Part shown: positions 1 through 64,000 of the stretch, in pieces | How positions within the stretch are numbered: the first letter of the stretch is position 1 | Layout of the letters: each line of letters starts with the position of its first letter | Origin: an uncultured Verrucomicrobiae bacterium | GTDB taxonomy: Bacteria > Verrucomicrobiota > Verrucomicrobiia > Chthoniobacterales > Chthoniobacteraceae | Assembly (NCBI GenBank): GCA_963767975.1 | Contig: CAVYGI010000001.1 | Location: 19,044-83,043 of the forward strand | Direction of reading: 5' to 3' | Length of the DNA stretch: 64,000 nucleotides | Position numbers and translations under genes: made by a program | The notes under the pieces: model-generated | Database searches by the model: none | The model's input: the letters and a program-made list of their open reading frames with translations, nothing else | What the model was told of the DNA's origin: nothing

Positions 1-1380
1 AGTTCCGTCGCTTGCACTGATCGTCTCCACTTTCGCGGAGAGAAAATCGCGCTCTTCGTCGATTACGCGCACCTCTGCAGAAACTCCGCCGGTCCATCTG
101 AAGCCACTCCAATTCAACACAAACTCCGAACGCGCATCGCCGAAGTTGCTCACGAGAATCGAGGCCTCGCGCCCGTCCGTGGTTAATCCCGCGGCCACCG
201 CCAATTTCCCCGCGACCGAACCGCCCGCCTCGACGCGCCGTGGTGTGTCGAGCAGGCCACGAAACGCACGCATGGCCTGCCACGCTTTTTGCGGAACGCC
301 TTGATCGGAAAAGAGTCCGAAGCCGCCGACTTCACCGTGGTAGAAATTGCCCACATCGATCGGTGTGTTCTGAAGTTCGATCAGCGAAGTCGCGATGAAC
401 GCGGCCCCCCGCGCTCCGGCCATCTTGTCGTAGGCGCGCGTCCGCGCTTCGGCAGGAGCACCGCGCGAGAGCGGCTTCCAGGAATTTCCGGGGAGAAAAT
501 TCCACTCGTTCAGGTGACTCTCCGTCTCATCGAATCCGCGCGCATCCAGTAGCCGCCGGATCGCTCGTCCGCGCGCGACCAGCTCCGCCGGATCATCGGT
601 GTAACAGTGCCAGGAAAAGAAATTCAGCGGCACATTTTCCTTCCGACACATCGTGAGGAAAGCCGATGCAAAGTCGGTCGGCTGAAATTCACCGTTCACG
701 AAATTGCCGCTCGCGCCGAGTGCCGGGCCACCCACCTTCACTGCGGGAAAGGCTGCTTTGATGGCCTTCGCCGCGGTGCGGTACAGCCGCAGATAATCTT
801 CGTCCGTGCCGCTCCACATCGCCGGCCGATTTTCCGGCTCATTCCAGATTTCCCAATAGCGAATGCCGTAGTGAAAGCCTCCAGCCCAGCCCTCGTTGTA
901 ATGGCGGATGATGCCGAGGCAGATTGCCGCCCATTTTTCCGGGTCCGCAGGAGGATGCGCGAAGCGCCGCACGCTGGTGTGTTCGATGCTTTCGCCGAGC
1001 CGGTAAATCGGCTCCGCTCCGGTGGCTCGGACCGCCGCGATGTATTCGTCGGTGAGGCGGAAATCGTAGCTCGCAGGCAGCGCGGGATCGGCGTCGGGAT
1101 TAGGGAAAACGGCGTGATGATCGACAACGTAGGGATTGGGCCAGCCGCAGTCGTGGAGCCGTGTGAAAGGGATCTTCAATTCCCTCTGCGCCTCGGTGAC
1201 CTCGAACATTCCGCCCGGCGCCAACGGCCCTTTGTTGACGCCATGGAGCGCCCGAATGCGTCCCGCGGGCACAGAAAAGTCCACGCTCAGCACCGCGTTT
1301 TCGCCCCGTGCGAACCGCCCGGGAATCAACATTGAGCAGCCGAGGAAAATCAAGACGGCGGAAGCATGGGTGGGTTTCAT
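1..1380 (-). CDS. Secreted clan GH-A glycoside hydrolase (GH39-like); C-terminus lies beyond the window start
   Basis: Own minus-strand translation from ATG at 1380 (MKPTHASAVLIFLGCSMLIPG...). It stays open to position 1, so it is absent from the ORF track. Contains YWEIWNEPE (clan A acid/base-type motif) and later ESHLNEWNF (candidate nucleophile Glu). Confidence 0.7.
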   Translation of the reverse strand, partial: MKPTHASAVLIFLGCSMLIPGRFARGENAVLSVDFSVPAGRIRALHGVNKGPLAPGGMFEVTEAQRELKIPFTRLHDCGWPNPYVVDHHAVFPNPDADPALPASYDFRLTDEYIAAVRATGAEPIYRLGESIEHTSVRRFAHPPADPEKWAAICLGIIRHYNEGWAGGFHYGIRYWEIWNEPENRPAMWSGTDEDYLRLYRTAAKAIKAAFPAVKVGGPALGASGNFVNGEFQPTDFASAFLTMCRKENVPLNFFSWHCYTDDPAELVARGRAIRRLLDARGFDETESHLNEWNFLPGNSWKPLSRGAPAEARTRAYDKMAGARGAAFIATSLIELQNTPIDVGNFYHGEVGGFGLFSDQGVPQKAWQAMRAFRGLLDTPRRVEAGGSVAGKLAVAAGLTTDGREASILVSNFGDARSEFVLNWSGFRWTGGVSAEVRVIDEERDFLSAKVETISASDGT

Positions 1381-1435
1381 CTTCGAGAATCAAATTTGAG
1401 CTTCGTGCTCTCGCGGCCGCGGACTCGTCGCTCTC

Positions 1436-3045
1436 CTACTTCGATAGACGGACCGGTCCGGTGTTGGGCTGCGGGGCGCCAGGACTGCTGCGTCCATCGG
1501 CGGCATATTTATCCAGCAGCGAACGGAGATGAGCCACGACCTCAGGATGCTCGGCCTGCACGTTGTGCATTTCGCCGATGTCATGAGCCAGGTCGTAGAG
1601 TTGGACGAGTGGCAGACTCGTGGATGCGGGGCTGCCAGGCAGCGGCGCGCTCCAGCCGCCTGAGTCCGGGCAAAGCGCGAGCTTCCAAATCCCCTGCCGG
1701 ATGGCGAAGGAGCCGTTGATGGAATGATGCACGACGGCCTCGCGCAGCGGTGCGGTGGCGCGACTCTCCGAGCGCCGGCAGCAGGCTCACGCTGTCTTCC
1801 GCCGGCAGTAGTCCGGAAGCTTCTCGCCGAGAATGTCCGCGCAGGTGGCGAAAAGGTCGTTGAGGCAAATCAGTTGGTCGCTCGTCGCTGCCGGGCTTCA
1901 CTCGACCCGGCCAGCGCGACGAGGAATGGCACGCGATGTCCGCCGTCGAAAATGTCGGCCTTCGTGCCCGCGAAACTGCGCGACTCGGGTTGTGGCCCTT
2001 CGCCAGCAGCTCGTCGAAGTTCGCCTGCGGTGAGCAGCCGTTGTCGCTCGTGAAAATGATCGAGCGTGTTCGTCGGCAAGGCCGTCTGCTCGAGCGCTGC
2101 CAGCACGGCTGCCGAGCGTCGCGTCGGTCTGCATCACGAAGTCGGCGTACGGATTCAACCCGCTTTTTCCCTGCCCATTCCGGCGTCGGCACGATTGGCG
2201 TGTGCGGCGCATTCAGCGGCAGGTAGAGAAAGAATGGCTTGCCGCTCGCGCGCGGCGGCGCGCGCGTTCGCCGATGATGTCCACCGCCTGTCGCGTGAGC
2301 GCGGGCAGCACATCCACGGCCTCGAAGTCCGCGGCCGCCGGGCCTTTGCGCGTCGCTCCGCCGGTCCGTCCGGCCATCATCGGAAATGCTTTGTCCACCG
2401 TGGGCACGGAGGTCACCCGGTCGTTCTCGATGAATGTATACGGCACCATGTCGAGCGACGCCGCGATGCCGAAGTAGTAGTCAAAGCCCAGCGCTGTTCG
2501 GCCCGTTGCGAGATCGGCTTTTCGAAGTCGCGCGCCAGCCGTCGGCCCCTTTTTCGATATGGTCGTTGAACGGAGGCGCGTCCGGCTTTCATCGGCCAAT
2601 TCATCCCGAGATGCCACTTGCCCGACCGCCGCGGTGTAAGTATCCGTGCCGACGCAAAAATGCTGGAACAGTCAGTCGGCCGGTCTCGATCAGCGGCGGA
2701 CTCATGCCGCCGAGGACGCCGCTCTTCAGCCGGGAACGCCAGTTGTAGCGGCCGGTGAGAATGCCGTAGCGCGTCGGCGAGCAGACCGCGGAGCTCGAGT
2801 GCGCGTCGGTGAAAATCATCCCCTCCACGCGCGAGACGATCGGCGTGCGGAGTCGCGATTTTTCCCTCGGGATTGAGGCACTTCACATCGCCGTAACCGA
2901 GGTCGTCGCAGAGGATGTAGACGATGTTTGGCTTGTCGCCCGCGCGTGCGGAATCGCGGCACGAAAGGAGGCTCAAAACGACGCAAAATGGGAGGAGTTG
3001 TTTCACGTGAAAAAGGAGGCTAAGGCGCCGCGGCACTGGATTCAT
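1436..3045 (-). pseudogene. Sulfatase (formylglycine-dependent), multiply frameshifted
   Basis: Sulfatase segments are spread over several minus frames. KPNIVYILCDDLGYGDV is in ORF 2413-3195. CSPTRYGILTGRY (C-x-P-x-R signature) is in ORF 2601-2828. DYYFGIAASLDMVPY is in ORF 2213-2617. The C-terminal LYDLAHDIGEMHNVQAEHPEVV is in ORF 1436-1732. Start taken at ATG 3045 (MNPVPRRLSLLF, signal-like). Confidence 0.75.
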
Positions 3046-3191
3046 CAGCGCTCGGCTTTGGCGCGCACGGGCGCAGTTGCGTCGTTGGCCCGGGCCCGTT
3101 CCGCGGCGAGCAACGCTTTCTCTGCAGCGCCTGCGCTGGAGAAGGCCAGCGCGAGGAGGCGGAGCAAGCGTTTCATGAAGAGATGCTCCAA

Positions 3192-4652
3192 TCACTGATC
3201 CTGCTGCGTTGTGCCGATACCGAATTGCTTTTCGTAGCGGACCTTGAAGGGATTTACGTCCGGCCCCTGCGCGTCTTCATTGACCAGCGCTGGCTGCACG
3301 TCGTCCCACCATTGGTCGTAGGCCGCACGCAATTCCGCCAACGCATCCGGATGCTCGGCTGCGACATTTTTCGCCTGCCCCGGATCGATCGTGAGGTCGT
3401 AGAGTTCCGCGTTGTTCACGAGCGAAAAGCGAGCATTGCGGATGGAGCAGTGCGCATATTTTGCCTTTGCGACATCTCCCCGCGGCCATCGGCCCACGTG
3501 AGTCACCAGCGTGCGATCTGACCACGCGGCATTCGGCGCAGACTCCGATTGACCCGCAGGTTTCAGAAGCGGCAAAAGACTCCGCCCCTCGACCTGTCCC
3601 CGGACGTTGGGGCTCAAAGCCACTCCGGTGATGTCCGCGAGCGTCGGGAAAATATCGACGTGTGCGGTCAGCGCCGTGATGTCCGTGCCACCTTTCCACC
3701 CCGCTGGCCAACGCCAGAAAGCCGGCACCCGCGTGCCCCCCTCGTACGGCGTCGCCTTCCGCCCGCGCATCCCCGCATTGAAGACTTTCCATCCGGTTGC
3801 CGAGCCATTGTCGGTCATGAAAATGACCAGCGTGTTCTCCGCGATCCCCCACTCGTCGAGCTTCTCGAGCATCCGCCCGAAGTTCTCATCGATGTTCGTG
3901 ATCATTCCGTAGAACTTCGCAACTGCCTCCGGTACTTTCCCGGCATACATCGCCTCATAGCGCGGGGCGATCACGAGAGGTTCATGCGGTGCGTTCGGCG
4001 TGAGGTAGGTGAAAAAGGGCGTCCCCTTGTCCAGCTTCTCATCCATCCATTCGATCGCGCGGGAGAAGAAGATGTCCGTGCAATAACCCTCGGTTTTCTC
4101 AAACACCCCGTTGTGCAGAATCGCCGGATTGAAATAGCGGTTCCCCGGCGCATCGCCGCACGAGCCCGGATAGCTCTGCCCGATCCCGCCTGCGCCGTGG
4201 ATGAAAGTCTCCTCAAAGCCGCGCTTCTCCGGCTGATACGCCGCTTCGTCGCCGAGGTGCCATTTGCCGAAAATCCCCGTTGCGTAGCCGGCCTCTTGCA
4301 ACACCTGCGCGAGGGTCGTCGCCGAGAGCGTCATCCGCTCGCGCTCATTGATCGTGTGCGTCACGCCGTTCTTGAATTCATGCCGCCCGGTCATCAGCGC
4401 GGAGCGCGTCGGCGCGCACGTCGGGCTAACATGAAAATTCGTGAACCGTCGGCTCTCCGCGTGAAAACGATCCAGGTTCGGCGTGCGGATGATCTCGTTG
4501 CCGAGGCAGCCAACATCGCCGTATCCTTGGTCATCCGTCATCACGAGGATGATGTTCGGTCGCCGTGTCTTCGGCTCATCCGCAGCCCTGACTGGGGCTT
4601 CGAAGAAGCCGTGAAAAAGGGTCGCGAGGACAAGGAAAAGAGGGGTCTTCAT
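3192..4652 (-). CDS. Sulfatase (arylsulfatase A family), secreted
   Basis: Intact 486-aa ORF with a signal peptide, RPNIILVMTDDQGYGDVG and the CAPTRSALMTGRH formylglycine signature. Confidence 0.9.
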   Translation of the reverse strand: MKTPLFLVLATLFHGFFEAPVRAADEPKTRRPNIILVMTDDQGYGDVGCLGNEIIRTPNLDRFHAESRRFTNFHVSPTCAPTRSALMTGRHEFKNGVTHTINERERMTLSATTLAQVLQEAGYATGIFGKWHLGDEAAYQPEKRGFEETFIHGAGGIGQSYPGSCGDAPGNRYFNPAILHNGVFEKTEGYCTDIFFSRAIEWMDEKLDKGTPFFTYLTPNAPHEPLVIAPRYEAMYAGKVPEAVAKFYGMITNIDENFGRMLEKLDEWGIAENTLVIFMTDNGSATGWKVFNAGMRGRKATPYEGGTRVPAFWRWPAGWKGGTDITALTAHVDIFPTLADITGVALSPNVRGQVEGRSLLPLLKPAGQSESAPNAAWSDRTLVTHVGRWPRGDVAKAKYAHCSIRNARFSLVNNAELYDLTIDPGQAKNVAAEHPDALAELRAAYDQWWDDVQPALVNEDAQGPDVNPFKVRYEKQFGIGTTQQDQ

Positions 4653-4663
4653 TCGGGGGGAAC

Positions 4664-6085
4664 TTACTTTACGGACGCAGCTTTGGCATTTCGCCGCACC
4701 GTCGTAAAATCAAACTCCAGCGGCAGCGGCTGCTCACTCGTCAAAGCCTGCGTATCTCCCGCGGCACGTTGCTGGGCTTCCAACAACGCGGTCATTCGCC
4801 TCACTTCATCTGCATGTTCATGCTTGTCGGCAAGATCGTGCCTCTCCGCCGGATCGTCGCGCAGATCAAAGAGCTGCATCTTATTGACCTTCGGATAAAC
4901 GATCAGCTTCCAGCGCTCATCCCGCACCGCCCGCTGCACCCCGGTGTAAGCAGTCAGCAACGCCTTCCGAAATCCAGCGGCGCGCCCCTCCAGCACCGGC
5001 ACCAGACTGATCCCCTCATTTCCCTCAGGCGGCTCGATCCTGGCCAGTTCGCCCAGCGTCGGAAAGATATCCAGCAGGTAACACAGCGCATCGGAGCGTT
5101 TCCCCGCCGGAATCCCCGGCCCTGCGAAAATCAGCGGCGCATGCATCGAGTGATCGTAAAGGTTCTGCTTTCCCAACAGCCCGTGACTTCCCAGCGCCAG
5201 CCCGTGATCGCTGCTGAACACCACCAGCGTCCGCTCCGCCTGTCCGCTGGCTTCCAAGGCCGCAAGAATTCGCCCGATCTGCGCATCCATGTGCTCGATC
5301 GAAGCATAGTAGTCCGCCAGATGCTGGCGCACCGCCTCCGGGGTCCGAGGCCACGGCGCCAGTTCCTCGTCTCGGATCACCAGTGCCCCGTTGTTAAAAG
5401 GATGCTGCGGCAGGAAGTTCACAGGCAGCGGCGGCAGAGTGGCGTTGTATTTCTCGTGAAACGAAGCCGGCGCCACCCGCGGATCGTGCGGCGCGTTGAA
5501 TGCCACATAACAGAGGAAAGGGCGCTCCCCCTTCTGCCCTCGCAAAAATTCCACCGCAGCATCCGCAAAGACCTGCACCGAATGCGCTCCACTCGTTCGC
5601 GGATTCTCAAAGGTGTGCGTCGCCGAGATATCCTGCAGCGCCAGCCAGGACGGGTTTCCCATTCCTCCGAGGAAAACGGCCTTTCCCGCCGCGAACGCAC
5701 GCAGCGCGGATGCTCCGCCGTTGTGCCATTTCCCGGTCAGAAATGTGGCGTAACCTGCCCGCGCAAAGCACTCTGGCCACATCTCCTGCCCTCCCATGTT
5801 CTCCTTCACGCGGAACAGAGTCCGCCCCGTCATCAACATCGCTCGCGACGGGACGCACACCGCCCCCTGCTGAGCTCCCATGCAATACGCCTGCGTCAAC
5901 GTCGTTCCGCGCCGCACCAAGCTGTCTAGATACGGCGTAGAAATGTGGTCATTTCCCAGCGCCGCGATGGTATCCGCGCGCTGATCGTCACTGAATAGAA
6001 ATAAGATGTTCGGCGGTCTCTCCTTCGCCCCGGCAACCGCTCCGCACAACAACAACCACATGAACAGGGGCAGGAAGCACAACAT
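4664..6085 (-). CDS. Sulfatase, secreted
   Basis: ORF 4664-6181 contains PPNILFLFSDDQRAD and CVPSRAMLMTGR. Start preferred at ATG 6085 (MLCFLPLFMWLLLCGAVAG, signal peptide), because the longer start overlaps the upstream lipoprotein gene. Confidence 0.85.
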   Translation of the reverse strand: MLCFLPLFMWLLLCGAVAGAKERPPNILFLFSDDQRADTIAALGNDHISTPYLDSLVRRGTTLTQAYCMGAQQGAVCVPSRAMLMTGRTLFRVKENMGGQEMWPECFARAGYATFLTGKWHNGGASALRAFAAGKAVFLGGMGNPSWLALQDISATHTFENPRTSGAHSVQVFADAAVEFLRGQKGERPFLCYVAFNAPHDPRVAPASFHEKYNATLPPLPVNFLPQHPFNNGALVIRDEELAPWPRTPEAVRQHLADYYASIEHMDAQIGRILAALEASGQAERTLVVFSSDHGLALGSHGLLGKQNLYDHSMHAPLIFAGPGIPAGKRSDALCYLLDIFPTLGELARIEPPEGNEGISLVPVLEGRAAGFRKALLTAYTGVQRAVRDERWKLIVYPKVNKMQLFDLRDDPAERHDLADKHEHADEVRRMTALLEAQQRAAGDTQALTSEQPLPLEFDFTTVRRNAKAASVK

Positions 6086-6177
6086 ACAGCACTCCAATCC
6101 CGGATTCACAGACTTCCTAGCGTCTAAAATCTTCGAACCGCGCGTCAGCGCTCGCGGCCCGAACTTCGCCGCATTCG

Positions 6178-6486
6178 TCAATAATGCCGGATTACCCGCC
6201 GACCATGCCGGAATCCCGGCGGCGTCACGTAAATCGAACGGGTTGGCAGCGAGGAGACATAGACCGGACGCCGGTTCGAGTAATAAACGTAGCGTCCATT
6301 GGACTGATAGTATCGCCGCCCACTGTAGGAGTAATATGGCGTGTACTCGTTGTAATCGCCGTAGTAATAGGGCGAACCCACCGAAACCCCCACCCTTCGG
6401 CCCACATAAGGCTCATCATACACCACGCAGCCGGTCAAAAGAGTCGAAGCACACAGGACGACTGGGAGGAGATAGTTGATTTTCAT
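6178..6486 (-). CDS. Small Tyr-rich lipoprotein, unknown function
   Basis: Internal ATG at 6486 gives MKINYLLPVVLCASTLLTGC (lipobox LTGC). This is followed by a Tyr/Arg-rich low-complexity region (YYYGDYNEYTPYYSYSGRRYY). Confidence 0.55.
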   Translation of the reverse strand: MKINYLLPVVLCASTLLTGCVVYDEPYVGRRVGVSVGSPYYYGDYNEYTPYYSYSGRRYYQSNGRYVYYSNRRPVYVSSLPTRSIYVTPPGFRHGRRVIRHY

Positions 6487-6576
6487 AACAGGAGAGTGCC
6501 TCAGAATCGTCACTCGTCTTCGGTCCGGACTTGCCCGCCGCTTCGTTCGATGGGCACATCTTCGAAGTCGCAAGGT

Positions 6577-7197
6577 CTACAACTCGGCAACTTTGATGTT
6601 CCGATACTCGCACTTCATAGCCACGCCAGGGTGGATTTGGAAGCCGAGCGGCCCAGCGCCGGAGAATTTTGCATCCGTATATTCGGAAGCTTTTTGGCCA
6701 TTGATCCAGCAGGTGAAAGTATCACCTTTGGCTTCGATGCGGAAGGTATTCCACTCCCCTTCCGGTTTCATCAATCGCTGAGCTTCCTTGGCCTGTCCCG
6801 CCTCCGGGTAGCCGGGCTTGCCGCCCGTATAGAACGATCCGGACATATCGACTTTTAGACTGCCGGAGATGCCGAGTTGAAGTTGTAGATGAGGCTTCCG
6901 CATCTCCAGCCCGGTGTCTACCCCGCGTGGAGTGACGCCTTTCCAGCGCACGTCAAACTCAATGACAAAATCGCGGTAGTCCTTTTCTGTCCAAAGATAG
7001 TGCCCCTTCAGGCTGGAATCGTTCTCGCCGACCAGCACGCCATCTTCCACGCGCCAGAAGTTCTGCGCGCCTTCAGTCTTGAAATTTGCGAGATCCTTTC
7101 CGTTGAACAGCGGCTTGAGCGCGAGGTCTTCGGCTGGGCAAGCCCCTAGCGTAGAGAAAGAAATGATCAACGTGAGGACAATGGAGCGGAGATTCAT
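6577..7197 (-). CDS. DUF1080 (3-keto-disaccharide hydrolase-like) domain protein, secreted
   Basis: 206-aa ORF with a signal peptide. It has LFNGKDLANFK...NFWRVEDGVLVG...GPLGFQIH...EYRNIKV, the typical DUF1080 start and end pattern. Confidence 0.8.
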   Translation of the reverse strand: MNLRSIVLTLIISFSTLGACPAEDLALKPLFNGKDLANFKTEGAQNFWRVEDGVLVGENDSSLKGHYLWTEKDYRDFVIEFDVRWKGVTPRGVDTGLEMRKPHLQLQLGISGSLKVDMSGSFYTGGKPGYPEAGQAKEAQRLMKPEGEWNTFRIEAKGDTFTCWINGQKASEYTDAKFSGAGPLGFQIHPGVAMKCEYRNIKVAEL

Positions 7198-7267
7198 GGC
7201 GAGGAGGATTTAGGGGTTATAGTTTGAGCGTGCGAAGAGTGCGTAGTGGGAGTAGGAAGCTTCCGAC

Positions 7268-8344
7268 CTACTCGGCGCGATAACCGCGCCAGAGCCACAC
7301 CAGCGTGTCGGCCAGCGTGTGGTTGAATACTTTGCCGTCGCAGTGGCCAGTGGCTTTGCTGAAGACAAAGCGATGGTGGTAGCCTTTGGCGGTGAGGGCG
7401 GCTGAGGTTCGCCGTCCGGCCATGACCCAATTGTGGTAGGTCTCCTCCGAGTCTTTATTGCGCAGGTCATTCTCAGACACGTGGGTGAAGATCCGCAGAG
7501 GCTTCAGTTCGCTCTTTTCGATCAGCTTCATGCCGGAATGGAACTCCCAGGCGCCGAGGGGATACTTTGCCTCTTCCGGCGCGTCGTCGTCCTGCTGATC
7601 TACAAACGTGCCGGAGTAGGCGATGATGCGGCGGAACAAGTCAGGTCGCGACCAACCCATGATCAGCGCCGCAGCGCCGCCGGAGCTGCAGCCCATCACT
7701 GCATGGCCCCACGGATCTTTGGTGAAGGTCAGCTTGGGATAGGCGGCTTGCAGTTCGGCATTGGCCAGCACGGCGGGTAGTACTTCGTCGTGGATGAACC
7801 GCGCCAAGCGGTCGGACATGGTGTCGTACTCCAGACCACGTTGACTGTTCTTCCCATCGTTGCCGCCATTCTCGACTGCAATTGCAACGAAAGCAGGCAG
7901 CTTCCGCATCGGGTCTTTGGAAACAGTGAGGTTATCCAGCGCATGGCGGACCTTGTCCAAAGGCCCGGGTCCATCGTGAATGATGAGGAAGGGTGCTGGA
8001 GTGCCATCCTTGTAGGAGGCAGGGACGTAGACAAAGACTTTGCGCTCGGTGCGCACGGGCTTCTTGTCGGGTTCGAGCGTCGTATCATCACCGCGGAAGA
8101 TTTTGCTGTCCGCCAGCTTCATCGTAAACTGGAAGGACTTGCCCTTTGGATTACCGAGGTCGGTCAAATCCTTGTCGGTGGTGTATTCCGGCCCAACCGT
8201 GAATTCGCCGTCACCGTCCGAGGCCGGGTTGTCGGTTGAATTGTCAGCCGCATCGGATGGAAGCGCAGTGAGGCTGAGCCACGTGCCAAGCAGCAGTAGA
8301 AGGCGGAGGGAGCATCGCATGGGAGTCATATGCGAAAATTCCAC
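7268..8344 (-). CDS. Secreted esterase (alpha/beta hydrolase, esterase D/enterochelin-esterase-like)
   Basis: 358-aa ORF with a signal peptide and the G-x-S-x-G nucleophile elbow in VMGCSSGGAAALIMGW. An alternative start is ATG 8329. Confidence 0.7.
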   Translation of the reverse strand: MEFSHMTPMRCSLRLLLLLGTWLSLTALPSDAADNSTDNPASDGDGEFTVGPEYTTDKDLTDLGNPKGKSFQFTMKLADSKIFRGDDTTLEPDKKPVRTERKVFVYVPASYKDGTPAPFLIIHDGPGPLDKVRHALDNLTVSKDPMRKLPAFVAIAVENGGNDGKNSQRGLEYDTMSDRLARFIHDEVLPAVLANAELQAAYPKLTFTKDPWGHAVMGCSSGGAAALIMGWSRPDLFRRIIAYSGTFVDQQDDDAPEEAKYPLGAWEFHSGMKLIEKSELKPLRIFTHVSENDLRNKDSEETYHNWVMAGRRTSAALTAKGYHHRFVFSKATGHCDGKVFNHTLADTLVWLWRGYRAE

Positions 8345-8470
8345 GCGAGGAGCAATCCTGCGGTGAGGAGTATTTTCGGCCGCCTATTCCTCAAATAACT
8401 CCCGCCTCGTTTGCGGCCAGAACATGATTGGAAATGTCATGAATGCGGCGAGCGTTGTCACCCAAGCGAA

Positions 8471-9181
8471 ATGACTCGATTCTCTCCACCTGTCGGAAAT
8501 CCTCGAATCAAAGTAGCGGCTAGTTTCGAAGAGCTGCTAGCGACCTCTTTTTCCAACGGCATCAATGCGCTTTGCTGGCCGCGGAATCTGCCGGGCGACT
8601 TTGCGGAGGTGGCCACATTGCTGCGCGATGGTGAAGGAGTTGTCGCGGTCGATGAGGCTAGGCTTCGAGGCTTGCCGGCGAGCACATCGGGATGCGTAGC
8701 CATCGATTGCTTGTTGAACGACCTGCGCCTGCTCCGCGACCACGGTCGCGAACCTGTGCTGAACTGCATTTACAGTTATCCACGGGATGAAGAGCCGGGA
8801 CCTGTATCGACCGACGTCTTCTCCTTTCACGCCGACAGCGCGCCGGTCGAAACTGACACCTGGCTTTGCACGTATTTCGGCCCACCGAGCGAGGGTTTGC
8901 GAAATGAAGAGGCGCAGCGGCGGATCGAAGTCCCAGAGACGCGTGCAGAACTGCTCCGATTGTTCGGAGGTCGAGACGACGACGACTTCCGCTCGCACCT
9001 TGCGGAACATTGCTACGACTTGCACTACGCGGCCTCTCCGGGCGCTCAGCCTTTTTCTTTCGGCATCGGAAACCTCTGGCGCATCGCCGTGGACTGGCCC
9101 GGAAGCCTTGTCCCACCGTGCCTCCACCGCGCTCCAGAGAGCCTGCCTGGTCATCCGCCGCGCTTGTTGTTGATTAGCTGA
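8471..9181 (+). CDS. Hypothetical protein (possibly DUF1826 family)
   Basis: ORF 8411-9181 in the track starts at TTG. The first ATG is at 8471 (MTRFSPPVGN). The family call is from memory of the overall pattern only, with no catalytic motif recognised. Confidence 0.4.
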   Translation: MTRFSPPVGNPRIKVAASFEELLATSFSNGINALCWPRNLPGDFAEVATLLRDGEGVVAVDEARLRGLPASTSGCVAIDCLLNDLRLLRDHGREPVLNCIYSYPRDEEPGPVSTDVFSFHADSAPVETDTWLCTYFGPPSEGLRNEEAQRRIEVPETRAELLRLFGGRDDDDFRSHLAEHCYDLHYAASPGAQPFSFGIGNLWRIAVDWPGSLVPPCLHRAPESLPGHPPRLLLIS

Positions 9182-9309
9182 CCTCGCTGGCTGGAAATGC
9201 GTTGAGGCAACTTGGGGGACATTCGCGACCACCTCGCAATGCGTCGGCGCCCCTCGAGGGAAATGAATCGGGCAACCCCCGCATCGCAGGCAGCGACCCG
9301 GCAGCCCCG

Positions 9310-10056
9310 CTATTTCGCGGGCTGAAGGTGGCGCTCCAGCGCTGCGCCGATCTCCGTTTTGAACTGCGGTTTCAGAACGCAGCTCAGGTGGTCGGCGTCG
9401 GTAATGAGATTGACGCGCAAATCGGGGCGCAGCTTGAGCAGCGGCTCCACGCCGAGTTGGCGAGCCGGGTCGCGGTCGCCGACAATGATTTCGATCGGGA
9501 CGCGCAATTCTTTCATCGTCTCTGAGGGCACCGCGAATTCCGCAAAGCCGGCGAGCAGCGGGCTGAAGGTTTTAGCCCTCCGGTCACCGCCCGCGAGGCG
9601 CTGGAAAACCGCGCCGTCCTCAAACCAGCCCGCGCCGCCGAGCGTCGCCGAGCGGACGCGCTCCGGATGCAACGACGCGAATTTCAGCGAGATCATCGCG
9701 CCCATCGAGTAGCCGATGAGATGCGCGGATTTGAGATCGAGGTGATCCATCAGCCGCCCAACGTCCTCGACCATTTTGATCCCGTAAGCCTGCTCGCCGG
9801 ACGGTTTGTCGGACAGCCCGTGTCCGCGGCAATCGATGACGATCACCCGCGCCCGCTCGGCCAGTGCGGCGGGGATTCCGGCAAGCCCCCAATTCAAGAG
9901 ACCGTTTGCGAACAAGCCATGAATGAGGATCACCGGCTCGCCGCGCCCCTGCACCGTGTAGTGGATCTTCACGCCGTCCGAGTCGAAGTCATCCGCGCGC
10001 GCGCCGGCATGTGTGAGGCAAAGGAGGGCGGACGTGAGGAAAAGTAGCAAGCGCAT
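9310..10056 (-). CDS. Secreted alpha/beta-fold hydrolase
   Basis: 248-aa ORF with a signal peptide, VILIHGLFANG (oxyanion region) and GYSMGAMI (G-x-S-x-G). Confidence 0.8.
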   Translation of the reverse strand: MRLLLFLTSALLCLTHAGARADDFDSDGVKIHYTVQGRGEPVILIHGLFANGLLNWGLAGIPAALAERARVIVIDCRGHGLSDKPSGEQAYGIKMVEDVGRLMDHLDLKSAHLIGYSMGAMISLKFASLHPERVRSATLGGAGWFEDGAVFQRLAGGDRRAKTFSPLLAGFAEFAVPSETMKELRVPIEIIVGDRDPARQLGVEPLLKLRPDLRVNLITDADHLSCVLKPQFKTEIGAALERHLQPAK

Positions 10057-10220
10057 GAATTGAAAAGGTTGGAGGTAGCCAGGATTTCAAAATGCCATCG
10101 ATTCGCCAATCGGCGACCCGTGAAAGTGATGCCAGCATCAAGCGCACACGCGGATGGGCAGGCCCAGCATCGTCTTGTGCTCTCTGAAATTCCTGAGACA
10201 AAAGCACTCCCTTTCATTCC

Positions 10221-10973
10221 ATGAAGCTGCTCTCCCTCCTTGCGATCGCTTGCCTTCTCACGTCCGCTTCTTTCGCCGCCAATCCGCCCGCGATTCCTGG
10301 CGAACCCGTCGCGAAGAAAAAGGAACTGCTCTTTTCTGACGACTTTGAAAAAAGCCCGCTCGACCAGCGCTGGCACCGGGTCGTCGAAACCTTCGCCGTT
10401 GAAAACGGGACGCTGAAAGGGACGCAGACGCGCGACCAAAACATTCCGGCCACCGACGGGAAACGGGCGGTGACCGCACACGCTGCGGTCTACGGATTGG
10501 AGCTGCCGACGAAGGACAGCGTGGTCGAGGTGAAGATCCGGTTCGAAGGCTGCTCGATGATCGACGTGGAGTTCGACGACCGCGCTTTCACCGGTTCCCA
10601 CTACGGCCACCTCTGCCGGGCGCAGGTGCGGCTCGATAAAGTGACGATGGTCGACGAGCGCGACGGCAGCCAGAGCAATGCGCTGATCGAATTGCGCAAA
10701 GATGCGGCGAAAAACAAGGAGGAGATCGGAAAGCTGCTGGCAGCGCACAGCGCGACTTTCCCGGTCAGACTCGAGGCCGGAAAATGGTACACGTATGTCG
10801 TGGAAATCGCGGGGGATGAGATGCGCGCAAGCATCGACGGAACGCCGGTCGGATATTTAAAATCACCTGGCATCGGGCACGCGACGAAGTCGAAGATCGA
10901 ACTCGGCGTTGCCGGGAAGGACGGCTTCTTTGACGATATCAAGGTCTGGAACGCCGAGCCTGCCAAACCGTAA
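10221..10973 (+). CDS. Secreted protein, concanavalin-like/DUF1080-like jelly-roll suspected
   Basis: 250-aa ORF with a signal peptide (MKLLSLLAIACLLTSASFA). The ending, GVAGKDGFFDDIKVWN, resembles LamG/DUF1080-type proteins. The fold call is inference. Confidence 0.5.
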   Translation: MKLLSLLAIACLLTSASFAANPPAIPGEPVAKKKELLFSDDFEKSPLDQRWHRVVETFAVENGTLKGTQTRDQNIPATDGKRAVTAHAAVYGLELPTKDSVVEVKIRFEGCSMIDVEFDDRAFTGSHYGHLCRAQVRLDKVTMVDERDGSQSNALIELRKDAAKNKEEIGKLLAAHSATFPVRLEAGKWYTYVVEIAGDEMRASIDGTPVGYLKSPGIGHATKSKIELGVAGKDGFFDDIKVWNAEPAKP

Positions 10974-11009
10974 ACAACCCTAATTCTCCCACCACCAACC
11001 TTACTACCC

Positions 11010-11945
11010 ATGTCACTACAAACTCGCCGCCAATTCGTCGGGCTCGCGCTCTCCGCGCTGCCCGCCACCGCTCTGCTTTCCGCCTCCGGTCGCCTCGGCG
11101 CAGCAGACGCACCCGCCAGGCCGGACTCAAAATTCAACGGGGTCCAAATCGGTCTGAACGTCCCTTACAGCTTCGCCAAAGGCGACATGAGCGGGGAGGA
11201 AATCCTCAAAAATTGCGTGCAGCTCGGGCTGAGCGCGGTCGAGCTGCGGACGCAGCCGGTGGAAGCATTTCTTGGAGTGTCAAAGGAGCTGACCGCGGGC
11301 AAAAAGACGCCGGAAATGGTCGAGCAATTGCGTTCCTGGCGGACCAGTGTCTCGCTGGACCGAGCCAAGGAATTCCGCCAGCAATACGAGACCGCCGGCG
11401 TGCTGATCGAGGTCGTGAAAGTGGACGGCATTTTCACGATGAAGGACGACGAGATCGACTACGCCTTCGCGCTGGCCAAGGCGCTCGGCGGACGCGCCAT
11501 TTCCACGGAAATTTCCCACAAAGAGGAAGAGCTGAAGCGGCTCGGGTCTTTCGCCGACAAACATCAGCTGATGGTCGGCTACCACGGCCACGCCTCGACC
11601 AAACCGGAGGATTGGGAAAAAGCCTTCGCACTCGCGAAATTCAACGGTGCCAACGTGGACCTTGGCCATTTCGTCGCGGGCAACAACACCTCGCCGGTCC
11701 CGTTCATTAAGCAATACCACGACCGCGTGACGCACGTGCATTTGAAGGACCGGAAGTTCAACAATGGTCCAAACACGCCGTTCGGAGAAGGTGACACGCC
11801 GATCGCGGAAGTGCTCCGGCTCATCCGCGACAACAAGTGGAACATCCAGGCGACGATCGAGTTTGAGTATAAAATCCCCGAAGGCTCCGACCGCATGAAG
11901 GAGCTGGCACGCGCGATCCAGTTCTGCCGCGAAGCACTCGCCTGA
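11010..11945 (+). CDS. Sugar phosphate isomerase/epimerase (xylose isomerase-like TIM barrel), Tat-exported
   Basis: 311-aa ORF with the Tat motif TRRQFVGLAL, then GLSAVELR...GYHGH...VDLGHF...HVHLKD, typical of the AP endonuclease 2/xylose isomerase-like family. Confidence 0.75.
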   Translation: MSLQTRRQFVGLALSALPATALLSASGRLGAADAPARPDSKFNGVQIGLNVPYSFAKGDMSGEEILKNCVQLGLSAVELRTQPVEAFLGVSKELTAGKKTPEMVEQLRSWRTSVSLDRAKEFRQQYETAGVLIEVVKVDGIFTMKDDEIDYAFALAKALGGRAISTEISHKEEELKRLGSFADKHQLMVGYHGHASTKPEDWEKAFALAKFNGANVDLGHFVAGNNTSPVPFIKQYHDRVTHVHLKDRKFNNGPNTPFGEGDTPIAEVLRLIRDNKWNIQATIEFEYKIPEGSDRMKELARAIQFCREALA

Positions 11946-12007
11946 GCCGTCCGCGGAGGCTGCCGGGGCGATTTTACAAGACAGTCGCGCGTGTTACTTT
12001 CCCGCCC

Positions 12008-13335
12008 ATGAAAAAGCGGCTCGTTGCAAAGCTCCGTTTGTCGTCTCTCGTGCTGTCTTCAATGTCGCGGTCGGCGTCCGCGTTTACACAGCGCTCGCAG
12101 CGGCGCACGAGAAAAGGACGACTCGGGCTACTCGAGCATCGCGGTCTTTGCGCGCGCGATGCAGCTCGTCCGGCAGGATTACGTGGACGAGAAAAAGGTC
12201 GAGCTACGAGGAGCTCACCCACGCGGCGCTGCGCGGGATGCTTTCGCAGCCTCGATCCGCACTCGCAGTTCATGGAGCCGAAGGATTTCAAAGGCATGCA
12301 GGACGACACGAACAGCCGCTTCGGCGGACTCGGCGTGGTCGTCGCGCAGCGCGACGGCGAATCTCGTCATCGTCTCGCCGATGGAGGACACGCCGGGATT
12401 CACGCGCCGGGCTGCTGCCGAACGATCAGATCATCAAGATCGACGGCAAATCCGACCGAGAAGATGGACCTCAACGATGCCATCAACTGCTGCGCGGCGA
12501 GCCCGGGAAAAAGGTGACGCTGACGATCCTGCGCCCCTCGACCAAGGAGATCAAAGATTACCCGCTCGTGCGCGAGAACATCAAGGTCGCGAGCGTGAAG
12601 GATGCGAGCATCCTGCCCCGGAACATCGGCGGCGACTTCAAGATCGGCTATGCGCGCATCACGCAGTTCAACGTCGCCGACGGCGGACGAACTCGGCAAG
12701 AAGCTCGATGAACTCGAGAGCAGCAGGGCATGCAGGCGTTCGTCGCTCGATCTGCGCTACAATCCCGGCGGGTTGCTCGAATTCCGCGGTCGATGTCGCG
12801 GGCCAATTTCTCCCGCCGAAAACGCTGGTCGTTTCCACCGAAGGCCGCGCGCCTTCGCAGAGCCGCAACTATCGACACGACCGGACAACGTCAAGACAGC
12901 GCCCGAAGTATCCGCTGGCGATCCTCATCAACAACGGCAGCGCGAGCGGCTCGGAGATCGTGGCCGGCGCGCTGAAGGATTTGAATCGCGCGATCCTCGT
13001 CGGCGAGACGACCTTCGGCAAAGGCTCGGTGCAGAGCGTCATCCAGCTGCAGGACGGCTCGGCGCTGCGGCTGACGACGGCGAAGTACTACACGCCGAGC
13101 AAGCAGGTCATCCACGAACACGGCGTCGCGCCGACGATCCGCGCGACGCTGACCACCGAGCAGGAGCGGCTGCTGATGGTCCAGCGGCGCGAGGAAGTGG
13201 CTGACCGATGCCGAGCAAAAGGAACTCGCCAGCTTCCGCGACACGCAGCTCGAGCGCGCCGTCGATGCGCTGAAAGGCGTGATGATTTACGCGGAGAAAG
13301 AAGAACGGGCCGAAAAGGGCGGCTTCGTAAATTGA
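12008..13335 (+). pseudogene. ctpA: Carboxyl-terminal processing protease (S41), multiply frameshifted
   Basis: S41 segments lie in all three plus frames. They include LDPHSQFMEPKDFKGMQDDTNSRFGGLGVVV, DQIIKIDGKS...GEPGKKVTLTILR (PDZ), LDLRYNPGGLL and PLAILINNGSASGSEIVAGALKDLNRAILVGETTFGKGSVQSV. The last frame ends at TGA 13333-13335. Confidence 0.8.
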
Positions 13336-13363
13336 GGCACTCGCCGGCGCGGAAGCGCCTCCG

Positions 13364-14386
13364 ATGACACGTCGAACCGTGCGTTCTCGCGATCGAGACC
13401 TCGTGCGACGAAACGGCGGTCGCGATTCTGCGCGGCGAGGAACTTGCTCTGCGAGCGAGGTCGCGTCGCAGATCGCGATCCATGCAGAGCGACCGGCGGC
13501 GTCGTGCCCGAAGTCGCCTCGCGCAATCATCTGCGCGCGCTGCAAGCCGTGGTCGGCACACGCGCTGGCCGATCGGCCGGGTTTCGAGCATCGAGCGACA
13601 TCGACGCCTTCGCCGCGACGTGCGGACCGGGGCTGGCGACGTTCGCTGATGATCGGCACCTCCGCGGCCAAGGGGCTCGCCGTCGCGCGGCGCAAACCTT
13701 ACCTCGCGATCAACCATCTCGAAGGTCACCTGCTCTCGCCGTTTTTCGGAGCGCCGGTGGGGTGCGCCCGGCGGTCGCGCTCGTCGTCAGCGGCGGTCAC
13801 ACCTTGCTCGTGGAGATCGCAGTCCTTCGGAAAATATCGGCTGCTCGGACAGACGCAGGACGACGCGGCCGGCGAGGCGTTCGACAAAGTCGGCAAGCTG
13901 CTCGGCCTGCCCTATCCCGGCGGGCCGAATGTCAATCGCCTCGCCAACGAGGGAAATCCGGCGCGCATTGATTTTCCGCGCAGCATGCTCGATTCCGGCG
14001 ACTTCGATTTCAGCTTCAGCGGACTGAAGACCGCGGTGCGCTACCTGCTTCCAAAGCTCGGCGAATATCAGCCTTCCCGACGTGTGCGCATCGTTTCAGG
14101 AAGCCGTCGTCGATGTGCTCGTCGCGAAAACGATGCGCGCCGCGAAAGACGACCGGGCACCGGGTTGTCGCGGTCAGCGGCGGTGTGAGTTGCAATACGC
14201 GGCTGCGCGAAAAATTGCGCGCAGCCTGTGCCCGCGGGCGGACTCGAACTGCTGCTCGCCGAGCCCACACTCTGCACGGATAATGCCGCGATGATCGGCT
14301 ACGTCGCGGCGCTGAAAGTGGCTCGCGGGGAGTCGTCTTCGCTGACCGCGGACATCGATCCGAATCTCCGCTTGGTGGCTTTATAA
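13364..14386 (+). pseudogene. tsaD: tRNA N6-adenosine threonylcarbamoyltransferase TsaD, at least six frame switches
   Basis: Fragments lie in different frames. They include LAIETSCDETAVAILRG, GGVVPEVASRNHLRAL, AAKGLAVARRKPYLAINHLEGHLLSPF, VALVVSGGHTLLVEI, LLGQTQDDAAGEAFDKVGKLLGLPYPGGP, FSFSGLKTAV and SFQEAVVDVLVAKT. The end ...DPNLRLVAL* finishes at TAA 14384-14386. Confidence 0.8.
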
Positions 14387-14457
14387 AGCGGCGCAAAGCG
14401 CTGCAATTCAACATTTCGGCTGTCGCCATTTCGCATTGTAAGCCGTAGATTTTGAGG

Positions 14458-14853
14458 ATGGAAATCACCACACAACTCTCGGTTTTTCTTTCCAACAAAG
14501 CGGGAACCCTGGCCGCAGTCTGTGACGAATTAGCCGCCGCGAAGATCAACATTTTCGCGCTCACCATCTCGGATACGATCGATCACGCTGTCGTGCGGAT
14601 GGTCGTGAGCGACCCGCTCAAGGCGCTCCACCTTTTCGGCGATCACGGCGTGCTCGCGGTGGAAACCAAGGTGTTGATGCTGGAGAACAACAACAAACCG
14701 GGCTCGCTCGCGACCATCGCCGAGAAACTCGCGAAAGCTAAGATCAACATCGAATACGCCTACCTCGCAACGAGTCCGGTGGCGAAAACCGGCTTGCTGA
14801 TTCTGCGCGTCAAGAAGCCGAAGAAGGCGTTGAAGATCCTGAGCGCGGACTAG
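14458..14853 (+). CDS. ACT domain-containing protein
   Basis: ORF 14452-14853 with ATG at 14458. There are two ACT-like halves (LSVFLSNKAGTLAAVCDELAAAKINIFAL and MLENNNKPGSLATIAEKLAKAKINIEYAY). Confidence 0.7.
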   Translation: MEITTQLSVFLSNKAGTLAAVCDELAAAKINIFALTISDTIDHAVVRMVVSDPLKALHLFGDHGVLAVETKVLMLENNNKPGSLATIAEKLAKAKINIEYAYLATSPVAKTGLLILRVKKPKKALKILSAD

Positions 14854-14855
14854 CC

Positions 14856-15596
14856 TCACGGCTTCGCGGCTAGTGCCTCAGCGTGCAGGCGCGCGACTTG
14901 CCACATGTAGCCGGGACCGCCGGCGGACTGGCTGTCGGCGAACGTGGCCACAGCCTTGCGCAGGTGTTCGAGCGCGGCTTCGCGGTGACCGAGCAGTGAC
15001 TCATTCAGCCCGACGTAGTAGTTGGCGAAAAATGTCACGCCGCGGTCGCCGTCGAGTCGTTTTTCGGTGACCTCAGCAAGCACCTCGGCACCTGTCTTCT
15101 TGCCCGCAAACATCTCGTAGAGTGAAGGAAACGGCTCACGATCGAAGCGGTTGTAGGTCAGCATTCGAGCGCGTGCTTTTTCCAACCCGAGCAACCGCGC
15201 ATCGGCGAGGAATTTCCAGATACCGTTCTCGCGATCGTGCCCGTCGTAGGCGTGGTATTTCTCGAACTGCCGCGCCGATTTGGCGAAGTCGCCCACGAAA
15301 TAATAGGCGATACCGAGACGCCAGTGCGGTGCGTCTTCCGAGGGATCGAGCGCGATCATTTTCTCGAAATCAGCCACGGCTTCGCGGAAGTGCCCGAGGA
15401 ACAGCTGGGAGTCGCCGCGGCGAGAGAGCGTCGGGATGGATTCGGGCTTTTGCTCGAGAGCGGCGGTGGCCGCGGCGAGATCCTTGGCAAAACCTTCGAG
15501 CATGGCGGAGCGGCGCGCGGTCCACGCGAGGTCGTCCTCGGCGAATGCGGTGAAGGTGACAAGGAACAGACCCAGCACGCGGGGGAGGAATTTCAT
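14856..15596 (-). CDS. Secreted TPR-repeat protein
   Basis: 246-aa ORF with a signal peptide and helical repeats bearing an A/Y/F pattern (GIAYYFVGDFAKSARQFEK, ANYYVGLNESLLG). Confidence 0.6.
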   Translation of the reverse strand: MKFLPRVLGLFLVTFTAFAEDDLAWTARRSAMLEGFAKDLAAATAALEQKPESIPTLSRRGDSQLFLGHFREAVADFEKMIALDPSEDAPHWRLGIAYYFVGDFAKSARQFEKYHAYDGHDRENGIWKFLADARLLGLEKARARMLTYNRFDREPFPSLYEMFAGKKTGAEVLAEVTEKRLDGDRGVTFFANYYVGLNESLLGHREAALEHLRKAVATFADSQSAGGPGYMWQVARLHAEALAAKP

Positions 15597-15733
15597 GGGG
15601 AATTTCTAGCGTCGGACACGCGCGGATGAAACACGGATCGCAGCGTGGCGCATGGACTCCGCTCGCCGATCGCAACAAATTCCTCGCGCAACCTCGACGT
15701 CGGGCTGCGGTTCAATAAGTTTTCTGACACCCC

Positions 15734-16399
15734 ATGAACTCTCCGCTTATTCCTGACCTCGATCGCCGGAAATTCCTGTCTCGTTGCGGGCTGACCCTCG
15801 CTTTTTTCACGACGCCCGGAGCATTTGCGGAAGCGCTGGTTGGGACACCGAAGCAGACGGAAGGACCGTTTTATCCAGATCATTTGCCGCTCGATACCGA
15901 CAACGACTTGATCGTGTTGAACGATTCAACAACACCGGCCCTCGGCGAGGTGACGTATTTGAGCGGGCGCATTTTGGATGCGCAGGGAGAACCAATTCGC
16001 AACGCGCAGGTGGAGATCTGGCAGTGCGATCACAATGGTGCCTACCTGCACAGCCGCACGGGCAACGCCGACAAACATGACGTGAATTTTCAAGGCTTCG
16101 GACGATTTCTCACCGGCAGTTCGGGCGAGTATCTATTCCGGACGATCAAGCCGGTTGCCTACCCGGGTCGTTGCCCGCACGTGCATTTCGCCGTGAAGAT
16201 GAAAGGACGCGAAAAGTGGACGACGCAGTGCTACATCCGCGGCGAGAAAACGAACGAGCGCGACGGCGTCTACCGTAGCATCCGCGATGAAAAGCAGCGC
16301 GAGTCAGTGACCGTCGATTTTGCTCCGCTGAAGGATGCGAAGGCGGGCGAACTCGCCGCACGGTTCGACATCGTGATGGGTTTCACTCCCGTCATTTGA
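15734..16399 (+). CDS. Intradiol ring-cleavage dioxygenase-like protein (protocatechuate 3,4-dioxygenase beta-like), Tat signal
   Basis: 221-aa ORF with RRKFLSRCGLTLAFF, QTEGPFYP, ...GRILDAQGEPIRNAQVEIWQCD..G.Y and ...YPGRCPHVHF. Confidence 0.8.
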   Translation: MNSPLIPDLDRRKFLSRCGLTLAFFTTPGAFAEALVGTPKQTEGPFYPDHLPLDTDNDLIVLNDSTTPALGEVTYLSGRILDAQGEPIRNAQVEIWQCDHNGAYLHSRTGNADKHDVNFQGFGRFLTGSSGEYLFRTIKPVAYPGRCPHVHFAVKMKGREKWTTQCYIRGEKTNERDGVYRSIRDEKQRESVTVDFAPLKDAKAGELAARFDIVMGFTPVI

Positions 16400-16418
16400 C
16401 ACAAAACGCGCTAGCGCC

Positions 16419-19400
16419 CTACTGCTGGATGGGCGTGGCGACGCGGTAGAAACGCTGGCCGATTCCGGTCGTGCTGTCCGTCACGTCAACGGCGTGCGAA
16501 GCGGCCTGCGGGGCAATGTCAGTGAACTTCGTCCACGCTGGATCGCTGAGCAGGTTCTTGAATTGGATGGTGTAGCCCTTGCTGGGCTCGGCGATGAACT
16601 GGATGTGCGTCTGCCCTGGCACCGACGTGGTGACGCTGAGCGCGAATTTGCTGGTAGCACTGCGCGGGTCGGTGCCGGCGAGATACTCGGCGAGGTTGGA
16701 CTGCCCATCACCGTCAGCATCGAGCGAGCTGTCGTTAGGGTTGTTGGGATCGAAGCCATGGGCGGATTCCCATTCGTCGGACATGCCGTCGCCATCGGTG
16801 TCGGCGGCAGCCTGAAGATTCGCGGTGCCGGGCGTTGGCATGAGCGTGTTGCTGATCGCGCCGCCATCGGGAAAGCGTCCGCCGCTGGCGCCGAGCGATT
16901 GCGCAGGGAAACTGATTGCCTCGAGTTGCACTCCGGCAGCGTTGAAGATGCCGATCGCTTCGCCGCTCGTATTGAGCGTGAAATTAACGTGGTTCGGTGT
17001 GCCGCTGGAGTCGTTGTCGGCGATCAATTGCAGCCACCGCGAGGCACCTATGCCGCCGATGAAAGTAAGGGGAGGGATCTGAAATTTGTCACGTTTACTC
17101 AGGTTGTCGGTGAGGAAATTCCCGCTGAGCAAGATCGGCTGCGCGGAGGTGTTGAAGAGTTCGAACCAGCCGGGTGGCGTGTTCGGACTGGAAACCCACT
17201 CGTTCACTTTCACGGAGATGATCGCGCCCAAACCCGCGGCGGTGTTGCTCGCGCCGCTCGTCGGCAGCGTCAGCACGAACGAACCGACGCCATTCGCCAC
17301 GCGACCCACCGCGCGATCGGGAAGTTGCTGGCCAAAGACCACGGAATCCTGCAAGCCGCCGCCTTCCGCGAGTTTGTGGAAAAGGAAAACGCCATCGCCC
17401 GAGCCGTTGAGATTGAAGCCCGAATTGGTCGCCGAAGGAGCCGCGAGCCCATCGCACTGAATGACGAGATAGCCGTCCGCCGGGATGATCGTGTTGGCGG
17501 GCGCGACCCATTTTCTCGGCACGGAAACGTTGTTCGTGAGGCTGACATCCGAGATGTCGAGCGCATCGCTGGTGGGATTGTAGAGCTCGATCCAGCCGAA
17601 GAGCGAACCATCGGGATTGGGCGCTGTCGTGTGAATGGTGAGGACTTCGTTGAGGACGAGCGAACTGCTGGTGCTGGCGACAGGCAGTACGGCGTCGAGC
17701 TTCATACCCCAGACGATGTCGGAGCTGAACGGCGTGCCCGATTGCGTCTCGGTCTGGTGGACTTCGGCGACGAGCACATTGTCCCCGACGATCAACTTGC
17801 TCGCCGGGAGGATAAATGTCTCGGGCGATGCATTGCCGACGTTGCGGTTGCTGAGCGTGCTCCAGGTCACGGCGCCGCTGGCCATGCCGATGCGACCGGC
17901 GGGATTGGTGGGGACGACTTCATTGCCGTTGAGGTATAGGACGCAGCCATCATCGACCATGACGGTCGCGCGGAGCGAAGCGCCGCTGAGCGATCCGGCG
18001 TAGCTGAAGTGCGTGCGGAAATAGTAGGTCTGGTAGGGACGTTTGCTCGCGATTTGCGGCAGCGCGGTGCTCTGCACAAAGCCCTCGCCGTTCCCCGAAA
18101 GATCCGTTTCTTCGATGTAAAGTAGCTGCGATGAAGGTCCGCTCCACGACGTGTCGGAAAAAATTGGCTCAATGAAAGTGTGGCCCTGCGCATCATTTGG
18201 CGGCGCTCCGCTGACGCCGCTGAAGTAGCGCCACTGCTGGGTCGCGGGAATAAGATTCACGGTGGTCGTTCCACCGGTTCCACTGACGACACCGGGATTG
18301 GGCGCGCCGGGTGTTGGCTGGTTGAAATAGGCGAAGATGCTCGCGCCGTTGGGTGTGCGCCCCTGCGAGACGTCGGTCGATTGCGACCCGTAGATGATGC
18401 TGTCGATTAGACGCTGCGAAGGGTCGAAGAAGCCGATCTCGCCTTGATTTGGCGTCAGTTTGAACGCGAGGTGATCGGCCCCCTGCTCCGCGTCGTTGTC
18501 GGCTTTAAACGAAGCATATCCGCCCGCCGCGATGAACGTGAGCGGACGCAGCGGACTGACGCTAACGTTTTCGACGGGATTGTTCGTGAGGTAATGGCTG
18601 CCGATATTGACCGGCAGGGCAGCTGGATTGAAGAGCTCGATAAAATCCGTGCCGGCGCGCTCATCCGTCAGCCACTCGTTGATTTTCATCGCAGCGGAAG
18701 TGGACTGCGCGGCAACGACATTGGCGGCGCCAAAAGTGGGAGTGCACAGGTCCCACGCACCGTCCGTGGACCGGCGGCCGATTGAGTAATCGGCGAGTTG
18801 CGCGCCAAAGGTGACCGTATCGATGATCGTGCCGGTGCTAGTGGTGAGCGTGAGGGTATCGCCGGATTGCTTGAAGCCGAAACCGGTGTGGCCGGCGGTG
18901 AGGTCGCTGTCGGCGTAAATGACGCGGAAGGCACCGGGTGCGAGGTCGGGCGTGCCTGTGGGGAAGGTGAACGAGTTCGAAGGCGTCGCCCCGTCTCGCA
19001 GCATCATGCCGGTCAGGACGGTCGCTGCCGTTCCGGGATTGTAGAGTTCGATCGCGTCGGGATAAGTCGCAGGGGATCCCACGGAGATGGACTCCGTGTT
19101 TTTCGCGAGCACCTCATTGAGCCGAACACCGGGCGACGGCGGTGGGACGTAGCTGGGATCGACGGTCCACGTTTTCGAAATGGTGGCCGTGGCGTGCGAG
19201 CCGAGTTTTGGGTCGTCCTGGTAAAGTCCGACGTCGTTCTTCGCCGTCACCGTGACGGTGTGCGGACCGTTCGCGAGGCCGCTGAGTGAGATGGGCGTGG
19301 TAATCGAGGCTTCGGCGCTGAGAGTCCCGCCATCGAGGCTCCATTGGTAGTTCGTGAAGCCCGAGCCATTGGGCCACGGACCGGCTGGGATGCTGGAGCC

Positions 19401-22400
19401 GGTGGCATTTGGTCCGACGGTCAGGGTCGCCGTCCTCGAAGTCGTCGTTCCATTCGGCACGCCGCCGATGAACGCGCCGTGATTGACCACGCCGCCTTGA
19501 TCGCGCCCGAGCGGTCCGGTGCCGATCCCGGGTGAACCCGGCAGAAGGCTGAACCAATCGCGCATGATCTGCGCCTGCGCGAACGTCGTGAAATTCGTTT
19601 CGGAGAGATTCGGGACGTGCTTAAACCGGGGATCGGCGACCACATTCCCGGTCCCGGGTCCGCTCCAGCCAAAGGGCAGAATGTTGTTTTTGAAGGTGAG
19701 AATGCTGGTGAGCGCGGGGCTGTAGGAGCGGTCGAGTGACTCGATATCGGCGATGATATTCCCCTCCAGATATGTGCCGGCGCCCTGCGCCACGCCGTCG
19801 TCCGCGAGGTTCACCACCCCGCCGCGTGTCTCGGTGCCGCCAACGCGACTTTGCCGCACCATCGTGTTGTTCAGCATCGTGTAAAAGTTCCCCTGCTTCG
19901 CCGTGATCATGCAGTCGCAGTCGTAGAAAATGTTTCCGATGATCGTGATCTCGGACTCGTTCCCCGAATCGTTGCCGCCAGAGACGGCGGCAGAAGTGTC
20001 GGGGGATCCGTTTTTGTGGCTGTGCAGGAAAATGTTCCCTTCGATCCAGGCATCGGTTCCGTCAATGTCCAGGATGTCGTCTGTCGAGCCCATGAAAACG
20101 TTGTTGTAGAACTGAATGAGCGGCTGCGCGGTGCGGTTGCCGCCGGTGAAATCAACGATGTCGCTGTAGCCGCTCGAGGTGCCAAAGAACGAATCGCGGA
20201 CGATGCCGTAGCCGCCGGTTTTTACGCCGCCGGTGCCATGCACGGGCTCAAACGCGGCGGTGGTCGGCGGAAAGGTGCAGTTGCTCACGAGGAAGCTGCT
20301 CCCATCGAGATGGAGATACGAGGTGCCTGTAGCGCCAAAGGTCAGGTGATCGAGATACACCGTCGCGTTTGTGCAAAGTATCTGTGGTGAACCACCGCCG
20401 AAACTCAGATGGGCGTAAGCGATACGCGTCTCGGGTGAACCTGCCCCGCCGTTGATCTGGATACTGCCCCAATTCGTCGTCGCGCCGGGCGTGCGCGTGA
20501 AATGGATCGGCGCGCTCTCGGTGCCCTCGGCGAGTAATTTGCCGCCATTGGCGACGACGAGATTCGCTCCCGAGGCGAGGTAAACTGAGACACCAGGATT
20601 GATCGTAAGCGTGGCGCCGCTGGGAATCGTGGCGCTCGCACTGACGATGTATGGCGCGCCTGCAGTGGTCCACGTAGCGGTGGAGAGGGTGCCGCTGACG
20701 GTGGTGGTGGTGCCGTCGTCGTACCAGATTTCCTGGATGGCACGGTCGGTTTCGACAGCGTTGAGATCGAAGGATTGGACGAGAATTCGGTTCACGCCGG
20801 GGTTGAGCGCGACGCTGTCTGCAGTCCAAGTTGCCTGCCACGCGCTCCACATGGCCGTCACGCCGTTCACTTTAACCGAGGCCGTTGTAAGGGCGTTGCT
20901 TTTGCCGATCAATTTGCAGTGGCTCGGGTCGGTGTTTGTGACGCTCGCGGGCGCGGTTGCCGGGCGCGGCGCCACGCTCACGACAAAGGTATTTTGCGTT
21001 GGCAGCGCGGTGCCCGCGACGGTCTGCGTATTGGTCACGGTGACATTCAGCGGCACGAGCGTGGCGATGTAGGCAGTGCGCGCGGTCTGGAATGTTTTGA
21101 TGCTCGTGACTTGCGCCGTCGGCGCGACGCCCGTGAGGACGTGATCGACGAGCGCATTGAAATTTGCCGGCGCGAACGGTCCATCCAAGAGCGCTTTCAG
21201 ATGTGCGTAATATTTCGGCGCAAACGTCGGATGCTTGATGAATGCGTTCATCGGAGTCGGTCCATTCGCTGTCGCGTTGTCCTTTTGAATCATCCGGAAG
21301 AGTCCGTGCTGCGTCGGCGTCGGGACGGCATCGCCCTGTCCGCAAATCGTGTCGAGATCGTATGGGACGAAGCGCGCCCGCGGGTCCGTGACGCCGAAGT
21401 AGAGGTAGTAATCGTCACCATATCCGCTCGAGATATTCGTCTCGCTGTTATCAATCAGCGTCTCGACCGCGAAAAAACGGAGCCATTCGTCGACGTCGAC
21501 TTTCGCCTGAACCGACGATACGTAATCCGCATCGTAAGTCGTGTTGTAGGAGGCATCTGAATGGCCCTTGGCCAATGCTTGAGTAAGCCCGATGAGGTCG
21601 GTCCAGTTGTCTTCGCTCGAGTTGGTTTTTTTGAAGAAGACCGTGCGATACGGGTCCGAGGGCGTCTGCCCGGCAACCGGCGCCTGATATTCGAGATACG
21701 CATCCGCCATAGTATTGGCGGGCGGAGCGACGTCGGTGCGATTGCCGCGGTAGATATTGCCGGAGCTATCGAGCGGGAAATGGTGCGCGGCGAAGTCGCT
21801 ATCCTGCACCTCGTTCGCCACGTAAAAACCGTAGCTCGGCGAGCCCCCGCTCGCGTGATTGATGGCATTCCAACGGACCTGCACCTGTCGCGAATCCGGC
21901 GCGGGCAGCCCTGACTGCCGCATCAGCGCGCTTCCGAAAAGCTGCGCGTGCGTATGCTGCGTGTTGAGATTGAGGGAGGTCAGGCCTTTCCAGGTGCGCG
22001 CATTCTGAAAGCTGAGATTTAGACTTTGCGGATTCGCCGTGCGGCTACCGTGTCCGCGGTTGCGCGTGTCGGCGAGGTAACGCAACTCACTGCCGGTGCC
22101 ATCGAGAGTGATCCACGTCGTGTTCATTTTCGCGTGGCTCAGCGTCTGGTCGGTGGTCGCAAAGGGCGCGGCGGGTGTATTGCGGTTGATTTGGACAAGC
22201 TCAGCCTTATCCGCCGCTCGCATGATCACTTTGTAGAGCGGCATTGCTCCGGGATAGGTCGCCTCGTCGACTTGGTAGAGGCAGTTGGCGAACTGCCCGG
22301 GCGTGCCCGCTGAATTGATCGCCGGCGCCGGCCATGTCCGCGTGTGTGCACCTGCATCGACCGCCGACACGTAGAATTCCACGATGGTTCCATTGGCCTG

Positions 22401-23243
22401 CGGCGGCAACGCGGCGCCGAAAACGTGGTCGCCCGCGAGTGCATCGCCGTGCGTGCCGTCGTCAAACATCGGCGTCGAGTTCCAAGTCGCGAGACCGTCG
22501 CCACGGTAGAAAAGCGTGGCATTCACGCCGACCGTTTGCTCGTCGATGATCGTCGCCGTGACAGTAACGAGGTCCGTGTGGCTCGGCACCAAGGGAAAGT
22601 GCGAAATATCAAGAATCACCGGCGCGAGATCGTTGGAGCCGATGCTGTTCGCCGCGCCCGGCGTGCCGCCGTGGACCGAGAGGCTGCCTGCGAGGCTCAT
22701 GTTCCAGTTCTGACCGATGTCGTTGTCGACGGCGGGATTGATCAATTCCAGCGACTTCCCGCCACCGTCCGCTTCGCTCTGCCAGCTCCACCCTTTGTGC
22801 CCATAATCGGCGACCACGTCCTGTTTTCGCACCGCCCAATCCCCATCGTCCGCGTAGCTCACTTCGTCTCGTTTCACGCCGAGATTGTCATTGAGTTGAA
22901 TGCGATTCGCGCTGTTGCTCAGGCGCCCCGCCCAGCCGCCAACGTAGTTGGTCACGCCCGGGTAATTCGCGTGGAAAACCGAGGCATCGGCGGCGATGAC
23001 AAGGTAGCCACCGGGCGCGATACTCGCCCCAATTGGAAACGTAAAGGCGACGCCGTTCGTGAATTTCCAGCCGCTCAAATCGACCGGCGCTCCCCCAGGA
23101 TTGTAGAGTTCGATCCACTCCTCCGTGACCAGTTCCGACGGCGGGTGATACATGATTTCGCTGAGCATCACCTCTGCCTGCGCTGCAATGGGGATGAGGA
23201 GGAAGACTGCGAGGGCGAGGAGCGAGCGGAGGGATGGAGGCAT
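16419..23243 (-). CDS. Giant secreted multidomain protein with five lamin-tail (LTD) modules, a CotH-like region, a beta-helix region and C-terminal TSP3-like Ca-binding repeats
   Basis: Intact 2274-aa ORF with a signal peptide. LTD starts occur at VMLSEIMYHP...EWIELYNPG, VRLNEVLAKN...AIELYNPG, MKINEWLTDE...FIELFNP, LVLNEVLTIH...WIELYNPT and VKVNEWVSSP...WFELFNT. The CotH-like stretch is TRNRGHGSR...YYLYF. The C-terminus carries DTDGDGMSDEWE...DADGDGQSNLAEYLAGTDP. Confidence 0.85.
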   Translation of the reverse strand: MPPSLRSLLALAVFLLIPIAAQAEVMLSEIMYHPPSELVTEEWIELYNPGGAPVDLSGWKFTNGVAFTFPIGASIAPGGYLVIAADASVFHANYPGVTNYVGGWAGRLSNSANRIQLNDNLGVKRDEVSYADDGDWAVRKQDVVADYGHKGWSWQSEADGGGKSLELINPAVDNDIGQNWNMSLAGSLSVHGGTPGAANSIGSNDLAPVILDISHFPLVPSHTDLVTVTATIIDEQTVGVNATLFYRGDGLATWNSTPMFDDGTHGDALAGDHVFGAALPPQANGTIVEFYVSAVDAGAHTRTWPAPAINSAGTPGQFANCLYQVDEATYPGAMPLYKVIMRAADKAELVQINRNTPAAPFATTDQTLSHAKMNTTWITLDGTGSELRYLADTRNRGHGSRTANPQSLNLSFQNARTWKGLTSLNLNTQHTHAQLFGSALMRQSGLPAPDSRQVQVRWNAINHASGGSPSYGFYVANEVQDSDFAAHHFPLDSSGNIYRGNRTDVAPPANTMADAYLEYQAPVAGQTPSDPYRTVFFKKTNSSEDNWTDLIGLTQALAKGHSDASYNTTYDADYVSSVQAKVDVDEWLRFFAVETLIDNSETNISSGYGDDYYLYFGVTDPRARFVPYDLDTICGQGDAVPTPTQHGLFRMIQKDNATANGPTPMNAFIKHPTFAPKYYAHLKALLDGPFAPANFNALVDHVLTGVAPTAQVTSIKTFQTARTAYIATLVPLNVTVTNTQTVAGTALPTQNTFVVSVAPRPATAPASVTNTDPSHCKLIGKSNALTTASVKVNGVTAMWSAWQATWTADSVALNPGVNRILVQSFDLNAVETDRAIQEIWYDDGTTTTVSGTLSTATWTTAGAPYIVSASATIPSGATLTINPGVSVYLASGANLVVANGGKLLAEGTESAPIHFTRTPGATTNWGSIQINGGAGSPETRIAYAHLSFGGGSPQILCTNATVYLDHLTFGATGTSYLHLDGSSFLVSNCTFPPTTAAFEPVHGTGGVKTGGYGIVRDSFFGTSSGYSDIVDFTGGNRTAQPLIQFYNNVFMGSTDDILDIDGTDAWIEGNIFLHSHKNGSPDTSAAVSGGNDSGNESEITIIGNIFYDCDCMITAKQGNFYTMLNNTMVRQSRVGGTETRGGVVNLADDGVAQGAGTYLEGNIIADIESLDRSYSPALTSILTFKNNILPFGWSGPGTGNVVADPRFKHVPNLSETNFTTFAQAQIMRDWFSLLPGSPGIGTGPLGRDQGGVVNHGAFIGGVPNGTTTSRTATLTVGPNATGSSIPAGPWPNGSGFTNYQWSLDGGTLSAEASITTPISLSGLANGPHTVTVTAKNDVGLYQDDPKLGSHATATISKTWTVDPSYVPPPSPGVRLNEVLAKNTESISVGSPATYPDAIELYNPGTAATVLTGMMLRDGATPSNSFTFPTGTPDLAPGAFRVIYADSDLTAGHTGFGFKQSGDTLTLTTSTGTIIDTVTFGAQLADYSIGRRSTDGAWDLCTPTFGAANVVAAQSTSAAMKINEWLTDERAGTDFIELFNPAALPVNIGSHYLTNNPVENVSVSPLRPLTFIAAGGYASFKADNDAEQGADHLAFKLTPNQGEIGFFDPSQRLIDSIIYGSQSTDVSQGRTPNGASIFAYFNQPTPGAPNPGVVSGTGGTTTVNLIPATQQWRYFSGVSGAPPNDAQGHTFIEPIFSDTSWSGPSSQLLYIEETDLSGNGEGFVQSTALPQIASKRPYQTYYFRTHFSYAGSLSGASLRATVMVDDGCVLYLNGNEVVPTNPAGRIGMASGAVTWSTLSNRNVGNASPETFILPASKLIVGDNVLVAEVHQTETQSGTPFSSDIVWGMKLDAVLPVASTSSSLVLNEVLTIHTTAPNPDGSLFGWIELYNPTSDALDISDVSLTNNVSVPRKWVAPANTIIPADGYLVIQCDGLAAPSATNSGFNLNGSGDGVFLFHKLAEGGGLQDSVVFGQQLPDRAVGRVANGVGSFVLTLPTSGASNTAAGLGAIISVKVNEWVSSPNTPPGWFELFNTSAQPILLSGNFLTDNLSKRDKFQIPPLTFIGGIGASRWLQLIADNDSSGTPNHVNFTLNTSGEAIGIFNAAGVQLEAISFPAQSLGASGGRFPDGGAISNTLMPTPGTANLQAAADTDGDGMSDEWESAHGFDPNNPNDSSLDADGDGQSNLAEYLAGTDPRSATSKFALSVTTSVPGQTHIQFIAEPSKGYTIQFKNLLSDPAWTKFTDIAPQAASHAVDVTDSTTGIGQRFYRVATPIQQ

Positions 23244-23385
23244 GGCTTTGCGAAGGGGAAGACTCGTCAGCAGGCGTGAGGGCTCGCCAGCTGAGTTGTT
23301 TCAGCGTAGCGCAACGTCGTGATAACGCAGAGCGAATTGAAATGACGAAATCAGCAGCAGCCTCCAGAAGTGGCCAGCCCCGCGG

Positions 23386-24465
23386 TCAAAGCCACTTCTT
23401 TCGACGAAAGAAAAGGAGCTGCGCCACGGCGATGCTGAGCATGAGCAAGAGACAGCCAATGTAACCGAAGGGCGTGTGCAGCTCGGGCATGTTCAACGGC
23501 ATCTTGCCTTCAGCATAGTCGAAGTTCATCCCATAAACTCCGGCGATGAAGGTCAGCGGGATGAAGATCGCCGAAATGACGGTGAGCACGCGCATGATCT
23601 CATTGGTGCGCAGACTGACGCTGGAGAGATACATTTCGAGCAAGCCGGCCGTGACATCGCGGTAGCTCTCGATGAGGTCCATGATCTGCACCGTGTGGTC
23701 GTAGCAGTCGCGGATGAAGACTTTCGTCGGCTGCGCGATTAGCCCCGTTTCATCGTGAAGCAGCGCACTCATCACGTCGCGCTCCGGCCAGACGAACCGT
23801 CGCAGTTGCATCAGAGTGCGCCGGTGTTCGTGGAGGATAACAATGCAACCTTGCGTCGGCTTGGCGAGCAGTTCGTTCTCCAGTTCTTCCATCGCTTCGC
23901 CGAGTTCCTCGAGCACGGGAAAACAGTGATCGACGATGGAATCGAGCAGCGCATACGCGAGGTAATCGGCCTTCAGTTTCCGAATGAAACCGCGCCCGCT
24001 GCGGATGCGTTCGCGCACGGGCTGAAAGGTGTCGATGTCGTCCTCCTCCTGAATGGAGACGAGGAAGTTCGGCCCGAGAAAAATGCTGACCTGCTCGCCG
24101 CAAAGCTGGCGCTCGCGGTCGCGGTAAATCATCTGCGCGACGATGAACAAATGCTGATCGTAGGGCTCCATCTTGGGCCGCTGGCCCGTGTGAAACACAT
24201 CTTCCAAAGCGAGTGGGTGGAGATTGAAGCGCTGGCCGAGCGCTTTCAGCTCATCGGTATCACCCAGCCCGTTCATCTCGATCCAGCGCACTTTTCCATC
24301 GTCGGGAAAATCGGGGATGTCGGCCACCCGAGCCAGCTTCCGTTCCTCCAGATGCTCGGCGTCGTATTCCACTAACCGCAGGACAGGCTTGTAAGTTTGG
24401 CCCGGGTGCAGCGGCGTCAAGTCAGCCGGAGCGGTCCCCGGCTTCGAATAACGCATCTTGAACAT
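23386..24465 (-). CDS. corA: Magnesium/cobalt transporter CorA
   Basis: 359-aa ORF with two C-terminal TM helices and the YGMNF signature. Confidence 0.9.
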   Translation of the reverse strand: MFKMRYSKPGTAPADLTPLHPGQTYKPVLRLVEYDAEHLEERKLARVADIPDFPDDGKVRWIEMNGLGDTDELKALGQRFNLHPLALEDVFHTGQRPKMEPYDQHLFIVAQMIYRDRERQLCGEQVSIFLGPNFLVSIQEEDDIDTFQPVRERIRSGRGFIRKLKADYLAYALLDSIVDHCFPVLEELGEAMEELENELLAKPTQGCIVILHEHRRTLMQLRRFVWPERDVMSALLHDETGLIAQPTKVFIRDCYDHTVQIMDLIESYRDVTAGLLEMYLSSVSLRTNEIMRVLTVISAIFIPLTFIAGVYGMNFDYAEGKMPLNMPELHTPFGYIGCLLLMLSIAVAQLLFFRRKKWL

Positions 24466-24509
24466 TGGCGCGCGAAACTAGAGGACTGCGGAAAAAAGGG
24501 AAGCAGCCC

Positions 24510-25673
24510 TTACGGAACGCGACGAAGAGCGATCGCCGCCACGTCATCCGGCAAAGCTTGCTCACCAGCGCGCTCTGTCATCGCGGCGATCGTGTGCTCC
24601 AAAAAATCGGACGCCGAAGACGTCGTCCGCGGTAGGAAATTTTGCGCATCGGCGGGAGTCAGGCGCTCGGCTGCCGCGCCTTTCATGCTGTAGAGGCCAT
24701 CCGTGTAAAGCAGCAGCGTATCGCCTGGACCCACGCGCAGCCTCGTCTCTTCGCACCGCTGCTGCGCGCGAATTCCAATCGGCGGCGTTTGCGAAGCGAT
24801 GGCCTCGACGCGGCCATCTGCTCGCGCCAGCAACAGCGGCGGATGTCCCGCACCCGAAAAACTCACTTCGTCCGAACCCGGACGCAAGACGAGACAACCC
24901 GCGGTGAGAAAGGAGCGGCCTTTGAACACCGAAAACACATCGGCGTTCACCGCATCGAGGATCGCGCACGACGATGTCCCCTCCGTGGCGGCATGGCGGA
25001 AAACGAGCTTGGTGAAAGTGGTCAGCAGCGCCGCGGCTGCGCCGTGCCCTGTCGCATCCGCGATCCAGACTAGCCACGAGCCATCGCCCAGCCGCAGCCA
25101 ATCGTAGACATCACCGCCGACCTGAATGAGCGGCTGATAATGCGCCGCGAGATCCCAACCAGCGATCCCCGGCGGGCGGGACGGAAGGATCGCCTGCTGC
25201 GTCAGCCGCGCCGCGTCGAGATCGAGTTCATGCCGCTCGCGAGCGCTCTCGAGTTCGGCATTCTGGTCCTGCAACTGCGCGCGCAGAGCATGCAGGCGCA
25301 GATGCGTTTCGATGCGTGCCTTCAAGATCGCGACATTGACCGGCTTTGTCACAAAATCGTCCGCACCCGCGGCCAGGCATTCGAGCTCGTGATCCTCGCC
25401 GGTGTGGGCGGTCAGCAAGATGATCGGCAGCGAAGAAATCGCCGGGTTCTGATGCCCGCGAACCCGCTCGCAGACCTGCGCTCCGGTCAGGTCGGGCATG
25501 CTGTAATCCAGCACGAGCAGCATTGGTTCACCGCGTTCCACGATGGCCAGCGCCTCTCCACCGGTCGCGCATTGGATGATCCGGAACCCCGCCTTTCCCA
25601 ACGTGCGCGCGAGCAACTGCCGACTGAGCCCATCGTCATCAACGACAAGAATCGGGGTGGTGAAATCGATCAT
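24510..25673 (-). CDS. Response regulator receiver fused to a PP2C/SpoIIE-type phosphatase (RsbU-like)
   Basis: ORF 24510-25784. Preferred start is ATG 25673 (MIDFTTPILVVDDDGLS). The receiver shows LLVLDYSMPDLTG. The PP2C part shows GGDVYDW, ADATGHG and LLLYTDGL. Confidence 0.85.
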   Translation of the reverse strand: MIDFTTPILVVDDDGLSRQLLARTLGKAGFRIIQCATGGEALAIVERGEPMLLVLDYSMPDLTGAQVCERVRGHQNPAISSLPIILLTAHTGEDHELECLAAGADDFVTKPVNVAILKARIETHLRLHALRAQLQDQNAELESARERHELDLDAARLTQQAILPSRPPGIAGWDLAAHYQPLIQVGGDVYDWLRLGDGSWLVWIADATGHGAAAALLTTFTKLVFRHAATEGTSSCAILDAVNADVFSVFKGRSFLTAGCLVLRPGSDEVSFSGAGHPPLLLARADGRVEAIASQTPPIGIRAQQRCEETRLRVGPGDTLLLYTDGLYSMKGAAAERLTPADAQNFLPRTTSSASDFLEHTIAAMTERAGEQALPDDVAAIALRRVP

Positions 25674-25801
25674 GGTCTTCGGTGGGAGAATCGGAGCCGA
25701 CCCTGCCCGCGGCCCCTCGGGCATACCAACTGAATCCCAAGAATTCGCCACGGAATCGACCACCCGTTGACAACCCTCCGGCACATTTCGATAGTTCGCA
25801 G

Positions 25802-26554
25802 ATGAGCCTTGATTTGAATGACCTGCTGCGCGATTGGCCGCACGAGCCGGGCCTCATCAAGGTGCGGAAGATCCTCGGCAGCGACGGCCGTGAAAAGCTG
25901 CAACTGCGCATCGACCTCGGTCTGATCCAGATGGAAATGTCCGGACGCCCCGACGGTGCGGAGCCGCACGACTGCGAGTCCCTGCTGGAATTTCACCAGG
26001 CTCGAGCACTCAAGGCCGAGAAGAAAAGCGAAACGCTGACGCTGACTCCCGAGGAGATCGGCGAGATGCAGCAGGAAGGAATTCAGTATTACCACCGCTA
26101 TATTTCCCTCTTTCAGCTCAGCGATTATCTCGGGGTGATTCGCGACACGAATCGCAATCTAGAAATGTTCGAGTTCGTCGCGAAACATTCACCTTCCGAA
26201 GAACTCGCGTGGTCCGTCGAGCAATTCACGCCTTACGTGCGCATGATGAATACGCGTGCCAAAGCCACAATCGCGATCGAGCGCGAGGACTTTCAGGAGG
26301 CGATGAAGTTGATTGAAAAAGGGATGGAGAAAATCCGCGCGTTTTACGCAGAGACCGGAAACGTCGAACTCGAGGCGCAAAGCCCTGAACTCTCCTTTCT
26401 CGCGGAGTGGCTCGAAGAAGTGCGCTCACGTCAGCCGCTGACCAAGCTGGAAAAGATGCAGCGGGAAATGGACAAGGCCATCGCCTCGGAAGCCTACGAA
26501 AAAGCCGCCGAGCTGCGCGACGCCATCCGCGCGCACCAACACCGCCGCGCATAG
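25802..26554 (+). CDS. UVR (UvrB/UvrC motif) domain-containing protein
   Basis: ATG at 25802 (MSLDLNDLLRDWPHEP). The C-terminal KMQREMDKAIASEAYEKAAELRDAI is a UVR motif. Confidence 0.65.
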   Translation: MSLDLNDLLRDWPHEPGLIKVRKILGSDGREKLQLRIDLGLIQMEMSGRPDGAEPHDCESLLEFHQARALKAEKKSETLTLTPEEIGEMQQEGIQYYHRYISLFQLSDYLGVIRDTNRNLEMFEFVAKHSPSEELAWSVEQFTPYVRMMNTRAKATIAIEREDFQEAMKLIEKGMEKIRAFYAETGNVELEAQSPELSFLAEWLEEVRSRQPLTKLEKMQREMDKAIASEAYEKAAELRDAIRAHQHRRA

Positions 26555-26602
26555 TCTTCCGGGAGCGTCGGAGCATCCGGTCAGACCGAATATGTTTTGC
26601 CA

Positions 26603-26637
26603 AAAAAGAAGGGCCGACATTTCTGTCGGCCCTTTGG
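26603..26637. terminator. Bidirectional rho-independent terminator between convergent genes
   Basis: Perfect hairpin: GGGCCGACA (26611-26619), loop TTTC, TGTCGGCCC (26624-26632). It is flanked by an A-run upstream (CAAAAAAGAA) and TTTGG downstream. It sits between the stop at 26554 (+) and the stop at 26658 (-). Confidence 0.75.
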
Positions 26638-26657
26638 TCTGTTGAATCAACCGTTAG

Positions 26658-26843
26658 CTAAAGCTTCTCGAGCATGCTGCGGACTTCTTCCTTGTCCTGC
26701 CCGAGGCGCTGCTGAAGACGGCCGAGAAGCTCGTCTTCCTTGCCCTCGGCAAAGGTCAAATCATCGTCCGTGAGCTGTCCATACTTCTGCTTCAACTTCC
26801 CTTTGAGCTCGTTCCAATTTCCTTTGAGATTGAGATTAGTCAT
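26658..26843 (-). CDS. CsbD-family stress-response protein
   Basis: 61-aa ORF: GNWNELKGKLKQKYGQLTDDDL...GKEDELLGRLQQRLG, the canonical CsbD pattern. Confidence 0.85.
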   Translation of the reverse strand: MTNLNLKGNWNELKGKLKQKYGQLTDDDLTFAEGKEDELLGRLQQRLGQDKEEVRSMLEKL

Positions 26844-26899
26844 ACCTCTGAATCGGCTTCCTGCAGCCCGACGGACGTGAACTCACACGCCGGAGGGAT

Positions 26900-27892
26900 T
26901 CACTTCGCGTAGTCCGCGGGCTTCTTCCCCTTCACTTCGCTGCCAAAGCCGTATGGCGTCGGATTGAACTTCCCGACCACATCGACATTTGCCTTCGCTG
27001 GCACCTCGAGTCCAACCGCCCAATATGCGCCATTCACAATCAAGCGACGCAGCCCTTCGTTCGGCAAATCGGACGCCGCGCCCATCGTCGTCAACAGCAC
27101 CTTCGTGGTTTTGCCCGCGTCGTTTTTGATCTCGCGACTCCACACAATCGGCATCATCGGATCGTTGATCCCCTGCTCCACTTTGTCGGTCGAGCGCTTC
27201 TTTTTGTTGTCGGCTGGCTCATCGGTCGGCGTCATGCCATTCAAGACCTGGCCACGCACGAGGATCGTGGCATCGGCGGCGGGATACGCTTCGTAGACGT
27301 CGGTCGTTCCGAAAATGTCCGACACGCCGCGGAGCAACGGATTGTTTTTCTGCGACTCTTCGATGATGCCGCGCGTCGCCTGCGATTTGTGCCCACCCCA
27401 GTGGTTCACCCACCGCTCACCGAGCACATTCTTGCCGAAGTCGTTGAATGCCTTGTAAGTCCCCTGCAAGCCCGAAAAAGCGTGCGTGCTCGTGCGCAGC
27501 CCGATGAACGGCTTGCCCGCCGCGTGGTAGTCGGCGAAGTGCTTCATCTGCTCATCCGGCCAGCGCCGGAAGCGGAGCGAAGTGATGCACAAGTCGGCTT
27601 TGTCGAGCGCCTCGAGACCGGGCTGGTTGTCTGCCGTCTTCGGGTCGATGTCCCCGGTTTCCTTGTTGATGGAAAAGGAGACCGTGCAGGTAAACCCGTG
27701 CCGTTCGCTGAGAATTCTCGCGAGTTGCGGCATTGCCTCTTCGCTTCGGTATTCCTCGTCACCGGCAAGAAGAACGATGTGCTTCCCTTTGCCCGGACCC
27801 TCCTTCCCTTCGAGAGTGATGGTCGAAGAATCCGCGCCGAGGGCCGCGAAGCTGAAGGCAGTGAACGAGAGGAATGTGCTGAGGAGTTTCAT
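26900..27892 (-). CDS. ThuA-like (class I glutamine amidotransferase-like fold) secreted protein
   Basis: ORF 26900-27928. ATG at 27892 gives the signal peptide MKLLSTFLSFTAFSFAALG. Also has HIVLLAGDEEYRSEE and TTMGAASDLPNEGLRRLIVNGAYWAVG. The family call is by pattern memory. Confidence 0.55.
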   Translation of the reverse strand: MKLLSTFLSFTAFSFAALGADSSTITLEGKEGPGKGKHIVLLAGDEEYRSEEAMPQLARILSERHGFTCTVSFSINKETGDIDPKTADNQPGLEALDKADLCITSLRFRRWPDEQMKHFADYHAAGKPFIGLRTSTHAFSGLQGTYKAFNDFGKNVLGERWVNHWGGHKSQATRGIIEESQKNNPLLRGVSDIFGTTDVYEAYPAADATILVRGQVLNGMTPTDEPADNKKKRSTDKVEQGINDPMMPIVWSREIKNDAGKTTKVLLTTMGAASDLPNEGLRRLIVNGAYWAVGLEVPAKANVDVVGKFNPTPYGFGSEVKGKKPADYAK

Positions 27893-27943
27893 GCCGAGAT
27901 GGCATAAAGCAGCCGCCGTTTCACGCAAGAACTACGTGCCGGG

Positions 27944-30154
27944 TCAGCGCGTGATCTTCACGCGCAGATAGCGCGGCAGACCGACGGAGACGAGGGCATT
28001 GTCGCGCACGACGATGACCTCAACCGGCCCGTTGCTGCGGCTCACTTCGGTGGTGTTTTCATTCGTCGGCACCGTGTTCGCCGCGGAGTAAGTCGATCCG
28101 TCGAGCCAAGTCACCAAATCGCTCGAGACCTGCACCGTGTAAGTCAGGTCCGTCGCCGCAGACACGCGCGGAAAGCTGATGGCCAGATGATCTGCGACGA
28201 TCGACCCCACCGGTCCGGGGCGCGAGATCGGATCGACGGGCTCGCCGCCGTAGCCAAATTCCTCGACGTTCGCGCGGCCATCGGCATCCGCGTCGTCGAG
28301 GGCGTTTGTCTGCAAAAGCGTGCTCCCAAATTTCGCCACCCGCCACGCGATGTAGGGCGTTTCTTTGATCGCGACCGTCACGGTTTTCGTGCTCCCGAGG
28401 GACACCCCGCCCAGCGGATTCGTGAGCGTGACGGAAAAGCTTTCGTCGCCTTCCAAAACGGCGTCATTGACGATCGGAATGCTGATTGTGCGCGGTGTTG
28501 CGTCGTTCGCTGGCCAGCTCACTGTTCCCGAGGTGCTCGCGAAATCGCTGCCTGTGGCCGCGGTCCCCGCCGCCGTAGTGTAGTCCACGGAAATCGCCGC
28601 CGTCATCGCACCGCTGCGGGTCAGTGTCAGCGTGGCTGTGCCCGCATCTTCCACGACACTCGAGACCGCACTCGTGAATTCCACCGTCTCGGGCATCAAA
28701 TAACTTACCTCCAACGACGGCTTCGCGCTGCCCTCCGAGGAAACCCATGTCCAACTGTCCGTACCCGTCGCCAACAGGAGCCAGCCGTAATTGGGCGTTC
28801 CATTCAGCCAGCCTTGCACGGACGCAGTGACGTCAAAAGATACCGCAGTCCCCGGCGAGCCCGGCACCGCGCCGAAGATCGGCGCCGATTCCGCTTCGAT
28901 ACCGTCGGCGCTCAACCCGGCGCTCTGGTTCGTCCAGGTCGCACTTTCCGTCCAAGGCACCAGCATTCGATGCAGATTCGTGCGCGTAAAAGACGCATCG
29001 TTCGAGGTGGTCAGGATGAGTTTTGAGGAAAGCAAAACCGCCCCCGGCGGCAACTGCGTGGATGCGCTGCCGATGACGTCATCGAACCGCACGAGGGACT
29101 GCCGGCGCTGTCCTGCGGTTTGCAGGGTCGTCAGCGCAGCCGCACCGCCGAAAGTGTTGTTCGGTGCCGGCTCCGAAACCATCGCGTCGTGAGTCCCCGC
29201 ATAACCCCCGGTGCCGTTGGTGAAGGTCAGCGTCATCGGCGATGGCTCGCCGGTGAAGGATCCGACGATCGGCGACACCCGTGCGGCGCTGCCGGCATGC
29301 GCCACCCCCGCGCTGTCTTCGATGGTTCGCAGCAGATTGTGCAGCGTCCAAGTCCCTGCATTTGTGCCGACAGCCACGTTGGCACCGTAAAAAATAGTCG
29401 CGATGCGGTTGGACGCCTGGAATCCATCCTCGTCCCACGTCACAATCAAGAGGCTGTTGTGCGTTTTCGCCCACGTCGCGTAGGCGCTCAGATTCGCCGC
29501 CAGCCAGTTGTCGCCGTTGCGAATGAGCTGCTGCGGAGTTTCGCCACCGACGCCGTGCATGTTGTGCTCCTCGGATGGAATCACAAACGCGACGCGCGGC
29601 AGCGTGGTAAAATCAGTGGGAAATGCCGTGAATGGCTGGAAGGTCTCGGGCGGCAAACGGTTCGGCGGGGTTGGCATCGTGGCGTCGATCCAGTTGGCCC
29701 ACGGGTTGTGCTTTCGGACATACGTCGAGCCCGGCGGGGTCCCGGTCGCACTCACCGTCATCGCATCGCCCATCGATGGCAGCCCATCCGCAAACGCCAC
29801 GAACGACCTGCCCGCAGCTCGCAGATTCGCGCCGAGATTCGCGGTGGAGAGCGGATAGCCGGCTACCGGCCCGTTATCGACCGCCCCCTGATTGTCTCCG
29901 GAGAAAAGCTCCAGATAATTGGGCTGACTCGGATGCGTGATCGCGCGCATTCCGGTCAGCGAAGAGCCTCCAGAGGCGAGGCTGTTGATGTAGGGCGCGT
30001 CCGGACTTCCGATGATCGAAGAATAGTTTTCGTTTTCCTCGACCACGATGACGATGTGATCGAAGACCGGCGGCGCGGCCATGGTGGGGAAAGCCGCGGC
30101 GATCACGCCACACGCGAGCAGCCACCGATTCCAAGTGCGATTTAATCCGGCCAT
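27944..30154 (-). CDS. Secreted phosphoesterase-family (acid phosphatase/phospholipase C-like) protein with a Calx-beta domain
   Basis: ORF 27944-30187, with an alternative ATG at 30154. The N-terminal FDHIVIVVEENENYSSIIG...HPSQPNYLELFSG fits the phosphoesterase family. The Calx-beta part is VEFTSAVSSVVEDAGTATLTLTRSG...ISVDYTTAAGTAATGSDF...NDAVLEGDESFSVTL. Confidence 0.75.
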   Translation of the reverse strand: MAGLNRTWNRWLLACGVIAAAFPTMAAPPVFDHIVIVVEENENYSSIIGSPDAPYINSLASGGSSLTGMRAITHPSQPNYLELFSGDNQGAVDNGPVAGYPLSTANLGANLRAAGRSFVAFADGLPSMGDAMTVSATGTPPGSTYVRKHNPWANWIDATMPTPPNRLPPETFQPFTAFPTDFTTLPRVAFVIPSEEHNMHGVGGETPQQLIRNGDNWLAANLSAYATWAKTHNSLLIVTWDEDGFQASNRIATIFYGANVAVGTNAGTWTLHNLLRTIEDSAGVAHAGSAARVSPIVGSFTGEPSPMTLTFTNGTGGYAGTHDAMVSEPAPNNTFGGAAALTTLQTAGQRRQSLVRFDDVIGSASTQLPPGAVLLSSKLILTTSNDASFTRTNLHRMLVPWTESATWTNQSAGLSADGIEAESAPIFGAVPGSPGTAVSFDVTASVQGWLNGTPNYGWLLLATGTDSWTWVSSEGSAKPSLEVSYLMPETVEFTSAVSSVVEDAGTATLTLTRSGAMTAAISVDYTTAAGTAATGSDFASTSGTVSWPANDATPRTISIPIVNDAVLEGDESFSVTLTNPLGGVSLGSTKTVTVAIKETPYIAWRVAKFGSTLLQTNALDDADADGRANVEEFGYGGEPVDPISRPGPVGSIVADHLAISFPRVSAATDLTYTVQVSSDLVTWLDGSTYSAANTVPTNENTTEVSRSNGPVEVIVVRDNALVSVGLPRYLRVKITR

Positions 30155-30345
30155 GGGTCTGGGGGGTCTGCGCCGCAGGGCACTCACCTCACACTGCGCA
30201 GCCGCATTTTTGCCGCGAATTCCGGAACCTCAAGCCCTGATCGATCTCAGTGTCAAAAAAAACGCCCTCATCCGCGCCGGAGCACGCGCAAAAACGCGCT
30301 TGCAATGCCGCTCTTTGCGCCGCAATTTCCACCCCTCTTTTCCAT

Positions 30346-30418
30346 GGGGTCTTAGCTCAGTTGGTAGAGCGCCGCAATGGCATTGCGGAGGTCAGGGGTT
30401 CGAACCCCCTAGGCTCCA
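30346..30418 (+). tRNA. tRNA-Ala (anticodon GGC)
   Basis: Hand-folded cloverleaf: GGGGTCT/TA/GCTC-AGTTGGTA-GAGC/G/CCGCA-ATGGCAT-TGCGG/AGGTC/AGGGG-TTCGAAC-CCCCT/AGGCTCC/A. The G3:U70 pair (Ala identity element) is present. No encoded CCA. Confidence 0.9.
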
Positions 30419-30607
30419 CTTTTCCTAAACAGCTCCGGCTGAGGAACGTGTGATCGGCTCGTTTCCACTGCACGCTTTGACCGAACATCTGGCTACCCTC
30501 CCGGGACTCGGAAAAGGGACGCCACGCTCCGCCTTGATCCCGTCGTGGAAACATGAAGGCTGCGCGGTATCCCCATGATCTTCTGCTGACCTTACCCCTC
30601 CCCTCCG

Positions 30608-32876
30608 ATGCCCCTCCTGCTGCGTCTCCTTCTCCTGTCCGTCCTCGCCGCTCCCCCACTCCATGCGGTGGAAGATGAGCAGGCGGCAAAGCTTCGCGCC
30701 GCTAAAGGTGAAGCGCCGCCGACCAAAGGCTCCGAGATGATTTATGGGCCGGTGCTGATGGACTCGATCCAGTTCTCAGCCAAGCAGCCGGTCGCCGCAA
30801 AAGGCCTCGTCCTCCGTCTCGGGGAAAATGGCGAAGCCAATGTCTGCTACGACACCGACACACTGCGCCTCGCTGTTGTGTGGACGGGCGGCTTTCTCGA
30901 CCTGCGCAAAACGAATATCGGCACCTACAAAGGTGATTTCACCGGCGCGGCTGAAATCGCTGGAACGGTGCTTTTGCAAAACAACAATGGTCCGGGTTGG
31001 TCGACCAATCCGATGTTTCCCGATCCCCGCGCGGACCACGCGGGGCCGCTTCCGCGGGACCACACGCGCTTCAATGGCTTCTACCTGCACGGTGGGCGCG
31101 CGATCCTTTGTACGCCGTCGAGGGCTGTGAGTTCCTCGAATCTCCGAGCTTTGCGAAGCTTGGGGATCGCGGGATTTTGGTTCGTTCATTTTCTGCGGGA
31201 CCCAGCGCGCAGACGTTGCATTTGCGGCTCGCCGATGGGCCTGGCGAGGCGGCTCCGGAGGTCGTTTCGGCCAAAGTCGTCGGCAGCCTGGACGGCAAAG
31301 ATTTCACGATCACCAATGCGCGAGACCGATCCATCGATCTGCACATCCCGCCGCATTCGCAGCCTTTGCACTTCAACGTGGCGATGGGAACGGGCGCTCC
31401 AGCCGACCAGGCGCCTGACCTCGAACGCGCGTTTGGCCCACCCCAGGATTTGGCACTCCTTTGTCGCGGCGGCGAAGCGCGTTGGCCCACGAAAATCGAG
31501 GTGAAAGGCGAACTCGCGAGCGATTCTGCGGCCTATGTCGTCGATACGATTCCGCTGCCGAGCGACAATCCGTGGAAGTCGTGGATGCGCCTCTCCGCGC
31601 TCGATTTTTTCTCCGACGGCCGCGCTGCGGTTGCGACGCTGAACGGCGATGTCTGGATCGTTTCCGGCCTCGATGCTGAACTGGAGAGGGTGACTTGGAA
31701 ACGGTTTGCGGTCGGGCTCTACGAACCACTCGGACTGAGGATCGTGCGTGATGAAATTCACGTGCACGGCCGCAATCAGATCACGCGGTTGCACGATTTG
31801 AACGGCGACGCCGAAGCCGATTTTTACGAATGCTTCAACAGCGACCGCACGCTTTTCCCGAGCTACCACGCGTTCGCCTTTGACCTCCAGACCGACAGCA
31901 AAGGCAATTTCTACTACGTCGTCGGCGGCAACCAACTTGGCGTGAAACGCGACTGGCACGCCGCGCTTTTTCGCATCTCGCCCGACGGCGCAAAAACCGA
32001 GGTTGTGGCGACCGGTTTCCGTGCGCCCAACGGCATGGGCATTGGGCCACACGACGAAATCGTGGTCGGCGACAATCAGGGGCATTGGATTCCCTCGAGC
32101 AAACTCAACCTCATCAAACCCGGAGGCTTTTACGGCCACGTCGCCGACCCGCGCCACGATCCGAAAGCGCCCGCGCCGGCGAGCTTCGATGCCCCGCTCT
32201 GCTACATCCCGATGACGCTTGATAACTCGAGCGGCGGGCAAATCTGGGTCACGGGCGGGAAGTGGGGGCCATTCGAGGGACACCTGCTGCACACATCCTA
32301 CGGCAAGGCGGCACTGCTCGCGGTGCTCGACGAAAAAGTGGACGGCGTGGCTCAGGGCGGCGCGTTCACCTTCCCGGTGAAATTTGACTCGGGCATCATG
32401 CGCGCGCGGTTCAATCCGAATGATGGCCAACTCTACGTCACCGGCTTGCGCGGGTGGCAAACCACCGGCGCGAAAGACGGCTGCTTTCAGCGGGTCCGCT
32501 TCACCGGAAAGCCGGTAAATCTGCCGACGGAGATGCATGTTCTCAAAGACGGAATCACGATCGGATTTCCGGTCGCGCTCGACCCGATCTATGCGAACGA
32601 CGCCGCGAACTATTCGATCGAGCAATACAACTACCAGTGGTCCAGCACCTACGGTTCGCCCGATCTATCGCTGGAAAATCCGGGCAAAAAGGACGCGACG
32701 CCGTCGAGATCTCCGATGCGAAACTATCGCCGGACGGCAAGTCAGTGACGCTGGCGATCCCAAATCTGAGGCCGGTGATGCAGATGGAAATCAAGCTCCG
32801 CCTGCGCTCCGCCGACGGCGCGGAGATCATCACGATGATCGGAAACACGATCCACAAAATCCCCGGCGCGCCATAG
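30608..32876 (+). pseudogene. Secreted beta-propeller 'membrane-bound dehydrogenase domain'-type protein (Planctomycete/Verrucomicrobial family), two frameshifts
   Basis: Three consecutive frames fit together: 30608-~31100 (signal peptide), 30997-32748 (AAYVVDTIPLPSDNPWKSWMRLSALDFFSDGRAAVATLNGDVWIV..., GFRAPNGMGIGPHDEIVVGDNQGHW) and a tail to 32876 (DAVEISDAKLSPDGKSVTLAIPNLRPVMQMEIK). The family name is inference. Confidence 0.6.
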
Positions 32877-32956
32877 CTCGCGCGGAAGACGCTGATCGCG
32901 CGGATGGGCGAAGGCCAAAATGATCCGCGGAACCCGCGGCTCATCCGACTCGGATT

Positions 32957-33781
32957 TCAGCGTTTGACGCCGATCATTTCGCGCAACTCCTCCGGCGTAC
33001 CCGGGCGGCGCAGCATCGCGACAAGGTATGCGTCTTTGCCGAGATTCGCGGCGGTCGCGAGACGCTCGGGATGCTCGAGGCGCGAGAAGACCACGCGCTT
33101 GATTTTGCTCGAAGGGACCGAGCGCTCTCCGTAGCCGCCCGGTTTGTTCGACGACCAAAATTGAATCGTCTCGACTCCCGCCGGTGTGCGCGTGCGACCG
33201 AGGTAGATGACCGAGTGGCCGAACTCGCGGGAACCGATTTCGTCACTCCAAAAGATCTTCATGAAATCGCCCGGACGCGCGTCGTCGAACGACAGAAAGT
33301 TACGCCCAAGACCCAACTCGAAAAAAAGCCGCGCCGTTCCGGGACCATTCGCATTCCAACGTCCCCACATGCCGACGCCATCGGCCTGCCCGCGAATCGG
33401 CAGCGCTGCGAGCGCGCTCGGCGAGAGGCGCAGACGGCCCTCGTCGATCATTTTTTGCACAACCGACAGGAACACGAGATAGGTCGCGCCCGAGCAGAAA
33501 CTCGGCGTCGCCGCAGCGGGTTCAACCGTCAGCCCGGAGGCATCGGAAGCTGTCGCCTGACGCAGCTTGTCCATCGCCCGCGAAGTCGTCTCGTAGCCGC
33601 CGCCGACGGGCATTTTGCCGAGCGCGGCGAGCACCAGATCATTGCACGATTTCGCGACCGGCGTGGCCAGCATCACGCGCGGCTCGGCCACCTCGGGAGT
33701 CTGCGCGCTCAATGGTGCAGCGCAAAAAAAGAGCACGGCAAAGCATTGCGGAGGGGAAAAGGAGGAATGCGTTTTAGCCAT
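32957..33781 (-). CDS. Secreted protein with NlpC/P60-like Cys/His motifs
   Basis: ORF 32957-33862, with ATG at 33781 (MAKTHSSFSPPQCFAVLFFCAAPLSA). SFCSGATYLVF resembles the D-C-S-G nucleophile motif. RPGDFMKIFW...FGHSVIYLG resembles the PGDL..F...HVGIY His motif. Confidence 0.45.
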   Translation of the reverse strand: MAKTHSSFSPPQCFAVLFFCAAPLSAQTPEVAEPRVMLATPVAKSCNDLVLAALGKMPVGGGYETTSRAMDKLRQATASDASGLTVEPAAATPSFCSGATYLVFLSVVQKMIDEGRLRLSPSALAALPIRGQADGVGMWGRWNANGPGTARLFFELGLGRNFLSFDDARPGDFMKIFWSDEIGSREFGHSVIYLGRTRTPAGVETIQFWSSNKPGGYGERSVPSSKIKRVVFSRLEHPERLATAANLGKDAYLVAMLRRPGTPEELREMIGVKR

Positions 33782-34529
33782 GACAACGAGGATGTGATTG
33801 AGAGCATACACCCCTGCGAAAAAGAGCCTCCAGAGAACTGTGGCCATCCTTGCCCGCGTCAAAAGTCACATCTCTGGTGAGAGCTTCTGGAAGTTGGGCG
33901 CGTTGGTGGAGGCGTTGACCACCAGTCACGATGTCTCGCGGAGTTTTGCGATGGCGCTCGCAAGCTCTTATGCGAGAAGCTCATGAAGTGATGCGGGTTC
34001 ATTGCGGGCTTGCCATCGGCTACTACGGTGAACGTCCACTACCTGCCTCCGTTGATGTCAGGGTCGGCTAGCAAACGGTCGAAAAAAATCCTGTGTGCGT
34101 ATCTCCGGCGTGTGGTCAGCATCGGAGGCATTTTCGTCCTGACCTGCTGGCGCAATTTTGCGGTATTCAGCGCCCGTCGCCGCGCGCAGACTGCCCGCGT
34201 CCGAGACCATGTTGATGAACATGATGTCGGCTTCACGGTCTCGAAATGTCATCGCGTCGCCATAGCGAAGGCGGATGAGCGCCGCGCCAATCGGGAAACG
34301 AATAGAAGGCTTGGTCCGCACTCCATTCATCGCCGCGCAGACCGTGGGATTTCATGGCGATATCGGAGCTTGGCGATCTCTACTTGCGATCTTTCCGAGC
34401 TTGAATCTGCCAGAAAACGCCGATGGCCGTTCCGATCACTCCATTCGCTGAAGTGGTTACTGGCACAATTTTGAGCGCGTTAGTCCCGGCGCTGATCATC
34501 TCACGATTCGTGGGAATCTTCGAAAGGAT

Positions 34530-34763
34530 GTGGAAGATTGGATCGTTAAAAAGCTGCAATCTCTCTTCCACCCGCAGCCCAAAGTGGAGCGCGCAGTGAA
34601 CGATGATTTGGGATTTGATGCGCTGCCGGCGTGTCCTCGGCGCCGCAAGCCGATGGTGAAACGGATATCGAAGCGAGGGCTTAAAGCTGGTTCACGATTT
34701 TGGGGTTGTGCTCAATTTCCGTCGTGCAGAGGAACGATGTCGATGTTGTTTCGTGCAGCATGA
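34530..34763 (+). CDS. Small protein with a degenerate topoisomerase-type zinc-ribbon (possible gene remnant)
   Basis: 77-aa ORF with a GTG start. [35 protein letters not shown] matches the C4 zf pattern CPxCGxPMV...FWGCSxFPxCRGT except that the second Cys is lost. Its stop overlaps the next start (ATGA). Confidence 0.35.
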
Positions 34764-34981
34764 CCACCGCACATTCAAACGATCCGCTTCACGGAGTTAC
34801 CCTCGAGAAGATTCTCATCTTCTTGGTTAATCACTACGGATGGGATGAACTCGGCCAGCGCATCGACATCCGCTGCTTCAACTCCGACCCGAGCATCCAA
34901 TCGAGTTTGAAATTCTTGAGGAAAACGGAATGGGCACGAAAGAAAGTCGAGGCACTTTATCTTGGGACCATATCGGGGTGA
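34760..34981 (+). CDS. DUF2132 (VF530-like) small protein
   Basis: ATG at 34760 within ORF 34700-34981. [61 protein letters not shown] matches the DUF2132 consensus as I remember it. Confidence 0.6.
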
Positions 34982-35182
34982 TCCGTTGGTCAGTATGAAT
35001 TCTTGCCCCCCTCTCGGAAAGCGCAGCACCGTCAGCGATGATGATGGATTTCATTGCCAATTAGACTGCCAGTATCTTCGACAATCTTACGGTTTTTTAA
35101 GGCTGCATGGGGAAACATGCGATACTTGGAAAAACCGCTCTGAAACCCTGGATCAAAGCTACTCTCGGAGGTTTTCAGAGAA

Positions 35183-35256
35183 TGCATCCGGCGGGGGTCG
35201 AACCCACAACCTCTGCCTTCGGAGGGCAGCGCTCTATCCAGTTGAGCTACGGGTGC
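35183..35256 (-). tRNA. tRNA-Arg (anticodon CCG), one acceptor-stem mismatch
   Basis: The reverse complement folds as GCACCCG/TA/GCTC-AACTGGATA-GAGC/G/CTGCC-CTCCGAA-GGCAG/AGGTT/GTGGG-TTCGACC-CCCGC/CGGATGC/A. Pair 4:69 is C-A. Confidence 0.8.
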
Positions 35257-36282
35257 GTGTTGCTGCGCGGAGGATTATTGAGGACAGCGATTGGCGAAAT
35301 GTCACCGGAAATGTGCGGCTCAGGGTCGCCGGCGAATTCGCCGATGCGGCGGAATTTTTCGTAGCGTTTGGCGAGCAACTCGTCGATTGGCACGCGGCGA
35401 GTTCTTCGAGGTTGCGGCGCACGGCTGCGGCGAGATTCTCGATCGCGGCGACGTGATCCTGATGCGCGCCGCCGAGCGGCTCGGGGATGACTTCGTCGAT
35501 GAGCTTGAGCTCCAGCAGATCGTGCGCGGTGAGCTTCAGCGCGGCGGCGGCTTCGGGCGCGTGCTTGCGGTGCTTCCACAAGAATCGCGGCGCAGCCCTC
35601 GGGGCTGATCACGGAGTAGTAGGCGTTTTCCAGCATCAGCACGCGGTCGGCAACGCCGATGCCGAGCGCGCCGCCGCGAGCCGCCTTCGCCGATGACGAC
35701 GGCGACGATCGGCGTGCGCAGCACCATCATTTCGCGCAGATTCACGGCGATGGCCTCGGAGATGTGACGCTCCTCCGCGCCGACGCCGGGATAGGCGCCG
35801 GGCGTGTCGATGAGCGCGACGAACGGCAGGCCGAATTTCTCCGCCAGCGCATCAGCCGCAGCGCCTTGCGGTAGCCTTCCGGGTTGGCGCAGCCGAAGTT
35901 GCGCTTGAGGTTTTCCTTCGTGTCGCGGCCTTTCTGGTGACCGATGACCACGCACTTGTGCCCTGCCGATCGTGGCGAGGCCGCCGGGCATGGCGCGGTC
36001 GTCGGCGAAGAGCCGGTCGCCGTGCAGTTCGATGAAATCGCTGAACGAGAGCTGGAGGTAATCGAGCGTGAAGGGCCGCGCCGGATGGCGGGCGATCTGC
36101 ACGCGCTGCCACGGCGTCAGGTTCTGGTAGATGTCGCGCTTGGTCTCCTCGATCTTCTCCTCCATGCGGCGCACTTCCGCGTCGAGATTGATGTCGTTGG
36201 CGCGCGAGTGCCGCTTCAGATCGGCGAGCTTTTCCTCGAGCTCGACGATCGGTTTTTCAAATTCCAGCGGGGTCTGCTTCAT
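35247..36282 (-). pseudogene. accA: Acetyl-CoA carboxylase carboxyltransferase alpha subunit, frameshifted several times
   Basis: MKQTPLEFEKPIVELEEKL...[19 protein letters not shown] is in ORF 35536-36282. [33 protein letters not shown] is in ORF 35742-35951. [44 protein letters not shown] and the tail [15 protein letters not shown] lie in other frames. The last frame would overlap tRNA-Arg by 10 nt, so the 3' end is uncertain. Confidence 0.8.
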
Positions 36283-36383
36283 GGGGCGAATTGAGAGATG
36301 AGAGGTAAGAGTGGAGAGCGGGAAAAGACGAGCGTCGAGCGCGACTTCGTTCTTTCAACTTCCTCCATCTAACTTCGGCGAAG

Positions 36384-37157
36384 TCATTGCTCGATCGTCG
36401 CAGGGTCACCCTTGCGGAGCAAGGTAGCGAGGTCCTCCATGCTTTCGGCCGAGAGGCCAATGCCAGTAGGCGGCTTGTGCAGTGTCTGTCCGCTGTCTGA
36501 AGGAGGCTCGGAGTAGAGGGTGTTCCCCGGGACGTTGAAGGCGATCCAATGCCCGGTCGGCGCGTAGTTTTTGTCGGCGAAAGTGACGCGACGCCCCTTG
36601 TCGTCCCACGCGATGCGCTCGGTGACTTTGCCCGGAATCTTTTGAACTGGCGGCGGGCCGGAGTTTTTTTTCGATGTCGTCGCACGCGGGGGAGGCAGCG
36701 TGAGGATGGGGAATTGTTTGAAGAATTTGCCGTGGTTCAGCAGCACCACTTTTTTTGCACGCTTGTTCACGATCACGGAGAATTCGCCGGGCGTCACCTC
36801 CAGCCGCTGGCCGATCCGCAGCATGGTCCCGGTCAGTCCGTTCGCGCGCATCAGCAACTCCGGTGTGGTCTTCAGGCGGGTGGCGACTTTATTCAGCACG
36901 TCCCCGCTCTTCACGATGTATTCCTGTTTTTCCGGCGCGCGAATGGGCGAGAGAAAAATGCGGGTGTTCAAGTCCCCGAGATGATTCCGAGCTTCCTCGA
37001 TTTTGCTCGAATCGGGGTTCTGCTCGACGAACTGCGTGAACGCCGCGCGCGCTTCCAGCGGCTTGAGGGACTTCAAAAGCGCCACGCATTTCTCGTAATC
37101 CGGGAGCGTCGGATCGGGCAGCGGCGGCTCAGGCGGCAACAGTTTCTCCTCCCGCAA
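36384..37157 (-). CDS. LysM domain protein with a degenerate L,D-transpeptidase-like C-terminal domain
   Basis: LysM part: YIVKSGDVLNKVATRLKTTPELLMRANGLTGTMLRIGQRL. The C-terminal YkuD-like region has TGIGLS where the catalytic HGC is expected. The track start is TTG. The frame stays open upstream to 37334 and encodes a TM helix (LLKTCIILLLAISVFGGGAYW) with no ATG. Confidence 0.6.
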   Translation of the reverse strand: MREEKLLPPEPPLPDPTLPDYEKCVALLKSLKPLEARAAFTQFVEQNPDSSKIEEARNHLGDLNTRIFLSPIRAPEKQEYIVKSGDVLNKVATRLKTTPELLMRANGLTGTMLRIGQRLEVTPGEFSVIVNKRAKKVVLLNHGKFFKQFPILTLPPPRATTSKKNSGPPPVQKIPGKVTERIAWDDKGRRVTFADKNYAPTGHWIAFNVPGNTLYSEPPSDSGQTLHKPPTGIGLSAESMEDLATLLRKGDPATIEQ

Positions 37158-37373
37158 TTCCTCGTGCGGACGGAGGAACAGCTCGTAGGTCCAGTATGCA
37201 CCGCCGCCAAATACGCTGATGGCCAGGAGCAGAATGATGCAGGTCTTGAGCAGGGCGCGGTGAGGTTGGGAGTTGAACTTTGCGAGATCGGGAATGCGCG
37301 GAGCGGAGGAACTATTTGGAAAGCAGCGCGAGTGTCAAAGAAGCGGCGCTCAGCCCTCCGACTCTGGGCCGGC

Positions 37374-37898
37374 TCAAAAAAGTCCGCGTTTCCGAAAGTC
37401 GTCCATGTTCCGCCCGGAGGATTCCTGGATCAGGTCCGCCGCGAATTTCAGCAGGCAGACCTCCCAGCCTTCGTCCACACCCTGAATGATCGCACTCAGC
37501 GGATCTTCCGCGCGATCGACGGTCTCGCCGAGCCGCCCGAGCACCTGCTCCAGCGAGTTGTGAACGACGTGCTCGCTGACGTGACTTTTTCGAAACTGAA
37601 ATCCGTATTTCAGGATCGCCAACTCGCTGGCGTTCTCGCGCATCCAGTTCACGAATTCCTCGGCTCGCTCGCCGAAGCCCTCCAGCACCTGGCGCGGCAG
37701 ATAGCCCGGCGTGAGAATCTGCGGACGCTCCGCGTGCAGGTGCCCGTCGCGAATCCGGATTTGCTGTGCCGAATCCATCAACTCCGTCACCAGATAAAAC
37801 CGAAAGCTCGTCGAGCCAAAGGTCGCAATCCGCTGCACCGGCGCGCGGAAAACGTGTGTATTTTCGATCGCGTATTGAAAGCTGTCTTCGCTGAGCAT
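37374..37898 (-). CDS. Hypothetical protein
   Basis: ORF 37374-37946, with ATG at 37898 (MLSEDSFQYAIENTHVF). Coding-like composition and no motif recognised. Confidence 0.5.
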   Translation of the reverse strand: MLSEDSFQYAIENTHVFRAPVQRIATFGSTSFRFYLVTELMDSAQQIRIRDGHLHAERPQILTPGYLPRQVLEGFGERAEEFVNWMRENASELAILKYGFQFRKSHVSEHVVHNSLEQVLGRLGETVDRAEDPLSAIIQGVDEGWEVCLLKFAADLIQESSGRNMDDFRKRGLF

Positions 37899-38015
37899 GT
37901 GGAGCCCGCGGACTCTAGCGGCTCGCGCCCCGCGCGCAATCTCCACCTCCCCCGCGGCGAGCCGACTTCAAATTTTTCCCGACAAGGAAAAGAAGATGGT
38001 GGAGTTTTCCCTTCG

Positions 38016-41000
38016 ATGAAATCGCTGGCTTCCCCTCCTCGTTCTGTCCGCGCTCAGCTGCCGTCTGCTGGCGGCGGAGGCGCCGTTGCCGGAGAAGGTT
38101 GATTTCAACCGCGACGTCCGGCCGATCCTGTCGGATCTCTGCTACAAGTGCCACGGCTTCGACGACAAGGCGCGGGAAGCGGGACGCCGGCTCGATACCG
38201 CGGCCGGTGCGCTGGCGGAAAAGGACGGTGTGCGCGCCATCGTGCCCGGCAAATTGGCGGAGAGCGATGTGCATGTCCGCATTCACTCGACGGACCGGGA
38301 CGAAGCAATGCCGCCGCTGAAGTCCGGCAAAAAATTGTCCGACCGGCAGAAGGCGGTCCTTGATCGCTGGATCGAACAGGGCGCGGCCTACGCGCAGCAT
38401 TGGGCGTTTCAACCAATCCAACGCGCGCCGCTGCCGGACGCCAAAGCTCACCCGGCGAACCCCATCGATGCCTTCATCCAGGCGCGGCTGGAAAAGGAGG
38501 GGCTCACACCTTCGCCGGAGGCAGACTCCTACACGCTTTCCCGGCGGCTTTACCTCGACCTGATCGGGCTACCCCCGACGCCGGAGGAGGCGGACCGCTT
38601 TGTCGCGGCGAGCAGAGTGGATCGAAATCAAGCCGTCGAAAAGCTCGTCGATCGATCTGCTCGCTTCGCCGCAATACGGCGAACGTTGGGCGCGCCGCTG
38701 GCTCGACCTCGCGCGCTATGCCGACACGAATGGCTACGAGAAAGATCGTCCGCGCAGCATCTGGCCGTTTCGGGATTGGGTGATCAGGCGCTGAACGCCG
38801 ATATGCCTTTCGATCAATTCACGATCGAACAGCTCGCCGGGGACATGCTGCCGCAGCCGACATCCGAGCAGGTGATCGCCACCGGATTTCACCGCAATAC
38901 GATGCTCAACGAAGAAGGCGGCATCGACCCGCTGGAGTTCCGCTTTCTGGCGATGACGGATCGCGTCGCCACCACGGGCACGACCTGGCTGGGGCTCACG
39001 GTCGGCTGCGCGCAGTGCCACACGCACAAATACGACCCGATCCTTCACCGCGAATATTACCAGACTCATGGCGTTTCTCGATAACGCCGACGAGCCGACT
39101 TATCCCATCCGCCCGGCGAACTACGCGGAGACGGTCGCGAAAGTGGAAGCAAGATCGCGACGCTCACCGCCGAGCTGCCAAAGCGCTTCCCAGCGGAAGC
39201 CGCCAAGTGGGAAGTCGCCCAGCGCGTGACGGTGACGACGGCCAGCGGTGCCAGGGCGGAGGCGCTGCCGGATGGCTCGTGGCGGTTCGAGGGACCGGGC
39301 GCACCGGAGGAGACGCTCACTGTCACCATCGAAACGGCGGCGCGGCCGTGGAGGCCATCCGGCTCGAAACTCTGCCGGACCCGAAGCTGCCCAGCGGCGG
39401 ACCCGGGCGCTCGTCGTCGTCGAATTTCGTGCTGACCGACATCGCGATCACCGCCGCTCCGCTCTCGAATCCACGCGCCGGGCAGCCGGTGAAGATCAGC
39501 TCGGTGAAAGCGGATTTTTCGCAGGATAAATATCCGATCGAACACGCGATCGATGCCGACCCGAAGACCGGCTGGGGCATCGCGGGAAAGCCATCTCGGC
39601 ACGCCACATTCCGCGGAGTTCACCTTTGCTCAGCCGGTCCACGTTCCCGGCGGCGCGCGGCTGACCGTCCAGCTCGCGCAGAACTTCGGCCAGCACCACA
39701 CGTTCGCCCATTTCCGCCTCAGCCTCGCGGGCAAAACGTCAGGCGATTCCGCCACGCTCGAGAATCGCCGCCGAGAGGCCTTGGACCGCGCTTTCGCCGA
39801 CTGGCTGGCGCGCGAATCGGCGGAAGCAATCCGCTGGACGCCGCTTCGACCCGCGGCCGCGACCTCAAACCTACCGATGCTGACCGTGCTCGACGATCTT
39901 TCCATCTTGGCCAGTGGCGATCAGACGAAGACGGACACCTACGAGCTGACCTTCCGCCGCCCGCCGAAAGGGATCACCGCCATCCGCGTGGAGGCGTTGC
40001 CGGATGAGCGCCTGCCGAAGGGCGGGCCGGGACGCGTTTACTACGAAGGGTCCCGCGGGCGATTTCACGATGACGAACTTCACCGCGGAAGCCGATGGGC
40101 AGCCGTGGAAATTCGGAGCCGCCGCGCAGAGTTTCGCGTCCGGGCAGTTCACCGCGAGCGCCGCCATCGACGACAATTTGCAGAGCGGCTGGTCCATCGA
40201 CGGCGGCCAGGGCAAAGCGCACAGTGCCGTCTTCAAGTTCGCCACCCCGCTGGCCGGCGCGCAGGCGCTGAAGCTCTCCATGCAGTTCGCGCGGCACTAT
40301 TCGGCGGACCTCGGCCGCTTCCGGATTTCCGTGACGGACGACCCGCGCGCAGATTGTCACGCGCAACACCGCGCCGCCGGAAATCGAGCGCTGCTGCTCG
40401 TGCCGGAGGCGAAACGCACCGCGGCTGACCGCCGGGCGCTTTTCGAGCACTTCCTCACTCGTCACTCCGGAACTCGCGGACGCGCGCAGGCCGAGATCGC
40501 GAAGCTCGCGTCAATCCCTGACGCGCCTCCGACGACGACTCTCGTGATGAGCGAGCGCCCGCCGGACCATCCACGCCCGACCTTTCTGCACAAGCGCGGC
40601 GAGTTCCTCCAGCCCGGCGAGGAGGTCAGCGCCGGCGTCCCCTCCGTTCTGCCGCCGCTCCCGCCGGGCGTCGCGGCGAACCGCCTCAGCCTTCGCCCGC
40701 TGGCTCGTCTCCCCGGAGAATCCGCTCACCGCGCGCGTCACCGTCAATCGCCAGTGGGCCATCCTTTTCGGCCGCGGCATCGTCAAGACGACCGAGGACT
40801 TCGGCCTCCAGGGCTCGCCGCCGACGCACCCCGAGCTGCTCGACTGGCTGGCCGTCGGAATTCATCCGGCAGGGCTGGTCTCTGAAAAAGCTCCACCGGC
40901 TCATCGTCACCAGCGCCACCTACCGGCAGAGCTCCGTGATCAGCCCGGCGATGCTGGCCCGCGACCCGGAAAATGAGCTGCTCGCCCGCGGCCCGCGCGG

Positions 41001-41604
41001 CCGGCTCGAGGCCGAGCAGGTGCGCGATGCGGCGCTCTCCGCCGCCGGTCTGCTCTCGCTCGAAAATGGGCGGCCCGAGCGTCTATCCGCCGCAGCCCGA
41101 GGGCGTCGGCGACACCGCCTACGGCGGCTACGAAATGGACCGCCGAGCAGCGGTGAGGATCGCTATCGCCGCGGGCTCTACACCTTCGCCAAACGGACCG
41201 CGCCCTACGCCATGTTCAACACCTTCGATGCGCCCGACCGGCGAGGCCTGCGTCGCCCGCCGGGAGGTTTCCAACAACCCGCTGCAGGCCCTCACCCTGC
41301 TCAATGACGTCGTCTTCCTCGAAGCCGCCCAGGCTCTGGGCAAAACCCTCGCCGCGCATCCCGGGACCGGTGGAACAGCGCATCGCCGTCCTCTTCCGCC
41401 GCGTGCCTCACCCGCCCACCGGCGCCGGAGGAAATGGCCCCGCTCGCCGACTTCTTCACGCGGCAGAGAGCCCGCTTCGAGCAGGACGACGCCAGCGCGC
41501 AGAAAGTCGCCGGCGAAGCCAAGGCCGGGCTCGCCGAGCGCGCCGCCTGGACCGCCCTCGCCCGCGCCATCTTCAATCTCGACGAAGCCATCACCCGGAG
41601 CTGA
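38016..41604 (+). pseudogene. PSCyt (Planctomycete cytochrome c) / DUF1549 / DUF1553 protein, many frameshifts
   Basis: ATG at 38016 (MKSLAS), with an immediate frame change in a C-run, then LLVLSALSCRLLAAEAPLPEKVDFNRDVRPILSDLCYKCHG (CxxCH). DUF1549 part: NPIDAFIQARLEKEGLTPSPEAD...[10 protein letters not shown] and [20 protein letters not shown]1553 part: CAQCHTHKYDPI. Later segments lie in all three frames. It ends AIFNLDEAITRS* at TGA 41602-41604. Confidence 0.8.
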
Positions 41605-41607
41605 CCC

Positions 41608-43057
<1,450 letters not shown>

Positions 43058-43088
43058 GTAAAACTCTCCCGCAACGCCCGTTTGCGGC

Positions 43089-43361
43089 CTTGCGGATGGT
43101 CCTCCGCAGCCCTGCGATGGTCTTCCGCAGCCCTGCAATCGTCTTCCGCAGCCCTGCGAACGTCTTCCGCAGCCCTGCAAACGTCTTCCGCAGGCCTGCA
43201 AACGTCTTCCGCAGGCCTGCAAACGTCTTCCGCAGGCCTGCAAACGTCTTCCGCAGGCCTGCAAACGTCTTCCGCAGGCCTGCAAACGTCTTCCGCAGGC
43301 CTGCAAACGTCTTCCGCAGGCCTGCAAACGTCTTCCGCAGCCCTGCGATCGTCTTCCGCAG
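43089..43361. repeat. Tandem array of a 21-bp unit (GCCTGCAAACGTCTTCCGCAG), 12 full units plus one degenerate
   Basis: Hand alignment found seven identical units (43194-43340). They are flanked by units with 1-4 substitutions (43110-43193 and 43341-43361) and a degenerate unit at 43089-43109. The array is intergenic, between the DUF1501 stop and the nrdR start. Confidence 0.95.
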
Positions 43362-43426
43362 CTCGTTCCACAGTTCCACTTCAGCGTGCCTTCGCTCGTT
43401 CCGAAGTTCCACTTCGGAATGCCTTG
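43362..43426. repeat. Two tandem ~32-nt imperfect copies; the second contains a perfect 9-bp inverted repeat
   Basis: CTCGTTCCACAGTTCCACTTCAGCGTGCCTTCG (43362-43394) versus CTCGTTCCGAAGTTCCACTTCGGAATGCCTTG (43395-43426). The palindrome is TTCCGAAGT-TCC-ACTTCGGAA at 43399-43419. Confidence 0.8.
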
Positions 43427-43564
43427 TCCCGAAGCTCTGCTTCGCCCCTTCGCCGCCTTCCCGCCTCCCGCGCCTCCGCGGACCCCTCGCGTTCCCCGGA
43501 CTTTCACATTGCGGGATACCAGTGGTTGTGGCATGGAGTGGTGAACCCCCCGTTCTACCACAAG

Positions 43565-44056
43565 ATGCACTGCTCCAAATGCGGGAGTCTCGATGACAAA
43601 GTGATCGATTCCCGGCTGTCCAAAGACGGCCGGAGCATCCGGCGCCGTCGCGAATGCGTGTCGTGTGAGCACCGGTTCACGACTTACGAGGAGCTGGAGC
43701 GGGTCGATTTACGGGTGGTGAAGCGCGATGGAAGGAGCGAGCCTTTTGACCGGCAAAAGCTGCTCGGGGGGATGATCAAGGCGTGCGAGAAGCGGCCGGT
43801 CTCCATGGAGCGGCTGGAGCAGGCGGCGGAGGAGATCGTCCGCAGTCTGGAGCAGGCCTTCGTGCGGGAGGTCACCTCGCAGGAGCTGGGAAACAAGGTG
43901 ATGGAGGCGCTGCATCAGCTCGATGGGGTGGCGTATGTGCGTTACGCGTCGATTTACCGGAGCTTTCAGGACATCGGGGAATTCATCGAGGAAATCCAAT
44001 CGCTGGGCCGCAAACACAAGCGGAGCACGCTGCAGCCGGAGCTTTTCCAGAGCTGA
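43565..44056 (+). CDS. nrdR: Transcriptional repressor NrdR
   Basis: [17 protein letters not shown]...[12 protein letters not shown] is the zinc ribbon, followed by an ATP-cone ([16 protein letters not shown]...[11 protein letters not shown]). Confidence 0.9.
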
Positions 44057-44060
44057 GCCG

Positions 44061-44621
44061 ATGATTGCTTTTCGCGACAATCTGCCGCTGGTGGAGCTGG
44101 AGAGCGGGCAGACGGTCGCCTTTGAGCGAGAATGGCTGCTGCGCTCGCTGGCGGCGGCGGCGCGAAAGGCGGGGTATCAGGAATGGTGGCTGGCGCCGCA
44201 TGTGGCGGAGAGCGTGACGCAGTATTTGCAGGCGCAGACAGAGACGAACGTGCTGACCTGCGGACGGCTGGAGAAAGCGGTGCAGTCGGTCTTGCAGGTG
44301 ATCGGCTACTCAGAGGTGGGGCGTCACTTCTCCGTGGGAAAGCCGATCGCGCAGATCTCGCTGCTGGCGCTGGCGCACGCGGCGGGGAATGGCTACGAAC
44401 TGGCGTTTTTTGAAAAGCTCGGACGGTTGATCCGGGAGTTGGTGCTGGAAAAAAGGGCTCACTTCGAACTCTTCGGACTGGAGGCTTGCGTGAAGCTGCT
44501 CCGGGCGCGAAAAGTCTGGAGCCGCGATTGCGATGCGCTGCGTGAGGAGATCGTTTCCTTTACGCGAGAGCAGACAGGCATTGCGGCTGCTGAAGGTGAA
44601 GTGTCCTTTTCTCTGGCATGA
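44061..44621 (+). CDS. Hypothetical protein
   Basis: ATG 44061 lies 4 nt after the nrdR stop. Its stop overlaps the next ATG (ATGA). 186 aa with no motif recognised. Confidence 0.55.
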   Translation: MIAFRDNLPLVELESGQTVAFEREWLLRSLAAAARKAGYQEWWLAPHVAESVTQYLQAQTETNVLTCGRLEKAVQSVLQVIGYSEVGRHFSVGKPIAQISLLALAHAAGNGYELAFFEKLGRLIRELVLEKRAHFELFGLEACVKLLRARKVWSRDCDALREEIVSFTREQTGIAAAEGEVSFSLA

Positions 44622-44956
44622 CCATTTTCGAAAAAATAGCGGCGGGTGAAATCCCGGCGCGCCTCGTTCGCCAGACGGACGAACTGTTGGCGTTTCACGA
44701 TGTCAATCCGCAGGCGCCGGTGCACGTGCTGATCGTGCCGCGAAGGGTGATCCCGCGGGTGGGCGCGGCGGAGGCGGGAGATGCGGAATTGCTCGGGAAG
44801 CTGCTGCTGGCGGCGGGGGAAATCGCGCGCGAACTGGGGATCGCGGAGAGCGGCTTCCGCGTGGTGATCAACAACGGCAAGGACGCCGGGGAGACGGTGC
44901 CGCACCTGCACGTGCACCTGCTCGGCGGGCGGGAAATGCAGTGGCCACCGGGCTGA
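44618..44956 (+). CDS. HIT-family (HinT-like) nucleotide hydrolase
   Basis: 112-aa ORF. MTIFEKIAAGEIPA...AFHDVNPQAPVHVLIVPR...HLHVHLLGG carries the histidine triad. Confidence 0.9.
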   Translation: MTIFEKIAAGEIPARLVRQTDELLAFHDVNPQAPVHVLIVPRRVIPRVGAAEAGDAELLGKLLLAAGEIARELGIAESGFRVVINNGKDAGETVPHLHVHLLGGREMQWPPG

Positions 44957-44962
44957 ACTTCC

Positions 44963-46235
44963 ATGAGAAACGAACCAGATTTCCGGCGGCGCGTGGTGAT
45001 CACCGGCATGGGAGTGATCGCGGCGAATGGCTCCACGCTCGACACCTTCTGGGAGAGCATCCGGCTCGGAAAGAGTGCGGCGACGAAGCTAACGCGCTTC
45101 GACACGACGAATATCCCGTCGAAGATGGCGGCGGAGATCAAGCGCTTCGATGCCGCCGAGTACATGGACCCGAAGACGGCGCGGCGTCTCGATCGATCTC
45201 TGCAACTCAGCGTGGCCTGCGCCAAGCTCGCCGCCACGGACGCGGACATCGACTTTTCCAAGATCGACGCGGATCGCACCGGCGTGATCGAGGGTTGCTC
45301 GCTGAGCAACAACGAATCGGCGTGGGCGACGAAGGAAGCGTTTCTCAAGAAGGGCTACCGGGCGGTCGGGATGTCGGCGCTGATCAATGGCTACGCCGGC
45401 GGCGGCAGCGGGGAGATCGCCAATCAGCTCGGCGTCAAAGGGCACGCAATCACCTGCAGCACGACGAGCGCATCCGGCAACGACGCGATGGGTTATGCAT
45501 TGAATATGATCCGCTCCGAGGAGGTGGACGTGATGATCGCGGGCGGTGCGGAAGCGCCGCTGATCGAGTCGGTGTGGGGTATTTTCTGTCTGAACAAAGT
45601 GATGAGCCGCCACGACGGCAATCCCTCGGAGGTGATGCGGCCCTTCGACAAAACACGCGACGGGTTTCTGCTCGGGGAAGGCGCGGGGTTTGTCGTGCTG
45701 GAGGAACTCGGCCACGCGCTGAGCCGCGGGGCGAGGATTTATGCGGAGATCCTGTCGCACGGACGGAGTTGCGAGGCCTACCACGCCATCGCGCCGCATC
45801 CGGATGGGATCGGCGTCACCCGCGCCCTGGAAAAGGCGATCAAGCAGGCGCGCATCATGCCGGACGAAGTGGACTACATTAACGCGCACGCCACGGCGAC
45901 CGAGGCCAACGACCTGACGCGAGACGCGTGGCATCAAAAAGATGTTCGGTGAGCACGCCTCGCGGCTGGCGGTGAGCTCGACGAAGCCGGTCACCGGCCA
46001 TCTCCTCGCCGCTGCGGGGGCGATCGAAACGATCATCTGCGCGCTGGCGCTGGTGAAGCAGGAGATTCCGATGACCTTGAACCTGAAAAACCCGGGCGAA
46101 GAGTGCGATCTGGATTACGTCGCCGGCCGATCCCGGCTCTATCCATTGCGGACGGCGGTGAATCTGAATGCCGGCTTCGGTGGCAAGCACTCCTGCCTGG
46201 TGTTGGGCAAATATCCTTCCGACTCGCGGGGATGA
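44963..46235 (+). pseudogene. Beta-ketoacyl-ACP synthase (KAS I/II family), one frameshift near 45940
   Basis: ORF 44963-45952 has RRVVITGMGVIAANG, the Cys region ITCSTTSASGNDAMG and INAHATAT. ORF 45942-46235 continues with SSTKPVTGHLLAAAGAIE...NAGFGGKHSCLVL. Confidence 0.8.
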
Positions 46236-48388
46236 AGTTCGCAGCGTTCATCCCGCTGGTGGGATGCATTCTCAACTTCCTCCTGGCGCTCTTTGTCTTC
46301 AATTGCGGCCGGCGCTCCGCAGCGAATCGCGTCTTTCTGTTTTGGGGCTTTTCCATCGCCGTCTGGAATCTCGGGCAGTTCTTTCTCCTGACGGTGGACA
46401 CGGCACCACTGGCGCTTTTCTGGGCGCGGGTCTGCTGGTTCGGGGTGATCTTCATTCCCGTCCTCCTTTTCCACATCTCGCTCATCATCGCGGAAGTGCG
46501 GGTGCCACGGTTTATTTTGGCGATTTACGTGCTGACGTTTGCGCTGGCGGCCAGCAACTTCACGCGCTTTTTCGTGAAAGACATCCGCCTCTGCGGAGAG
46601 GCGGGATATTACGCCGTCGCGGGACCCGGGCTTTACATTTTCATGGCGATGTTCGGCCTCGTCTTCGCCACGATCTTCCTCCTGCGAGAGCGGCGTCTCC
46701 GCTTGCCGCCGCCCGAACGTCCGCGGCTGACTGCCTTGATCTTCGCCCAGACTTGCCTGGTCGTTCTCGGGACCAACGACCTCCTGCCCATCGTTGGCAT
46801 CGAGCAGTATCCGATCGTCCACTGGCCCGTCTATCCCTACGGCAGTCTGGCGGCAGTCTTATATGGTCTGATCATTGGCTACGGTGTGCTGCACCATCAG
46901 TTGCTCAACATCCGGATTCATGTCGGACGCTACGCTGCGCAGGGCATTCGGTTCGCGTTTCTCTTTCTGACCGGGCTGCTGATTCTCCTCACAGCGACCT
47001 TATTGGCTCCGGCTAACTCATTCACGCCCGTCTCTTTCTGGGCCGGCTTGGGAACGCTGATCGTCAGCGGCATCATCGCCTCCCTGGTCTTCCCGCGGCT
47101 TTTCGGAACGGGCGGTGAAGCGCTCGAGCAGCGCCTGCTCGGCGATCATTTCGAGTATCAGGATCAATTGCGCGGGTTTATCGAAAACATGAGTTGGTAC
47201 AGTGACATGCACCCGCTGCTCAACGACTTGCACGATCAATTCGTCCGCGTCTTCCAGCTTTCCAGTTATCAAATCGTCCTCCGCGACGAAGTGAGCCATG
47301 CACAAACCGTGGTCCGCTCACACCCGGAATCCGACAAGCCGCAACTGCCGCAAGTGAAGGCGGACAGCGAGATCTTCCAGTTTTTCGAGTGGGGCAAGAA
47401 AAAGTATTTGTCGCTCAATCCGAGCTACTTGCGCACTCGGACGTCAGCGCTGGAAAAGGCGGCGGCAGCGCAGTTGGTCGATTTCAACGCCGAGTTCTGC
47501 TTTCCGCTGGCAACGCAGAATGAGCCATTCGGGCTTTTGCTCGTCGGAAGAAAAAATACCGGCGCCGCCTTCACCGCGGTGGACGTCACGCTTCTTACCC
47601 TGTTGGCGAAGAGTTTGAGCCTGATGATCAACCAAATCCGGCTCAAGACGCAAGTTTTGCAGGCTCAGGAACTAGACCTGCTAGGTCGTATGAGTCGAGG
47701 TATGGCGCACGATCTTAATAACCTGCTGACTCCGGTGTGGACGCTCTTGCAACTCGCCTGTGAAGAATCAGCCCCGCGCGAGCTCGACGAAGAGTTGCTC
47801 CCGGTCGCCCTGCGCAATGTGCGCTCGATGCGCGCCTACATCAAAGAGTCGCTGTTCTTTTCCGAGAATCTACGACCCGACTTTCAGCTTGCGCGGCTCG
47901 ACTTGCTGGTGGAACACGCCGTCGAGGTGGCACGTGCCAGCCGTCGCAAGGTGGTGCACGTCACCGCGACGACGCCGGGGGAGGTGGCGGTCCAGATGGA
48001 TGAAATTCTGATCCAGCGACTCATCGCGAATCTGATCGTGAACGCGATCGACGCCTCGCAGGAGGAATCCGAGGTCAAGGTGGAGCTCACCTACTTACCG
48101 AAATCCGAAGCACGCCGGGACTGGCTGCGCGTGCGCATTGCGGATTCTGGCGAAGGCATTCGCAAAGAGGACATGAATCGCGTATTCACGCCCTACTTTA
48201 CGACCAAGAATCGAGGAGACGAAGGTCGTGGCTTTGGCCTTGGTCTAGCCATCTGCCGAAAGATCGTTAATCTACACGGCGGCAATCTTTCGATTGCAAG
48301 CCAGGTAAAAAAGGGCACAACGGTTCAGGTCGATTTGCCGACCCGACAAATCGCCGCTCCCCCCGCAGTGATCGCAACCGCCGCCTAA
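46232..48388 (+). CDS. Sensor histidine kinase with an N-terminal multi-pass membrane sensor domain
   Basis: ATG at 46232 overlaps the preceding stop (ATGA). There are about 7 predicted TM helices, then the H-box MSRGMAHDLNNLLTP, N-box NLIVNAIDAS, G1 DSGEGI and G2 GFGLGLAI. Confidence 0.85.
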   Translation: MKFAAFIPLVGCILNFLLALFVFNCGRRSAANRVFLFWGFSIAVWNLGQFFLLTVDTAPLALFWARVCWFGVIFIPVLLFHISLIIAEVRVPRFILAIYVLTFALAASNFTRFFVKDIRLCGEAGYYAVAGPGLYIFMAMFGLVFATIFLLRERRLRLPPPERPRLTALIFAQTCLVVLGTNDLLPIVGIEQYPIVHWPVYPYGSLAAVLYGLIIGYGVLHHQLLNIRIHVGRYAAQGIRFAFLFLTGLLILLTATLLAPANSFTPVSFWAGLGTLIVSGIIASLVFPRLFGTGGEALEQRLLGDHFEYQDQLRGFIENMSWYSDMHPLLNDLHDQFVRVFQLSSYQIVLRDEVSHAQTVVRSHPESDKPQLPQVKADSEIFQFFEWGKKKYLSLNPSYLRTRTSALEKAAAAQLVDFNAEFCFPLATQNEPFGLLLVGRKNTGAAFTAVDVTLLTLLAKSLSLMINQIRLKTQVLQAQELDLLGRMSRGMAHDLNNLLTPVWTLLQLACEESAPRELDEELLPVALRNVRSMRAYIKESLFFSENLRPDFQLARLDLLVEHAVEVARASRRKVVHVTATTPGEVAVQMDEILIQRLIANLIVNAIDASQEESEVKVELTYLPKSEARRDWLRVRIADSGEGIRKEDMNRVFTPYFTTKNRGDEGRGFGLGLAICRKIVNLHGGNLSIASQVKKGTTVQVDLPTRQIAAPPAVIATAA

Positions 48389-50395
48389 ATGCGTACCTTA
48401 CTCGTCCTCACCAAACAACCATCTCTCGCGTCCGCGATTCAGTCGGTGCTGGACTCCAGCCGCTTTCAGCTCATTACCAAGAGCGATGTCGGCGACGCCG
48501 AATTTCTCCTCGCCCGGGGTGCTATTGACGCCACCTTACTCGATACCGAGCTCACCGACACCCGGTCGATTCGCGTCATTAGTGAGCTGAAAAGCTACGC
48601 GCCGAACTGTCCGGTAATTGTTTATACGGGCGAAAAGCAATGGGAGTGGGAAGAAGACGCTTATTTGCACGGTGTCACGCATGTCTTGTCCAAGCCAGTT
48701 CGCGGCAAACTGCTCAACACCTTACTTTCGCGGCTTTTCCCGGAGCAGGAAATAAAGGCTTCACGAGCCGTTAGCGCACCTGTTTTTCACGGGAATGGCG
48801 ATCGGCCTTCACACGACCAAGTGCGCGCGCTGGAAGCGATGCGGCGCTTCTCCGGCATCCTGACGCATAGCCTCGATTCCGCGGCTCTGCTGAAGCAATT
48901 TTTGCTGTTGCTGCGCGAGATCATCGGTGTCAACCGCGCAATTATATTTCTGCGGAAACCGGCGGGAATTCTTAGCGAAAGCCCCCTCTCCCAGGATGAT
49001 CGCTGGCTCCGCTCAGCGTGCGCCATCGGGCTCGATCAAAGCGTGCTGCAGCATTTCGCGCTCTCGCTTGGCGCGGGAATCGGCGGTTCGCTCCATCGCC
49101 ACGGGCGCATCTTGCGCGCGAGCAGCGGAGAGGCGAATGCCAGTCGCGAGATTTCGAAAGAATTCCAGCTTCTCGGAGCGCAGGTCGCCATACCGATTCT
49201 CGATCGCGAATCTCTGCTCGGCGTCGCGGTGCTGGATGAGCGCCTGACCGGCGAGCCGTACACCAACGAGGAGCTTTCGCTCATCTTCCACATGCTCGAA
49301 GAGGTCGGCCTCGCGGTCCGAAATTCGTGGTTGCACGATCAGTTACAGGCGAACCACGCGATGATCGCCGACATCCTCAGCCATCTCGGCAGCGGTTGCA
49401 TCGTCATTGGCAGCAATCTCGCGACACTCCACGCGAACACCTCGGCGGTGAAGCTTTTCGCCAATGGTCGGCCGGACGTTCAAGCCGTTGAATTCTCCGA
49501 CCTGCCTCAGCAGCTCGGCAGCCTGATTTTCACGGTCATAAAAACCGGCACGGGCGTGCCGGCTTTCAACTACCAGTTTCCAAAAACCCCGCAGCTGACC
49601 TTTCGGGTCGCGATCGTTCCGTTCCGCATGGAGCACGCCGGCAGCACCAACGCTGCACTGCTTCTGATCGAGGACGTGACCGAGCACGTCCGCGCGGTTG
49701 CGCTTGAGACGGAGGCTTCGAATTTGCGTTTGATCAAATCGATGGCGGAGCATCTTGCGCACGAGATCGGCAATGCCCTCGTGCCGCTTTCGACTCATCA
49801 GCAACTTCTGAAGGAATCGATCCATGATCCCGAGTTTCAGGAGACCCTCGCTGTGGCGATGGCCAATGGCGTGAAGCGCATCTCGCGGCTGGCCAACCAA
49901 ATGGTTTTTCTCGCCCGCGATTGGAAGGCCGACTCGGGCGAATCGCTGCAGCTTTCCGAACTCATCGTCGACGCTTTCCACGATGCGCACACCAATCATC
50001 CGGGAAAAAAACTTGCGCAGCTCACGTTCAACAAAAACGTGGGACCGTGGAAAATTTCCGGAGATGCCAAGGCGCTGCGTCACGCATTCTCCGAGATTAT
50101 GTTGAATGCGCTCCAGGCGAATCCCGAGGACCCGAACGTCGCCGTGAATATTCATGAAAGCGAAGATGGCGCGCCGGCGGTGCTGCGCGTCGAGGTCCGT
50201 GATTCCGGTCGCGGATTTTCCGAGGAAGCCGCGCAGCACGCGCAGGAGCCTTTTTTCTCCACTCGGAATGTCGGGCTCGGCATCGGCCTCACCGTCTCTC
50301 GCAAGATCATCGAAAGCCACCGCGGGCAACTTGAGATCCCGCATCCGAAAAGTGGAGCGTCAGGCATCGTTCTTGTTTCACTCCCCTTGGATTAA
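48389..50395 (+). CDS. Cytoplasmic histidine kinase with an atypical N-terminal receiver-like domain and a GAF-like region
   Basis: The start immediately follows the previous stop (TAAATG). The receiver-like N-terminus has D (LLDTEL), T (VYTGE) and K (LSKP) but lacks the N-terminal acidic pair (LVLTKQP). H-box LAHEIGNALVPL, N-box IMLNALQAN, then DSGRGF and GLGIGLTV. Confidence 0.8.
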   Translation: MRTLLVLTKQPSLASAIQSVLDSSRFQLITKSDVGDAEFLLARGAIDATLLDTELTDTRSIRVISELKSYAPNCPVIVYTGEKQWEWEEDAYLHGVTHVLSKPVRGKLLNTLLSRLFPEQEIKASRAVSAPVFHGNGDRPSHDQVRALEAMRRFSGILTHSLDSAALLKQFLLLLREIIGVNRAIIFLRKPAGILSESPLSQDDRWLRSACAIGLDQSVLQHFALSLGAGIGGSLHRHGRILRASSGEANASREISKEFQLLGAQVAIPILDRESLLGVAVLDERLTGEPYTNEELSLIFHMLEEVGLAVRNSWLHDQLQANHAMIADILSHLGSGCIVIGSNLATLHANTSAVKLFANGRPDVQAVEFSDLPQQLGSLIFTVIKTGTGVPAFNYQFPKTPQLTFRVAIVPFRMEHAGSTNAALLLIEDVTEHVRAVALETEASNLRLIKSMAEHLAHEIGNALVPLSTHQQLLKESIHDPEFQETLAVAMANGVKRISRLANQMVFLARDWKADSGESLQLSELIVDAFHDAHTNHPGKKLAQLTFNKNVGPWKISGDAKALRHAFSEIMLNALQANPEDPNVAVNIHESEDGAPAVLRVEVRDSGRGFSEEAAQHAQEPFFSTRNVGLGIGLTVSRKIIESHRGQLEIPHPKSGASGIVLVSLPLD

Positions 50396-50416
50396 CCCCC
50401 TTCCTCCAACTTCCTG

Positions 50417-51640
50417 ATGTCCCCACACCTTCTCCCTCGTCTCCTCGCCGTTTCGCTTCTCGCCCCCCTGCCCGCCTTCGCTCTCGGCATTCGCGTCGTC
50501 GATCAGGATGCACATGCATCAGCTCGCGGCGAAGCTTTCGTCGCCACCGCCGACAACCCGTCCGCGATCTATTACAATCCGGCCGGCATCACGCAACTCG
50601 AAGGCACCCAGGTGCGGTTCGGTCTCTACGGAATCACGCTCGAAGCCAGCGTCGATCCCTCGCTTCCTGGTCGCAGCTTCGACTCCAACTTCGAGTATCA
50701 GGCCGTGCCTCAGCTCTATCTGACTTACAAAGCTCCGCAGTCCCCGGTGGCGCTGGGCTTTGGAGTCTACGCGCCGTTCGGCTTCGGGATCGAATATCCT
50801 GACGACACTCCGTTCCGCACACTGGCCAAAAAAGGACGGATCGAATATCTGACTTTCAACCCCGTCATCGCGCTGCAAGTCACGCGGACGCTGTCGGTCG
50901 CGGCCGGTCCCACCATCAACTATTCCAAAGCAAAGCTGACCCGGGGTATCGTTGTTCCGAACGATGAATTTCTTTTCGATGGCGAAGGTGTTGGCTACGG
51001 CTTCAATCTCGGCGTCTCGTGGGTTCCTCACCGGATGCATCACTTCGGCGTGACGTATCGCAGCGCTACGGACGTGGATTACAGCGGGCACTCGCGTGTG
51101 CATATCCCTTCGTTCACGGCGCAGACACCATTCGGTCCGTTCCCCGTCGCGCAGTTTGACAGCGAGGAAGACTCCGACCTTTCGTTCCATTTCCCGCAAA
51201 CCATCGCAGCAGGATACTCATTCCAGCCGACGCCGAACTGGAACTTCGAGGTCGATGTCGAATGGACCGACTGGGATAGCCTCAACACGCTCAATCTCAA
51301 GCAGCGCTCCGGAAACGTCGCACTCCCGTTCAATTGGGAGTCGAGTTTTATCTACGAATTCGGCGTTACGCGGAAATTTAACCGCGGGCTCAGCGTCAGC
51401 GCCGGCTACATCTACAGCGAAAACTCCGTGCCCAACGAGAGCTTCAACCCGATCGTCCCTGACTCCAACCGGCATATTTTGAGTGTGGGCGTCGGCCAGC
51501 AACTCGATCGCCTGAGCTGGGACGTCGCTTATCAGTATGCTTACGGGCCGCCCCGTGAAATCGACAATGGCACGACCGCAAATGGGACGTATCGTTTCCA
51601 AAGTCAGGCCCTCACGCTGTCGGTCGGATACCGTTTTTAA
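50417..51640 (+). CDS. Outer-membrane transport protein, OMPP1/FadL/TodX family
   Basis: 407-aa ORF with a signal peptide, NPSAIYYNPAGI near the N-terminus, alternating beta-strand pattern and a C-terminal ...LSVGYRF. Confidence 0.75.
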   Translation: MSPHLLPRLLAVSLLAPLPAFALGIRVVDQDAHASARGEAFVATADNPSAIYYNPAGITQLEGTQVRFGLYGITLEASVDPSLPGRSFDSNFEYQAVPQLYLTYKAPQSPVALGFGVYAPFGFGIEYPDDTPFRTLAKKGRIEYLTFNPVIALQVTRTLSVAAGPTINYSKAKLTRGIVVPNDEFLFDGEGVGYGFNLGVSWVPHRMHHFGVTYRSATDVDYSGHSRVHIPSFTAQTPFGPFPVAQFDSEEDSDLSFHFPQTIAAGYSFQPTPNWNFEVDVEWTDWDSLNTLNLKQRSGNVALPFNWESSFIYEFGVTRKFNRGLSVSAGYIYSENSVPNESFNPIVPDSNRHILSVGVGQQLDRLSWDVAYQYAYGPPREIDNGTTANGTYRFQSQALTLSVGYRF

Positions 51641-51660
51641 TTCTCACCGCTATCCGGCAA

Positions 51661-52017
51661 ATGCTGAAATACTTCTTCATCCTTCGCAAAAAACCGGAGA
51701 TGCCCGCTGAAGAATTTCATCGTTACTGGAAAGATGTGCACGGCCCGATCGTGGCGAAGCTCCCGGGATTGATCCGATATTTTCAGCACCACGTCGTCTC
51801 CGTCCCACGCCCGGAATACCAGCAGACGGACGCCCCTGTGGACGGCATCGTCGAGACGTGGTGGGAATCGGAAGAAGCACTGGTACGGGCTCAAAGCTCT
51901 CCGGAGTTGGCTGCGGTCGTGGCCGATGAGCCGAATTTCATGGGCCACTCCAACCACTTTGTGCATACACTATTCGTGTCCGAGACGGTCGAGGTCGTCG
52001 ACCGCATTGGTAAATAA
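51661..52017 (+). CDS. EthD-domain protein
   Basis: 118-aa ORF: MLKYFFILRKKPEMPAEEFHRYWKDVHGPIV...IRYFQHHV, typical of the EthD family. Confidence 0.75.
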   Translation: MLKYFFILRKKPEMPAEEFHRYWKDVHGPIVAKLPGLIRYFQHHVVSVPRPEYQQTDAPVDGIVETWWESEEALVRAQSSPELAAVVADEPNFMGHSNHFVHTLFVSETVEVVDRIGK

Positions 52018-52026
52018 GTTCAGTCG

Positions 52027-53332
52027 ATGGTCGCCAATCACGAGCCGCTCATGCAGGGTGCCCCGATGACCTCGTCCGGTCCATCGACTAGGCTCGCATC
52101 GGGGGGTCTGGAGAAAACGGGACGCAAGCCGACGCTGCTGATCGTGGACGACGAAGAGGGACCGCGGCAATCGCTCCGGATCGTTTTTAAGAATGACTAT
52201 GAAGTGCTCGTCGCCAGCAACGGCGAAGACGGGATCGCCATCGCGATGGAACATCCGGTCGATGTCGCGGTCCTCGATATTTTGATGCAGGGCATGTCCG
52301 GCGTCGATCTCCTCCGCGCCCTCAAAGACCTCGACCCGCACATTGAGGTCGTGATGCTCACGGCCTACGAGACTGTGGAGACAGCGCGGCGCGCCCTTCG
52401 CCTCGGCGCGAGCGATTACCTGAACAAGCCCTTCGATATTCCCACGATGCGCGCGGCGGTCGGCCGGGCCTCGCGGAAACGCCAGGCCTCGATCGAACTT
52501 CACGGCACGCACGATCGGCTCGAAGCGTTGCAACACGAGATTCAGGTCCAGCGCGTTCAAGAGGAACTCACCCGCGCCAAAGGCGAGATTTACGCCAGCG
52601 TCCTTCACGACATCAATAGCCCGCTCACCATCATTTCCGGCTTCATCGAGATGATCAATCGCTCGATGCAGGACGCCGCCAGCGTGGAAGGCGAGCAGCT
52701 CGAAACAATCAAAGGCGACCTCAAACAACTGCACGGGCAAGTGGCACGCTGCTTCGAAATTTCCCGGCGTTACCTCAGCTTCCTCAGCGCTGGGCATGCC
52801 GGAAAGAACGGTCGTCGGGGTGCAGCAGATCCTCATCGACGTGAAGGATCTTTTACTGCGCCATCCCAGCGCCTGCGGCCACGAATTGACCGTCGATGCG
52901 CTCGAGTCCGACGTGATCGCGGAGATCAATGGCACCGATCTGCTGCAGATCTTGTTGAACCTCACGATCAACGCGCTGCAGTGCACCGATGCTCCGCATT
53001 CCGTCCGCATCCTCGCGGAGCCTCGACACGAACCGCTCGATCTCAGCGCCTTTCGCGACGGACCGCAGGAGCGCTTCATCAACCGCGAGGGTTTTCTCAA
53101 TCGCGGTCCCCTTTTGGCCATTAGCATCGCCGACGATGGACCCGGGATTGCGCCGGAAGTCGTCGCGAAAATGTTCGACGAGAACATCACGACCAAAGCG
53201 CCCGGACGCGGCACCGGGCTTGGGCTTTCCATCGTGCGGCGACTCTTGAGAGAAGCCAACGCCGCCGTGCATTTGCGGACGGAAATCACCCGCGGCTCGA
53301 CCTTCACGCTCTACCTCCAGATTCGCCAGTAG
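52027..53332 (+). pseudogene. Hybrid response-regulator/histidine kinase, one frameshift near 52790
   Basis: Receiver part: LLIVDDEEGPRQ...VAVLDILMQGMSG...MLTAY...NKPF. H-box: LHDINSPLTII, in ORF 52027-53124. The HATPase part (LLNLTINALQC, DDGPGI, GTGLGLSIV) is in ORF 52796-53332. Confidence 0.8.
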
Positions 53333-53453
53333 GCCGAATCGCGTGGACAAGATGGCGATTCGCGATGGCTCTCGCGAACCCTTGGCTGGAGTCCATCCGC
53401 GGGCTATCTTCTCCCGCCAGCCTTTACCTACCTTGATCCCGGGCTTCCCGAAG

Positions 53454-54840
53454 ATGTCTGAATCGCTCGAAAATTCCGCCCGCCGTGTCGTCGCTCGCCT
53501 GAGCGAGGCGGGCTTCACGGCCTACTTGGCCGGCGGTTGCGTGCGTGACCTGCTCCTGGGCGCGGCGCCCCACGACTACGACATCGCCACCGATGCGCGA
53601 CCTGAAGAGGTGCAGAAGCTTTTCCGCCGGACCGTCGCCGTCGGTGCGCAATTCGGCGTCGTCTGCGTCCTCGAAGAAGGCGCGGAATTTCAGGTCGCTT
53701 CCTTCCGTTCCGACGGAAAATACATCGACGGGCGACACCCGGAGACCGTGGCCTTTTCCACCGCACAGGAAGACGCCGAGCGCCGCGACTTCACGGTCAA
53801 CGGCATGTTTTTCGATCCGCGCGAAAACAAAGTCATCGACTACGTTGGCGGCCAGCGCGATCTCGCCGCGCGACTCCTGCGAGCCATCGGCGATCCCGTC
53901 GCGCGCTTCCGCGAAGACCGCCTGCGCATGCTGCGCGCCGTCCGATTTGCGACCGTCCTGGGCTTCGATATCGACCCACCGACCTGGCGCGCAGTCACGG
54001 AAAACGCCGTCCACATCGGCGAAGTCAGTGCCGAGCGCATCCGAGAGGAACTCGTGAAAATTTTTACCGCGCCCGGGCGGGTGCGGGGTTTCGACCTGCT
54101 CGATCAAAGCGGACTGATGCGCAAGATCTTACCCGAAATCGAAGCGCTCAAAGGCTGCGAGCAACCGCCACAATTTCATCCCGAGGGCGACGTCTTCGTC
54201 CACACCCGGCGTATGCTTGAGCTGCTCCCGGAATCCGTCTCCACCCCGCTCGTCTTCGCGGTGCTTTTCCACGACATCGGGAAGCCAGGCACGTTCAGTT
54301 GCGACCCGGTCGAGCAGCGCATCCGCTTTAATGGCCACGATAAACTCGGCGCCGAGATGACCGAGAAAGTGATGACCCGGCTCCGCTTTTCGCGCCGCGA
54401 GATCGACGCCACCGTCGAAGCGGTGGCGCAGCACATGGTGTTCAAAGACGTGCAACAGATGCGCGTCGCCAAACTCAAGCGCTTCATGTCGCGTTCCACT
54501 TTCGACGAGGAAATGGAACTGCACCGCGTCGACTGCACCAGCAGCCACGGCATGCTCGACAACTACCATTTTCTCCGCGCGAAATCCGAGGAGTTCGCCA
54601 GCGAGCCGCTCATTCCGCCACCGCTGATTGGCGGCAAAGACTTGCTGGAGCTTGGACTGAAAGCCGGGCCTCAGTTCAAGCCGATCCTCGAATCTGTGCA
54701 ATCACGCCAGCTCGAAGGCACCCTCAGCAACCGCGCCGATGCCCTGGCGTTTGTCCGCGCGACATTCTCCATCGAGCCCCACCGCACCCACCTCCGAAGC
54801 CGTCGCCACCGAGCACGAGCCGGCGAGGTCAGATCCCTGA
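53454..54840 (+). CDS. cca: CCA-adding enzyme / poly(A) polymerase-family tRNA nucleotidyltransferase with an HD domain; 3' end unresolved
   Basis: ATG at 53454 (MSESLENSARRVV). Motifs: YLAGGCVRDLLLG, DYDIAT, RRDFTVNGMF and HD (VLFHDIGKP). The track ORF stays open to 55049, through tRNA-Pro. The +1 frame ends at TGA 54838-54840 (SPSSPTAPTSEAVATEHEPARSDP*). Confidence 0.75.
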
Positions 54841-54926
54841 CTGCCGGGTCCTCTGGTTTCCGCGAATCGCGCGACCTTTGTGTTGACCATCCGGCGGCGC
54901 TTGCTACCTTCGCGCTTCGTCATTTT

Positions 54927-55000
54927 CGGGCTGTGGCTCAGCTTGGTAGAGCGCCTCGTTCGGGTCGAGGAGGTCCAGGGTTCGAATCCCTGCAGCCCGA
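54927..55000 (+). tRNA. tRNA-Pro (anticodon CGG)
   Basis: Hand fold: CGGGCTG/TG/GCTC-AGCTTGGTA-GAGC/G/CCTCG-TTCGGGT-CGAGG/AGGTC/CAGGG-TTCGAAT-CCCTG/CAGCCCG/A. The acceptor stem is perfect and the C1:G72 pair is typical of tRNA-Pro. Confidence 0.9.
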
Positions 55001-55166
55001 CTCTCCCCAAACTCACTGGATGAGCTGCGAAAATAGTTCTCTTCCTTGAAACTGTGTTTCTGCTCCTCGGAGCTACGGACCTAACGACAGAATTTGACCT
55101 TTGAAGCTTCGGGCGATCTCGCTGATTGGGGGCGACAGCTTCAAACGCAGGCACGGAAACTGGCCG

Positions 55167-57486
<2,320 letters not shown>

Positions 57487-57521
57487 TTCATCTGACTCCG
57501 CCCCTTCTTCAGCAAACAGAA

Positions 57522-58844
57522 TTACAACGCGGTGATAGCCACAGTTGCCGACGCCCACGAATTGCGCGGAATGCTGTGCGAAATTGTAGTCTGCGGAACC
57601 GCAACACAACGATTTGCTGGGTCTGGAATCCAGTAGATAACGTTTGCTGTCGTCGGGTTGAAATTCTCCAAGACAGCCAAGACATAGCTATTCGAGTGAA
57701 GGCTCGCTTGTTGCCACTCACGATTGGTCAACGACGGCGAACACAGCCCAAGCGAGCTTTTCACTTCGACGTATCGTTTCCTGGAACCTTTTTGAGCGAA
57801 GATGTCATAACCGAGTTGTTGGCGGGAAACGACATAAGCCAGCCACCCATCCGAAATCAAAGCGGACGCAACAAACTGTTCAGCCTCCCAACCCGTGTTG
57901 ATTGCCGGAGGCGGCGTTGGCGTGCCTGATAGAACAGGGGAAGTTGGAATAGTTGTTGTCCGCGGACGGCGTGCTGACGTTCGCTGCGCTATTGTCGGGG
58001 GCACCGGCAACTGTGACGGCAGTTGCGCTCCCAGCGATGCACTTGCCGGCCAACTAGAAGACTGCGTTAGCCGCGCGTTGAGAGGATGCTGGATTGAATC
58101 ATCGAAGAACGCCGAGAATTCTGGCTGCGAAAAATTAAAATCAGCCATGAAGTCGGCCAGTCGCACGCTAGTTCGTGTCCCGAGCACCAGCCCAGGGTCC
58201 GCATCGTGATAAAGCGCGACGATCAGCGGTAAGATGGGAATTCTAACCTGCGACGGGGCTACGTATGGCTCAAAGTTTGATATGTTCTGGAGATCGGTTA
58301 CGGCGTATCCACTTCCGCCCGGATCGATTCGCAACCACTTCCTGTGACTCTCACCTCGGTAGCCAGCGCCGGAGGGACAAAGCGAACATCGTGCGTCAAT
58401 CAGTGTTCCCGCAACCGGAGTCTGCAAGTGGCGACACTGGCTTCGGTCTTGGTTTAAGAAAGTTGGACTGGAGAGGTCTGCTGGTGGTGCGTAGCAGCCG
58501 ATTCCTTTTTGAAGATTGAAATTGTTCCGCCAAGTATTCTGCGCTCCCGAGTTGCCCGGCCCAACCAAGCCGGTCCTTGCAAGGAAATTCCCTTCAAAAA
58601 GAGACAGAACACACTGGTTCGGCGGGCGCGACAACTTTGCATACAAATCATCAAGGAGCGCCTGAAGAACTTCAGTCGTGATGAACGATCCTGCATACAT
58701 ACTCGGCAGACTGTTTTGGAAGAACTTCAGGCCAAGGAAAATTTGGATGAAGCGACCCTTAAATGCTTGTCCAATAGTTTGCTTGTGTGCCCTCAAACAT
58801 CCGAGAGCGTCTTGAAACAACGTTGGATCGCTGACCGGTATCAT
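57522..58844 (-). CDS. Uncharacterised protein: N-terminal Cys-cluster domain, Pro/Thr-rich linker, C-terminal PD-(D/E)XK-like (DUF3883-like) domain; candidate restriction endonuclease
   Basis: Intact 440-aa ORF. Four Cys lie within aa 117-156 (GIGCY...SQCRH...ARCSLCPSG). The linker covers aa ~262-317 (PSQLPVPPTIAQRTSARRPRTTTIPTSPVLSGTPTPPP). The C-terminus has GYDIFAQKGSRKRYVEVKSS...LTNREW...YVLAVL, a D...E-x-K nuclease pattern. The region is AT-richer than its flanks. Confidence 0.6.
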   Translation of the reverse strand: MIPVSDPTLFQDALGCLRAHKQTIGQAFKGRFIQIFLGLKFFQNSLPSMYAGSFITTEVLQALLDDLYAKLSRPPNQCVLSLFEGNFLARTGLVGPGNSGAQNTWRNNFNLQKGIGCYAPPADLSSPTFLNQDRSQCRHLQTPVAGTLIDARCSLCPSGAGYRGESHRKWLRIDPGGSGYAVTDLQNISNFEPYVAPSQVRIPILPLIVALYHDADPGLVLGTRTSVRLADFMADFNFSQPEFSAFFDDSIQHPLNARLTQSSSWPASASLGAQLPSQLPVPPTIAQRTSARRPRTTTIPTSPVLSGTPTPPPAINTGWEAEQFVASALISDGWLAYVVSRQQLGYDIFAQKGSRKRYVEVKSSLGLCSPSLTNREWQQASLHSNSYVLAVLENFNPTTANVIYWIPDPANRCVAVPQTTISHSIPRNSWASATVAITAL

Positions 58845-58850
58845 CGGGAC

Positions 58851-61739
58851 CTAAACTCTGCCCACGAAGGAGCGAAGATACTCTCCTGAGGATATTTCAC
58901 CGCGCATGAGCTGTTGAAACGGATTTTGCGGCGGAGACGCATATCCTTTGTGGGAGCCGTTTTCCCCGGGCCTCAATGAAGGAAGGTCAGACAGAGCATC
59001 CTCCACGGAAACAGCTTTCGTGACATGTCCGAAGAGCGAAGGCTCTTGTTCCATGCCAGTGATCGCCGCTGGCGGGGAGACATTCCACCCTGCTGGTAAA
59101 CTCACCATAATAAGGCGCTTTCGGCGCTGCGGCACGGCGTATCGTTCGGCATTCAGAACCCAAGGGACGAGGGGGTTGTCGAGAATCTGCAACTCACGTC
59201 GAATCATCTCGAAGACCGAACCGCCTTCCATGTTGAGCAACCCTGTCACGTTCTCGAAAACGAAGCCATCCGGGCGGATGGTTTCCACCAACGCCTTGAA
59301 CTCCTTGAACAGATGGTTGCGCTCGTCGCCAAGCGATCGGCAGTTGCCCGCGGTGGAAAACCCCTGACACGGTGGGCCGCCGATGACGAGCAGCGGCACA
59401 CCATCGCGGCGCTCGCGGGTGATGATTTCCACGAGGCGGCGGAAAATATGCGGCTCGCGAATGTCACCCGTGACCGCGACGGGATGAACGTTGCGTCGGT
59501 AGCTTTCGAGGAAATCGTTCTCAATGTCGTTTGCCACGATGGGTTCCCAACCTGCCCATCGGAAGCCCAGCGAGAGGCCGCCGGCTCCGCTGAACAAATC
59601 CACGTATTGCCCGACCACGGGCAAAGTGCGCGCGATTTGAAACGCCAGCAGCGGCGGCACTGCATTCCCGATTTGTTTCTGCACCGAGAGATGAGCGCCG
59701 ACAAAAGCAAATCGGTCGGGGAATGACTGGAGCCGTGCGGCCTCGCGCTCGGAAAGAACGCGGTGTTGCCCTCCCGCGTAGTCGTAGTGCAAGTGGCAGC
59801 CGTTACCGGGGCGGTTGAAGTAGGTGTTGATCGTGTAGGCAGGACGCGCGGGGTGCAGGCGGCCGTAATAAGTCGAACGGCTGCCTTCGCCAGCGGCAAA
59901 GCTGACCCGGATTTGCTCTAGGCGCTTCGATGGCACCTCGTGCGGGATATTCTTCCAGTTGCCGCCCGGCGGCACGGCAATGGCAACGTCTAGGTCGAGC
60001 TTGCTGAGTTTCGCTGAGTAGTGATTTGGGATTCTCGCCTCCATCCCGTGAAGTGCGGGTTGGGTTGTCTCGCAACTTCCATTGTCAGCGGAGACAACAT
60101 CCTGAGCGTCGGAATCGACGTCGAAAAGTCTCAGCATTTCGGCGCGGAAATTCTCCGGCAACCGGTCAAAGAATCCGAGTTGCATGATGAACTCCTCACG
60201 CGTCAGGCCGTAGGCGCGCGCGACCGCCACCTCGACCGCCGCTTCCGCCCCCGCTTCGCCGTCCAACACACGCCGGGTCAACGCAGAAAGCGTGCGCACC
60301 GTGCGAGCATCGTCGAACCGTGGCACGCGCACCTCTCGCACGCTGCCGAGCGAGACGTGTCCAGTGCCGAGCTTGGAGCGGAGCTGAAACTCAAATGGGA
60401 GTGAATTGATGATGCCAAGCAGCGCGTGAAGCTTGTCCATGTCGCCGTCTTTGAAATACCCGACGTGCAAAGAATTCCCGGTGACGCAGCCCGCGGGCAG
60501 CAATGTGGCGATCATCCGGCGCACTTGCGAGCGACGCGAAACGTCGCGCCATGTCAGCCGTGCATGAGCAGCGGAGATGGGCAGTGCGCGGCTCGCATCG
60601 CTCACAAACTCTGTGAACGGATTGAGCACTCCATAACGCGACACTGCGCGCCCCTTCACAAATGGAATCGTGCCCGTAGCGGCGGTGAACCGCCGGTAGC
60701 CCGTCTCATCCCACTCACGCCCGAGCCAGAGCGCATCCGGTTCGTCGCCGCAGAGGTCATCGAGGCGCGGGAGCGGAGACAGGCGGAGAAGGAAACGCAT
60801 TTCGTCCGCCGCGAGGTCGAGCGGAACGGCGTAGCCAAGCCGTTCCAACTCGGATCGGCTCAACTCAAGCCGACTTTCGCCAATCAATCTGCGCTCTGCA
60901 TCGAAGCGCGAAAGCAGCGGTGCAAATTCGGCATCGGGGGTGCGCTCGAAAATCGCGGCGGCACACGTTTGATCGACACCGTCAAAAAGCCGCGCCTCAG
61001 CCGGGTAAGCGAGTAGCCGCCGAAGTGCGGCGTCGTGAAGCAACCACCGGCGGAATCGGGCGCTTACTTGATCGCTGAACAACGAGCTTGGGAGAATGAT
61101 GCCGCACCATCCGCCGGGGCGGAGGAGGCGGATCGAAAGTTCGAGGCCGCATCGGGAGAGATTCGTTCCCCAACCGGAAAACTTTTTCTCCGGCTGCGAC
61201 TGGGGCAGCAGCCGAGCGAGCCGCTCATCGTAATCTCGCAGCGCGGCGACATAGGCAGCGCGTGCTTCTGGCGCGAGTTGCTCGATCTCCCGCCGGTCGG
61301 GCTTGAGTGCCTCCCACGGCGGATTGGTCAGCAACAGATCATACTCACCAGCTCCATCGCGGAGAAAAGTGTCTCCGCTCTCGGCTTCAATCTCCACGCG
61401 CAATTGCAGCTTTTGCGCGCAAGCCGCGACGAGTTCCCGCGCCAACGCCACAGCCTCTGCATCGTTGTCCCAAAGTGAAATGTGAAAGCACGCACCGGCG
61501 AATTTCGGCGAAGAGGCCGAAGCATGGAGAAACGCAACGATCAATCGGCCGTCGCCGCAGAAGGGATCGACGACTCGAACCTCGCGCCCGGCCATTGACG
61601 GGACGTCGTCGAGCAACACCTCACCGATTCGCTCCGCGAGAAACTCCGGCGTGTAAAAACGTCCGTTCGCGCGAGCAATAAGGGCTTTTCCACCCACCCG
61701 CATCTGAGCGTGGGCTGAGAGATGTTCGTTATGCTGCAT
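58851..61739 (-). CDS. Fused DNA methyltransferase: N-terminal gamma-class N6-adenine MTase plus C-terminal circularly permuted C5-cytosine MTase
   Basis: Intact 962-aa ORF. m6A part: FYTPEFLA, VVDPFCGDGR (motif I, 61568-61548) and LLLTNPPW (motif IV, 61328-61314). m5C part: ARLQSFPDRF...QIGNAVPP (motifs IX-X, 59675-59652) lies before VDLFSGAGG (motif I, 59603-59577). Then GGPPCQGFS (motif IV, 59381-59355), FENV and PQRRKRLIMV (motif VIII). Confidence 0.85.
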   Translation of the reverse strand: MQHNEHLSAHAQMRVGGKALIARANGRFYTPEFLAERIGEVLLDDVPSMAGREVRVVDPFCGDGRLIVAFLHASASSPKFAGACFHISLWDNDAEAVALARELVAACAQKLQLRVEIEAESGDTFLRDGAGEYDLLLTNPPWEALKPDRREIEQLAPEARAAYVAALRDYDERLARLLPQSQPEKKFSGWGTNLSRCGLELSIRLLRPGGWCGIILPSSLFSDQVSARFRRWLLHDAALRRLLAYPAEARLFDGVDQTCAAAIFERTPDAEFAPLLSRFDAERRLIGESRLELSRSELERLGYAVPLDLAADEMRFLLRLSPLPRLDDLCGDEPDALWLGREWDETGYRRFTAATGTIPFVKGRAVSRYGVLNPFTEFVSDASRALPISAAHARLTWRDVSRRSQVRRMIATLLPAGCVTGNSLHVGYFKDGDMDKLHALLGIINSLPFEFQLRSKLGTGHVSLGSVREVRVPRFDDARTVRTLSALTRRVLDGEAGAEAAVEVAVARAYGLTREEFIMQLGFFDRLPENFRAEMLRLFDVDSDAQDVVSADNGSCETTQPALHGMEARIPNHYSAKLSKLDLDVAIAVPPGGNWKNIPHEVPSKRLEQIRVSFAAGEGSRSTYYGRLHPARPAYTINTYFNRPGNGCHLHYDYAGGQHRVLSEREAARLQSFPDRFAFVGAHLSVQKQIGNAVPPLLAFQIARTLPVVGQYVDLFSGAGGLSLGFRWAGWEPIVANDIENDFLESYRRNVHPVAVTGDIREPHIFRRLVEIITRERRDGVPLLVIGGPPCQGFSTAGNCRSLGDERNHLFKEFKALVETIRPDGFVFENVTGLLNMEGGSVFEMIRRELQILDNPLVPWVLNAERYAVPQRRKRLIMVSLPAGWNVSPPAAITGMEQEPSLFGHVTKAVSVEDALSDLPSLRPGENGSHKGYASPPQNPFQQLMRGEISSGEYLRSFVGRV

Positions 61740-61745
61740 GCGTGT

Positions 61746-63021
61746 TCAGTCTGCCGACTTAAAGGATTTAAAACAAGTTGAGCAGGTTAATTGATGAGGG
61801 CCTGCCGGATTTTGCCCCTCGCCGCCGGAGCCGCTGCTCATGGAGCCATTGGCGAGGAGGAGCCCCATGCTGCCCTGCGGGGCGAGGTGATGGAGCATGT
61901 GCTGGATCCAGGCGAAGTTCGCGTTGCCCCGTCTGCTCGCCCGTTTACCAGCCGCCGCTATTCCCCTCCGCCTCCTCGGCGGGGTGCCGTAGCGCCAGCG
62001 CGGGTCGCCCTCCAGCTTCGCGTCCCACCATTCGCTGATGTTGAACGGCGGATTGGCCATCACGTAGTCGGCGCGCAGGTCGGGGTGCTGGTCGCTGGTG
62101 AAGGAGTTGGCCGGTTCCTTGCCGAAATTGAAGTCGATGCCGCGGATGGCCATGTTCATCGCGGCGAGGCGCCAGGTGGTGGGATTGCTCTCCTGCCCAT
62201 AGACGGAGAGGTTGCCCAGCTTGCCGCCGTGCTCTTCGATGAAGCGCTCGCTCTGGACGAAGAATCCGCCGGAGCCCATGGCGGGATCGTAAACGCGCCC
62301 CTGGTAGGGCTCGAGCATCTCGACGATGAGCGAGACGATGGATTTCGGCGTGAAATACTGGCCACCCTTTTTCCCCTCCGCGAGGGCGAACTGGCCGAGG
62401 AAGTATTCGTAAACGTGGCCGAGGATGTCCTTCGCGTGCAGGTCGGCGTGCTCGAAGGGGATGGTGGCGATGAGGTCGATGAGGCTGCTGAGATTCGCCG
62501 GGTCGAGCTGGAGCTGGGTGTAGGTCTTGTTGAGGACGCCCTTGAGCTTCGGGTTCTCCTTCTCGACGGCATCGAGCGCGTCGTCGATGAGCTTGCCGGT
62601 GGAGGTGATCTTGTAGGTGGTGGTCTTGCCGTTCTTGACCGTGATCTCGGAGCCGGGCGGGAGCTTGGCGCTGTCCTGCAGCGTCTTCCACCGGGCGAGC
62701 GCGGGCACCCAGAAGACGTTCTTCTCGATGTAGTAGTCGCGCTCTTCCAGCTCGGCGCGGATGGCTTCGAGGTATTCGGCGCTGCCTTCGCCGCCGTAGT
62801 CGGCGGGATCGAGGAAGTAGTCGCTCTTCGGATCGCGAAGCTGGGCCTCGATCTCCCGCTGCCGCAGTGGCGAAGGAGTCGGAGACGTATTTGAGGAAGA
62901 TCAGGCCGAGGACGGCGTGCTTATAGACGGCGGCGTCGAGATTGGCGCGGAGCCGGTCGGCGGCGGACCAGAGCTTCTTGTCGAGGTCGCGGAGGAACTG
63001 CTGGGAGGTCTGCTCAGCCAT
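61746..63021 (-). pseudogene. hsdM: Type I restriction-modification M subunit remnant: frameshifted and 3'-truncated
   Basis: ATG at 63021 ([50 protein letters not shown]). A frame change follows. ORF 61746-62708 has [26 protein letters not shown] and GNANFAWIQHML...LLLANGSMSS. Homology (GKIRQALIN in a shifted frame) stops near 61790, where roughly the last fifth of HsdM should follow. No hsdS is present downstream. Confidence 0.8.
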
Positions 63022-63188
63022 CGGTGAGCATTCATTGCCGGAAGCAATACGCATTAGGCGAGCCGGTTTTCATGCAGAGCGGCTCGGCTAGCCGCCATCT
63101 CTAACCCTCCAAATCCCAGACCCGGCTATGCAATTCGACCGCGTTTGGGGGGCGCCCTTGTCAGAGGGCGCGACAGGCCACGGGCCTC

Positions 63189-63491
63189 TTACTTGCCGCC
63201 CTTCGCAGTTGTGAGCGCAATAAGGTCACTCGCAGGGATGTCGGCTAATGTCTCAAGGGAGAGCTCCAGCACTCGGGTGAACAGGAGCAGCTCGTAATCA
63301 GTGATGCAGCGGCGCCGCAGTTCGATTTTCGTGATGACAGTTCGCTCCACGTCCCAGCCAAGCAGTTGCAGTTTCCGCGCGACATCCGCCTGCGACCACC
63401 CCTTTGCCTCGCGAATCTGCCGGAGCATGACGCCAAGCATGTTTCGCTGCGGTGGGATTTTGGTTCGCGTCGGACGTGCCACTTTTGGCAC
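63189..63491 (-). CDS. XRE-family helix-turn-helix transcriptional regulator
   Basis: 100-aa ORF. LGVMLRQIREAKGWSQADVARKLQLLGWDVERTVITKIELRRR is a canonical Cro/C1 HTH. Confidence 0.8.
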   Translation of the reverse strand: MPKVARPTRTKIPPQRNMLGVMLRQIREAKGWSQADVARKLQLLGWDVERTVITKIELRRRCITDYELLLFTRVLELSLETLADIPASDLIALTTAKGGK

Positions 63492-63579
63492 TTGACGCTA
63501 GGGAAGGCTCCCGGTGGTGATGGGTGCCACTTCTGGCACATCGCTCCTGTGATCGGAGGCTGTGCTGCTGCCCTTCCCC

Positions 63580-64000
63580 ATGTCGCCGGCGAACCTTCCC
63601 CCTGTCCTAAACAACGACGAGGCCCGTCTGCTGCGGTGTTTCCATCTCCTTTCAGGGGATGAAAAAGATCGGCTCTTGGTGGCGGCTGGCAGGAGCGCCA
63701 TTGCCGCATGTGATGCCGAAGTGCGGAAGGCATTGGCCAAAGCAAAATCGGCCCAAGAGCGTGCCGAGTCAGACGCCGAACGGCAGAAGGCGATTGATGA
63801 AGCCGAATGGGCCCTCTCGGAGGCGTATGATGATTTCTACTGTTGTCATCTACCCTCCTTGAGCTTCCCGACGTGGGCGTCGCTGATGATTGATTTCCTC
63901 GGCAGCGGTGGGCTGTGCGAGGCGATCCGCGAACACTTCGATGGGTGCTTGGGCGACGCTCTTCTGGGGTCTGTTGCATCGGTCGAGGGATTCGCACTGC
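63580..64000 (+). CDS. Hypothetical protein, partial (continues past the window end)
   Basis: Own translation from ATG 63580: MSPANLPPVLNNDEARLLRCFHLLSGDEKDRLLVAAGRSAIAACDAEVRKALAKAKSAQERAE... It is open to 64000 and not in the ORF track. It is divergent from the XRE gene. Confidence 0.45.
   Translation, partial: MSPANLPPVLNNDEARLLRCFHLLSGDEKDRLLVAAGRSAIAACDAEVRKALAKAKSAQERAESDAERQKAIDEAEWALSEAYDDFYCCHLPSLSFPTWASLMIDFLGSGGLCEAIREHFDGCLGDALLGSVASVEGFAL

Follow-up and report, generated by a model that had tools for sequence, protein, structure and literature searches.

A probable type IIS-like restriction-modification cassette pairing an Alw26I-type double methyltransferase with a DUF3883 nuclease

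The locus and the question

The window analysed here, a stretch of 64,000 nucleotides from an uncultured Verrucomicrobiae bacterium, contains two genes between truncated hsdM and hsdR genes, one encoding a double DNA methyltransferase of 962 aa and the other a protein of 440 aa. The question is whether the two constitute a restriction-modification (R-M) system and how the second protein would find and cut its target. The earlier note on this DNA read them as a type IIS-like, methylation-linked system, and this reading is supported, since all the in silico refutation tests run favoured it. If correct, a new nuclease family stands in place of the canonical one beside a well-known double methyltransferase of the BsaI/BsmBI/Alw26I kind, and its presumed DNA-reading N-terminal domain has no known structural relative.

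Table 1. Features of the locus (positions in the window)
Feature	Position	Strand	Basis or remark
tRNA-Pro(CGG)	54927..55001	+	ARAGORN; borders island with type I remnant and cassette
hsdR remnant	55167..57490	-	N-terminal nuclease domain gone; one frameshift near 57250
Mobile cassette: methyltransferase gene, 6-nt spacer, nuclease gene, ~50 nt upstream leader	57508..61790	-	blastn vs L001; ends of hsdM-/hsdR-like reading
Predicted restriction endonuclease, 440 aa	57522..58844	-	ORF; homologues; alignment; structure model
PD-(D/E)XK cleavage domain, C-terminal, aa 318-440, NOV_C/DUF3883	57522..57893	-	Pfam PF13020; Foldseek
E360 and K362	within 57753-57770	-
D347	within 57804-57812	-
E322	within 57876-57893	-
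Linker, aa 266-317, disordered, Pro/Ser/Thr-rich	57894..58049	-	pLDDT <50 for aa 273-317
N-terminal domain, aa 1-265, presumed target-recognition module	58050..58844	-	AF2 model; recurrence in HNH/McrB-like fusions
Signature QKGIGC	58494-58511	-
Signature NTWRNN	58521-58538	-
Bifunctional DNA methyltransferase (m6A + m5C), 962 aa	58851..61739	-	ORF; TIGR02987; TIGR00675; PADLOC MTase_II
m5C module, C-terminal, aa ~570-955, circularly permuted	58875..60032	-	DNMT1/HaeIII matches and motif order
m5C motif VI ENV, aa 829-831	59247-59255	-	motif search
m5C motif IV GPPCQGFS, aa 788-795	59355-59378	-	motif search
m5C motif I DLFSGAGG, aa 714-721	59577-59600	-	motif search
m5C motif X QIGNAVPP, aa 689-696	59652-59675	-	motif search
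m6A module, N-terminal, aa 24-537, Alw26I/Eco31I/Esp3I type	60129..61670	-	profile matches and motifs
m6A motif IV TNPPW, aa 138-142	61314-61328	-	motif search
m6A motif I DPFCGDG, aa 58-64	61548-61568	-	motif search
hsdM remnant	61790..63054	-	3'-truncated, frameshifted; N6_Mtase profile positions 2-192/311

Layout, mobility and composition

Both cassette reading frames are intact, full length and co-directional, with a 6-nt spacer (GTCCCG) between them. The ORF of the hsdM remnant (end 61746) lies 6 nt from that of the methyltransferase, and 35 nt separate the nuclease ORF from the first ATG of the hsdR remnant (MSTDHP..., 57486), exactly as the earlier note had given it. The hsdM-like reading stops near 61790 and the hsdR-like reading starts near 57490. 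A blastn comparison with the closest relative, a Verrucomicrobiae MAG (L001), showed that the shared DNA is confined to 57508-61733; a common segment of exactly two genes with unrelated flanks is independent proof that the cassette is foreign. The m6A half is only about 70-77% identical to L001 at the DNA level, the remaining cassette about 90-95%. The pair is an intact R-M cassette, moving horizontally as a two-gene unit. A sigma-70-like promoter was not found for it.

The hsdR remnant matched TIGR00348 at positions 343-672 of 674, the N-terminal ~340 profile positions being missing, as well as T1RH-like_C and SWI2_SNF2, with motif I (GSGKS) in another frame. No hsdS is present at the type I remnant locus.

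No 1.3-kb stretch of the window has a lower GC than the nuclease gene (GC 0.53, GC3 0.55), a GC as low being reached by 0.3% of windows, and the methyltransferase gene (GC 0.61, GC3 0.68) is near the host genes (GC3 0.70-0.77). The hand counts of G+C made earlier (52/100, 25/60 and 74/120) were exact on recount. The claim drawn from them, of a foreign composition, is only partly right: the nuclease gene alone is clearly deviant, and the hsdR and hsdM remnants that served as yardstick are atypical themselves (GC3 0.87-0.91).

The methyltransferase

Judged by profiles and motifs, the 962-aa enzyme is an Alw26I/Eco31I/Esp3I-type m6A module fused to a permuted m5C module. TIGR02987 gave 335.6 bits over aa 24-537, just under its cutoff of 353.5, TIGR00675 gave 151.7 bits, and PADLOC MTase_II (PDLC03237) spans aa 17-882. 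All the methyltransferase motifs quoted earlier are present. Motif X lies ahead of motif I, which marks the m5C module as circularly permuted; its two matches, to DNMT1 and HaeIII, break collinearity, aa 590-706 corresponding to their C-terminal motifs and aa 711-948 to their N-terminal ones. The permutation, absent from the earlier note, is listed for M.Alw26I, M.Esp3I, M2.Eco31I and M2.BsaI, and otherwise for M.BssHII and the Alw26I/Eco31I/Esp3I/BsaI/BsmAI/BsmBI group (PMC5944983). The proposed kinship to the Alw26I/Esp3I type is borne out by this module together with the TIGR02987 match. The fusion of the two activities is present in the window as claimed but is lineage-specific, most homologous systems having two separate genes.

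The nuclease

The type IIS-like architecture suggested earlier, namely a large domain, a flexible linker and a small PD-(D/E)XK domain, is reproduced by the AlphaFold model. The C-terminal domain matched Pfam PF13020 (NOV_C/DUF3883) with E 4.4e-10, above the Pfam threshold, and its best Foldseek matches were the Hjc resolvases 1ob8, 1gef and 2wcw (probability 1.0), other PD-(D/E)XK nucleases also being matched. In YenY4I, DUF3883 has been proven to act as the catalytic domain (PMC6765204). The residues D347, E360 and K362, named in the earlier note, are all present; among 32 diverse homologues D347, K362 and Q379 occur in 32, E322 in 31, and position 360 holds E in 26 of them and D in the other 6. 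E393, also listed among the residues of this domain, is found in 32/32. All 76 family-invariant columns are retained, and an intact copy in another genome is 95% identical to the window's protein.

The full-length homologues number >234, every one named hypothetical, DUF3883 or NO VEIN, with no characterised non-nuclease protein among them. The 440-aa protein matched neither a PDB sequence nor an NCBIfam model, and Pfam/NCBIfam profile searches returned no Vsr family match. Nor did hmmscan match it to TIGR02986, the canonical HNH nuclease family, and an hhalign probability of 0.15% marks the two as unrelated; in agreement with the earlier note, the HNH nuclease is not the partner here.

The N-terminal domain was modelled with a pLDDT of 94.4 and a pTM of 0.92, and C117, C137, H139 and C153 are conserved in it. 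It is mildly basic only (median pI 8.4). No Pfam, NCBIfam or PHROG model matched it, a structure search of the model yielded no fold match in PDB or BFVD, and no PUA, SRA, DUF3427 or YTH-type reader was recognised in the 440-aa protein by Pfam or fold. The linker measures 39-61 aa across the family, with a majority-residue fraction of 0.37 vs 0.72 in both domains.

Gene neighbourhood and reuse of the N-terminal domain

The nuclease gene lies directly behind m6A and m5C methyltransferase genes in 19 of 21 informative genomes, so that the pair co-occurs well beyond the window, its hosts including Verrucomicrobiota, Acidobacteriota, Pseudomonadota, Planctomycetota, Cyanobacteria and one Thermoplasmata archaeon. 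These loci are mostly from MAGs, and the contexts therefore depend on assemblies. The order m6A, m5C, nuclease, at spacings of -86 to +66 nt, was seen in the 15 loci with full upstream sequence; in 4 further loci, cut by contig ends, the m5C gene is still directly upstream, and the stop and start codons of the m5C and nuclease genes often overlap. The m6A partners in 10 other genomes scored 320-416 bits against TIGR02987, 7 of them above the cutoff. Pairwise divergences of nuclease and methyltransferase correlate (Mantel r 0.66-0.67, p <= 2e-4).

The canonical HNH nuclease (TIGR02986) was found neither in the window nor in 22 of 23 close-family loci. The exception, L017, has a DUF3883 homologue alongside a complete canonical system, its gene outside the methyltransferase operon, and also a separate EndoIII-like glycosylase. 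A small Roseomonas plasmid carries a nuclease copy adjoining methyltransferases plus a separate annotated Vsr. Within 8 kb of one intact homologue (L020) there is no methyltransferase of the Alw26I type, a weak relative (P0186, E 1e-4) has an HTH neighbour only, and L021 contains a degraded copy.

Distant relatives of the N-terminal domain (hhalign probability 97-98%) are fused to HNH_2 or to McrB-like AAA_5, the latter with a McrC-like partner (DUF2357 + PDDEXK_7). These fusions lie directly behind homologous m5C and m6A methyltransferases, except for two cases with unrelated ones; the domain is paired with a beta-class N6_N4_Mtase at locus P0190 and with N6_N4 plus Dam-like methyltransferases at P0173. 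The same methyltransferase pair accompanies the domain across three effector architectures. In the McrB-like R1.LlaJI, specificity for an unmethylated asymmetric site is set by the equivalent N-terminal half alone (PMC1459862). The domain probably acts as a portable recognition module, presumably binding DNA.

Proposed function and alternatives

We consider it probable (about 75%) that the cassette works as a type II R-M system of type IIS-like design and that its two genes moved together into a defunct type I R-M locus beside tRNA-Pro. The 962-aa enzyme would protect host DNA through methylation of both strands of an asymmetric site, the gamma-class Alw26I/Esp3I-type module giving N6-methyladenine on one and the permuted C5 module 5-methylcytosine on the other. 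The 440-aa protein would be the cognate, methylation-sensitive endonuclease, its novel N-terminal domain recognising the site when unmethylated and its Hjc-like PD-(D/E)XK domain, on a flexible tether of 40-60 aa, cleaving nearby, outside the site; we infer that the catalytic domains dimerise, and the double-strand break would most likely come from such pairing, as it does with FokI and Hjc. An unrelated nuclease would have supplanted the HNH enzyme that is canonical for this methyltransferase family. The recognition site is probably GTCTC-related, to judge by the likeness of the m5C TRD segment to that of the canonical system in L017. Several observations run against this reading. The window shows no notable avoidance of GTCTC/GAGAC (O/E 0.83, rank 39 of 512), the m6A module falls just under the TIGR02987 cutoff, and L020 and P0186 are without an Alw26I-type partner. 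No DNA-binding fold can be recognised in the N-terminal domain, which is also only mildly basic, and DUF3883 nucleases and McrB fusions are most familiar from enzymes that depend on modification.

The N-terminal domain might instead dock onto the methyltransferase, which would then supply target recognition as Mod does for Res in type III or the M2S core for HsdR in type I. The constant position of the nuclease gene behind the m5C gene, the frequent overlap of the one's start codon with the other's stop codon, the correlated divergences and a mildly basic fold without known DNA-binding analogue are in keeping with this. We regard it as unlikely: pairing of the domain with unrelated methyltransferase classes argues against a conserved protein-docking surface, the same position in McrB-like proteins is a DNA-binding specificity domain (PMC1459862), and in L017 the nuclease gene is not within the methyltransferase operon. 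Quite unlikely, too, is a modification-dependent (type IV) or independent defence nuclease that travels with a methyltransferase without recognising its marks. The type IV enzymes YenY4I and McaZI do use DUF3883 for catalysis, some of these adjoin m5C methyltransferases, the N-terminal domain occurs on McrB-like GTPases, the PADLOC matches are to TmtA C-termini only, and L020 lacks the methyltransferase. Against it stand the fixed gene order with near-zero spacing in 19/21 loci across phyla, the single methyltransferase pair shared by three effector architectures, the lack of a known modification reader by Pfam or fold, and LlaJI as a precedent for methyltransferase-linked McrB-like enzymes cutting unmethylated DNA.

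That the cassette is an inactive relic, or in effect an orphan methyltransferase with a decaying gene, could be suspected from the pseudogenised locus with its truncated, frameshifted hsdM and hsdR, from the degraded copy in L021 and from the failure to find a sigma-70-like promoter; with both ORFs full length, 76/76 invariant columns and all methyltransferase motifs kept, and 95% identity to an intact copy elsewhere, we hold this to be very unlikely. A repair nuclease tied to m5C deamination, in the manner of Vsr, would fit the frequent company of mismatch-repair nucleases and m5C methyltransferases and the likeness of the small PD-(D/E)XK domain to structure-specific nucleases such as Hjc. 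The absence of a Vsr family match, the separate Vsr on the Roseomonas plasmid and glycosylase in L017, and the fusion of the recognition domain to HNH and McrBC-type restriction engines make it highly improbable.

Comparison with known systems

The earlier note called the system possibly undescribed. A REBASE-derived HMM set already lists, as 'pdexk-duf3883', 7 DUF3883 proteins as presumed type II REases of the PDDEXK kind, with 'no characterized examples' (PMC10609329 supplement), and the word undescribed is therefore too strong; the class resembles the window nuclease in its DUF3883 domain and presumed restriction role. The type IV enzymes YenY4I and McaZI (DUF3427-DUF3883) share the catalytic domain family, the nuclease activity of YenY4I being experimental, but they read modifications through PUA or DUF3427 domains and cut modified DNA, whereas the window protein carries a different, new domain as its presumed reader and is operonic with methyltransferases.

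LlaJI-type systems (methyltransferases, McrB-like R1 and McrC-like R2) are related through the distant relatives of the N-terminal domain on McrB-like GTPases, whose operons run from methyltransferase(s) to a McrB-like gene and a DUF2357 + PDDEXK_7 gene; the window protein differs in having neither GTPase domain nor McrC partner and in carrying the nuclease domain in the same polypeptide. FokI-type enzymes likewise combine an N-terminal recognition part, a linker and a C-terminal non-specific PD-(D/E)XK cleavage domain, and an asymmetric site, another point in common, is implied here by the two methyltransferase activities. The recognition part of FokI-type enzymes has no sequence or fold similarity to that of the window, whose family has a much longer, disordered linker and a cleavage domain of the Hjc/DUF3883 kind.

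The type IIS systems Alw26I/Esp3I (BsmAI/BsmBI) and Eco31I/BsaI, with a GTCTC core, have an m6A module of the same family (TIGR02987) and share the rare m5C circular permutation. M.Alw26I and M.Esp3I are m6A-m5C fusions as in the window, while Eco31I and BsaI have split genes as in most homologous loci. The variable (TRD) segment of the window's m5C module aligns without gaps to that of the canonical Alw26I-type system in L017 at 74% identity, the catalytic core at only 55%. The nuclease of the Alw26I/Eco31I group is a TIGR02986 HNH enzyme, whereas that of the window is of PD-(D/E)XK chemistry.

Cassette and methyltransferase

The two co-directional genes described in the earlier note were confirmed as intact open reading frames separated by 6 nt, and every motif quoted there was found where expected. 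In the 962-aa protein, aa 24-537 match TIGR02987, the m6A methyltransferase model of the Alw26I/Eco31I/Esp3I systems, end to end (profile positions 2-518 of 523) with 335.6 bits, just under its cutoff of 353.5. The m6A partners of the nuclease homologues in ten other genomes scored 320-416 bits with the same model, seven of the ten passing the cutoff. Residues ~570-955 form a C5-cytosine methyltransferase that is circularly permuted: motifs IX-X (aa 590-706, with QIGNAVPP at aa 689) precede motifs I-VIII (aa 711-948, with DLFSGAGG at aa 714), the former segment aligning with the C-terminal and the latter with the N-terminal motifs of DNMT1 and HaeIII. Circular permutation has been listed only for M.BssHII and the group of Alw26I, Eco31I, Esp3I, BsaI, BsmAI, BsmBI, BcoDI and EcoMI (PMC5944983). 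The TIGR02987 match, together with this permutation of the m5C module, bears out the proposed link to the Alw26I/Esp3I fusions, and the methyltransferases are, in the ordinary sense of annotation, members of that family. Fusion of the m6A and m5C modules was seen only in the window and in three Verrucomicrobial loci, the other loci having separate genes.

Predicted endonuclease

Pfam recognised in the 440-aa protein only the NOV_C/DUF3883 domain (PF13020; aa 325-398, E 4.4e-10, 39.9 bits, cutoff 22.1). No match was obtained with NCBIfam or PHROGs, neither Pfam nor NCBIfam gave a hit to the Vsr family, a sequence search of the PDB gave a chance match only (E 0.39), and the sole PADLOC matches were to the C-termini of TmtA. 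DUF3883 has been placed in the PD-(D/E)XK superfamily (PMC3424549), and in YenY4I, an active enzyme, it serves as the catalytic domain (PMC6765204).

The AlphaFold2 model consists of two folded domains, one N-terminal and one small alpha/beta C-terminal, between which aa 273-317 are disordered. In the alignment of homologues this linker is rich in Pro, Ser and Thr, 39-61 aa long and poorly conserved, varying in both length and sequence. The fold of the C-terminal domain matched archaeal Hjc resolvases (1ob8, 1gef and 2wcw, probability 1.0), SPARDA nuclease domains and splicing endonucleases, all of which are PD-(D/E)XK folds. Over 32 homologues of 53-95% identity, D347, K362, Q379 and E393 were invariant (32/32), E322 was kept in 31, and position 360 was occupied by E in 26 and by D in 6. 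The model, the variable linker and the occurrence of the N-terminal domain with other effectors reveal separate domains, presumed to serve recognition and cleavage, within one polypeptide, which is the FokI-like type IIS architecture.

N-terminal domain

Modelled alone, the N-terminal domain reached a pLDDT of 94.4 and a pTM of 0.92, and Foldseek found it no match, the lowest E being 3.5 in the PDB and 1.9 in BFVD. A HMMER search with aa 1-272 over 1.84 billion representatives gave 75 matches only, mostly of ~420-450 aa like the window protein. The distant matches carry other effectors: a protein of 548 aa (P0175) ends in an HNH_2 domain, and four of 630-668 aa (P0174, P0182, P0190 and P0193) bear a McrB-type AAA_5 domain. 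Profile comparison showed the distant relatives to be homologous over the whole N-terminal domain (probability 97-98%, E 1e-11 to 5e-14), with the signatures NxWRN...Q.G.GC...C.H and RIP..PL.VALY kept. Residues C117, C137, H139 and C153 are also kept, the HNH and McrB-like fusions of the distant relatives included, and suggest a structural zinc site.

The neighbours of these relatives are mostly methyltransferases. An m5C methyltransferase gene, whose product is collinear with the window's and 43% identical to it, ends 1 nt before P0175, and an m6A-like gene follows. P0174 lies in the order m6A, m5C, N-domain-McrB and DUF2357 + PDDEXK_7 (McrC-like); P0182, itself N-domain-McrB, comes after a fused 1067-aa m6A+m5C methyltransferase and before a McrC-like gene; P0193 has m5C upstream and a McrC-like gene downstream; and P0190 has a beta-class N6_N4 methyltransferase upstream and McrC downstream. 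Of two further relatives, P0177 is preceded by a 1070-aa methyltransferase and P0173 by an N6_N4 methyltransferase, with a Dam-like enzyme nearby. A methyltransferase is missing only beside the weakest match, P0186 (E 1e-4). In LlaJI, an asymmetric site is protected by two m5C methyltransferases, and specificity is set solely by the N-terminal half, a unique one, of the McrB-like R1 subunit (PMC1459862); a census of McrBC systems notes methyltransferase-associated branches and defers describing them (PMC11090510). The pairing of the N-terminal domain with unrelated methyltransferase classes argues that it reads DNA, rather than being docked on a particular methyltransferase.

Gene neighbourhood and recognition site

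The scan of one genome per GTDB species yielded 23 loci, two of them without upstream information. In 19 of the 21 informative loci an m5C methyltransferase homologous to the window's lies directly upstream of the nuclease homologue on the same strand, and in 20 a methyltransferase is present within 8 kb; the m6A gene precedes the m5C gene in the 15 loci with enough upstream sequence. Stop-to-start distances in the methyltransferase-nuclease loci range from -86 to +66 nt, and the nuclease has diverged in step with both methyltransferases (Mantel r 0.66-0.67, p <= 2e-4). Such linkage of endonuclease and methyltransferase across genomes is that of a type II R-M system. The hosts belong to Verrucomicrobiota, Acidobacteriota, Pseudomonadota, Planctomycetota, Cyanobacteria and Ratteibacteria and include a Thermoplasmata archaeon. 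Among mobile-element records one small plasmid, the 14.6-kb pTT14-9 of Roseomonas mucosa, carries the system (L034), and none was found in phage records. On the plasmid the nuclease gene lies behind a cytosine methyltransferase, and a separately annotated Vsr stands just upstream of the methyltransferases. The nuclease gene crosses the origin of the record, and its sole annotation is that of a short fragment named "DUF3883 domain-containing protein".

The canonical HNH nuclease (TIGR02986) was absent from the window by tblastn, and from every locus except one in a Blastocatellia MAG (L017). Comparison of the 440-aa family with that bona fide member (504.5 bits) by hhalign gave a probability of 0.15%; the two are unrelated, and a recognition domain common to both is ruled out. 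At L017 a distance of 2.5 kb separates the DUF3883 homologue from a complete canonical Alw26I-family system, whose nuclease, m5C and m6A methyltransferase (422.7 bits for the last) all exceed their NCBIfam cutoffs. This looks like two unrelated nucleases served by one methyltransferase pair, or like an intermediate of nuclease replacement. A gene for an EndoIII-like DNA glycosylase is situated between the homologue and the canonical system. In an Isosphaeraceae MAG (L020) an intact homologue of 49% identity is flanked by an SMC-like gene on one side and by the res and mod genes of a type III system on the other, and no Alw26I-type methyltransferase was found within 8 kb of it. Classical restriction enzymes would not be expected to occur alone, and the protecting methyltransferase may be elsewhere in that genome.

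The variable/TRD segment of the m5C module aligns without gaps to its counterpart in the canonical L017 system at 74% identity, the catalytic core at only 55%. From this difference, and from the coexistence of both nucleases at L017, a GTCTC-related core may be inferred for the recognition site. Site inference from k-mer avoidance was dropped: GAGAC had an observed/expected ratio of 0.83 (z -2.7, rank 39 of 512), and CGTCTC and GGTCTC were not depleted, values which are uninformative at 64 kb. Searching the literature for methylome motifs of hosts that carry the nuclease family gave nothing usable.

Probable genomic island and history of the cassette

The cassette is inserted between the remnants of a type I system, at a locus where no hsdS was found (see the table).

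Features of the window and of the loci compared (GC3 of host genes, 0.70-0.77)
Feature	Coordinates	Strand	GC3	Remarks
Low-GC patch	33600-34400			G+C ~0.54 against a mean of 0.61; ~1 kb from tRNA-Arg(CCG)
tRNA-Arg(CCG)	35183-35256
Response-regulator/histidine-kinase gene	52027-53332	+		Overlapping ORFs 52027-53124 and 52796-53332; frameshift near 52.8-53.1 kb
tRNA-Pro(CGG)	54927-55001	+		166 nt from 3' end of hsdR remnant
hsdR remnant	55167-57239 (GC3 span)		0.87-0.91 (both remnants)	Without N-terminal third; TIGR00348 positions 343-672 of 674
DNA common to window and L001	57508-61733
Nuclease gene	57522-58844	-	0.55	440 aa
N-terminal domain of nuclease	58050-58844	-
Methyltransferase gene	58851-61739	-	0.68	962 aa
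hsdM remnant	61746-63054		0.87-0.91 (both remnants)	3'-truncated, frameshifted; N6_Mtase positions 2-192 of 311
XRE-type HTH gene (HTH_31/HTH_3)	63189-63491	-		100 aa
L017, Blastocatellia MAG	7983-14752
L020, Isosphaeraceae MAG	8001-9320
L034, plasmid pTT14-9 (CP099480.1)	1-4102 and 14125-14436

The three G+C counts made by hand in the earlier note proved exact on recount, and the foreignness drawn from them is more layered than was stated there: the deviant part is the nuclease gene, which is the lowest-GC 1.3-kb stretch in the window, and the methyltransferase gene is close to the host genes. Stronger proof that the cassette is foreign came from its closest relative, in a Verrucomicrobiae MAG (L001), with which the window shares exactly the two genes, the flanks being unrelated. 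Since the GC3 of both hsd remnants is well above that of host genes, the type I system is itself foreign, and the island has at least three compositional layers, namely the type I remnant, the methyltransferase gene and the nuclease gene. Given the position of tRNA-Pro(CGG), type I remnant and cassette together appear as a tRNA-flanked island. The island extends beyond the window end at 64000; no integrase was seen within the window. The HTH gene just upstream of the hsdM remnant may encode a controller of the former type I system or be another island gene. The second low-GC patch may likewise be a foreign segment.

Frameshifts alone were set aside as a sign of hsdM and hsdR decay, because the response-regulator/histidine-kinase gene outside the island is also split by one and assembly indels are therefore possible; the truncations hold whatever the origin of the frameshifts. 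The cassette is not bounded by convincing direct or inverted repeats, nor by transposon ends; no sigma-70-like promoter was found at it, and terminator-like hairpins were only weak. DNA identity to L001 is 67-79% over the m6A half (61740-59950) and 82-95% over the remainder (59950-57508), which holds the m5C half and the nuclease gene; for most of the two stretches the values are ~70-77% and ~90-95%. The switch, near 59,900 (59,800-60,000), coincides with the module boundary in the fused methyltransferase gene, which indicates recombination inside the cassette, within that gene.

Proposed mechanism and significance

The cassette is best read, with a probability of about three in four, as a type II, type IIS-like R-M system. 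The methyltransferase would modify an asymmetric site on its two strands, and the N-terminal domain of the nuclease would read the unmarked site, which the tethered Hjc-like domain would cut. The cleavage domains of FokI and Hjc act as dimers, and by comparison with these known enzymes the Hjc-like domain probably does so too. A modification-dependent (type IV) nuclease, as the DUF3883 enzymes YenY4I and McaZI are, is disfavoured by the fixed operon with methyltransferases and by the lack of any known modification-reader fold.

A wider form of the type IIS-like reading has somewhat less than an even chance. The N-terminal 265 aa would be a new portable target-recognition fold, plugged into three engines (the tethered Hjc-like PD-(D/E)XK domain, HNH, and a McrBC-like GTPase-nuclease pair) and locked throughout to Alw26I-type strand-specific m6A/m5C methyltransferases. 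BsaI and BsmBI are Golden Gate enzymes that recognise a GTCTC-type core; the window would then encode a type IIS enzyme reading the same core, unrelated to them and probably of other cut geometry.

The methyltransferase is of an already known kind. The nuclease family, with >230 homologues in several bacterial phyla and one archaeal MAG (Thermoplasmata), is uncharacterised. Standard annotation misses the system: the name given to the nuclease by PGAP is "DUF3883/NO VEIN domain protein", none of the restriction-enzyme models of PADLOC matches it, and such loci are therefore scored as orphan methyltransferases. In the literature searched, three things appear to be undescribed: that the HNH nuclease of the Alw26I family has been replaced, the presumed recognition domain with its orphan structure, and the reuse of that domain with HNH and McrBC-like engines. 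The cassette is a clear-cut natural example of nuclease replacement in situ beside a conserved methyltransferase pair, and one recognition domain with three cleavage engines bears on the diversification of R-M systems. The predicted recognition domain, a high-confidence model without a solved structural relative, is an attractive subject for structural studies, from which a new way of reading DNA sequence or methylation could be learned. Should the site be GTCTC-related, the enzyme could serve as a new type IIS reagent beside BsaI and BsmBI.

Comparison with known systems

With Alw26I, Eco31I and Esp3I the cassette shares the circular permutation of the m5C module and differs in its endonuclease, which is not of the TIGR02986 family. 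Unlike the type IV enzymes YenY4I and McaZI, the window protein has no PUA or DUF3427 reader in Pfam and no fold match to solved readers, and its gene is operonic with methyltransferases. Neither the window protein nor its neighbours contain the McrB-type AAA+ GTPase or the McrC of LlaJI and McrBC, which occur only in the distant relatives of the N-terminal domain, for whose McrB-like arrangement LlaJI is the experimental precedent (PMC1459862).

Follow-up and report, generated by a model that had tools for sequence, protein, structure and literature searches.

A predicted Type IIS-like restriction endonuclease with an uncharacterised N-terminal domain, encoded beside Eco31I-like methylases

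The gene considered here occupies positions 57522..58844 on the reverse strand of the window (the whole 64-kb stretch of DNA that was analysed). It is an ORF with an ATG start encoding 440 aa plus a stop codon, and its product is predicted to be a restriction endonuclease. The protein has a three-part build, namely an N-terminal domain (aa 1-262), a disordered linker, and a C-terminal NOV_C/DUF3883 domain. It contains eight cysteines, at positions 16, 78, 117, 137, 153, 156, 368, and 413. A fused DNA methyltransferase of 962 aa is encoded on the same strand (58851..61739), and its stop codon lies 6 nt upstream of the endonuclease ATG. The GC content of the endonuclease gene is 53%, compared with 61% for the window.

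The cassette is bordered by two type I remnants, both on the reverse strand. The hsdM remnant (61746..63054) is frameshifted and is missing its C-terminal third; its matches to HsdM_N and N6_Mtase (profile positions 2-192 of 311) fall on two overlapping frames. The hsdR remnant (55167..57609) is missing the N-terminal nuclease domain and has a frameshift within the SWI2/SNF2 domain, with SWI2_SNF2 profile positions 17-79 in one frame and positions 90-219, T1R_D3, and T1RH-like_C in another. The cassette sits inside this decayed type I locus, which leaves its present-day activity in the source genome less certain.

Homologues of the 440-aa protein number at least 234, and those listed are mostly full-length, with 54-95% identity. 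Compared with the closest relative among those found, dN/dS is 0.064 for the whole gene and 0.042 for the N-terminal domain alone. The gene is under purifying selection. The number of homologues together with the overall ratio rules out a chance ORF, and the two ratios indicate that the gene is functional. Databases name members of this family only as "DUF3883/NO VEIN domain-containing" or "hypothetical", and no description of it was found in the literature on DUF3883/NOV_C with Type IIS or on GTCTC/GAGAC methylome motifs.

The C-terminal domain (aa 318-440; 57522..57893, reverse strand) is supported by Pfam, Foldseek, and residue conservation. At aa 325-398 it scores 39.9 bits with Pfam NOV_C (PF13020), over the cut-off of 22.1, at E=4.4e-10. 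The candidate catalytic residues are D347 and K362, each found in 40 of 40 homologues, E360, which is E or D in all 40, and E322, which is kept in 38. The AlphaFold2 model of this domain has a pLDDT of about 70-90. Among the 50 PDB matches listed by Foldseek, the best are the Hjc resolvases 2eo0, 1gef, and 2wcw; E-values against Hjc structures reach down to 7e-5, and TM scores (target) are 0.6-0.72. Among the 50 BFVD matches listed, the best are viral resolvases and NOV_C proteins. As modelled, the domain is a restriction-endonuclease-like alpha/beta fold of the Hjc-like PD-(D/E)XK kind, and score, fold, and residues together place it in NOV_C/DUF3883 as a predicted metal-dependent nuclease. 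In YenY4I, a characterised endonuclease, catalysis resides in DUF3883 (PMC6765204).

The linker (aa 263-317; 57894..58058, reverse strand) is disordered and rich in P, S, T, A, and R; the 56 residues of aa 262-317 include 12 P, 9 S, 9 T, 6 A, and 4 R. AlphaFold2 pLDDT is below 50 at aa 273-306, and in the full-length model two confidently folded domains flank the disordered segment. In the 40 homologues compared, the variable part measures 28-49 aa and is again rich in A, P, S, T, and R. The end of the linker, about 15 residues (P303..W319), is conserved and runs into the nuclease domain with the motif P-x-L-x-G-T-x-x-x-P-P-x-x-N-x-G-W. A sequence-only reading of this DNA had proposed both a low-complexity linker and a DUF3883/NOV-C type PD-(D/E)XK tail; composition, pLDDT, and variability bear out the first, and the PF13020 match and predicted Hjc-like fold bear out the second.

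The N-terminal domain (aa 1-262; 58059..58844, reverse strand) is a putative DNA-recognition domain with a conserved signature, N103-x-W-R-N...Q112-x-G-x-x-C117, R134..C137, C153. The same reading could not assign this part to any family, and the library searches agree. The search of aa 1-262 against Pfam gave no match even at E<=10, and none was found in NCBIfam, in PHROGs, or in PDB sequences, whether a single sequence or an N-domain profile was used. PADLOC matches fall only on the C-terminal region of the 440-aa protein, the widest covering aa 277-422. The N-terminal domain has a pLDDT of about 80-98 in the AlphaFold2 full-length model and a modest pLDDT of 69 when modelled separately. Foldseek returned nothing below E=5 for the separate model; with the full-length model, the N-terminal domain was unmatched among the 50 PDB matches (to about E=0.03) and the 50 BFVD matches listed. 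The domain is rare, with 94 representative clusters in 1.84 billion proteins. The only PDB sequence matches, to AdoMet decarboxylase (E=0.39) and KICSTOR (E=0.05-0.8), were at chance level and were discarded.

Four cysteines, C117, C137, C153, and C156 (58377..58496, reverse strand), form a cluster with a CxxC, as the sequence-only reading had correctly placed it, and their conservation marks them as a putative structural zinc site. C117, C137, and C153 are present in 40 of 40 sequences of the endonuclease family alignment and C156 in 39 of 40. The first three are also invariant in all distant subfamilies, where the position of the fourth ligand shifts or is absent. This pattern suggests that a Cys3-X zinc site probably holds the domain together. 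Since the domain has no structural neighbour among the matches listed, the case for DNA binding comes from genomic context, which points to a DNA-recognition module. The pI is 7.6 here and 5.6-9.1 across the family; the domain is not markedly basic, which counts against DNA binding.

The two halves of the adjoining methyltransferase match different families (TIGR02987, E=5e-100; PF00145, E=4e-51), and their NPPW and PCQ motifs are intact. The m6A half (about aa 1-540; 60120-61739, reverse strand) carries NPPW. It scores 335.6 bits against TIGR02987, the Alw26I/Eco31I/Esp3I m6A family, over profile positions 2-518 of 523 (cut-off 353.5), and is 34% identical to M1.Eco31I over 525 aa. The m5C half (about aa 569-962; 58851-60035, reverse strand) carries PCQ and ENV and is 55% identical to M2.Eco31I over 392 aa (full length). 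Motif IX (RVLSEREAARLQSFPD) begins at aa 660 of the methylase, before motif IV (PCQ) and motif VI (ENV), and judged by this motif order the half is a circularly permuted C5 methyltransferase of the M2.Eco31I type. The permuted topology has been described, and the TRD of such enzymes precedes motif IX (PMC5944983). Here the TRD region of the m5C half is 71% identical to M2.Eco31I and 69% identical to both the Xanthomonas and the Aeromonas methylases of the family itself. M1 and M2.Eco31I methylate GGTCTC/GAGACC, with m6A on one strand and m5C on the other (PMC4659465). Homology to these enzymes suggests that the target of the 962-aa methylase is asymmetric, and because the m5C recognition region is so similar to that of M2.Eco31I, it probably contains a GTCTC core.

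Genes in the order m6A, m5C, endonuclease are also found in Xanthomonas, in Aeromonas, and in one Verrucomicrobiae genome. The cassette has two genes here, where the methylase is fused, and three elsewhere. Twenty-six species-level genome loci were compared; they span Proteobacteria, Acidobacteria, Verrucomicrobia, Planctomycetes, Bacteroidetes, Cyanobacteria, and a Thermoplasmata archaeon. The methylases are intact and adjacent to the endonuclease gene in 19 of the 26, and in three the contig ends within the adjoining m5C gene. The other four comprise one pseudogenised locus, one whose methylases lie on the opposite strand at a distance of 3 kb, one cut just upstream, and locus L029, in which no methylase lies within 7 kb of the endonuclease gene, a case that counts against the endonuclease reading. 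By tblastn, no phage copy of the endonuclease was found, and one plasmid copy was found, on a Roseomonas plasmid. Given the adjoining Alw26I/Eco31I/Esp3I-like methylase and the recurring gene order, the 440-aa protein most likely serves a Type IIS-like restriction-modification (R-M) cassette as its endonuclease, an assignment in which we have good confidence.

The N-terminal domain also occurs on other effectors. It is fused to HNH_2 in P0176 and P0184, to a second PD-(D/E)XK-like tail in P0185 and P0196, and to a McrB-like AAA_5 GTPase in P0188, which is accompanied by a McrC partner and an N6_N4 methylase. The signature is kept across the fusion classes. These fusions nearly always lie beside a DNA methylase, and P0176 and P0185 adjoin Eco31I-M2-like permuted m5C methylases (42-43% identity). 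A distant relative, P0191, has no DNA methylase within 6 kb, which counts against the endonuclease reading. The swapping among four nuclease or motor partners, nearly always next to a methylase, suggests that the domain acts like a portable DNA-recognition module.

The McrB-like fusion bears on a different account, in which the 440-aa protein is a Type IV-like, modification-dependent nuclease whose N-terminal domain reads a methylated base, the neighbouring methylase being separate or antagonistic. Classical McrBC is methylation-dependent, and the N-terminal domain is found on McrB-like GTPases with McrC partners; in addition, YenY4I and McaZI, which are modification-dependent, use DUF3883 for catalysis (PMC6765204). 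However, the gene lies 6 nt from m6A and m5C genes and is co-inherited with them in most loci, and a nuclease that read the marks of its own methylase would kill the host. The McrB-like fusion itself adjoins a methylase, as in LlaJI, which restricts unmethylated DNA (PMC1459862), and Pfam finds no PUA, SRA, or DUF3427-type reader in the 440-aa protein. We consider this account improbable.

The association with m5C methylases is also what would be expected of an analogue of Vsr, a repair nuclease nicking the T:G mismatch left by 5mC deamination at the methylated site. The nuclease-type N-domain proteins with readable loci adjoin the same clade of permuted m5C methylases, and the cutting domain resembles the structure-specific nuclease Hjc. 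Dedicated mismatch enzymes are, however, already present at some loci: the Roseomonas plasmid carries vsr, and locus L037 has an HhH-GPD glycosylase. The exchange of the N-terminal domain among HNH, PD-(D/E)XK, and McrBC-type effectors also argues against a repair function, as such exchange characterises restriction enzymes rather than repair enzymes. Furthermore, the family is scattered over unrelated phyla in the manner of mobile R-M cassettes. A role in repair is therefore very improbable.

If the protein is a Type IIS-like endonuclease, its action could be as follows. Within an asymmetric target, the m6A half of the 962-aa methylase would modify adenine on one strand, and its m5C half would modify cytosine, at position 5, on the other. 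The N-terminal domain would bind the unmethylated target sequence, and a disordered tether of about 40-55 residues would join it to the small Hjc-like PD-(D/E)XK domain. With a single active site per C-terminal domain, two copies would have to come together, as in FokI, for both strands to be cut near the site. With so long and flexible a tether, the cut geometry could differ from that seen in the enzymes known to cut a short distance from the GTCTC-type site.

The target and the cut position are less certain than the assignment as a restriction endonuclease. The target may not be GTCTC-like, or cleavage may occur inside the site or at a variable distance from it. The permuted C5 clade has a member that is not of the Alw26I/Eco31I/Esp3I group, M.BssHII (PMC5944983); identity of the m6A half to M1.Eco31I reaches only 34%, and its score falls just under the TIGR02987 cut-off; and a disordered tether of 40-55 residues provides no rigid ruler for cut position. 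Avoidance of GTCTC is not seen in the window either. GTCTC, GGTCTC, CGTCTC, and flanked variants show no clear avoidance, although 64 kb gives little power (word frequency of GTCTC, z=-1.9, rank 40th of 512). Against a different target stands the TRD, whose identity to M2.Eco31I equals the values within the family, and paired m6A and m5C methylation is a hallmark of the GTCTC group (PMC4659465, PMC5944983). We give a different target or cut position an appreciable chance, well short of even. Our own fuller proposal is that the N-terminal domain is a new, probably zinc-stabilised fold that reads the unmethylated GTCTC-type (or a related) site, is portable across DUF3883, second PD-(D/E)XK, HNH, and McrBC effectors, and displaced the Eco31I/BsaI/BsmBI HNH endonuclease while the methylases were kept. 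It is offered tentatively, as having slightly less than an even chance of being right in full.

Golden Gate assembly relies heavily on BsaI/Eco31I and BsmBI/Esp3I, which read GTCTC-type sites. A non-homologous endonuclease family paired with these methylases would represent a second, independent way of recognising such a site, and it might differ in cut offset or star activity. It would also be a natural case of an endonuclease replaced inside a conserved methylation module. The uncharacterised putative DNA-recognition domain, absent from Pfam and the PDB and present in four nuclease or motor architectures, is a target for structural biologists, and several hundred "DUF3883/NO VEIN/hypothetical" proteins could be renamed as putative restriction endonucleases. 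The general principles of R-M biology are unchanged by the finding.

Among named systems, the Eco31I/Alw26I/Esp3I group (BsaI, BsmBI, BsmAI) has the same methylation module, a TIGR02987-like m6A and a permuted C5 methylase, separate or fused, and its methylase and endonuclease genes are likewise adjacent. The endonuclease differs. R.Eco31I is an HNH enzyme that matches Pfam RE_Alw26IDE (PF09665) with E=4e-188 and, weakly and below the cut-offs, HNH (E=0.0026) and HNH_5 (E=0.0007) at residues 294-341. The 440-aa protein has no RE_Alw26IDE match in Pfam at E<=10 and no HNH motif. Homology of the 440-aa protein, its N-terminal domain included, to the Eco31I endonuclease was rejected, with a BLASTP E-value of 0.58 and hhalign family-profile probabilities of 0.3% and 1.6%. 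The Eco31I reference locus was taken from E. coli Nissle 1917, via a distant blastn match of the m5C gene; two stretches of the chromosome of E. coli EC958 did not contain Eco31I.

YenY4I and McaZI share the C-terminal DUF3883 PD-(D/E)XK domain, and endonuclease activity is experimental for YenY4I (PMC6765204). In them modified cytosine is read by PUA or DUF3427 domains, whereas the 440-aa protein has another N-terminal domain and a methylase operon. Hjc tops the PDB fold matches listed for the C-terminal domain and has the same E...D...E-x-K motif, represented here by E322, D347, E360, and K362. It is a stand-alone reader of DNA structure of about 120-140 aa, whereas here the domain is a tethered effector with 14-18% sequence identity to it. 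In LlaJI (PMC1459862) the parallel is with distant relatives only, in which the N-terminal domain sits where a McrB-like GTPase has its DNA-binding domain, and McrC and a methylase are encoded alongside; the 440-aa protein has neither an NTPase nor a McrC partner.

FokI shares the layout of an N-terminal sequence-recognition part (putative in the 440-aa protein), a linker, and a C-terminal non-specific PD-(D/E)XK domain with one active site, and its asymmetric site is methylated on both strands by its methylation partner, as is predicted here. It differs in its parts, as the 440-aa protein has a DUF3883/Hjc-like cutter, a long disordered linker, and an unrelated Cys-rich putative recognition domain; Pfam matches it to no FokI family, and the 50 PDB fold matches listed include no FokI chain. 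The sequence-only reading had suggested a FokI-like layout with different parts. That suggestion is strengthened by the conserved operon with Type IIS-style strand-specific methyltransferases and by the exchange of the N-terminal domain among four partners, and the resemblance to FokI is an analogy confined to layout.

The 440-aa protein is encoded on the reverse strand at 57522-58844, from an ATG start, and is built as the sequence-only reading had described it. Four cysteines with a CxxC lie where they had been placed (C117, C137, C153 and C156; nt 58377-58496; the other cysteines are residues 16, 78, 368 and 413), residues 262-317 form the low-complexity linker, rich in P, S, T, A and R, and the C-terminal tail is the DUF3883/NOV-C domain that had been recognized. 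An AlphaFold2 model of the full-length protein, with 40 homologues as input, has a mean pLDDT of 82 and consists of two well-folded parts, between which pLDDT falls below 50 (residues 273-306). The variable part of the linker is 28-49 residues long and is followed by a conserved lead-in, P-x-L-x-G-T-x-x-x-P-P-x-x-N-x-G-W. At least 234 homologues were found (E≤0.001); the listed ones have 54-95% identity and for the most part span the full length (about 420-450 aa). The dN/dS ratio of the gene relative to its closest relative is 0.064 (0.042 for the N-domain and 0.076 for the C-domain). Both domains are under purifying selection and the ORF is a real gene. Its GC content is 53%, compared with 61% for the window. 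Elsewhere, positions 40001-42000 form a local GC peak (0.70, window mean 0.61) with negative GC skew.

Residues 325-398 match NOV_C/DUF3883 in Pfam above the gathering score (E=4.4e-10), and matches in a PADLOC search were confined to the C-terminal region, the widest covering residues 277-422. When the model was compared with the PDB using Foldseek, the top matches were the archaeal Holliday junction resolvases (Hjc) 2eo0, 1gef, 1ob8 and 2wcw, with E values down to 7e-5 and target TM-scores of 0.6-0.72, followed by EcoRV, HincII and SPARDA nuclease domains. Matches in BFVD were viral resolvases, PD-(D/E)XK proteins and one NOV_C protein. D347 and K362 are invariant in 40 family members, residue 360 is E in 31 and D in 9, and position 322 is E in 38; as aligned, E322, D347, E360 and K362 fit the E...D...E-x-K arrangement of the superfamily in which Steczkiewicz et al. 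placed DUF3883 (PMC3424549). DUF3883 is also the catalytic domain of YenY4I, an endonuclease active in experiments (PMC6765204). By fold and motif the C-terminal domain is a predicted nuclease of the PD-(D/E)XK type.

The genomic context provides evidence beyond what the sequence-only reading had used. A 962-aa fused methylase (58851-61739, reverse strand) ends six nucleotides upstream of the endonuclease ATG. In Xanthomonas campestris, Aeromonas caviae and a Verrucomicrobiae MAG, the homologue likewise lies directly downstream of m6A and C5 methylases, which are separate or fused. The survey was extended to 26 loci, one genome per species, with neighbours scored by tblastn; these span Beta-, Gamma- and Alphaproteobacteria, Acidobacteria, Verrucomicrobia, Planctomycetes, Flavobacteriales, a cyanobacterium and a Thermoplasmata archaeon. 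Nineteen of them have the methylases and R side by side and intact, in the order m6A, m5C, R. Of the others, three are on contigs that stop within the neighbouring m5C gene, L030 is a pseudogenised locus, L027 has its methylases on the opposite strand at a distance of 3 kb, L032 is truncated just upstream, and in L029 tblastn detects no methylases within 7 kb. A pairing so conserved is the signature of a mobile R-M cassette, and it makes the 440-aa protein the likely endonuclease of that cassette.

The cassette (57522-61739, reverse strand) sits between remnants of a decayed type I R-M locus. The hsdM remnant (61746-63054, reverse strand) carries a frameshift and is missing the C-terminal third; the hsdR remnant (55167-57609, reverse strand) lacks the N-terminal nuclease domain and has a frameshift within SWI2/SNF2. 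No hsdS is present in these remnants; everything from the 3' end of hsdM through hsdS to the 5' end of hsdR has apparently given way to the cassette. The hsdR remnant ends about 165 bp from a tRNA-Pro (CGG) gene (54927-55001, forward strand). tRNA genes are typical boundaries of genomic islands, and an island starting here would run beyond the window end at 64000. Just upstream of the hsdM remnant, a 100-aa Xre-type HTH_31/HTH_3 protein (63189-63491, reverse strand) may regulate either the island or the old type I locus, as a controller protein or an antitoxin-like factor. In the closest relative, a Verrucomicrobiae MAG (L005/L007), positions 7112-11590 of L005 align with window positions 57267-61733. 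The alignment, with 82% DNA identity, takes in the cassette plus ~255 bp of the hsdR remnant; the relative keeps only ~67-aa hsdR and ~28-aa hsdM traces of the same genes, and all remaining flanks differ. The shared cassette and traces indicate that the insertion into the type I locus is older than the split of the two genomes; it looks ancestral, with type I decay that then differed between them.

The N-terminal half of the methylase matches TIGR02987 (Alw26I/Eco31I/Esp3I adenine methyltransferase) over the whole model length (E=5e-100; 335.6 bits, slightly below the curated 353.5), and PF00145 (E=4e-51) marks the C-terminal half as a C5 cytosine methylase. The NPPW, PCQ and ENV motifs are all intact. 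The reference Eco31I system was taken from E. coli Nissle 1917; identical genes in ST131 have been equated with Eco31I, target GGTCTC, which carries m6A on GAGACC and m5C on GGTCTC (PMC4659465). The methylases are orthologous: the m5C half and M2.Eco31I share 55% identity over 392 aa, the m6A half and M1.Eco31I 34% over 525 aa. The m5C half is circularly permuted, with the target-recognition region (TRD) and motifs IX-X before motifs I-VIII, an order known from M.Alw26I, M2.Eco31I, M.Esp3I, M2.BsaI and M.BsmBI (PMC5944983). The segment before motif IX, the TRD, is 71% identical to that of M2.Eco31I and 69% identical to each of the Xanthomonas and Aeromonas methylases of the cassette family; judged by identity, it is as close to M2.Eco31I as to the family's own methylases. 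Relative to the closest relative, the m6A half (60060-61739) has a dS of about 1.6 and 78% amino acid identity, compared with a dS of 0.4-0.5 and 93-95% identity for the m5C half and endonuclease. This difference suggests that recombination with another lineage has exchanged the m6A segment and left it mosaic.

The N-terminal 262 residues, which the earlier reading could not assign, have no match in Pfam even at E≤10, none in NCBIfam or PHROGs, and none among PDB sequences by phmmer or profile. A model of this domain only (pLDDT 69) has no PDB fold match below E=5, and among the PDB and BFVD matches listed for the confident full-length model all are to the C-domain. An N-domain profile, searched with no word filter against 1.84 billion representative proteins, retrieved only 94 clusters. 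Apart from the ~430-aa family itself, the clusters include relatives in which the N-domain is joined to a C-terminal HNH_2 (P0176 and P0184, ~550 aa) or to a McrB-like AAA_5 GTPase (P0181, P0183, P0186, P0188 and P0210, 630-668 aa), or occurs in proteins of 464-485 aa without Pfam match (P0185, P0191 and P0196); of these last, P0185 and P0196 at least have a second PD-(D/E)XK-like motif, 'GYDL...FEVKTW'. The P0176 gene overlaps the end of a C5 methylase gene, and that of P0185 is convergent with one and is preceded by an HhH-GPD glycosylase gene; both methylases are Eco31I-M2-like and permuted (43% and 42% identity to the window m5C half, respectively). P0188 is flanked by N6_N4 methylase and McrC genes, an arrangement similar to that of the LlaJI R-M system (PMC1459862). 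In the McrB-like relatives the N-domain takes the place of the usual DNA-binding domain, giving a LlaJI-like architecture with a new reader domain. The gene before P0191 is a small HTH gene, and no DNA methylase lies within 6 kb of it. The 14.6-kb Roseomonas mucosa plasmid pTT14-9 (CP099480.1, L036) encodes a more divergent N-domain protein (43% identity), in the apparent order vsr, 550-aa hypothetical, C5 methylase, N-domain gene. Together with the metagenomic P0185 locus (L037), it indicates that some N-domain systems carry a mismatch-repair gene.

The superfamily alignment shares the signature N-x-W-R-[ND]-x-x-x-x-Q-x-G-x-x-C-x-A, then R-x-x-C and a third invariant Cys, and a conserved helical tail with R-[IV]-P...P...A-L-Y, D-F, F-D and N. 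The first three cysteines of the cluster (C117, C137, C153) do not vary in any subfamily; C156 occurs in 39 of the 40 family members, and the fourth Cys is shifted or absent in distant subfamilies. Three invariant cysteines and a variable fourth make a structural Cys3-X zinc site plausible, and zinc binding by the cluster is somewhat more likely than not. In four different nuclease or motor architectures the N-domain stands in the place of the reader, with a DNA methylase nearly always next to it, and it is best explained as a putative sequence-recognition, methylation-sensitive module. The McrB fusions, together with other known uses of DUF3883, would also suit a modification-dependent nuclease, but that reading is hard to reconcile with the obligatory co-inheritance with methylases. 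A Vsr-like repair role for the 440-aa protein is contradicted by the vsr already present at the Roseomonas plasmid locus, by the glycosylase gene already at the P0185 locus and by the swapping of the N-domain among effectors.

As a restriction system, the cassette would work as follows. The methylase would mark both strands of an asymmetric GTCTC-type site, and the N-domain would bind that site when unmethylated. The tethered Hjc-like domain, with a single active site, would pair with a second copy, and the paired domains would make a double-strand break near the site. The cut offset is not predictable because the tether is long and disordered. We lean towards a target that contains GTCTC; a restriction endonuclease with another target or a non-classical cut geometry is a substantial alternative.

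R.Eco31I belongs to Pfam RE_Alw26IDE (E=4e-188), and its residues 294-341 also match HNH and HNH_5 weakly, below threshold; the 440-aa protein has no match to any of the three in Pfam at E≤10. Homology to R.Eco31I was rejected: BLASTP gave E=0.58, and hhalign of the N-domain profile a probability of 0.05%. Against a 22-sequence RE_Alw26IDE profile, the hhalign probabilities were 0.3% (N-domain profile) and 1.6% (full-length profile). The HNH family is far commoner: of the candidates that were scored, at least 2093 clusters reached E≤1e-10, compared with at least 234 for the present family at the looser E≤0.001. Type IIS R-M systems and DUF3883 nucleases are already known, and so is the pairing of one methylase type with non-homologous endonucleases. 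The endonuclease family itself is new: its members are labeled just DUF3883, NO VEIN or hypothetical in databases, and no description of it was found in a literature search. Its putative recognition domain is also previously undescribed. The cassette shares its type of methylation module with Eco31I but, with no detectable RE_Alw26IDE homology, joins it to a non-homologous endonuclease. The specific replacement of the HNH enzyme by a DUF3883 endonuclease is new for the Eco31I/BsaI/BsmBI group, which is important in biotechnology.
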